The position numbers were made by a program, and so were the translations under genes. This document shows positions 1-31,015 of a stretch of DNA of 31,015 nt, piece by piece. Below the pieces are notes generated by a model that saw nothing but the letters and a program-made list of their open reading frames with translations, did not search any database and had not been told where the DNA came from. Position 1 is the stretch's first letter. Each line of letters opens with the position of its first letter. The DNA is taken from positions 1 through 31,015 of IMG/VR virus record IMGVR_UViG_3300025571_000015. The stretch is one strand, 5' to 3'. Source of the stretch: a virus (taxonomy: Duplodnaviria; Caudoviricetes).

Positions 1-341
1 CGATCTCCTCCTCGGTCATCTGCAACCAGAAGCGGGCGCCCATCGGCGGCCACACCCGGGTCGGATCCGTACGTCGTCTCGCTCCAGGCCGCCGAGAAGG
101 TGTCCGCCGAGGTGCCCTCTGCGACCCGCATGAACGTCCAGATCTGGAATGCGAACACGCCTCCGGTGGCGACCAGCTCCCATCCTTCGATCGGGGTCGG
201 GTCTGCCGTCAGTGAGTAGACGTACAGGTGGGCGAGCAGCAGATCGCCCGACCGGCGTCCGCTGGGGGCAGCGAGGCTGACGCTCGTGCCCGGGTCGACC
301 GGAGTCGCCTCGACCCACCTAGCGACGGCTGGGGGTGTCAT
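1..341 (-). CDS. Tail fibre/minor tail protein, beta-rich domain (partial, runs off left edge)
   Basis: Not in the ORF track; translated by hand from ATG 341, which overlaps the upstream stop (ATGA): MTPPAVARWVEATPVDPGTSVSLAAPSGRRSGDLLLAHLYV...PIEGWELVA...IWTFMRVA. The P-x-G-x3-GDLLLA...GW...RVA pattern is common in phage tail appendage proteins. Confidence 0.6.
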   Translation of the reverse strand, partial: MTPPAVARWVEATPVDPGTSVSLAAPSGRRSGDLLLAHLYVYSLTADPTPIEGWELVATGGVFAFQIWTFMRVAEGTSADTFSAAWSETTYGSDPGVAADGRPLLVADDRGGD

Positions 342-922
342 GCCACCGGCTCCAGCCAGATGTCACCGGCGTCCAGCAGCGCCGGCCTCGTCGACGTCAC
401 CCACCAGTTGACCGGCAGCGCGTCGTTGCGCACCGCGTCAGGGTCGGTGTGGGGGTTGGTCGGGCTACCAGGAGCCGACGCGCTCACCAGCGCGTCCCAC
501 GTCCTGCCACCGTCGCTGCTGATCTCGACGACCCCCGGCATCGCAACCCGCAGCTGGACGCCGCCGGCGCTGACCGCAACCGGGTACGCGGCATCGGCCT
601 CCGCCTGCGCGCCGATCGCGACGGTGCTCGCGCCGGCCGCTCTGGCGCGGTCCCCGATCGCGACCGCCGCCGTCGCCGCCGCATCCGCATCCGGCCCCAG
701 CTGCACCGACCCCTCGCCGCTGCCGCTGGTGTCCGCATCCCTGCCCGGCGGTCCCTGCGGCCCCGGATCCCCCTTCGGGCCCGGCGGCCCCCTCACCGCC
801 GCGGCTCCGCCGACCTGCTCGAGCACGTCGGCGGCCAGCACCTCACGGGTCAGCGGCAGCCGCCTGCCAGTCCCGTCGTCGTACTCGACCGGCTCCCCGG
901 TCCTCACGCTGTACAGCGCCAT
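338..922 (-). CDS. Tail fibre-like protein with collagen G-X-Y repeat and YadA-head-like repeats
   Basis: GPPGPKGDPGPQGPPGRD followed by SVQLG/AVAIG/TVAIG at 14-aa spacing; RBS GGAGGG; lies directly after baseplate J. Confidence 0.7.
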   Translation of the reverse strand: MALYSVRTGEPVEYDDGTGRRLPLTREVLAADVLEQVGGAAAVRGPPGPKGDPGPQGPPGRDADTSGSGEGSVQLGPDADAAATAAVAIGDRARAAGASTVAIGAQAEADAAYPVAVSAGGVQLRVAMPGVVEISSDGGRTWDALVSASAPGSPTNPHTDPDAVRNDALPVNWWVTSTRPALLDAGDIWLEPVA

Positions 923-926
923 CGTG

Positions 927-2102
927 TCAGCCCTCCCTCACTGTGCCGGTGATCGTCCCTGGCCTCGGCAGCGCCGCCGGGCCGTCCAGTCTCACGTCCG
1001 AAGTGCCGAGCGTCCTGCCCTCCAGCCCGATTCTCAGCGCGGCGATGTAGTCGACGCCCGGCGCCTCGTTGATCGCCTGCGCCACCTCCAGATACCGGAC
1101 CGTGTCGACGTTCCGCCACGCCGTCTGGTCGCCGGTCGGCAGGCTCCCCCAGCTACCCGGCGCCAGGTAGGCGGCCACGGCGGCGATCGCCGCCTCCCTC
1201 ACCGTCTCCGGGTCTTCGCCTGGCAGGGCGACCGCGTCGAACTCGACCTCGACCTCGGTGTAGGTGGGGTCGATGACGTGCACCCTCCAGTTGACCTCGC
1301 GCATGCTCTCCAGCAGCGCCCTGACGTCGCTCTTGACGCCGGACGACAGCGCGGCGCCGTTGGCGTCGACGACCGCGACCGTGACCGTGCGCTCGTTGTC
1401 CCAGCTGCCGGTGTCGGGGTCGTAGAGGTTCAGCGCGAGCGCCCGATGCACGGCCGGGACGCGGCGGGCGAGCACTTCGAAGTCGCCGGGCAGGATCGGG
1501 GCCGGCGTGGCGAGCGCCAGCTCGTCCACCAGCCGGGCGACGTACGCCTCGTCGCTTTCGGCGTCCACCCCGCCGGAGCTGGTGCCGGCGAGCTCGATCT
1601 TGTCGATCCACTCCAACGGCCGGATCGGCTCGACCTCGTTGCCCGCGTTCAGCCCGTTCGCCTGGGCGCCGGGCTCGACCGCGCGCAGCTGCACCTCACC
1701 CCTGGCGGTCTGGGTCTGGCCGGGCGGGATCGTCACCGGCGCGGCGACCTCGAACGTGTGGCCGTCGTCGCCGCTGGTGCGTACGAACACCTCCAGCCCG
1801 GCCGGGAGCGTGTAGCCGGCGTCGTCGCGGACGGTGACGGTCGCGTCGACGGTGGCCGCCGCCGCCTCCAGCGGGGCCAGCCGGATGATCGACTGGCCGA
1901 ACCAGCGCAGGATCGTCGGCAGCACGTCGGCGGCGGTGTCCCGGCCTTCGGCGATGATCCGCGCCGCCGACTGGAGCATGCGCGCGTCCAGCGCCATCGG
2001 CGCCGGCTCCCACCCGGGGATCTGGGCGCGCAGGTAGTCGTAGGCGATCTCGACCAGCTCTTCCGGGTCGGTCTCGATCGCTGGGTAGATCGGCTCAGCC
2101 AC
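927..2102 (-). CDS. Baseplate J/gp47-like wedge protein
   Basis: 391 aa; AVEPGAQANG, SSGGVDAESDEAYVARL and DFEVLARRVPAVHRA motifs; position in the baseplate module. Confidence 0.92.
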   Translation of the reverse strand: MAEPIYPAIETDPEELVEIAYDYLRAQIPGWEPAPMALDARMLQSAARIIAEGRDTAADVLPTILRWFGQSIIRLAPLEAAAATVDATVTVRDDAGYTLPAGLEVFVRTSGDDGHTFEVAAPVTIPPGQTQTARGEVQLRAVEPGAQANGLNAGNEVEPIRPLEWIDKIELAGTSSGGVDAESDEAYVARLVDELALATPAPILPGDFEVLARRVPAVHRALALNLYDPDTGSWDNERTVTVAVVDANGAALSSGVKSDVRALLESMREVNWRVHVIDPTYTEVEVEFDAVALPGEDPETVREAAIAAVAAYLAPGSWGSLPTGDQTAWRNVDTVRYLEVAQAINEAPGVDYIAALRIGLEGRTLGTSDVRLDGPAALPRPGTITGTVREG

Positions 2103-2103
2103 T

Positions 2104-2418
2104 TCAGTCCCCCTGCTCGATCAGCACGCGGATGTGCGCGGACCGCACGTCCCGCAGGTCCTCGATGAGGTCGACGATCGCCTCGGCGCGCGGCTCGCTG
2201 TGCACCAGGTGGGCGCGCAGCTCCTCGAGGTCGATCGCCTTGGCGCCGCCGCCGATCATGAGGTGGTCGGGCACGCCAAGGTCAGGCGCGTCGACGAGTT
2301 CGCCGAGCCGCGTGCGGGCGGCCGCCTCGACGCACTGGGCCACGTCCTCGGGCGAGTCCTGCGGCACGGTGACGAGACGCCCTCGTTCGTATCGGAACGG
2401 CAGCGCCGGATGCTCCAC
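2104..2418 (-). CDS. Baseplate gp25/GPW-like wedge (sheath initiator) protein
   Basis: GTG start after GAGGAGG; ALPFR...EDVAQCVEAAARTRLGELVDAPDLGVPD...SEPRA is a gp25 pattern. The ORF-track start at 2787 is over-extended. Confidence 0.85.
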   Translation of the reverse strand: MEHPALPFRYERGRLVTVPQDSPEDVAQCVEAAARTRLGELVDAPDLGVPDHLMIGGGAKAIDLEELRAHLVHSEPRAEAIVDLIEDLRDVRSAHIRVLIEQGD

Positions 2419-2420
2419 GT

Positions 2421-2717
2421 CTACGCCTCCTCCTCGGGCGGGTCGGGGATCGGGCCGTCCCACCAGACGACGACCCACAGCGTGTCGTCCAGGCCGCGGA
2501 CACGGACCGCAGCGCAGCGGTCGCCGCGCCTGGGCGTCAGGTGGCCGCGGGGCGAGAACACGGCCGGCCACTCCTCCCGGGCCGGCTCGCCGCCGTCGAA
2601 GGCGTCGATCACGATCGTCAACGCGGCCGGATCGTCGCTGGCGATCCTCCCCATGACGAGGTCGGGCAGCGGGTCGAGCCGATCGACCCGGCGGGCCCGG
2701 GGCTGCAGCGGGCTCAT
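2421..2717 (-). CDS. Short baseplate spike/gpV-like OB-fold protein
   Basis: 98 aa; MGRI...LTIVI...TPRRGDRCAAV...WVV resembles a gpV N-terminal OB fold; lies between hub and gp25; RBS GGGAGG. Confidence 0.6.
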   Translation of the reverse strand: MSPLQPRARRVDRLDPLPDLVMGRIASDDPAALTIVIDAFDGGEPAREEWPAVFSPRGHLTPRRGDRCAAVRVRGLDDTLWVVVWWDGPIPDPPEEEA

Positions 2718-2749
2718 CCGACCCTCCCCACGAGCCTGGCGCAGCGGCG

Positions 2750-2761
2750 TACCCTGCGCGC
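2750..2761 (+). promoter_or_regulatory. Putative -10 box (TACCCT) for a leaderless lipoprotein transcript
   Basis: TACCCT at 2750-2755, 6 nt before ATG 2762, with no SD sequence; this is the TANNNT leaderless pattern typical of Actinobacteria. Confidence 0.5.
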
Positions 2762-3151
2762 ATGACCAGCACGATCAAGTCCTCCACCGCCGCCGCACTG
2801 GTGGTCGCGCTCCTGGCCGCCGGGTGCGGCGCTGGCGGCGAGCAGGGCCGCTCTGCCGCCGATGTCGTCGCCGCCTACCGGCAGGCCGGGGAAGCGTTCA
2901 ACTGGGGCAGGTGGGATGTGCTCTGCGACCACTACAGCGGCCGGTCCCGGGAGCTGATGGAGCGGCTGGGTGGCGGTTCCTGCGCCGACTACCTCAAGAC
3001 GCTCGCGGGCGATGTGGGCGAGCGGGAGTTCGACCTCGTCGGGGTGGCGGTGCATGGCGATGAGGCGACCGGCCGTGACCCGGCCACCGACGAGCAGGTC
3101 AGGCTGGTGTTCGAGGACGGCGCCTGGCGCATCGATGACATGGGCGGCTGA
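2762..3151 (+). CDS. Lipoprotein (moron), possibly NTF2-like fold
   Basis: Signal peptide with lipobox LAAG-C; sits on the opposite strand in the gap between hub and spike genes. Confidence 0.8.
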   Translation: MTSTIKSSTAAALVVALLAAGCGAGGEQGRSAADVVAAYRQAGEAFNWGRWDVLCDHYSGRSRELMERLGGGSCADYLKTLAGDVGEREFDLVGVAVHGDEATGRDPATDEQVRLVFEDGAWRIDDMGG

Positions 3152-3156
3152 GACGG

Positions 3157-5118
3157 TCACGCGATCCCTCCGAGCTGCCGGCAGACCTGGGTCGGGTCGG
3201 CGTTGCCGTCGACGCCGTTACCGCCGCCGTCGTGGCGCAGCAGAACGAAGTGGCAGTGCGGCGCGGACGGGTAGCCGGAGGCGCCGATCCGCTGGCCGGC
3301 CTTGACCTTGGCGCCGACGCCGACGCGGACGCTGCCGGCGTGGCCGTAGCCGATCTTGTCGCCGGCCCGGATGCTCGTGCCGGGGACGTCCCGGTCCGCG
3401 CGCAAGTGGATCATCCCGCCCTCCCTGCCGAACCCGGACGTGGTGGCCATCGTGATCGTCCCGTCGAACGCGGCGAAGAACGGGGTGCCGACCGGCATGG
3501 CGACGTCGATCCCCCGGTGGAACCTGGCCGGCGGCCCGCTCCGCCAGCCGTAGCCGCTGGTGACCGGGAACCGGCCACCGAACGGGGAGCGGATCCTGCC
3601 GCTGCCCTTGCCACCGAGCACGTCCGGGATGTCCGGCAGGTCGGCGTCGACGGTCTCCCTCTCGGTCGGCACCCTCGGCCGCAGCAGGCCGCGGCACAGC
3701 TCGACGGTCGCCTGCGGGGAGAACCGTGACCGCTCGAAGCTCTTGACGAGCCAGCGGCCCCTCGCCGGGCCGCAGTCGTCGTCGAGCAGCACGACGACCC
3801 CGACCGGCAGCTGCCACATCGCCGCCCGGCACTGGAGCCGGGTGATGCGGACGACCTTGCGCGGCGCCCACTCCCAGTCGATCCAGTCGATGCCGGGGCT
3901 GTCCTCGGAGAGGGTGGCGCGCGGCCGCGACCTCATCAGCGCCTCGTCGGCGATGAAGTACGGCTGGTTGGCGACGACGAAGAACCGCATCCCGTACGCT
4001 TCGGCGGTGCGGCGGGCGGCGTCCCACAGCGTCTCGCCGCGCTCGACGACGAGCGTCGCCTCCCGGACGGTGGTGTAGGTGGCGGACAGGCCGCTGGTGA
4101 GGCCGGCGACGCCGGAGCGCAGCTCGATGATCCGCCGCGCCTCGGCCTCGTACCGGTCGTACCGGTCCGGGTAGGCGCTCATCTCGACGCGCTGGGCGAT
4201 CTGGCCGGGCGTCCAGCTCGGGTGTCTCCTCTCGAGCCACATGGCGCCGCCCTTGCTCGCGAACCCGTAGCCGGGCTTGTCGACCAAGAAGCTCTCGGCC
4301 ATGTACTCGATGTCGCGGGCCTCGGCGATCGTCCTGATCGTCCCTCTCGCCCCCCTCGACACGCCGACCCGCGCCTGCAGCACCCCGTAGGACCCGTACC
4401 CGTCGGCGGACGGGGTGGCCGGGTTGCTCAGCTCGCTCTCGACGATCGCCGCCTCGATCAGCGCGATCGTCGCCTTCGGCCCCGCCCCCATCTGCTCGGC
4501 GACCGCCAGCAGCCGGTCGGCGATCTCCAGCTGAGACGGGGTGATCGGCTGCCCCTTGACCGTCAAGTTCGCCGACCTGGGCGGCCGTCTGGGCAGGCCA
4601 GGCCGGCGGCGCTCGTCGGCCTCGTCGCGCGCCTGCCTGACCCTCAGGATCGTCTTGCCGATCCCGGCTCTCGCCCGGGCGGCCCGCTCGAGCGGCCCCG
4701 GGTCGTTAGTGATCGGCTCCGGCACCCCCGCCAGCCGGCACAGCCGGGCGATGAACCCGCGCACCCCCAGCGTCTGCGGGTTGACGCGCATCCGCCTCCT
4801 GGCCGTGCGCATGCGCGCCACGGTCTGGTCCTCGAAGGTGAGCTCGAGGTCGTCGCCGTTCTTGGCGACGTGGGCGAGCAGGTAGACGACCCTGTCGACC
4901 ACGAGCTTGACGTCCCGCTCGAGCCGGCCCTTGCCATCGACGTCGAGCAGCCTCGACCGGGCCAGCTTCCGGTCGGGGTCGAACACGGTCAGCCGGACGA
5001 TCGACGACCCGTCGATCGTCAGCTCTTCGCGCAGCTCGCGCAGCCCGGGGCCGATGATCACGTCGACCCTCCTGCCGGCGAGCGTGATCTCGCCGTCCAG
5101 CGCCCGCCGGTCGCTCAC
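3157..5118 (-). CDS. Baseplate hub protein with inserted lysozyme-like domain and C-terminal M23 peptidase
   Basis: GTG 5118 overlaps the LysM-gene stop. Hub-like segments GETLWDAARRTAEAYGMRFFV and GRWLVKSFERS; AIVESELSN...SYGVLQ...AQRVEMSAYPDRY lytic-like domain; M23 motifs HRGID, YGH, HCHF. Confidence 0.8.
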   Translation of the reverse strand: MSDRRALDGEITLAGRRVDVIIGPGLRELREELTIDGSSIVRLTVFDPDRKLARSRLLDVDGKGRLERDVKLVVDRVVYLLAHVAKNGDDLELTFEDQTVARMRTARRRMRVNPQTLGVRGFIARLCRLAGVPEPITNDPGPLERAARARAGIGKTILRVRQARDEADERRRPGLPRRPPRSANLTVKGQPITPSQLEIADRLLAVAEQMGAGPKATIALIEAAIVESELSNPATPSADGYGSYGVLQARVGVSRGARGTIRTIAEARDIEYMAESFLVDKPGYGFASKGGAMWLERRHPSWTPGQIAQRVEMSAYPDRYDRYEAEARRIIELRSGVAGLTSGLSATYTTVREATLVVERGETLWDAARRTAEAYGMRFFVVANQPYFIADEALMRSRPRATLSEDSPGIDWIDWEWAPRKVVRITRLQCRAAMWQLPVGVVVLLDDDCGPARGRWLVKSFERSRFSPQATVELCRGLLRPRVPTERETVDADLPDIPDVLGGKGSGRIRSPFGGRFPVTSGYGWRSGPPARFHRGIDVAMPVGTPFFAAFDGTITMATTSGFGREGGMIHLRADRDVPGTSIRAGDKIGYGHAGSVRVGVGAKVKAGQRIGASGYPSAPHCHFVLLRHDGGGNGVDGNADPTQVCRQLGGIA

Positions 5119-5936
5119 TTCGGCCTCCTCGGGAGCTTCAGCCGCCTGCCGACGTGGCGGCCGATGGCTCTCGGGTCGCGCAGCCACGGGTTGAGCCTCA
5201 GCGTCGCCCGGCGGGCCTGGGCGAGCTGCCTGGGGTTGAGCGGCCCCAGCTCGTCCTGCAGGATCTTGGCCAGCGTCTCCCCTCTGCGGATCCTGTGTGT
5301 GCGGGCGGCGCCGCCGTCGGACCGTCTGCGGTCTGGGATCTCGACGAGGTCGACGCCGACGTGCCGCTTCAGCGGGACGATCACCCTCGCCCGGACCCGG
5401 TCGCCGCTGACCCGGTCGACGATCACCTCCTCCCACTCCAGCGGCCCGTCGACGAACCAGGAGCGGCCGCCGTGAGGGACGCCGCCGCGCAGCCTCAGCA
5501 GCGGCGGCCGCTCGTCCCGGGCGGCGCCGACTGGCTGGCGGGCCATCAGGTCCAGGATCCTCAGCTCGCGCTCGCACCCCCAGCCGTCGGGCCACTGGCC
5601 GATGATCAGCGGCAGCCGCATCGTCAGCGAGGTGGTGCCGACGAAGTGGGTGGCGGAGACGCGGCCGGGGCGTTCGATGTCGACCCAGCCGCCGCCGGTG
5701 CCGCTGTCGCGGGAGGGGTAGCCGTCGCCGAGCCGGGCGACCAGCAGCTGCCTGATCTCGTCGGCGATGAGCACGACCTCGTCGGGGGCGGGGATCGCTT
5801 GGCGGCGGCGCTTGCGCCAGTCGGCCGCCTCGCGGGCGGCCCGCTGGGCGGCTCTCTCGGCGGCGCGGCGGCGGCGCGCGATCTCGTTGGCGCGGTCGCG
5901 CCTGGTGCTGGCCCTCATCCTGCGCGGCTGCGGCAC
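5115..5936 (-). CDS. LysM-domain tail tube initiator/tail protein
   Basis: C-terminal LysM THRIRRGETLAKI...LNPWLRDPRAI...GRRLKLP; lies immediately downstream of the tape measure gene. Confidence 0.8.
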   Translation of the reverse strand: MPQPRRMRASTRRDRANEIARRRRAAERAAQRAAREAADWRKRRRQAIPAPDEVVLIADEIRQLLVARLGDGYPSRDSGTGGGWVDIERPGRVSATHFVGTTSLTMRLPLIIGQWPDGWGCERELRILDLMARQPVGAARDERPPLLRLRGGVPHGGRSWFVDGPLEWEEVIVDRVSGDRVRARVIVPLKRHVGVDLVEIPDRRRSDGGAARTHRIRRGETLAKILQDELGPLNPRQLAQARRATLRLNPWLRDPRAIGRHVGRRLKLPRRPK

Positions 5937-5943
5937 CTCGCGG

Positions 5944-7998
5944 TCACCTCCACTGCTCGTCGTCCTCGATGTGGCGGACGACTCCGCGGCCGACTTGGCG
6001 GCCGTCGAGGTTGACTCCGACGTTCAGGTTGAGCGTGCGGCTCGAGGAGGCGCCGGCGAGCGCGGGGCCGGGGAGGACAGGCAGCGGCGCGAACGGGCTC
6101 GTGCCGCGACGGAGCCTGGGCATCCGGTACTGGCTGATGTGCGACTTGCCGGCCTCGAAGCGCTGGCGCTGCTGCCGCTCGCCCTTGGCGCCGATGTAGT
6201 CGATCAGGCCGATGTCGGGGCCGGGCAGCTTGTTGTACGCCTTGATCATCGCGTTGATCAAGTCGATGACGTTGTTGATCCGTGCTTCGATGAAGCGGAT
6301 CACGGCGCCGAAAGCGTCCTTGACGACGCCAACTACCGCGTCCATGGCGGAGCGGATCGGGGCGGTGAGCATCTTGAACGCGCCGATCATGAAGTCGATG
6401 GCGCCTCGGGCCATCTGCTTGACGCCGCTCCAGGCCTTGCCGAAGTCGCCGGTGAGCACGCCAGTGACGAGCTTGACCAGCCCGCCGATGAACGTCATCG
6501 CCCCACGGACGACCTGCTTGAGTCCGTCGAAGCCGCGTTTGAGGGCCGTGAACAGGTAGCGCTCCCACACCTCGCGGGCCACGAGCGCCGTCGCCTTGGC
6601 GACGTTCTGGACGGCCTGCCACGCCTGCTTGACGTCGTCGACGGTGATCCCGAACCTGTCGCTGAGCCAGGCGAGCGTGTCCCTCCACGCCCCCTGCACC
6701 CATCTGGCGGCGGCCTGGCCGGCGCGGCGGATCGTTCTCCAGTGCTTGTGCACAAGCACGACCGCAGCCCCGAGCGCGGCGAGCCAGGCGAGCGGGCCGC
6801 CGAACGCCAAGGCGGCCGCGGCCGCGACCCCGGCGAACGCGAGCTTGGCCTCCTTCGGCAGCGCGGCCAGCCACTTGATCGACGCCTTCGCCGCGGGGAT
6901 CAGCCAGTCCCTGACGGTCGCGGCGGTGTCTCTCACCGCCGACGCGACCGCCGTGTAGGCGGCGACGATCCGGCCGCCGGCCTTGAAGCCCCTGTCGAGG
7001 CCGGCGAACATGCCGGCCAGGCCGCCTCTGTCCATGCCGGCGATCCCGAACCTCAGCCCCCGCCGGAGCCACGGCAGCACATCCCTGCTGAGCCGCCGAA
7101 ACAGCGGGGCGGTCACGACCCGCTGGAACTTCTCCCAGTCCTTGGTCAGCAGCATCGTCTGCACCCGCCAGGTCCTCTCCGCCCTCCTGGCGGCGGTGCC
7201 GAACTTCTCCTCCCAGCCCTCGGCGATCGCCCGGATCGCCCGCCTGGCGCCGATCCCCGACCTGGCGATGTCCGCCAGCTCGTCCCTGGTCAGCCCGAGC
7301 TTCCTGCGCAGGATGTCGTAGACCGGGAAGCCGGCCTCGGTGAGCTGCAGCAGCTCCTCCTGCGACACCTTGTTCTTGGCCATGATCTGGCCAAGCGCCA
7401 GCGAGGCGCGGTTGAACTCGTCGACGGTGCGGCCGCCGCCGATCATCGCCATGTTCAGCGCCCTCAGGGTGCGGATCGCCTCCCTCGGGCCGAACCCCAT
7501 GCCGAGCAGCCTCACCGAGGCGTCCATGGCCTCGGTGAAGCGGAGCGTCGTGGAGTCCGACACCTGCTGGAGGTCCCTCATGAACCGCCTGGCCCTCTCG
7601 GCCGACCCGAGCAGGGTGGAGAACGACACCTCGGCGGATTCGAACGCGGCGTTGAACTGCAGCCCGGCCTTGATCCCGGAGACGCCCAGGGCGCCCGCGG
7701 CGACGGTGGCGGCGGTGATCGCGACCTTGGCGCCGGTGACCGCGCTGCGGGCGGAGTCCGCGGCCGAGGCGAGCATCCGCATCCCGGCCGCCCCGCCCGG
7801 GAGCGCGCGCGCCAGCCCGCGCAGCCGGCCGGTGATCCGGCCGCCTTCGGCGACGAGCCGGCCTCTCTCGTCGCGCAGCCGGCCCATCGAGTCGCCGAAG
7901 GTCCTGACCGACTTGGCGGTCGTGTCCAGGTCGCGCTTGGCGGCCGCCGCCCCCTGGACCCGGAGCCTGATCATCACGTCCTCGGCGGCCACCGTCAC
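5944..7998 (-). CDS. Tape measure protein
   Basis: 684 aa, Ala/Gly-rich helical; FSTLLGSAERA...LALGQIMAKNKVSQEELLQLTEAGFPVY core; aromatic 11/22-aa repeats (TGDFGKAWSGVKQ); C-terminal VNLDGRQVGR. Confidence 0.93.
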   Translation of the reverse strand: MTVAAEDVMIRLRVQGAAAAKRDLDTTAKSVRTFGDSMGRLRDERGRLVAEGGRITGRLRGLARALPGGAAGMRMLASAADSARSAVTGAKVAITAATVAAGALGVSGIKAGLQFNAAFESAEVSFSTLLGSAERARRFMRDLQQVSDSTTLRFTEAMDASVRLLGMGFGPREAIRTLRALNMAMIGGGRTVDEFNRASLALGQIMAKNKVSQEELLQLTEAGFPVYDILRRKLGLTRDELADIARSGIGARRAIRAIAEGWEEKFGTAARRAERTWRVQTMLLTKDWEKFQRVVTAPLFRRLSRDVLPWLRRGLRFGIAGMDRGGLAGMFAGLDRGFKAGGRIVAAYTAVASAVRDTAATVRDWLIPAAKASIKWLAALPKEAKLAFAGVAAAAALAFGGPLAWLAALGAAVVLVHKHWRTIRRAGQAAARWVQGAWRDTLAWLSDRFGITVDDVKQAWQAVQNVAKATALVAREVWERYLFTALKRGFDGLKQVVRGAMTFIGGLVKLVTGVLTGDFGKAWSGVKQMARGAIDFMIGAFKMLTAPIRSAMDAVVGVVKDAFGAVIRFIEARINNVIDLINAMIKAYNKLPGPDIGLIDYIGAKGERQQRQRFEAGKSHISQYRMPRLRRGTSPFAPLPVLPGPALAGASSSRTLNLNVGVNLDGRQVGRGVVRHIEDDEQWR

Positions 7999-8190
7999 TC
8001 ACCCCCCCAGCAGCATGCGGGCGCGCCGGACGTCGCGCTCGTCGGCAAGCTCGACCGCCCGGGCGAGCACGTCCCTGGCGAGCGCACGCCACGCCGGATC
8101 CCCGGCGAGCAGTGCCCGCCCGAGGCCGTCCATGCCGTAAGCGAACGCCAGCGCCGCATCCTCGATCTCGCCCGGGCTCAGCGCCCCGTG
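7999..8190 (-). CDS. Tail assembly chaperone second frame (gpT/GT-like), no clear own start
   Basis: Open -1 frame HGALSPGEIEDAALAFAYGMDGLGRALLAGDPAWRALARDVLARAVELADERDVRRARMLLGG* fills the gap between chaperone and tape measure genes. Confidence 0.6.
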   Translation of the reverse strand, partial: HGALSPGEIEDAALAFAYGMDGLGRALLAGDPAWRALARDVLARAVELADERDVRRARMLLGG

Positions 8191-8666
8191 ACGCTGTCCT
8201 CCGCGTCGTCGCCGCCGACCAGCCAGCCGGCGATCGCGGTCGCGACGGTCAGCAGCCGCAGCGCGTTGACCTGCGGCGGGTCGCCCTCGGTGAACGCGGC
8301 CAGCACCGCCCCGGCCGGGGTCGTGATCTCCGGCCGGCCGATCGCCTCACCGAACACCGGCCCGTCGAACATCAGCGGCAGCCCCGCATCGGTGGTCAGC
8401 TGCTCGAGCGTCCCGTCCGCGTCGCGGGCGTACAGGCCCTTGGTCGCGGCGGCGATCACGCCGGCAAGGTCGTCCTCGGTGAGGTCGCCGGCGTCGTCGC
8501 TCATCAGCCGCATCAGCGTCCGCATCGCGTCCCGGGCGCCCGTGGTGTCGACCATGCCGATGCGGGCGACGAGCGTGCCGTCCTCCCACAGGTCGATGTC
8601 CGTGGTGCGCGACTGCTGGCGCGCCTCGTAGGCGGTCCGCAGCCTCTCCAGCGGCGACAGGCTCAT
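8178..8666 (-). CDS. Tail assembly chaperone (gpG-like)
   Basis: ATG 8666 overlaps the tube stop (ATGA); acidic 162-aa protein between tube and tape measure genes. Confidence 0.7.
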   Translation of the reverse strand: MSLSPLERLRTAYEARQQSRTTDIDLWEDGTLVARIGMVDTTGARDAMRTLMRLMSDDAGDLTEDDLAGVIAAATKGLYARDADGTLEQLTTDAGLPLMFDGPVFGEAIGRPEITTPAGAVLAAFTEGDPPQVNALRLLTVATAIAGWLVGGDDAEDSVTGR

Positions 8667-9082
8667 GACGGCAACCCGTCGACGCCGATGGTGACCGCGA
8701 GCCTCGTCACCTCGGTGCCGTTCGAGTCGTGGGACGGGGTGTCGATGGAGACGATCCGGCCGCGGTAGGTGGTCAGGCCGCCGGGGACCGCGGACCTGTC
8801 CGGGTTGAGCGCCTGCTTGCCGACGACGCACGCGGCGCCGATCCGGTTGCTCAGCCACTTCTCAATGACCGCGTCCCGCTCAGCCCGGTAGCCGCGGCTG
8901 ATGGTGATCTCCTCGACGACCGGCGGAGAGACCGAGGTCTCGGCCTCCGCCATGCCGCCCGGCCTGTACTGGGTCGCTTCGCCGGCGACCCTGCCGCCTT
9001 CGAAGCTGTCGAAGACGCCGGGGACCGGCGCGCCGTCGACCGTGAGGGTGACGGCCCAGTGGTTCTGGTGGACGAGTGCCAA
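8663..9082 (-). CDS. Contractile tail tube protein
   Basis: 139 aa; FDSFEGG...YRPGG...EITISRGY resembles T4 gp19/CIS tube; TTG start with GAGGAGG RBS; follows the sheath gene. Confidence 0.85.
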   Translation of the reverse strand: MALVHQNHWAVTLTVDGAPVPGVFDSFEGGRVAGEATQYRPGGMAEAETSVSPPVVEEITISRGYRAERDAVIEKWLSNRIGAACVVGKQALNPDRSAVPGGLTTYRGRIVSIDTPSHDSNGTEVTRLAVTIGVDGLPS

Positions 9083-9092
9083 CGTCGCCTCC

Positions 9093-10514
9093 TCAGATCG
9101 TGTCGCCGGTGGCGACCTGCTCGAGCGTCAGGTGGATGCGCTGGACGCTGGTCGTGTTGCGGATCGCGATGTGGCCGACCAGCCTGCGCCTATCGGGGAT
9201 CGTCTCAACCTCGACCGCGAACGCCTCGGTCTCGTCGGCGCCGTACAGCGCGTCGCGCCTGTGCCAGTCGGCGCAGATCGCGACGAGGTCCTTGGTGACC
9301 TCGGCGGCGAGGTGGCCGTGGGCGTCCATGTTCCGCGACCGGTAGGGGCGCATCGCCTCCCTGGCCTGGGCCTCGATCGCCATCGCGACCCGCATCCCCG
9401 CCACCTCGCTGTACTGCGGCCACACGTGCGGGTCGGCGGCGGTGATCGCGTCCTCGGGGAAGATCTCGCCGCGGTCGTTGACGATCACGCTCACGCCGGC
9501 GTCGTTGAGCGCTTCCCGGTCCGCCGGCGAGTAGGTCTGGCTGACGCCGATGATCGACAGGTCGAAGGCGCCGAAGCTGTGCGCCGCCGGCTGGCCGGGG
9601 CCCGGTCCGCTGCTGCGGTCCGTCAGCGCCTCCCGGCCGGCGACGACGCCCTCGGGGGAGACGGCGACGGTCACGCCGCCGACGTCGATCTGCGGCCAGC
9701 CGGCCAGCAGCTGGATCCAGCCGGCGCCCCTGCCGAGCGCCCGGATCTGGCTGGCCAGCGTGATGATCGTGCCGGCGCTGGCGGTGTCGGGGGCGGCGAA
9801 GCGGACGAACCGGTTCGTCGCCTGCGCGTGCCCGATCAGCCCCTGGGCGACCGCGAACGTCGTGTAGCCGGGGGCGGCGAGCGTCCCGGGCCCCAAGTCG
9901 GCGGGCAGCACCGCCGGGCTGACCGCGTCGACGACGTGCTGGTCCCTGATGTTGGCCCGGTCGTCGTCGCCGCCGGACAGGGCGGTCGCGGCCATGCTGT
10001 CGATCGGCCAGGTGCCGGCGCCGGGCTCGGCGACCACCAGACCGGTCGCGTCGAGCGCCGCCTTCGCCGCCAGATCGCTGCTGTAGGTGCCCTCGAGGAC
10101 GGTCGTGTCGCCGTCGGTGAGGGTGATCGTGCAGTCGTTGCCGGTCGTCGCCACCGCGCACCTGACCGCGTGGTAGTCGCCGCCCGGGCCTACCGCCCTG
10201 AGCGTCAGCACCGCGTCGCCCCTGGCGTCGTTGAGCGCGAGTGTCGCGTGCCTGGCGTCCGGGCCGACGAGCCGCGACAGCACGACCCGCCCCCCGCCGG
10301 ACTGGCGGAAGTACTGCTCGACGGTGCGCAGCGTCGTGTAGCCCTGGTGGCCGCCCATGCGGGCGCGCACCTGCGGCCACGACCAGCACTCGACCGGCGT
10401 CCCGACCGGGCCGCGGGCGGTGATCACCGCCGCAAACAGCGTCGAGACATCGCCCGGCTCGAGCGTCGCAGGGCCGCGCTCGCCCCGCTCAACTGTGATC
10501 CCTGGCAGCGGCAC
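9093..10514 (-). CDS. Tail sheath protein
   Basis: 473 aa; N-terminal LPGITVE, RGPVGTPVECWSW, YFRQSGGGRVVLSRL, LSGGDD, REALNDAGVSVI; C-terminal IHLTLEQ. Confidence 0.92.
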   Translation of the reverse strand: MPLPGITVERGERGPATLEPGDVSTLFAAVITARGPVGTPVECWSWPQVRARMGGHQGYTTLRTVEQYFRQSGGGRVVLSRLVGPDARHATLALNDARGDAVLTLRAVGPGGDYHAVRCAVATTGNDCTITLTDGDTTVLEGTYSSDLAAKAALDATGLVVAEPGAGTWPIDSMAATALSGGDDDRANIRDQHVVDAVSPAVLPADLGPGTLAAPGYTTFAVAQGLIGHAQATNRFVRFAAPDTASAGTIITLASQIRALGRGAGWIQLLAGWPQIDVGGVTVAVSPEGVVAGREALTDRSSGPGPGQPAAHSFGAFDLSIIGVSQTYSPADREALNDAGVSVIVNDRGEIFPEDAITAADPHVWPQYSEVAGMRVAMAIEAQAREAMRPYRSRNMDAHGHLAAEVTKDLVAICADWHRRDALYGADETEAFAVEVETIPDRRRLVGHIAIRNTTSVQRIHLTLEQVATGDTI

Positions 10515-10515
10515 C

Positions 10516-10707
10516 CTACCCCTCCTCGCTCGTCCTCTTCCTGGCGGCGGGCAGCTCGATCAGCAGCCCGGACGCGATCTGGTCGCGCGTCACGTCGGTG
10601 TCCGGCGCCTCGCAGCGCTCGCCGTGCGCGAGCGGGCGCCCGCCGTCGAGCGCCACGACCCGGCCGGCGACGCACTTCACGCGCACCGTCCTCTGGCTCT
10701 GGCTCAT
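10516..10707 (-). CDS. Small virion-associated protein (Mu gp38-like position)
   Basis: 63 aa, coupled to the upstream gene, just before the sheath; ...DQIASGLLIE ending. Confidence 0.6.
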   Translation of the reverse strand: MSQSQRTVRVKCVAGRVVALDGGRPLAHGERCEAPDTDVTRDQIASGLLIELPAARKRTSEEG

Positions 10708-11357
10708 CTGGTGATCTCCTCCACCGGCTCGGCGGTGGCGTCGGTGTCTTCCACGACCGGCAGGTCGCCGGGGTCGACCAGCTCGTCGTCGGGCGGCAGG
10801 TCCGGCAGCCTGGTGGTGTCCGACAGCACGTCCAGCAGGACGACGTCGAGCCGGTGGACCGACGAATGCCGGGACCGGTCCCCGTCCGGCGGCAGCTCGT
10901 TGTCGGCCTTGCCCTGCCAGCGCACCATCCCGACCCGGCCGTCGAGCCGGCCGGGCAGCCCGTCGATGAGCGCCTTCGTCGCAGCCAGCGCGAGCACCGC
11001 GGCGAGATCGCCGCCGACCTGCGGGTCGGAGGCGACGACGTAGGAGGCGACGATCAGCGGGAAGGTGGCGGCGTAGGCGCCGTCGCCGTCCTGGTATGCG
11101 ACCTCGACGGTGCCCGGTGCGGAGATGAGGATCGCCGGCTGCTGCTCCTCCGGCAGCCGCACCGTCGCCTCTCGCACCAGCACCGACCGGACCCGCTTGA
11201 CCCGGTCCCCCGGCCCGACGCCGGCGACCGGATGGCCGAGCGCGGCCTGCTGGCGGGCGACCTCGTCACTGTAGATCCCCGTGTACCGGCGGACGATCCG
11301 GGCCGCCTCCTGCTTGAGCGGCCACTCGGTCAGCAGCGGTCCCAGCGCCCGGGCCAT
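10704..11357 (-). CDS. Tail completion/terminator-like protein
   Basis: 217 aa between the gpG-like gene and the sheath; LPEEQQPAILISAPG motif. Function inferred from synteny. Confidence 0.6.
   Translation of the reverse strand: MARALGPLLTEWPLKQEAARIVRRYTGIYSDEVARQQAALGHPVAGVGPGDRVKRVRSVLVREATVRLPEEQQPAILISAPGTVEVAYQDGDGAYAATFPLIVASYVVASDPQVGGDLAAVLALAATKALIDGLPGRLDGRVGMVRWQGKADNELPPDGDRSRHSSVHRLDVVLLDVLSDTTRLPDLPPDDELVDPGDLPVVEDTDATAEPVEEITR
11305..11335. repeat. 31-bp perfect inverted repeat, copy 1 (partner 21339-21369)
   Basis: gcctcctgcttgagcggccactcggtcagca is the exact reverse complement of 21339-21369; it covers codons 8-18 (LLTEWPLKQEA) of the 10704-11357 gene. Confidence 0.95.
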
Positions 11358-11842
11358 CAGAGGAACCCCCGGGCGAACTGGATCCCGGCGCCGATGATGA
11401 TCCCCCGCTGGATCATCCGGGGGATCTGGCGGCGCATGCTCTCGGGCAGCTGGACCGGCCGGCGGCGCGGCATCCGGGAGGTGCCGTGCTGGTGGAAGGC
11501 CGCGTACGGGACGGTGCTGCCGAAGTCGAGCCCGTCCGGGCGAGCGATCGCGATCTGGTCGGGGTGGCCTGGCTCGGTGAGCGAGTCGCGCAGCCGCCGG
11601 GTGGCGTGCAGGATCCGCGGGTCCAGCCCGGCAGCCTGCTTGGCCGCGACCGTCGACGGGGCCAGCGGCGCCCAGCCCCCGGAGCCGAACCGGCCCTCAC
11701 TGTCGAACTGGCGGGTGAGCGCCGACCGGAGCACGTCGGCGACGTCGCTCATGACCGGAGTGAGGTCGACGGCGGCCCGGCCGATCCCGATCAGGTCGCG
11801 GGCGACCGCGTCCTCCCCGAGAATGGTCAGTTCGACGCGCAT
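11357..11842 (-). CDS. Phage virion morphogenesis protein (Mu gpG-like neck protein)
   Basis: WAPLAPST...ILHATRRLRDS...GSTVPYAAFHQHGTSRMPRRR signature. Confidence 0.88.
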   Translation of the reverse strand: MRVELTILGEDAVARDLIGIGRAAVDLTPVMSDVADVLRSALTRQFDSEGRFGSGGWAPLAPSTVAAKQAAGLDPRILHATRRLRDSLTEPGHPDQIAIARPDGLDFGSTVPYAAFHQHGTSRMPRRRPVQLPESMRRQIPRMIQRGIIIGAGIQFARGFL

Positions 11843-12319
11843 CTACCAGTCCACCCCCTTGGGGAACCGGAGGGCCGGGCCGGCGCCGACAGGCGCCAGC
11901 GCGCCCCCGTCGTCGTCGGGGTCGTCCGGGTCGAGCGGGCAGCGGGCCACGACGGCCGCCCACACGGTCCTGCTGGCGCCGTCGTACATCGACGCGAACG
12001 CCTCGAATGCGCTCGTCTCGCCTCTCGTCGCCTCCGGGAAGTACGAGGCGCAGACGAGCTGGCAGGCCCGGTAGAGCGCGGCGGTCCTGGCCGACTCCTG
12101 CAGGTCGGGCCTGCACGGCTGCCGGCCCTCGAAGCCGGCGGCGACCTCGCCGCAGGCGATCCCGATGATCTCCTCGACCGCCTCCAGGGTCGGCCGCGTG
12201 GTGGCGGTGAACCTGCCGAGCTCGCCGGCCGGCACCTCAGCGCCGGTCTCCGCACCACGGGTGTAGGCGCGCAGCAGCGCCGCCACCTGGTCCGGGGTTG
12301 GGGCCCACGCCGGCGCCAT
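11843..12319 (-). CDS. Head-to-tail adaptor
   Basis: WAPTPDQVAALLRAYTR...GRFTATTRPT...ASYFPE resembles actinophage adaptors; synteny after the capsid gene. Confidence 0.7.
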   Translation of the reverse strand: MAPAWAPTPDQVAALLRAYTRGAETGAEVPAGELGRFTATTRPTLEAVEEIIGIACGEVAAGFEGRQPCRPDLQESARTAALYRACQLVCASYFPEATRGETSAFEAFASMYDGASRTVWAAVVARCPLDPDDPDDDGGALAPVGAGPALRFPKGVDW

Positions 12320-12474
12320 CAGCACTCCGCCTGCTCGTCGAGGTAGACGGCGACTCCGCCGGCGACGAGAGCGGCCGCGACACGGGCGTCGACAACGATG
12401 ACCTCGCCGGCCGCACGCGGCCGGCCGGCGACGGTCGTCCCGTCGCCGATCCTCGTGATCTTCACCCGGGCCAC
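12319..12474 (-). CDS. Small hypothetical virion protein
   Basis: GTG after GGAGG (alternative ATG 12489); GEVIVVDARVAAALVAGGVA is typical of small post-capsid genes. Confidence 0.6.
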   Translation of the reverse strand: MARVKITRIGDGTTVAGRPRAAGEVIVVDARVAAALVAGGVAVYLDEQAEC

Positions 12475-12491
12475 GGCCGCCTCCCCCATGG

Positions 12492-13433
12492 CTAGCTGCT
12501 GGACCTGTCGAGGTCGGTCAGCTCCCAGATCGCCCACCGGTTGTCGACCGCGATCACCGGCTTGGCCCTCGACTGGACCCACGTGACGTCGCGGCCCTCC
12601 TCGCGGTAGGTGACGGTGCCCATCGGCGCCTCGGTGCCGACGACCCCGACCTGGCGGGCGGCGACGAACTTCGCCTGCCCCGCCCTCTGGTAGCTGCTGA
12701 CGAACATGCGCCTGATCCCGAAGCGGGACAGCACCCCCTCGACCCCGCCCGGCCGTTCGCCGTAGATCAGGTCGAGGTGCATCGCCTCCTGCGGGTTGAC
12801 GATCAGCGTGTCGAACCGCAGGCCCTGCCTCTCCTCGCGGGCGCGCTTGACGACCGCCGCGAAGTCCGCCGCCGGCGTCGCCGCCGGGTTGGTGTCGGCC
12901 AGCCTCACCCTGGTCGCGTCGACCCAGGAGCCGCCGGACGCCGTGCGCACCCCGCCGGTCGACCTGTCCCTGTCGACGATCGCCGCGTCCAGGACCGCCA
13001 TCGCGACCGCGTTGAGCTGCGCCGCCAGCGTGTTGGCCAGCTTCATCTGCTCCCGGTTCCAGATGTCGATCCGGTTGCGCTGCCTGGCCTCGTCGCTGAT
13101 GTAGATCTTGCCGCCGAACTTGCGGACCCGCGCGACCTTCGGCTCACCGATGTCCGAGGTGAGGATCGGGTACTCGGCGCCAGGCTCGATCTCCTGCACG
13201 TCCCGGTCGGCGTACAGGTTGTTCTCCAGCACCGGGTTGTAGAGGATCGCGCCGCCGGAGACGTTGCCGATCGACGCGAACACCTCGCCGACGAAGAAGT
13301 CCTCGGACTGGACGATCATGTCGGCCAGCGCCCGAGTGATCGTCGTCGGGCTGTTCAGCCACTGGTCGACGGTGATCTCGGTGCCGCTCGTCGTCGGCGC
13401 GCCGAGCGGGAACTGGGATGGATTAGGTGCCAT
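12492..13433 (-). CDS. Major capsid protein (HK97 fold)
   Basis: 313 aa; EIEPGAEYPI...ARVRKFGGKIYISDEARQRN, DTLIVNP; strong RBS AGGAGG before ATG 13433. Confidence 0.9.
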   Translation of the reverse strand: MAPNPSQFPLGAPTTSGTEITVDQWLNSPTTITRALADMIVQSEDFFVGEVFASIGNVSGGAILYNPVLENNLYADRDVQEIEPGAEYPILTSDIGEPKVARVRKFGGKIYISDEARQRNRIDIWNREQMKLANTLAAQLNAVAMAVLDAAIVDRDRSTGGVRTASGGSWVDATRVRLADTNPAATPAADFAAVVKRAREERQGLRFDTLIVNPQEAMHLDLIYGERPGGVEGVLSRFGIRRMFVSSYQRAGQAKFVAARQVGVVGTEAPMGTVTYREEGRDVTWVQSRAKPVIAVDNRWAIWELTDLDRSSS

Positions 13434-13450
13434 CGTTCCTTCCTCCTGGC

Positions 13451-13849
13451 TCACGCGCCGAGCGTGAGCGCGACCTGGACCGTGTCCGAGCCGGAGGCGT
13501 CGGTGAGCGCGATGCCCACCACGACCGTCGCGGCCCTCTTGCCGTCGAAGTCGACCGCGGTGGCCCTCACGGCCCCGCCTCTCGACCCGACGCTGACCTC
13601 GTCACCGGCGCTGATCGCCGACTCGGCGGCGACGTCGAGCACCCCGCCGCGGGTCACCAGCAGCTTCTCGCCCCTGGCGCGGGACGTGACCGCCACGCCG
13701 AGCGGCCGGACGCCGGCGCTCGCCGTCTGCACGGTCGGGTTCCCGTCGGTCGGCTCGCCGCTGACGGCGACGAACGTGCCCTCGGCGACATCCGCCGCGG
13801 CGTGGCACGTGATGTCCACGCCGGGCTTGAAGAGGTGGATCACGGCCAT
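13451..13849 (-). CDS. Capsid decoration/cement protein (DUF2190-like)
   Basis: 132 aa; ITCHAAADVAEGTFVAV...PLGVA...AISAGDEV...VGIALTDA; lies directly before the major capsid gene. Confidence 0.8.
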   Translation of the reverse strand: MAVIHLFKPGVDITCHAAADVAEGTFVAVSGEPTDGNPTVQTASAGVRPLGVAVTSRARGEKLLVTRGGVLDVAAESAISAGDEVSVGSRGGAVRATAVDFDGKRAATVVVGIALTDASGSDTVQVALTLGA

Positions 13850-13850
13850 C

Positions 13851-14420
13851 TCAGCTCACCTCGATCCCGTAGTTGGCCCTCATGTAGGCGCGGTAGACGT
13901 CCTCGCTGATGCCGCCCTCGCCGTCGACCGGCTGGCCGCCCGCCCCGGCCGCCTCGACCGGCACCGCCGACCCGCGGGCGCGCGCCTGCAGCAGCGCCAC
14001 CCCGGTGTCCTCGTCGGCGTCGAGCAGCCTGCGGTAGTGGTCCCGGTCGGCGGGGGCAATACGCCCCTCGCGGATCGCCTCGGCGACGATCCGGTCCCGG
14101 CGCTCCATCGTCTCGCGCTCGGCCCGGGCGGCCTCCCTGGCGCGCAGCTCCGCCAGCTCCCGCGACAGCCTCGCGATCTCCGCCTGGGCTGCGACCGGCA
14201 GCGGCTCCCGCGGCTCGCTCTCGGCGCCCTCCCCGGGCTCGCCGCCGTGCTCATCGCCGGTCGGCTGGTGGGCGGACTCGCCGCCGTCCGTGTCGGCGGA
14301 GGCGGTCACGTCCCGGTTCTGGCTGGCCGGGTCGGTGTCGAGCGCCGCCCGGATCTGCTCCTCGGTCGCATCCTCGGGCAGACCGAGGTGCCGACGCAGG
14401 AGCGTGGTGTCGACGTCCAT
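13851..14420 (-). CDS. Nested in-frame scaffolding protein (Mu gpZ-like)
   Basis: Internal ATG 14420 preceded by AGGAGGAG; MDVDTTLLRRHLGLPEDATEEQI is a typical scaffold start. Confidence 0.65.
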   Translation of the reverse strand: MDVDTTLLRRHLGLPEDATEEQIRAALDTDPASQNRDVTASADTDGGESAHQPTGDEHGGEPGEGAESEPREPLPVAAQAEIARLSRELAELRAREAARAERETMERRDRIVAEAIREGRIAPADRDHYRRLLDADEDTGVALLQARARGSAVPVEAAGAGGQPVDGEGGISEDVYRAYMRANYGIEVS

Positions 14421-15317
14421 GATGGTCGACTCCTCCTGGTAGTCTGGCCCCGCGGACGCGGCGGCCGTTGTTGACACGGCTCCCGCGCGCGACTGCTCGC
14501 GGGAGGTCCACACCGCCAACGCGGGCGCAGGCCGTCTGGCGGCGGCGGTGATCGGCACGTCCTGCTCGACCACCTCCGTCCAGTCGCCGAACGCGACCCT
14601 GTCGCCGTTGACGGTGAAGTCCAGTCGGTACAGGCGGCCGGCGGCATCGTCCTGCACCTTCAAGTACGGGTGCCCGTGGTCGTCGAAGCGCAGCGACCGG
14701 ATCCACAGGTCCAAATGGCTCCCGACGCCGTCGGGCGCGTCGATTCTGCCGTCGTCGAGCGCCTCGTAGAAGCGGCGACGCACCACGTCCTGGTCGAGGC
14801 CGGCAGCGATCCGGCCGGGGCGTGCGGGCATCCGGGCAATCACCTTCGTCGGTGTGGCGGCCGGCCCGTCGGCCAGCACCTCGCTCAGGTCGGGCAGCGT
14901 CGCGACGCCGGGCAGGTCGACGCCGAGCAGCGCCACCGCGGTGATGACGAGGTCATGCGTCTTACCGGTCGGGGACTGCCACGACTGGTAGCCCTCGATC
15001 GACCGGGACGGGTACGCCCACTCGATCGTCTCGGCCAGCCACCTGGGCACCATGAAGTCGCCGAGCAGCGTCTGGCCGTCCGCGGAGACGCGCATGTTGT
15101 CGACCCAGCCGAACGCCGGCTCGCCCCCGTGCGCGCCGGGGTCGAACGAGGCGGCCAGCCCGTCGATCTTGACCCGCGGCGCCTTGACCGCCGGGTCCCT
15201 CAGCGCCTCCACCGCGGCGACGAGGTCCTCCTCGGTGAACGTCGCCTCGCCGCGGGCGAGCCGGTAGGTGCCGGTCGCGCAGATCGGCACGTCCGGGATG
15301 CGCACCAGCTCGGCCAT
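13851..15317 (-). CDS. Mu gpI-like prohead protease with C-terminal scaffold
   Basis: ATG 15317 (TGATG overlap with portal); GEPAFGWV, LLGDF, YPSRSIE, ITAVALLGVDLPGVATL; C-terminal coiled coil and AIREGRIAPA. Confidence 0.85.
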   Translation of the reverse strand: MAELVRIPDVPICATGTYRLARGEATFTEEDLVAAVEALRDPAVKAPRVKIDGLAASFDPGAHGGEPAFGWVDNMRVSADGQTLLGDFMVPRWLAETIEWAYPSRSIEGYQSWQSPTGKTHDLVITAVALLGVDLPGVATLPDLSEVLADGPAATPTKVIARMPARPGRIAAGLDQDVVRRRFYEALDDGRIDAPDGVGSHLDLWIRSLRFDDHGHPYLKVQDDAAGRLYRLDFTVNGDRVAFGDWTEVVEQDVPITAAARRPAPALAVWTSREQSRAGAVSTTAAASAGPDYQEESTIMDVDTTLLRRHLGLPEDATEEQIRAALDTDPASQNRDVTASADTDGGESAHQPTGDEHGGEPGEGAESEPREPLPVAAQAEIARLSRELAELRAREAARAERETMERRDRIVAEAIREGRIAPADRDHYRRLLDADEDTGVALLQARARGSAVPVEAAGAGGQPVDGEGGISEDVYRAYMRANYGIEVS

Positions 15318-17530
15318 CAGGCAGCCACCTCCTGCTCGCTCTCGAGCACCCCGACCAGGACGCACCGGCAGCGGGCGCCGCCCTGGCAGTCGCGGTTGCC
15401 GCCGCCGCCCGGGAACTGCTGCAGCGCCTCGTCGAGCGACTCCCAGGTGGTGCCGTCCCAGTCGATGCACGGCTGGCAGGTGTTGGTGTCCAGCAGCGCC
15501 GACGCGTACACCTGCCGGTAGGGGGCGGCGTCGAGCGCGTGGGCGCGGCCGGCGTTGATCGCCCGGGACGCCATGCCGCCGGCGGTGTCGCGCGGCTGGG
15601 CGTCGGTCAGCTCGCCGATCGCGTCGGTGACGGTGGCGGCCACCTCCCTGCCGGGGGCGCCCGGGGCGGCCCTGGCGGTGGCGGCGTTGACCGCCGTCTC
15701 GACCAGCCCGCGAGCGAGCCTCGCGACCGCCGCCCTCGCCTCCAGCCCGGCGCGCTCCCTATAGTCCGGCGGGGCGATGTCGACGCTGCCGCCCTGGCGG
15801 GCGATCTCGCCCGCCACCTGGCCGGCGCCGACCGTGGCGGCCTCGTCCATGAGCCTGGCGAGCCTGTCGACGTCCATGCTCGCGGCGGCGGTGGCGGCGA
15901 CCGGGGCGAGAGCATCGGCGAGCGTCAGAGGCTCGACCGTGTCCATCTCGGCGATCGCGTCGACGATCGCGGCAGCGATCGCCTCCCGGTACCTGGCAAG
16001 CAGCACCGTGGCCGCGTCACGGACGGTGGTCCAGTCGTGCTCGAGCTCGGCGAAGTCGATTCTCGACTGCTCCTCCAGCCTGGTTGGCTGGCGGCGCAGC
16101 CTGCGGTCCGGCAGCGGCACGTCGGCGGCGGCGGCGACGGGACGGCGGGCGCGTCCCAGCGTGGGAGCGGAGGTCGAGAGACGCCCCCGCCGTCCGTTCG
16201 CCGCGACGGGCGCCAGCCTCTCAACGGCGCCCGAAGGTTCAGCCGGAGGCGGCGGGCCCTCCAGCTCGTTCAGGCCGGATATCGCGCGGGCCTCGTCGGC
16301 GGACACGATGCCGTAGTACGTCGCCAGCCCCATCCGCTGGAGCGCCAGCCCGGCTCGCTCGGCGCGCTCGAGCGGGCCGCCACCGTCCTCGTGCTCGTCG
16401 CGCTGCCACACGATCTTCGGGCACGGCGCGTCCGGCCCGAAGTTCCAGGCGACCCAGCGCTTGACGAGCTGCTCGTTGAGGACGTCGCAGCGCCAGTTGA
16501 CGAGCACGTCCAGGTACATGTCGAGCAGGTTCTTGTGCGTCTCGGCCAGGGCGCGGGAGCCGTACGACTGGCCGACGGTCTGCAGCACCTGGCCGCCCAG
16601 CGCGACCGCCATCTCCTCGTTGTGGAAGCGCGCGGAGTCGATCGGCGACGAGGTCGAGCCCGACACGCCGGCGAGCCCGAACCTGGCGCCGTGCGGCACG
16701 ACGACGTTCGTGTCCTCGCCGGCCGCGAGCCGCGACAGCAGCTCGCTGAACCGGTCGATGTCGGCCCTCGACGCCCCCTCGGGCGCCTCCCCCCACGGGA
16801 CGCCCATCGCGTTGCGGTCCTGCTTGACCCCGTCGATCCGGACCATCATGTCCTTCGCCAGCCAGGGCCTGTACAGCGGCCGCAGCATCGACCGGCCGCG
16901 CGGGTCGCCGGGCTCGCCGCCCCACGTGTAGACGACGAGATGGTCGGCGCGGAGCCTCGCCGGCTCCCACTCGCCGACGTCCTGGTCGATCCACAGCAGC
17001 CGCCCCTGCTTGTCGATGTGCCAGTCGCGCAGCGTCCTCGCCGGCCGGGGCGCCAGGTCCCTCAGCCGCCACAGCCCCTGCTCGTCGATCTCGCCGACGA
17101 TCTCGAAGACCGCGTGCCCGTCGCGCAGCGCCCACATCTCGCGGGTCATGTGCCGGCGGTGGCTGAAGCGCAGCGGGTCGCGTTCGTCGGGGGCCGGCTC
17201 GATCACCAGCCGCTCCCCGTCCATCCGGCCGAGCGGCAGGTCGAGATCGTCGGCCAGCAGCGCCGCCACCTCCGGGTCGGCCGCCCGGGGCACGAGCGCG
17301 ACCCGGTAGCGGTGGGGCGGGAGGGTGATGAGCTGCCAGAGCGCCCAGACGCGCGGGTCGTCGAGCATCGCCGCATAGGTGGTCAGCGACCTCGGCCACT
17401 GCAGCGCCGGGACGCGCTCGTCGGGCGGCGGGAGGACACCCCAGCCGGGTATCCTCCAGCGGCCCGACCAGACGACGTCCGGCCGGACGGTTCCTTGCTC
17501 CCTGGTCGGGGCTCTGGCGAGCGCGCTCAC
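15317..17530 (-). CDS. Portal protein (Mu gp29/DUF935-like) fused to gpF-like minor head domain
   Basis: GDPRGRSMLRPLYRPW, DRNAMGVP, SYGSRALAETH, NEQLVKRWVAWNFG portal motifs; C-terminal SALLDTNTCQPC...DG...CRC gpF motif. Confidence 0.88.
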   Translation of the reverse strand: MSALARAPTREQGTVRPDVVWSGRWRIPGWGVLPPPDERVPALQWPRSLTTYAAMLDDPRVWALWQLITLPPHRYRVALVPRAADPEVAALLADDLDLPLGRMDGERLVIEPAPDERDPLRFSHRRHMTREMWALRDGHAVFEIVGEIDEQGLWRLRDLAPRPARTLRDWHIDKQGRLLWIDQDVGEWEPARLRADHLVVYTWGGEPGDPRGRSMLRPLYRPWLAKDMMVRIDGVKQDRNAMGVPWGEAPEGASRADIDRFSELLSRLAAGEDTNVVVPHGARFGLAGVSGSTSSPIDSARFHNEEMAVALGGQVLQTVGQSYGSRALAETHKNLLDMYLDVLVNWRCDVLNEQLVKRWVAWNFGPDAPCPKIVWQRDEHEDGGGPLERAERAGLALQRMGLATYYGIVSADEARAISGLNELEGPPPPAEPSGAVERLAPVAANGRRGRLSTSAPTLGRARRPVAAAADVPLPDRRLRRQPTRLEEQSRIDFAELEHDWTTVRDAATVLLARYREAIAAAIVDAIAEMDTVEPLTLADALAPVAATAAASMDVDRLARLMDEAATVGAGQVAGEIARQGGSVDIAPPDYRERAGLEARAAVARLARGLVETAVNAATARAAPGAPGREVAATVTDAIGELTDAQPRDTAGGMASRAINAGRAHALDAAPYRQVYASALLDTNTCQPCIDWDGTTWESLDEALQQFPGGGGNRDCQGGARCRCVLVGVLESEQEVAA

Positions 17531-17561
17531 CTAGCCGTCTCCCCCTCCAGATGGACGGCGG

Positions 17562-17837
17562 TCACTGCGGCAGCCGCTCCCGGTCGCTGGTCGGGTCCGG
17601 CACGGTCGCCGGGTTCGTCGCCACCTCCACCCCGCCGGCCAGCTCGGTGATGTAGGCGAAGATGACGCCGATCGCGACAAGCGCCGCAGTCACCTTCGCC
17701 GTCGTCTCCCCGCCCAACGACAGGCCGAACGGCTCGACCAGCGCGGCGACCGTGGCGACGAGCGACGCGGCAGTGACGGGGGCGCGCAGCCGGACGATGT
17801 CGGCGGCAAGGTGGCGCAGGAAGACGGTGAGGCTCAT
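17562..17837 (-). CDS. Holin
   Basis: 91 aa with two hydrophobic helices and a charged C-tail; ATGA-coupled to the lysozyme gene. Confidence 0.7.
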   Translation of the reverse strand: MSLTVFLRHLAADIVRLRAPVTAASLVATVAALVEPFGLSLGGETTAKVTAALVAIGVIFAYITELAGGVEVATNPATVPDPTSDRERLPQ

Positions 17838-18589
17838 CGGCACATCTCCTTGTCGAGGGCGCGTCTGCGGAGGGCGCGGAAGCGGACAGCACGCCGCCGC
17901 TGGTCCCAGCCGGACCGGCGGGCGGCGACCTGGACACGACGGGCCTGGGCGCGCAGCCGGCGGCACAGCAGAGCCGGCGCCGGCCTGCCCGCCTGGCGGC
18001 GGCGGTCGAAGCGCCCGATCAGCGTCCTCTCCAGCCTGCTGAAGCCGGCCATCTGCGGGGCCGGGTCGGGGGTCAGGAACAGCTCGCGTTCGGCCTGGCG
18101 GCGGCGGACGAGGCCGGGCAGCACGCGGCCGCCGGCCTTCGTCCAGCGCAGCAGCTCGTCGGCGGCGCGGCGCCATTGGCGGGCGCGGAGCGCGCGGCCG
18201 ATGCCGGTCGAGGCGGCGACGCCGCCGGTCCCGACGTTGTAGACGAAGCTGACGATCGCGTCGAACCGGTGCTGGGAGCGCAAGTCGAGCGCGCGGACGG
18301 TCGGCTCGTAGCGGCTGGCGAGGGTGCGGCGCAGGTGCTGGTCGCACTGGGCTTCGGTCGCGACCGGCGGCAACGACAGCAGCTCGACACCGGTCGCCCC
18401 ATAGCACTGGGTCGGCACCCCGACCGGGTCCAGATAGCGGGCCGGGTAGTAGCCCTCGAAGTGCTTGATGAGCGCGATGCCCCTCGCGCCGGTGTGGGCG
18501 GGCGCCGTCGAGGCGGCGGCCGGGGGGACCGCGGCCGTGCACGCGAAGAACTCGGCCAGCAGCGTGACGATCGCGGCCCGGCGGGTCAT
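17834..18589 (-). CDS. GH24 phage lysozyme with N-terminal signal-like peptide
   Basis: E-X8-D-X5-T triad (FEGYYPARYLDPVGVPT), FDAIVSFVYNVG, LPGLVRRRQAERELF; start ATG 18589. Confidence 0.92.
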   Translation of the reverse strand: MTRRAAIVTLLAEFFACTAAVPPAAASTAPAHTGARGIALIKHFEGYYPARYLDPVGVPTQCYGATGVELLSLPPVATEAQCDQHLRRTLASRYEPTVRALDLRSQHRFDAIVSFVYNVGTGGVAASTGIGRALRARQWRRAADELLRWTKAGGRVLPGLVRRRQAERELFLTPDPAPQMAGFSRLERTLIGRFDRRRQAGRPAPALLCRRLRAQARRVQVAARRSGWDQRRRAVRFRALRRRALDKEMCR

Positions 18590-19362
18590 GCGAGCCCCCG
18601 CCGCTGCAGGACCGGCTTCGGGCTGCTGCGCAGATTCACGTGGTGGGCTTCCCGCCCGTCGGCGTAGGGGCGGAAGGCGTCGTAGCCGAGCCCGACAAGC
18701 ACGGTCCGCAGCCGTGGGGCGTCCGTGCAGTCGAGGCCGAGCTGCCACCACGCCAGCGGCCGGCCGACCGGGCCCGGGTACGCAACCGCGTCGGAGCGGA
18801 GCTCGTGCGTCGAGCGGCCGGGCGGGTTCGCCGGGTTCGCCCACGGCAGCCGGGCCAGCCAGGCCGCGTACAGCGCCGCCTGCGAGAGCTTGCCGTACCG
18901 CTCGGCGACCCCCTTGCGCCGGTCGGCGCTGGTGAGCGTCCCCTGCCAGCCGTGGCGGCGGGCGTCCTCGAGCATCAGCGCGTGCCCGCGGAAGACCGGG
19001 GTGCCGTCGAACGCGACCGTCTCGTTCAGCCGCAGCCGGCGCCGCTGCTTGGCGCGCAGGACGGCGGCGGGGGTGCGGGTGTGCGGCGCCCGCACGTTGA
19101 GCTGGGCGGCGACCGTCGGCGGGTGCTTGGCGGGCAGCCCGATCGCCCAGCGCACCTCCCGCCAGGCTGCCAGCGTCTCGTCATCGAAGACGCCGTCCAC
19201 CGTGATGCTGCGCCTCGTGAGCCTGCGCAGATGGGCGGGCACGCGGGCGAGCCGGGCGTTCAGGCCCTGCTGGAAGCGGCGGACGTCCTCTCCGCGATGC
19301 CCACGGCGCAGCCGCCGGTGCGGGCGGCCGTTGTGGTGCCACGAGCGGTCGAGGCTGGCCAT
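18586..19362 (-). CDS. Endolysin: peptidoglycan-binding domain + M15-type Zn peptidase
   Basis: LRRGHRGEDVRRFQ...DGVFDDET (PG-binding); TSADR...Q..LY...ANPPGRSTH...LD...EAHH (M15/VanY-like). Confidence 0.78.
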   Translation of the reverse strand: MASLDRSWHHNGRPHRRLRRGHRGEDVRRFQQGLNARLARVPAHLRRLTRRSITVDGVFDDETLAAWREVRWAIGLPAKHPPTVAAQLNVRAPHTRTPAAVLRAKQRRRLRLNETVAFDGTPVFRGHALMLEDARRHGWQGTLTSADRRKGVAERYGKLSQAALYAAWLARLPWANPANPPGRSTHELRSDAVAYPGPVGRPLAWWQLGLDCTDAPRLRTVLVGLGYDAFRPYADGREAHHVNLRSSPKPVLQRRGLA

Positions 19363-19405
19363 CGCCCGTGATCGTCCGTGCGCCAGCCCCCGGCGCCTAG
19401 GATTT

Positions 19406-19459
19406 CGGCCAGGTGCGGGGCCATCAGGCCGGCCAGGTGTCCGACCGGGCCGGTATCCT
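19406..19459 (+). promoter_or_regulatory. Divergent control region: two CGGCCAGGTG boxes and TATCCT -10
   Basis: 10-bp direct repeats at 19406-19415 and 19430-19439; TATCCT at 19454-19459, 8 nt before ATG 19468. Confidence 0.45.
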
Positions 19460-19467
19460 CACCGGCG

Positions 19468-19710
19468 ATGGTGCTGTCGATGACGCTGAGGGAGGCGCGC
19501 GAGCGGGCCCAGCTGTCGCAGGAGCGGCTGGCCGCCTACGCGTGGGTGAGCGTCCGCACCATCCGGCGGATCGAGCAGGGGCTGGTCGTGCCGAACATGT
19601 CGACGCGGCGGGCGATCGTGGACGCGCTCGCCCGGCGGTTGAGGCTGCCGGAGGGGGAGAGGCTCGCGATCGCGTGGCCCGCCCCGGCGAGGCTCAGACA
19701 GGCGGCGTGA
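19468..19710 (+). CDS. XRE-family helix-turn-helix regulator
   Basis: LREARERAQLSQERLAAYAWVSVRTIRRIEQG...P is a classic HTH_3 pattern; alternative start 19480. Confidence 0.9.
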   Translation: MVLSMTLREARERAQLSQERLAAYAWVSVRTIRRIEQGLVVPNMSTRRAIVDALARRLRLPEGERLAIAWPAPARLRQAA

Positions 19711-19712
19711 GC

Positions 19713-19738
19713 ACCAGGCCGGGCGGCCCGGCCGTGGT
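19713..19738. terminator. GC hairpin between convergent XRE and terL genes
   Basis: acca-ggccggg-cgg-cccggcc-g-tggt; no U-tract, which is common in high-GC Actinobacteria. Confidence 0.5.
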
Positions 19739-21249
19739 CACCAGACGTTCGGGTCGTGCCGGATGCGCAGCGCCTCGCTCACCCGCCCCCGTCCGCTGCG
19801 CAGCCTTCCCCCGCCATGGTGCTCGTCCGGCGTGGTCGTGATCGCCATCACGACCGCGTCCCCCAGGTCGGGGGAGCGGCCGAGCCGCTTGCGCACGTCC
19901 TGCTTCTTCTCAACCGCGATCCGGCCCGCCGCGTCGAGCTCATGCCTCGGGGTGGACAGGTCGACGGCCAGATCGTCGGCGAGGTCGCCCTCGTCGGGGC
20001 CGGGCAGCCGCCACAAGCCGTCCCGGAGCGCTTCCCGGGCGGTCCACCACGCCTCCGCCTTGCGGTTGGTGAACCGGGCGGGGCGGCGTGCTCTGACGCC
20101 GCCGCGGAACCCGACGACGCGGCGGCCGCGCGCCCGGAGCATGTCGCCGATCGGGCCGCCGAGCCCGTCCTCGTCCACGACCGCCTTCCAGTTCGCCGGC
20201 CGGTCGCCGAGCAGCCGGTCGACGTGCTCGACGACGCGGGCGGTGTCCGACTCGGCGAGCAGACCGAGGATCCTCACCTCGCCCCGGTAGGCCTCGACGA
20301 TGGCGGTCATGTCCGCCCCGTCGCGGGCGGGGTCGACGGCGATGACGCCGCCCAGCGGCCCGTCCGGGTTGGGGTCGACGCCGTGCTCGAGCCGGCGGGC
20401 GCGGGCGACGATCCAGCCGGGGATGACCGCGTTCTCCGCTCCCGCCGCGAACCGGCCGCGTACCTTCGCCTGGTAGAGCGCCGAGTCCTCGCCCCAGCGT
20501 TCCCTGCGCTCCTGCACCCACGTCGGGGACAGCAGCAGCGCCCGCAGCTCGTCCGGTACCGGCTCCCCGGTGAAGTTCGGCGACGCCAGCCCGTCGAGGC
20601 CGATCACGTGCCAGCCCTTGCCCTCCCTGGACTCGGGGTTGCAGACGGCGGCGAAGTGGCTCTCGGGGTCGTCGGGGTTGCCGATCGCGAGCAGCCGGGC
20701 GTGCTCGTTGGTGACGAGCGCGTCGGCGGCGTCCCACAGCGCCCGCGGCACACCGCACGCCTCATCGATCACGACGAGCACGTGCTTGGCGTGGATACCC
20801 TGGAATGCGGCCTGGTCGTGGTCGGCGGGCTTGCGGCCGTACCCGATCAGCCGCTCACCGTGGAAGAGGCGGTTGTCGCCGAGCAGCCGCAGCCGGCCGT
20901 CGAGGCCGGCGTCGCGGATCGCGGCGCGCAGCTCGCGGCCGATGATCGCGTCAACCTGCGGGTAGGTGGGGGCGGTCCAGACGACGAACACCTCGTCGGG
21001 GGGGTGGACGTCGCACCACCAGGCGATGATGTTCGCGGCGATCCACGACTTGCCCATGTCGTGAGCGGCGTGGACCGCGACGTAGCGGTGGTCGCGGACG
21101 GCCTCGGCGATCTCGCGCTGCTTGGACCACAGGTGCGCGCCACGACGGGCGGTCGACCAGCCGACCGGGTCGTCCTGGTACGGGTCAGGTCTGGGCCACA
21201 GCAGGTCGACGACGGCCTGGGCGGTGCCCCGCGGGGCGAGGGCGGTCAT
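19738..21249 (-). CDS. terL: Terminase large subunit
   Basis: Walker A-like AAHDMGKS, Walker B VVIDEA, AIGNP coupling motif, nuclease AVDPA and SPDLGDA. An in-frame upstream GTG at 21405 is possible. Confidence 0.95.
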   Translation of the reverse strand: MTALAPRGTAQAVVDLLWPRPDPYQDDPVGWSTARRGAHLWSKQREIAEAVRDHRYVAVHAAHDMGKSWIAANIIAWWCDVHPPDEVFVVWTAPTYPQVDAIIGRELRAAIRDAGLDGRLRLLGDNRLFHGERLIGYGRKPADHDQAAFQGIHAKHVLVVIDEACGVPRALWDAADALVTNEHARLLAIGNPDDPESHFAAVCNPESREGKGWHVIGLDGLASPNFTGEPVPDELRALLLSPTWVQERRERWGEDSALYQAKVRGRFAAGAENAVIPGWIVARARRLEHGVDPNPDGPLGGVIAVDPARDGADMTAIVEAYRGEVRILGLLAESDTARVVEHVDRLLGDRPANWKAVVDEDGLGGPIGDMLRARGRRVVGFRGGVRARRPARFTNRKAEAWWTAREALRDGLWRLPGPDEGDLADDLAVDLSTPRHELDAAGRIAVEKKQDVRKRLGRSPDLGDAVVMAITTTPDEHHGGGRLRSGRGRVSEALRIRHDPNVW

Positions 21250-21338
21250 CGCACCCCCCGCCGGGCCGCTTGGGGGGTCGGCCACGCCCCCGGCCGTTGC
21301 AGCGGCGCGGGGGCAACATTGACCCCCACATTCTCCCA

Positions 21339-21369
21339 TGCTGACCGAGTGGCCGCTCAAGCAGGAGGC
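21339..21369. repeat. 31-bp perfect inverted repeat, copy 2 (partner 11305-11335)
   Basis: tgctgaccgagtggccgctcaagcaggaggc; extends to 33/34 identity over 21339-21372. Confidence 0.95.
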
Positions 21370-21438
21370 CGCGAGTTTTGCAGGGGGTTTTGCAACCGCG
21401 GTCACGCCGCCTCCCGTCCAAAACTCGCGGCCTCCTGC
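21361..21438. repeat. 20-bp perfect inverted repeat with 38-nt loop
   Basis: gcaggaggccgcgagttttg (21361-21380) and caaaactcgcggcctcctgc (21419-21438). Confidence 0.95.
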
Positions 21439-21460
21439 GCGGTCACGCCGCCTCCCGTCC
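21397..21460. repeat. 23-bp direct repeat duplicating the terS 3' end
   Basis: cgcggtcacgccgcctcccgtcc at 21397-21419 and 21438-21460. Confidence 0.95.
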
Positions 21461-22114
21461 CTCGATCGCCTCGCCGCCCTGCTCCAGCGCCGCCAGGTGC
21501 CGGCGCACGACCTCCGGCGCCCGCGGATCGTTCCGCACCCCAAGCTCGTCCAGGATCGCGCCGATCGTGACGGCGAGCATGCCGCCCATCTGCTCGGCCA
21601 GCCGCTGCTGACGCTCCTCGATCCCGACGTCATGGCAGGTCTTCGCCACCGCCCGCAGCCGGTCGCGCTCCTCCCCCAGCATCCGCGTCAGCACATGCGG
21701 CTCGACGCGCGGGTAGGAGTCCCCGCCGCCGCCGACCGGCCCGAACAGCTCGCCGCGGTCGAGCTCGGCGACCTCGCCGGCGAGCCACCGCACGATCCCA
21801 TGCGCGCGCCACAGCTCCTCGAGCAGCGCGTCGCGCGGGTCGACTCTGACCGGCAGCCCGTAGACGCGAGCGGCCCGCTCAGCCTCCAGCCGCTGCGCGC
21901 GGGCGACATGGTTGCGCGTCGCGCCGCCGTGCCGCTTGCACGGCCCGGTTCTGTGCGGGGTGCCGTGCCCGGCTGGGAGCCGGCAGCGTCTGCCCGACCC
22001 GTCACGCTTGACCGCCCCGCACCACCTCGGGTCAATCGGCGGCTCCACCTCCGGCTCATGACCTGCGGTGCTGTCGGCGGGCTTCATGACGTGATCGGGG
22101 TCCTGGGATGCCAT
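21443..22114 (-). CDS. terS: Terminase small subunit (HGGxSTG-like Zn-binding N-terminus)
   Basis: CGAVKR...CRLPAGHGTPH...CKRHGGAT followed by a helical region; lies upstream of terL. Confidence 0.75.
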   Translation of the reverse strand: MASQDPDHVMKPADSTAGHEPEVEPPIDPRWCGAVKRDGSGRRCRLPAGHGTPHRTGPCKRHGGATRNHVARAQRLEAERAARVYGLPVRVDPRDALLEELWRAHGIVRWLAGEVAELDRGELFGPVGGGGDSYPRVEPHVLTRMLGEERDRLRAVAKTCHDVGIEERQQRLAEQMGGMLAVTIGAILDELGVRNDPRAPEVVRRHLAALEQGGEAIEGREAA

Positions 22115-22129
22115 GGGGTCAGCGGCACC

Positions 22130-22528
22130 TCATGGCCGCACCACCAGGCTGCAGAGGTCCTGAGCCCACCCGAGCTGCCTGGACTCCCACTCTGCGTCGG
22201 CGCGGTCCCTACGGAGCGCCGCGCGGATCTCGCCCTCGACGATGGATCGGATGCCCCTCGGATCTCGGTCGAAGTGGCCCTCGGCCATCGTGAGCGTGAT
22301 CGTGACGGGGCCTCCGTCTTCCCAGTTCACCTCGGCGCGGATCGTGCCTTCAGGGTCCCTCTGCGTCCGGTGCCGAAGCACCTCGTCGAGAGTGTCTGCG
22401 AGGTAGCGTGCTGCGCGACGTGGCATGTGCGCCCCGAGCGTCACGCGGGCGCTGACGGTCTTGTCGGCCTCGTGCAGGCGCTCGACGTGGACTCTGGTGA
22501 TCGCTGCCTCGTGCTGTTGATCGCTCAT
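22130..22528 (-). CDS. Hypothetical phage protein
   Basis: 132 aa; RBS GAAGGGGAG; ATGA-coupled. Confidence 0.65.
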   Translation of the reverse strand: MSDQQHEAAITRVHVERLHEADKTVSARVTLGAHMPRRAARYLADTLDEVLRHRTQRDPEGTIRAEVNWEDGGPVTITLTMAEGHFDRDPRGIRSIVEGEIRAALRRDRADAEWESRQLGWAQDLCSLVVRP

Positions 22529-22770
22529 GCTCTGGATTCTCCCCTTCTTGTCGGTGCCCGTTCAAGTTCGTCGGCGAGGGTGGCGGCGGCTGTGTCGACG
22601 CGCGACCCGCTGATCTCGCGGAGTCCGACGAACGCCCGGTACCAGGCGGCGCCGTCCCGCAGCCGCTGTCTGGTGGTCTGGACGGCGAGGCGGAAGCGGC
22701 GGCCGGGGTGTTCGAGCAGGACGTCGAGGCCGCGGGCGTGGGCGGCCCGGAACAGGCGCTCGAGGCTCAC
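22525..22770 (-). CDS. Hypothetical phage protein
   Basis: 81 aa; GGAGG-GTGA coupling to the glycosyltransferase stop. Confidence 0.6.
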   Translation of the reverse strand: MSLERLFRAAHARGLDVLLEHPGRRFRLAVQTTRQRLRDGAAWYRAFVGLREISGSRVDTAAATLADELERAPTRRGESRA

Positions 22771-23402
22771 GCCGCCTCCCTCATCTCCCGTGTCTGGCCG
22801 GGGAAGGTGGTGGAACGGGCGGCCCGGTGCGGGGTGTGCCGCGGGATCGTGGACCGGCCCGTCTGGTGCTGCACCGGGTTCGGCGCCACGCCCAGCAGAG
22901 GCCGTCCGCGAGCGATCAGGTGGTCGCGCAGCACGACGTCGAACCCGCCCTGCGGGTCCTTGACCGTGGCGAGTTCGCTAGTGACGCGGTGCGAGATCAC
23001 GACGGCCAGGCTGCCGATCAGCCGCCTCGCGGCGATGAGCGGGAACACCACCGGCCTCTTCGCCCACGCCGACGGCGAGAGGCGCGCCGGGTAGTGGCGG
23101 TCGCCGGGCAGGTACAGCCAACAGGCCGTGTCGGCCTCCTCGGCCATGACAGCAGCGGCCTCGACGGCAGGGCTCATCGTGGCCTCGTCGATGAGCAGGT
23201 CGTCCTCGAGCAGCAGCACGGGGCCGCGGCCGTCGATCGCGGCGAGGCAGTGGCGGACGTGCGCGTGGTTGGACCGCTCCGGGTCGTGCTGGACGCTCAC
23301 CTCCGGTGAGATGCCGGCGGCCGCGAGCCCCTTGAGCGTGAGTTCGCGTTCGCGCCGCCGCTCGGGGACGGAGATCATCACCGCTCGCAGCCTCCCGGTC
23401 AC
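22767..23402 (-). CDS. GT-A fold glycosyltransferase-like protein
   Basis: AVMISVPERR start, SNHAH...C, PVLLLEDDLL (DxD-like), GSLAVVI, FDVVL, PNPVQH; RBS AAGGAGG. Confidence 0.7.
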   Translation of the reverse strand: MTGRLRAVMISVPERRRERELTLKGLAAAGISPEVSVQHDPERSNHAHVRHCLAAIDGRGPVLLLEDDLLIDEATMSPAVEAAAVMAEEADTACWLYLPGDRHYPARLSPSAWAKRPVVFPLIAARRLIGSLAVVISHRVTSELATVKDPQGGFDVVLRDHLIARGRPLLGVAPNPVQHQTGRSTIPRHTPHRAARSTTFPGQTREMREAA

Positions 23403-23429
23403 GCTGCCTCCTTGAGCGCCGCGTGGTCG

Positions 23430-23615
23430 TCAGCGACCCCGCAGGGCCTGCGGCCGGGTCGGGATGCCATGGCTGTGCAGCGCCTGCTTGACCCGGCTCG
23501 GGGAGCAGCCGAGCTGGCCGGCGATCTCGGCGATCGGCCGGCCCTCGACCGTGTACCTGGCGGTCAGCCAGCTCGGGTCCCTGAGCTGTGGGTAGCGCCA
23601 CTGGGCGCCGCTCAT
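23430..23615 (-). CDS. Small helix-turn-helix protein
   Basis: LRDPSWLTARYTVEGRPIAEIAGQLGCSPSRVKQALHSHGIPTR; ATGA-coupled to the cysH-like gene. Confidence 0.8.
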   Translation of the reverse strand: MSGAQWRYPQLRDPSWLTARYTVEGRPIAEIAGQLGCSPSRVKQALHSHGIPTRPQALRGR

Positions 23616-24373
23616 CGGGCGTTCACCATGTCGCCGAGCACGCTCTGCGGCGGGTCGGTGAACGCCGCGAGGCCCGGGGTCACCGCGCAGCGCTCCTCCC
23701 ACCAGTCGGGGAAGTGGACCGGGCCCGGCTGCGCCCACGGCGCCCGCTGGTTCAGCCCGCCGCCGGGCATGAACAGGCACGGGTGCGACCGCTCCTGCCA
23801 GCCCGCCAGCCGGTAGAGCGGATGCACCGGCGCCCTGTAGAGCGTGATCGTGTCGAGCACGTCCTGCTCGGTCCAGTGGAGCATCGGCAGGCAGATCAGC
23901 GGCCTCCCCCAGTCCCTGCCGGCGACGTACTGGTTGCGGTGGCGGGCGTACATCTTCCCGCGCCGCTGCCGGGTGACCGACTCGGCCGACCGGATCGCCA
24001 AGATCTGCTTGTCGACCCCGTGCCGGGCGAGCAGGTCGCGCATCAGGTGCCGGTCGTGCCGCTCACGGGCGGCGACGAGCCTGGCGACACGGCGGCCGCC
24101 GCCGTCGCGCAGATCCCTCAGGTGGCCCGACCAGGACAGCACCTCGAAGGTGAGGTGCGGCGCCCGATCCCGCCACTGCTCCAGCAGCTGCGGGGTGCCG
24201 GGGTAGCCGTCCTCGCCGTGCGAGCCGAGCACGACCACCCCGCTTCTCCACACCTCGGCCGCGACGGCGAGCAGCGCGGTCGAGTCCTTCCCCGCCGACC
24301 AGGCCAGGACCGCCCTGCCCTCGAGCCGTTCGAGCTCGGACTGGAGCGCCGCCAGCTGGACCGCGAGCATCAC
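23612..24373 (-). CDS. cysH: CysH/PAPS-reductase-like PP-loop protein of type IV-B CRISPR-Cas
   Basis: AWSAGKDS PP-loop, IRSAESVTR, PMLHWTEQDV...VHPLY; start overlaps the csf3 stop (TAGTG). Confidence 0.88.
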   Translation of the reverse strand: MMLAVQLAALQSELERLEGRAVLAWSAGKDSTALLAVAAEVWRSGVVVLGSHGEDGYPGTPQLLEQWRDRAPHLTFEVLSWSGHLRDLRDGGGRRVARLVAARERHDRHLMRDLLARHGVDKQILAIRSAESVTRQRRGKMYARHRNQYVAGRDWGRPLICLPMLHWTEQDVLDTITLYRAPVHPLYRLAGWQERSHPCLFMPGGGLNQRAPWAQPGPVHFPDWWEERCAVTPGLAAFTDPPQSVLGDMVNAR

Positions 24374-25029
24374 TAGGCGGCCTCCAGCAGCGGAGCGCCC
24401 GGCTCGATCGCCGGCCGCCACCACGGCCGGTACCACTGCGGCGGGTCGACCCCGGTCGGCCGGCCGTGCGGGTGCGGGATCGGCCGGCGGGCGATCCCGC
24501 CCCACGACCGCCACCTGTAGCCGCTGTCGTCGTGCTCGATCTCCCACCGCACGACCTGCCCGTACCCCTGGCTGCGCTTCTTCCCGATCGCTGTCACCTG
24601 CCGCAGCAGCTTCCTCAGGTCGCTCGCTTGGCCTTCGGCGCGGGCCTCCCACACCCGGTACGGCCACAGCGTCAGCGCCTCGTCGTGCGAGCGGCGCGGC
24701 CCGTGCCCGACCGCGACCTGCCGGTCGGCGATCAGGAAGTCGTACTCCAGCGCCGGGCGCAGCCGCCACCGCGTCTCCGCCCGCACCGGGTCATCAACCC
24801 CGGCCGGCCACAGGCACGAGCACGCCCACATCCCGCCCTCCCGCCGCAGCGGCAGCGACACCCTCTCCAGCGGGTCGGACGACGTGTGGCCGATGATCGG
24901 CCGGGGGCCGCGCAGCAGCACGACCGCCCACGCCAGCAGCGCGTCCAGGTGCACGTACGGGTTGGGGCCGGCGACAGGGGCGCCGGTGTAGCAGCGGATC
25001 ACCAGCGGCGACCCCTCCCTGACGCTCAC
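24373..25029 (-). CDS. csf3: Type IV Cas5-like RAMP Csf3
   Basis: HLDALLAWA, WACS, and G-rich loop IGKKRSQGYGQVVRWEI, RRPIP, PPQW; GTG 25029 overlaps the csf2 stop. Confidence 0.9.
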   Translation of the reverse strand: MSVREGSPLVIRCYTGAPVAGPNPYVHLDALLAWAVVLLRGPRPIIGHTSSDPLERVSLPLRREGGMWACSCLWPAGVDDPVRAETRWRLRPALEYDFLIADRQVAVGHGPRRSHDEALTLWPYRVWEARAEGQASDLRKLLRQVTAIGKKRSQGYGQVVRWEIEHDDSGYRWRSWGGIARRPIPHPHGRPTGVDPPQWYRPWWRPAIEPGAPLLEAA

Positions 25030-25901
25030 ACCAACGCCCCCTGCGCCGGCTTCCTGACCGCGAGGAAGTCGCGGGCCCGGTCCGCATGCTCGACCACGTG
25101 CTGCTGGTAGGCGTCGATCGCGTCGGTCTGGGTCCTGGCCCACTGCTCGAGGTCCCAACGGAACCGGCCGTGGCCGATCGCCCCCCGGCCACCGAGCTTC
25201 TGCCACTCCGAGCAGGTGGCGATCGCGTCCGCGAGGCAGCCGGCCAGGACCGGGTTGCGGGACTGGAGCACCAGCCCGTGCAGCAGCCGGGTGCCGGGGA
25301 TCAGCGCCTCGAACTGGTAGCGCATCTGCACATCGCTCGACTCACCCTCGAGCATGTCGGTCCGGTCGTCACGGCGCGAGTAGGAGACCTCGGTGAGCAG
25401 GTCGAACACCGAGTGGACCGGGCCGGTCTCGTAGGCGGGGTGGCCGGCGTGGCCGGGCAGGTCCTGCATCTCCCGGCAGACGGGCTCGCCGCGCCACACC
25501 TCCAGCCGGCCGCCCAGCACGCGGGCGCCGAAGGAGCAGCCGAACAGCTCCAGGATCGGCAGGGTGCTGCGCAGCTCCATCAGGTCGTCCACCCGGTGCG
25601 CGTAGTCGCTGCCCTCGAGGTAGCCGCCGGAGAACAGCAGGTAGAAGCTCCTGGACGGCAGCTCCCGGTCCTGGACCCCGAGCAGGTCGCAGAGGCGCAG
25701 CGCCGCCGCCCGCCGCAGCATCCCCCGAATCGCGTTACCGCTGTAGATGGGCACGTCGAGGATCTCCCCGTCGCCGGTGACGATCGGCTCGCGGCGGAAC
25801 CGCTGCATGATCTCCACCTTCTCGTCCGAGTGGATCAGCGGGCTGGTGACGGTGATCACCGACGGCACCTTGATGTGCCTGTCAGGCAGGACGGTCAGCA
25901 C
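25026..25901 (-). CDS. csf2: Type IV Cas7-like backbone RAMP Csf2
   Basis: TSPLIH, VPIYSGNAIRGMLRR, LLFSGG, LELFG, QMRYQFEALIPGTRL, LGGRGAIGHG. Confidence 0.93.
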   Translation of the reverse strand: MLTVLPDRHIKVPSVITVTSPLIHSDEKVEIMQRFRREPIVTGDGEILDVPIYSGNAIRGMLRRAAALRLCDLLGVQDRELPSRSFYLLFSGGYLEGSDYAHRVDDLMELRSTLPILELFGCSFGARVLGGRLEVWRGEPVCREMQDLPGHAGHPAYETGPVHSVFDLLTEVSYSRRDDRTDMLEGESSDVQMRYQFEALIPGTRLLHGLVLQSRNPVLAGCLADAIATCSEWQKLGGRGAIGHGRFRWDLEQWARTQTDAIDAYQQHVVEHADRARDFLAVRKPAQGALV

Positions 25902-25903
25902 GG

Positions 25904-26263
25904 TCAGCTCTCCCTTCTGGCGTTGCGCGCGGCGTCACGCTCGGAGCGCACGAGGACGGACAGGGCGTTGCTCCGGCGGCGGACGACCCGCAGCACCTCC
26001 CGCTGCTCGCTCTCCGGCAGCGACAGCAGGAACAGGAACGCGTCACCGGGCGTGTGGGGGATCCTGAATCGGCGGGCGACCTGGGCGAGGTACTCGCCGC
26101 CGTCGGGGGCGTAGGCGGCCGACTGGAGCCGGTTCGCGAACCGGTCCCAGTGGTCGCGGCTGTCGAGCACGTCGGCGCGACGAACCGCCTCGTAGGTGGC
26201 GCGCGCCACATCGAGCGCGCGCTGCTCGACCTGGTCGAGCGCCGGGGTCGGCGTGACAGACAT
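25904..26263 (-). CDS. cas11: Type IV-B small subunit Cas11
   Basis: 119-aa all-helical protein (HWDRFANRLQSAA...LRVVRRRSNALSVLVR) between csf1 and csf2, the IV-B diagnostic position. Confidence 0.8.
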   Translation of the reverse strand: MSVTPTPALDQVEQRALDVARATYEAVRRADVLDSRDHWDRFANRLQSAAYAPDGGEYLAQVARRFRIPHTPGDAFLFLLSLPESEQREVLRVVRRRSNALSVLVRSERDAARNARRES

Positions 26264-26273
26264 GGCTAGTCGC

Positions 26274-26942
26274 TCACTCCTCGTGTTGGGCGACCCAGAC
26301 GGCGAGTCGCAGGGTTGGGCTCGACCGATGCCGGTCGAGCAGGGTTTGCAGAGCGTCCGCGTCGGCGACGCCGAGCCGGTTGTAGGCGGTCGCGTCGAGC
26401 CGGCCGGTCTCGAGCGTCGACTTCGGCACCCCCCGCCGGTAGGCGGTCTCGACGGCGTCGGCAAGCTCGACCCAGACGGGCATCGGGACGGTCGCGTCCT
26501 GCGCGTCGATCGCCGCGCACATGTAGCCAGCCCTGGGCGTCGGCGCCCTGAACGCGATGTGCTTCTTGCCGCCGTCCGCGACCGACACCGCCAGATCGGG
26601 GTCACGCAGCCAGCCGGCGATCCTGCGCTTGTGCGCCTTCGTCGCCCACATGGAGCGGCGGCCGTCGGTCGCCAGCGACAGCAGCGTCCACCTCATCGGC
26701 TTGCCGCTCGGCCCGAGATCGGGGCAGCGGCCCGTGACGAGGAGATGACAGCCCGGGCAGAGCGCCCCCTCGCCGGGGAAGGCGTGCTGGTCGTAGGCGG
26801 ACCAGTTGCCGCCGGGCCTCCACCTGTGCCGGGGCGCGACGTGGCCGCACAGCTCGCACGGGCCCGGGGCGGTGTCCGGCTCGGGCAGGCCGCCGTTGAA
26901 GCCGGCGGCGAACAGCGCGGAGAACGTCGTGTCCGCGCTCAC
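26274..26942 (-). CDS. csf1: Type IV large subunit Csf1 (Cas8-like)
   Basis: 222 aa from GTG 26942; Zn finger CELC...CPGC; SVADGGKKHIAFRAP; first gene of the cas block. Confidence 0.85.
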   Translation of the reverse strand: MSADTTFSALFAAGFNGGLPEPDTAPGPCELCGHVAPRHRWRPGGNWSAYDQHAFPGEGALCPGCHLLVTGRCPDLGPSGKPMRWTLLSLATDGRRSMWATKAHKRRIAGWLRDPDLAVSVADGGKKHIAFRAPTPRAGYMCAAIDAQDATVPMPVWVELADAVETAYRRGVPKSTLETGRLDATAYNRLGVADADALQTLLDRHRSSPTLRLAVWVAQHEE

Positions 26943-27736
26943 CGCTCCTCCTCCCGTGCACCAGGGACCGGCATCACCTCGACGGTTCGGAGCCCGCCGC
27001 ACCCGAACCCTCTGCACACCCCGGACTGGTGCTCCCGCCGGTGTGGCGGGTCCGTGACGCAGACCGCGCCGCCGCACTCCACGCAGACATCGATCAGCCA
27101 ACGGCCCTGCGGGAGCGGGTCCGTCGCGTCGCGTGGCGGCCGCCCCTCCCCGGCCGTGGGGGACGGGGACGCCGCGAGGGAGCCGGCAGCAGCCCGCTCC
27201 AGCTCAGCCGCAAGCGCCACGTCCCTGCCCTCCGTCTGCTCCGGGAGGGTGCGGAGGTGACGTGCGGTGCGTCCGGCGAGGTCGCGCAGCGCCTCCCACT
27301 CGCGGTCGTCCGTGGGCGACGGCGCGGCGACAAGATGCACCGGCTCCTCGTCCTCGAACGGCCAGCCCGGCGCCTCGCCACCCTCGGTCAGCCGGTCCCA
27401 AAACGAGCGCCACAGGGACGTGCGCGGCTCGCGCCGCACCTCGTCCATCGCCTCGGCCAGATCCACCGCGATCTCCTCGGCCGTGAACGAGGTGGGCTCG
27501 CGCATCAGGTGGGCGGCCCTCGTCAGCGCCTCGCGCGTGTCCGTGCCCTCCGGGGGCGTGGACGTGTCCTGCACCGGCCCGACAGCCAGGCGGTTACCTG
27601 CCGCCGACGGGTCCGGGCACCCCAAGTGCGAGCACCCGACGTGGCCGCCATCGTAGAGCCGCAGCGACTCGCGGTGGCACGCCGGACAGCGGCCAGCGAC
27701 CCTCGGGTAGCGCTCGCGCGTGTGCGTCTCAGCCAT
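26939..27736 (-). CDS. Mosaic hypothetical protein with N- and C-terminal Cys/Zn motifs
   Basis: VAGRCPACHRESL...GGHVGCSHLGCPDPSAA (actinophage DUF6085-like) and CVECGG...CRGFGC; coupled to csf1. Confidence 0.7.
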   Translation of the reverse strand: MAETHTRERYPRVAGRCPACHRESLRLYDGGHVGCSHLGCPDPSAAGNRLAVGPVQDTSTPPEGTDTREALTRAAHLMREPTSFTAEEIAVDLAEAMDEVRREPRTSLWRSFWDRLTEGGEAPGWPFEDEEPVHLVAAPSPTDDREWEALRDLAGRTARHLRTLPEQTEGRDVALAAELERAAAGSLAASPSPTAGEGRPPRDATDPLPQGRWLIDVCVECGGAVCVTDPPHRREHQSGVCRGFGCGGLRTVEVMPVPGAREEER

Positions 27737-28088
27737 CCTGATTCGCCGCGTTGATCAGGTGCGTCCCGACCTGCCGGGCCTGCTCGCGCGTCATCGACAG
27801 CGTCACCAGCGCGTTCTCGTGGACGGGCAGGGTCGCGTGGAGGTCGATCTCGTCCACGTCGGACTCCTCGACCTTGAGGTTCGCCGCCTGATCGCTGAGC
27901 ACGGGGTCGCGGTTCAGCGGGTCCTCCAGGTCGCCCAGCCAGATACGGCCCTTGATCACGTTCGGCAGCATCTCGTTGCTCATCAGCTCTCGTCTCCTCG
28001 GTTGCTCGGGGGCGCCTCGTTCGTCCAGACCTTCATGCGCGGCCACCGCGATCTCCTCGACCTCGAACGAGGTCTCAGCCATCCTGAT
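27726..28088. repeat. 17-bp direct repeats at two gene starts
   Basis: gtctcagccatcctgat at 27726-27742 and 28072-28088 (ATCAGG-ATG-GCT-GAG-AC on the minus strand). Confidence 0.9.
27729..28082 (-). CDS. Hypothetical protein (start 28082, or 27983 for an 84-aa form)
   Basis: Both ATGs have GAGGAG RBS; C-terminal VTLSMTREQARQVGTHLINAA is a common small-phage-protein motif. Confidence 0.65.
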   Translation of the reverse strand: MAETSFEVEEIAVAAHEGLDERGAPEQPRRRELMSNEMLPNVIKGRIWLGDLEDPLNRDPVLSDQAANLKVEESDVDEIDLHATLPVHENALVTLSMTREQARQVGTHLINAANQDG

Positions 28089-28212
28089 CTCCTCTCGATG
28101 CTCGTTTTCACGCACGACAGCCCAGCCGTCACCGCGCCGCCTCCGCACCCTCTCGGTGGCCGTGCCCCGGGCGATCGGCAGTCGCGCCGATTCACGGCGA
28201 GGCTTCCCCGTC

Positions 28213-28250
28213 ATGATACGGGATCTTCTTCGCCGTGTACACTCCCGGCC
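28213..28250. promoter_or_regulatory. Overlapping divergent promoters (leftward cas/ter operon; rightward leaderless integrase)
   Basis: Minus strand: TGTACA (28241-28236)-17 nt-TATCAT (28218-28213). Plus strand: TACACT (28238-28243), 7 nt before GTG 28251. Confidence 0.6.
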
Positions 28251-29687
28251 GTGAAGCCGTGGGCAGGCTACATCCGCGTCAGCCACGTCGGCGGCCGAAC
28301 CGGCGACAGATTCCGCAGCCCCACGGACCAAGCCCAAGCCATCAAGGACTGGGCCCGCCGGCGCGGCGAACCCGTCATCCTCCTGCCCCCCGAACTCGAC
28401 GAGTCCGGCGGCCGCGCCGACCGGCCCATCCTCACCGACGCCGTCCGCCGCATCGAAGCCGGCGAGTACCGAGGCCTCGTCGTCGCCTACCTCTCCCGGG
28501 CCGGCCGCAGTGTCCGGCACATGCTCGAGCTGTGGGACCGCATCGAGCGGGCCGGCGGTGAGATCCACGCGGTCGCCGAGAACATCGACACCACGACCCC
28601 GGCCGGGCGGCTCACCCGCACCATGCTCGCCGCGATCGCCGAGCACGAACTCGACCTGCACCGAGAACGCTTCGAGGCGTTGCGCGCCGAGGCCACCAAG
28701 GCCGGGATCTGGCAGCGGCGACAGACCCCGCGCGGCTACCGGCGCGACCCCAGAACGCGCCGGCTCGTCCCCGACAGGGACGCGCCGCTCGTGCGCCGAG
28801 CCTACGCGGCGCGCCTGGCCGGCGCGAGCTGGTCCGAGCTCGCCCGCATGCTCGGGATGACCGCCGCGGGCGCCCAGCGGCTGATCGCCAACCGCGTCTA
28901 CCTCGGCGAGCTGCGGGTCGGCAGGCACATCAACCCCAGAGCGCACCCGCCGCTCGTCGACGCCGAGATCTGGCATGCAGCTCAGCGAACCACGGTCGCA
29001 CGGCCGCCGAGGAGCGGGAGGCTGGCGCTGCTGGCGGGGCTGGTCCGGTGCGCAGGGTGCGGGCACATGATGAGCCGCAGCGACCAGAAGCGCGCGGTCG
29101 TCTACGCCTGCCACGGCTGGCACTCGGCCGGACGCTGCCCGGCGCCGGCGTCGATCACCATGCGCCGGCTCGACGAGCACGTTGAGCCGATCGCCTTGGC
29201 CGCCCTCGCCCGGCTCCAGGCCAGTTCCACGCACGACGACCGCGCCCTCAAGCAGGCGCGGGCGGCGCTCAGGGAGGCCGAGGCCGAACTCGCCGCCTAC
29301 CTTGAGGCCGTGTCGGCCGCCGACATCGGCCCCGAAGCGTTCGCCGCCGGGGCGAAGCTCCGCCGCCAGAGGGTGGACACGGCGCGCGCGCGGTTGGCGA
29401 GGCTGATAGCCGCAGCGCCCGCCGGCGCGGTCAGCGGCGACATCATCGAACGCTGGCCAACCCTGACTGTAGAGCAGCGTAACCACCTGCTACGCCACCT
29501 CATCGAGGCGGTCCTCGTCCGCAAAGCGGGACGGGGGGTTCTGCTGCCGCCGGCGCAGCGGGTACGGATCGTCGCACATGGCGTCGGGCTGGTCAGGCCG
29601 TACAAGGGCGGCGGTGGGCCGATGCCGATCCAGCCGATCTGGATCGACGACCCTGACGACCCACGCACGCTCCGGATGCAGGGCTGA
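28251..29687 (+). CDS. Large serine recombinase (integrase)
   Basis: GYIRVS catalytic Ser, ESGG...DRP, LSRAGRS, DTTTPAGRL, NRVYLG, HPPLVD, Zn ribbon LAGLVRCAGCG...YAC...C, coiled coil. Confidence 0.95.
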   Translation: MKPWAGYIRVSHVGGRTGDRFRSPTDQAQAIKDWARRRGEPVILLPPELDESGGRADRPILTDAVRRIEAGEYRGLVVAYLSRAGRSVRHMLELWDRIERAGGEIHAVAENIDTTTPAGRLTRTMLAAIAEHELDLHRERFEALRAEATKAGIWQRRQTPRGYRRDPRTRRLVPDRDAPLVRRAYAARLAGASWSELARMLGMTAAGAQRLIANRVYLGELRVGRHINPRAHPPLVDAEIWHAAQRTTVARPPRSGRLALLAGLVRCAGCGHMMSRSDQKRAVVYACHGWHSAGRCPAPASITMRRLDEHVEPIALAALARLQASSTHDDRALKQARAALREAEAELAAYLEAVSAADIGPEAFAAGAKLRRQRVDTARARLARLIAAAPAGAVSGDIIERWPTLTVEQRNHLLRHLIEAVLVRKAGRGVLLPPAQRVRIVAHGVGLVRPYKGGGGPMPIQPIWIDDPDDPRTLRMQG

Positions 29688-29747
29688 CAGCATCCGCTCC
29701 CACGCCCGGGCAGCGTTCCCCAACGCAGCTTCGACGTACTCGCTCAC
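29490..29747 (-). CDS. Small ORF antisense-overlapping the integrase 3' end
   Basis: GTG 29747 coupled to the upstream stop; MSEYVEAALGNAARAWERMLSALHPERAWVVRVV...; 198 nt overlap. Confidence 0.45.
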   Translation of the reverse strand: MSEYVEAALGNAARAWERMLSALHPERAWVVRVVDPDRLDRHRPTAALVRPDQPDAMCDDPYPLRRRQQNPPSRFADEDRLDEVA

Positions 29748-29932
29748 GCCGCCATCCTCCGCTGCGTCCTGCGCCGCATCCGCTCCGCCACCACCGTGAT
29801 CTCGTCCGCCAACAACAGCGCCTCCGCCACGTCGATCCGCAGCAGACGCTCTTGGTCGGCGGTCACCACGATCTCGTCCTCGCCGTGCTCGAGCACGTGC
29901 AGACGCACCGGGCGCTCGCCGCCAGTGGTCAT
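29744..29932 (-). CDS. Hypothetical phage protein
   Basis: 62 aa from ATG 29932 (ATGA overlap with the methyltransferase stop); IDVAEALLLADEI motif. Confidence 0.65.
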   Translation of the reverse strand: MTTGGERPVRLHVLEHGEDEIVVTADQERLLRIDVAEALLLADEITVVAERMRRRTQRRMAA

Positions 29933-31015
29933 GCCGCCAGCCTCGCTTCCGCCGTCTGGTGGACGAGCTGGCCGAGGACCGCGAGTGCCAGCCGTGGCGG
30001 GACGGCGTTGCCGACCTGCTCGTACTGCTTCGACCGGCTGCCCCTCCACGGGTAGCCGGGCGGGAAGGTCTGGAGGATCGCCGCTTCCTCAACGGTGACA
30101 CGGGTCGCGTCCCGTATCTGCCGGTCGTGATGGCCCGGCGGGGCGATCCGCGGGTCTCCCGCGACCGTGGTCGCCGGACGCTGCCGCCACACGTCCCGGC
30201 CCTTCGCCAGCCCCTGGGCGGTGAGGGTGGGGGCCGGCGCGGTCGCGGGCCGCGGCCCGACCGGGGTGCCGTCACCGCCGACCTGGCGGCGGTCCCAAAG
30301 CCAGCCGGCGGCCGGCCTGCGAACAAGCGTGGGGCCGCTGCCCCTCACCCCGGCCCGGATGGTGAACGCGGGCTCGCCGCCGTGCCGCTCGCGCCGCTCG
30401 CCGTGACGGGCCGCCATCCCACGGCCCCGCTGCCAGCCCACCCTGTCGCCCAGATCCCAGCCGAGCGCTTCGGCCATGCTCACCCACGGCAGCAGCTCCC
30501 CGTCCAGCGTGACCTCGTGACGCTGCGGCTCGCCCGGGACGTACCTCTGGTGGGTCGGCTGTGGTGGCTCCACCGGCCCGACCCGCGAGGCCAACAGGAA
30601 CGCCCGCTCCCGCGTCTGCGGCACCCCGTACCGCTCCGCCTCGAGCACCCCCGACCAGGCCCACCAGCCGCGCGCGACCAGCACCTCGGCGATCATCTGC
30701 CACAGCCCCAGCGCTGGCGGGACCTGCTCGAGCGCGACCCACTCGGGCTCCAGCGCGAGCGCCCAGCGCAGCGGCTCGACGACAAGCAGCGAACGCGGGT
30801 CGCCAAGCCACGGGACGGTCGCCTGCCGCGTATCCGCGCCGGCCGCCAAGTCCCGGATGCACTGGAGCACCAGCGGCTGGTCACGATGCCCCCCCCGGCG
30901 GCCGGCCATCGACCACGCCTGGCAGGGCGGGGACGCGATCAGCCCCACAACCTGGCCCGGCTCGGCAAGATCGGCGGGGTCCAGGGCTGCCACGTCGGCC
31001 TGGATCGTCCGCAGC
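29929..31015 (-). CDS. C5 cytosine DNA methyltransferase (5' end outside window)
   Basis: LIASPPCQAWS (motif IV), ALEQV (VI), YGVPQTRERAF (VIII), EEAAILQTFP (IX), QVGNAVPP (X). Confidence 0.93.
   Translation of the reverse strand, partial: LRTIQADVAALDPADLAEPGQVVGLIASPPCQAWSMAGRRGGHRDQPLVLQCIRDLAAGADTRQATVPWLGDPRSLLVVEPLRWALALEPEWVALEQVPPALGLWQMIAEVLVARGWWAWSGVLEAERYGVPQTRERAFLLASRVGPVEPPQPTHQRYVPGEPQRHEVTLDGELLPWVSMAEALGWDLGDRVGWQRGRGMAARHGERRERHGGEPAFTIRAGVRGSGPTLVRRPAAGWLWDRRQVGGDGTPVGPRPATAPAPTLTAQGLAKGRDVWRQRPATTVAGDPRIAPPGHHDRQIRDATRVTVEEAAILQTFPPGYPWRGSRSKQYEQVGNAVPPRLALAVLGQLVHQTAEARLAA

What the first reader, a model, noticed from the sequence alone, without database searches (positions are those of the whole stretch)
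21339..21372. Spacer-sized 31-nt perfect antisense copy of a tail gene, downstream of the cas operon: candidate guide RNA
Seen: 21339-21369 is the exact reverse complement of 11305-11335, about 10 kb away in codons 8-18 of the tail-completion gene (33/34 when extended). The next differences are synonymous (GAG GCC GCG vs GAG GCG GCC). On the leftward transcript that also carries the csf genes, the segment is antisense to that late mRNA. It is preceded by GTTGCAAAACCCCCTGCAAAAC and followed 21 nt later by GTTGCCCCCGCGCCGCTGCAAC. Both are 22 nt, start with GTTGC and end in AAC, loosely like CRISPR repeat ends. Inference: a solitary degenerate guide for the IV-B complex that targets self (timing of tail expression) or related phages, or a plain trans-antisense RNA.
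Basis: partly seen in the sequence, partly recalled or inferred. Interest (0 to 1): 0.9.

Follow-up and report, generated by a model that had tools for sequence, protein, structure and literature searches.

The report
Self-antisense insert in type IV-B phage
A phage that carries a guide-less type IV-B CRISPR operon has an exact 31-base reversed copy of its own tail gene inside a small insertion that a close relative lacks; it is likely a DNA-copying scar whose RNA is predicted to be partly masked by a fold-back arm, but it would be a directly testable candidate for the unknown type IV-B guide.

Summary
The 31-nt inverted match is exact, far beyond chance, and present in runs of other studies, so it is not a misassembly. 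The IV-B operon is real (csf1, cas11, csf2, csf3, cysH-like). The 'CRISPR-like repeats' are not supported: they share 11 of 22 bases (chance level), stand 57 nt apart, and the downstream one is part of a hairpin found between early genes of many mycobacteriophages without csf2. The segment lies in a 193-nt insert between putative terS and terL; one relative's contig joins these genes with no insert, another carries different sequence there. Of 28 other type IV records, 2 hold a spacer-sized copy of a virion gene (controls 0 of 7), none with these flanks. Best reading: a templated insertion at a variable junction, then a local template switch that muzzles the antisense RNA (0.48). A repeat-less IV-B guide (0.2) or plain antisense regulator (0.14) is not excluded; no RNA evidence was obtainable.

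The parts
21339..21369 (-). 31-nt segment, antisense to the tail-terminator-like gene on the leftward strand
11305..11335 (-). source/target: nt 23-53 (codons 8-18) of ORF 11357-10704
10704..11357 (-). target gene, 217 aa, between neck1 and sheath; predicted gpU-like tail terminator
   Evidence: no Pfam/PHROG hit; Atlas structure rows named Phage_tail_U
21250..21442 (.). 193-nt intergenic insert between putative terS and terL; absent from a relative
   Evidence: (run X9: 21234 joined to 21475 with 43 letters between)
21419..21438 (-). 20-nt fold-back arm, exact reverse complement of 21361-21380 (11 nt of 5' flank plus first 9 nt of the antisense segment)
   Evidence: (z -6.2)
21397..21419 (-). 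second copy of a 23-nt direct repeat of the putative terS stop region
21438..21460 (-). first copy of the 23-nt direct repeat, holding the putative terS stop codon
21242..21248 (-). 7-nt TGACCGC at the terL start, repeated at 21398-21404 and 21439-21445; likely duplicated at the insertion point
21443..22114 (-). putative terminase small subunit (named from position only)
   Evidence: phrog_3678, unknown function; 158 homologs
19738..21249 (-). terminase large subunit
26274..27101 (-). csf1 (start codon uncertain)
   Evidence: PADLOC typeIV_Cas8 E 7.7e-9
25904..26260 (-). type IV cas11
   Evidence: E 7.7e-10
25026..25901 (-). csf2 (Cas7)
   Evidence: E 1.9e-54
24373..25029 (-). csf3 (Cas5)
   Evidence: E 4.6e-31
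23612..24376 (-). cysH-like (PAPS reductase family)

Best explanation
The 31-nt copy lies in a 193-nt insert at a variable junction between the two terminase genes and is likely a templated insertion (a piece of the phage's own tail gene captured during replication or break repair), to which a later local template switch likely added a 20-nt arm predicted to fold back over its 5' end. Shown: the exact match, the arm, the 23-nt duplication, the generic hairpin, and a relative without the insert. Inferred: (1) the ancestral state is terS stop overlapping terL start by 4 nt; (2) the insert brought its own intercistronic hairpin and a new start region for terL, duplicating 7 nt; (3) the arm arose after the 31-mer, because it copies across the 31-mer's junction; (4) read-through RNA from terS would carry a 31-bp antisense to the tail-terminator mRNA, and the arm would double the cost of opening it, so the arm would act as a suppressor that makes the insert tolerable. 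On this reading the csf complex has no specific link to the segment.
For: Relative X9 joins 21234 to 21475 with 43 letters between, equal to 15 nt of terL + 32 nt of terS - 4; relative X23 matches to 21269 and then runs on unlike for 378 nt; 8 more distant terS relatives show either close coupling or other genes at this junction. Direct repeat + inverted arm with 1-2 nt shared at each junction is the pattern of a short-range template switch (pattern from general knowledge, PMC7954356 seen as listing only). Flanks are not repeats. The hairpin occurs 30/30 in L110 and in 36 of the 40 listed phage records (77 in all, 74 Mycobacterium, duplicates included), while only 1 of 50,697 phage records has csf2. 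Opening energy of the 31 nt is 35.0 kcal/mol with the arm and 17.2 without. 26 of 28 other type IV records have no virion-gene piece copied elsewhere.
Against: Two rare events in 193 nt, one of them spacer-sized, in a phage with an orphan Cas7/Cas5 complex is a coincidence on this reading. No change is seen inside the insert in X2, X4, X5 or X7 where covered, although X4, X5 and X7 differ in the terminase genes (too few differences for power). Two other type IV records (G019 36/36, G003 27/28) hold similar copies against 0 of 7 controls (not significant). No microhomology explaining capture of the 31-mer was found. The X9 evidence is one contig at depth 5, its 43 letters were not printed, and whether X9 or X23 carry csf genes is unknown.
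Confidence: 0.48

Rival explanations
1. Repeat-less guide for the IV-B complex. The 20-bp stem would act as an in-cis anti-tag cut by RNase III (replacing Cas6) or as a mask removed by an internal start; the CUGCAA hairpin would protect the 3' end; Csf1-3/Cas11 would bind the tail-terminator mRNA or DNA of this phage or of kin that share the site.
For: Intact IV-B operon co-oriented upstream with no cas6 or array found. Length 31-36 nt; 21318-21374 is 57 nt, and recombinant IV-B complex held 55-60-nt RNAs (PMC7937560, passage). The arm covers exactly the would-be 5' handle and seed. Depth over 21328-21371 only, in X9 and X23, suggests that kin keep the target. Another csf2 clade has true arrays right after csf3, with repeats starting GTTGCA or similar. 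G019 and G003 analogues.
Against: No repeats, no shared flank with any of 192 loci or 5 plasmid IV-B loci beyond the hairpin in non-csf phages; 2.2 kb from the operon; insert absent in a close relative; perfect self-target inside an essential gene; array-bearing loci are in a different csf2 clade; the region without the arm folds no better than shuffles (z -0.7 and 0.1).
Confidence: 0.2
2. Cas-independent antisense regulator kept by selection: the terS-terL RNA would pair with the tail-terminator mRNA (31 bp) and trigger RNase III cleavage, delaying tail completion relative to head genes, with the arm tuning its strength.
For: Duplex energy -71.7 kcal/mol; still favourable after opening both partners; 22 nt remain outside the arm; site is near the 5' end of the CDS.
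Against: Relative lacks it; site starts at nt 23, past the usual initiation footprint (general knowledge); no promoter or terminator consensus in the insert; a perfect in-frame DNA copy needs no selection to be complementary.
Confidence: 0.14
3. Orphan host CRISPR spacer: a prespacer or array fragment of the host, matching this phage family, was mis-integrated or captured by recombination and has lost or never had its repeats.
For: Spacer-like length; G019 holds captured repeat units flanked by 29- and 34-nt duplications and a 36-nt tail-gene copy, its array spacers being 34-37 nt. The extra synonymous codons could come from a sister allele.
Against: No repeat remnant or repeat-length duplication around the 31-mer; X9 and X23 show no depth at 21372 onward, so no sister allele extending the match was seen; host unknown.
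Confidence: 0.1
4. Inversion switch: the two 31-bp inverted copies would let the 10-kb terL-to-neck block flip, turning head genes off while the tail gene restarts from the in-frame ATG at 21338.
For: Plus-strand frame at 21338 reads MLTEWPLKQEAA, in frame with the tail gene; homolog P0033 starts at the matching position; a large serine recombinase is encoded.
Against: Dyad symmetry of the 31-mer is reached by 12.6% of random 31-mers; any mismatch at the first base of that CTG codon gives a start codon; no invertase found in 36 kb seen; both assemblies show one orientation; the arm is unexplained.
Confidence: 0.05
5. Assembly artefact.
For: No contig has 31 or more letters on both sides of the 31-mer; L015 may come from the same sample.
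Against: Left junction covered in X2 and X4, right junction in X2, X5, X7; X2 and X7 contigs stop at 21368 or start at 21340, as a 31-mer graph would at a true 31-nt repeat; X4, X5, X7 are other studies (2022, 2023, 2025) with strain differences; X5 and X7 bridge the arm and duplication.
Confidence: 0.03

Closest known systems
Type IV-B CRISPR-Cas (Mycobacterium sp. JS623 Csf complex; PMC7937560, PMC8175902, passages)
   Same: csf1-cas11-csf2-csf3 plus cysH-like, no cas6, no array; native RNA unknown
   Different: Here on a myophage, upstream of the terminase genes, with a self-matching segment nearby; csf2 is in a separate clade from the plasmid systems
Fuxivirus IV-B mini-array and Chiyouvirus self-targeting spacers (PMC10541130, passages)
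   Same: Virus-encoded IV-B with a candidate guide; virus segments with 100% self match of unclear role
   Different: Those have recognisable repeats; Fuxivirus spacer has no target; here there is a target but no repeats
Viral CRISPR mini-arrays and single repeat units (PMC11656645, passages)
   Same: Phage-borne spacer-sized sequence matching related phages
   Different: Those repeats equal the host's repeats; flanks here are unlike each other and one is a generic hairpin
Regulatory cr-like RNAs (CreA, cas-repressing mini-arrays; 10.1101/2023.03.03.530964, passages)
   Same: Self-directed, one flank may be divergent
   Different: They pair partially with promoters and keep repeat similarity; this pairs fully with coding sequence
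Short-range template switch / templated insertion (general knowledge; PMC7954356 listing only)
   Same: Inverted copy plus adjacent duplication with 1-2 nt junction overlap; distant templated piece
   Different: Here the inverted copy happens to mask an antisense segment in a Cas-encoding phage

Membership tests
Type IV-B CRISPR-Cas (operon) | csf1, cas11, csf2, csf3 | tested here: met
   PADLOC
Type IV-B CRISPR-Cas (operon) | cysH-like ancillary gene | tested here: met
   PF01507 above cut-off, PHROG
Type IV-B CRISPR-Cas (operon) | no cas6/csf5, dinG, cas10, cas1-2 or array | tested here: inconclusive
   none among 34 ORFs scanned with PADLOC and no array in the window or L015 1-4886; about 9.7 kb of the 45.5-kb assembly was not seen
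CRISPR mini-array / crRNA | two similar repeats flanking the spacer | tested here: not met
   11/22 identity, 99% of free-boundary null pairs reach it
CRISPR mini-array / crRNA | repeat-to-repeat distance of one spacer | tested here: not met
   57 nt, against 34-38 nt in arrays of related type IV loci
CRISPR mini-array / crRNA | spacer-length match to a mobile-element sequence | tested here: met
   31/31 self match
CRISPR mini-array / crRNA | repeat equal to a host CRISPR repeat or known family | tested here: inconclusive
   no Rfam match above gathering score; host unknown and host genomes not searchable
CRISPR mini-array / crRNA | variable spacers between conserved flanks in relatives | tested here: not met
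   4 near-identical strains invariant; X9 lacks the insert, X23 differs after 21269; few relatives reachable
CRISPR mini-array / crRNA | processed RNA bound by the effector complex | not testable with these tools
   only assembled contigs were served
Trans-acting antisense RNA | complementarity to a target mRNA on the transcribed strand | tested here: met
   transcription itself not shown
Trans-acting antisense RNA | own promoter, terminator and conservation | tested here: not met
   none by consensus scan (sigma-70 type only); absent in X9
Template-switch insertion | inverted local copy with adjacent duplication, absent from ancestral allele | tested here: met
Invertase site (gix/hix type, recalled) | internal dyad symmetry and cognate invertase | tested here: not met

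The most novel reading that the evidence does not exclude
This is the first native type IV-B guide: a repeat-less RNA, matured without Cas6 by an in-cis anti-tag stem and capped by a borrowed phage hairpin, that programs the Csf complex (and CysH-like enzyme) against the tail-terminator gene of the phage itself and of kin, so that type IV-B phages can gain guides by templated insertion instead of Cas1-Cas2 adaptation.
Probability: 0.17. Interest if true: 0.92.

Novelty: new variant of a known kind. Interest (0 to 1): 0.47.

Why it matters
The RNA that type IV-B complexes use and their target are open questions (PMC7937560, PMC8175902, PMC11656645, passages). My searches (open-licence PMC and bioRxiv only) listed no paper describing a native IV-B guide with a target. 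This locus gives one complex, one candidate RNA and one perfect target in a single genome, so one pull-down or reporter decides it. If it is only a scar, it shows that spacer-sized self matches with CRISPR-looking flanks can arise without CRISPR. The array-bearing csf2 clade found on the way (L026, L018, L039) may be the better entry to IV-B guides.

Tried and rejected
Single-protein scans of viral contigs with csf2 and putative terS: no relatives. Scan with the target-protein alignment: 1 locus at 35%. Upstream flank pattern in viral contigs: 0 hits. Rfam: only sub-threshold hairpin matches. Promoter/terminator scan: nothing in the insert. Plasmid blastn of the insert: weak matches only; an 85% 46-nt match to a Cas4 gene of phage LoneWolf (E 4e-3) taken as codon-level chance, not examined further. 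Two 151-nt records of run X22 matching 21278-21317 first suggested a CRISPR repeat; set aside because each shows one copy and the hairpin is generic, though a host spacer to this site is not excluded. Run X13 did not cover the locus and X23's RNA contigs cannot show strand or ends. Spacers of four arrays near csf2 matched nothing else among the loci held. Dyad test negative. The profile search of protein representatives never ran, so closer csf2 relatives remain without DNA context; NCBIfam was not scanned. Earlier scan findings: none. No paper on the CUGCAA hairpin was listed. Supplements were not read.

Full report
Setting. The window is a whole virus record of 31,015 bases, 73% G+C: a contractile-tailed phage with terminase, portal, capsid, neck, sheath, tube and baseplate genes, a large serine recombinase and a cytosine methylase. 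A 45.5-kb assembly (L015) is identical over 15029-31015; I saw 4.9 kb of its extra part, not the other 9.7 kb. Terminase relatives point to an actinobacterial host; the host is not known.

Observation. The match is exact (31/31), in codons 8-18 of ORF 11357-10704. The next distant inverted match is 17 nt, and 100 Markov simulations gave at most 22 nt. The target has no family hit but its predicted structure resembles gpU-like tail terminators. PADLOC confirms csf1, cas11, csf2 and csf3, followed by a PAPS-reductase-family gene: the IV-B layout as defined in PMC8175902 (passages). The segment is 2.2 kb further on, in the only large gap (193 nt) of a run of tightly packed leftward ORFs, between putative terS (named from position) and terL.

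Is it real? Contigs of four runs from four studies were laid on 20900-21900. The left junction is covered in X2 and X4, the right in X2, X5 and X7, with no differences listed inside the insert, while X4, X5 and X7 differ at 4 to 7 listed places in the terminase genes. X2 may share a campaign with the source run; X4, X5 and X7 are from 2022, 2023 and 2025.

The flanks are not CRISPR repeats. They share 11 of 22 positions; 5% of fixed random pairs and 99% of free-boundary pairs do as well (one search used a window shifted by one base and is superseded on this point). They are 57 nt apart, against 34-38 nt spacers in arrays near related csf2 genes. The downstream flank overlaps a bulged hairpin with a CUGCAA loop (21286-21315) that occurs 30/30 in viral contig L110 and at about 90% in 36 of the 40 listed records (77 matched, 74 Mycobacterium phages, duplicates included). 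In the three I opened and in L110 it lies between a stop codon and the next gene of the early operon, on the same strand sense as here. Only 1 of 50,697 phage records has csf2, so the hairpin is not tied to type IV. The upstream flank had no hit in viral contigs. Rfam gave nothing above threshold.

Reading leftward: terS end with stop (23-nt repeat, copy 1), 20-nt arm, repeat copy 2, upstream flank, 31-nt antisense, 21 nt, hairpin, terL start. The arm is the exact complement of 21361-21380, that is 11 nt of flank and the first 9 antisense bases; the stem is predicted at z -6.2 and raises the opening cost of the 31 nt from 17.2 to 35.0 kcal/mol against a duplex of -71.7. Since the arm copies across the segment's junction, it arose later (inference). 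A 7-nt word at the terL start recurs in both repeats, as expected if the insert split an overlapping stop/start.

Relatives. In run X9 one contig (depth 5, 84-92% alike) joins 21234 to 21475 with 43 letters between; 15 nt of terL plus 32 nt of terS minus a 4-nt overlap is 43, so this relative likely has no insert; the letters were not printed. In X23 a contig matches terL and 20 nt of the insert, then continues unlike for 378 nt. Both show depth over 21328-21371 only, which suggests that they keep the target site. X13 did not cover the locus. Whether these relatives carry csf genes could not be checked. Eight distant terS relatives show coupling or other genes at this junction; none of the 10 records has csf2.

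Other type IV phages. I fetched 28 csf2-bearing records of 14-224 kb; left out were nine short ones (G008, G009, G012, G013, G017, G021, G022, G036, G038) and G033, the same prophage as G019; only some were checked for cysH-like genes. Nine of 28 have a 27-45-nt match of at least 95% at 1 kb or more; 0 of 7 controls do. By context seven look like element ends, paralogous coding stretches, operators or duplicated gene starts (G001, G002 and SPI1 judged from the match lists alone). Two are pieces of virion genes in an unrelated place: G019, 36/36 inverted, from a structural gene into a small early ORF, and G003, 27/28 direct, from a portal/head gene to just upstream of an integrase. Two of 28 against 0 of 7 proves nothing. 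None shares flanks with this locus, nor do five plasmid IV-B loci or SPI1. A separate csf2 clade has true arrays directly after csf3, in L026 followed by a cysH-like gene; in this phage csf3 and cysH-like overlap and there is no array.

Mechanism. Best supported (0.48): a templated insertion at a variable junction, then a template switch whose arm would dampen a self-antisense RNA; origin and suppression are inferred, the parts are shown. The guide reading (0.2) survives without repeats: the arm covers what would be the 5' handle and seed, could be an RNase III site as in tracrRNA-repeat duplexes (recalled), and the 57-nt span fits the 55-60-nt RNAs on recombinant IV-B complex (PMC7937560, passages). 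Against it stand the absence in a relative, the borrowed hairpin, the distance from the operon and the lack of a pattern in other records. Plain antisense (0.14), orphan host spacer (0.10), inversion switch (0.05; dyad not significant) and artefact (0.03) complete the list.

Known systems. Closest are the Fuxivirus IV-B mini-array and Chiyouvirus self-targeting spacers (PMC10541130, passages), viral mini-arrays (PMC11656645, passages) and regulatory cr-like RNAs (10.1101/2023.03.03.530964, passages); all keep recognisable repeats. The operon is a member of IV-B; the segment fails membership as a mini-array, which lowers 'it is a crRNA', less so 'it works like one'. Searches listed no native IV-B guide with a target; subscription papers and supplements were not seen.

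Verdict. A real, unusual, lineage-specific element; more likely a scar than a guide, but cheap to test against a long-standing question. Interest 0.47.

Noticed in passing
L026:4724-5120; L018:1822-2370; L039:1754-2160: True CRISPR arrays (36-37-nt repeats, 34-37-nt spacers) directly after csf3 in one csf2 clade; in L026 a cysH-like gene follows the array and a terS-like ORF lies 1.2 kb further on. Array-bearing IV-B-like loci may be the best route to native IV-B guides.
   Followed up: partly
L074:10196-10747 (G004): Array of 37-nt repeats with 7 spacers about 4.6 kb downstream of csf2 in a complete virus record; no spacer target among loci held.
   Followed up: partly
L102:4697-4796 and 7223-7470 (G019): A single CRISPR repeat and a three-repeat piece, each flanked by a 29- or 34-nt duplication of phage sequence, as if captured by recombination at a spacer.
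   Followed up: partly
L102:6542-6577 and L103:8203-8238 (G019): Exact 36-nt inverted copy of a virion structural gene inside a small early ORF, without repeats; closest analogue of this finding.
   Followed up: partly
L097:12310-12338 and 15980-16008 (G016): csf-cysH operon flanked by a 29-nt direct repeat equal to the start of terS, as if the cassette inserted at the terS start.
   Followed up: partly
L072:7524-7551 and 1481-1508 (G003): 27/28 direct copy of portal/head gene sequence just upstream of an integrase gene.
   Followed up: partly
L090:9525-9566 and L088:15395-15436 (G011): Identical 42-nt unit, one copy behind a promoter-like site and before a terminator-like hairpin, upstream of the csf operon; possible duplicated small RNA.
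   Followed up: no
window 21286-21315; L110:1725-1754; L119-L121 near 2001-2041: Conserved bulged hairpin with CUGCAA loop between early genes of many mycobacteriophages; no Rfam family and no paper listed.
   Followed up: partly
L049:5169-5237 and 7202-7270 (also L050): About 69 nt spanning the csf2 start duplicated 2 kb upstream.
   Followed up: no
window 27726-27742 and 28072-28088: Two consecutive genes begin with the same 17 nt; another local duplication in this genome.
   Followed up: no
window 19378-19710 (+): HTH gene on the opposite strand between terL and the lysis genes, interrupting the late operon.
   Followed up: no
window 21278-21317 (run X22): Two 151-nt records match 36/36 and 36/40 with unlike flanks: other phages' hairpins or host spacers.
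   Followed up: no
L015:2744-2774: Tandem 5-nt repeat (six units) in the replication region of the longer assembly.
   Followed up: no
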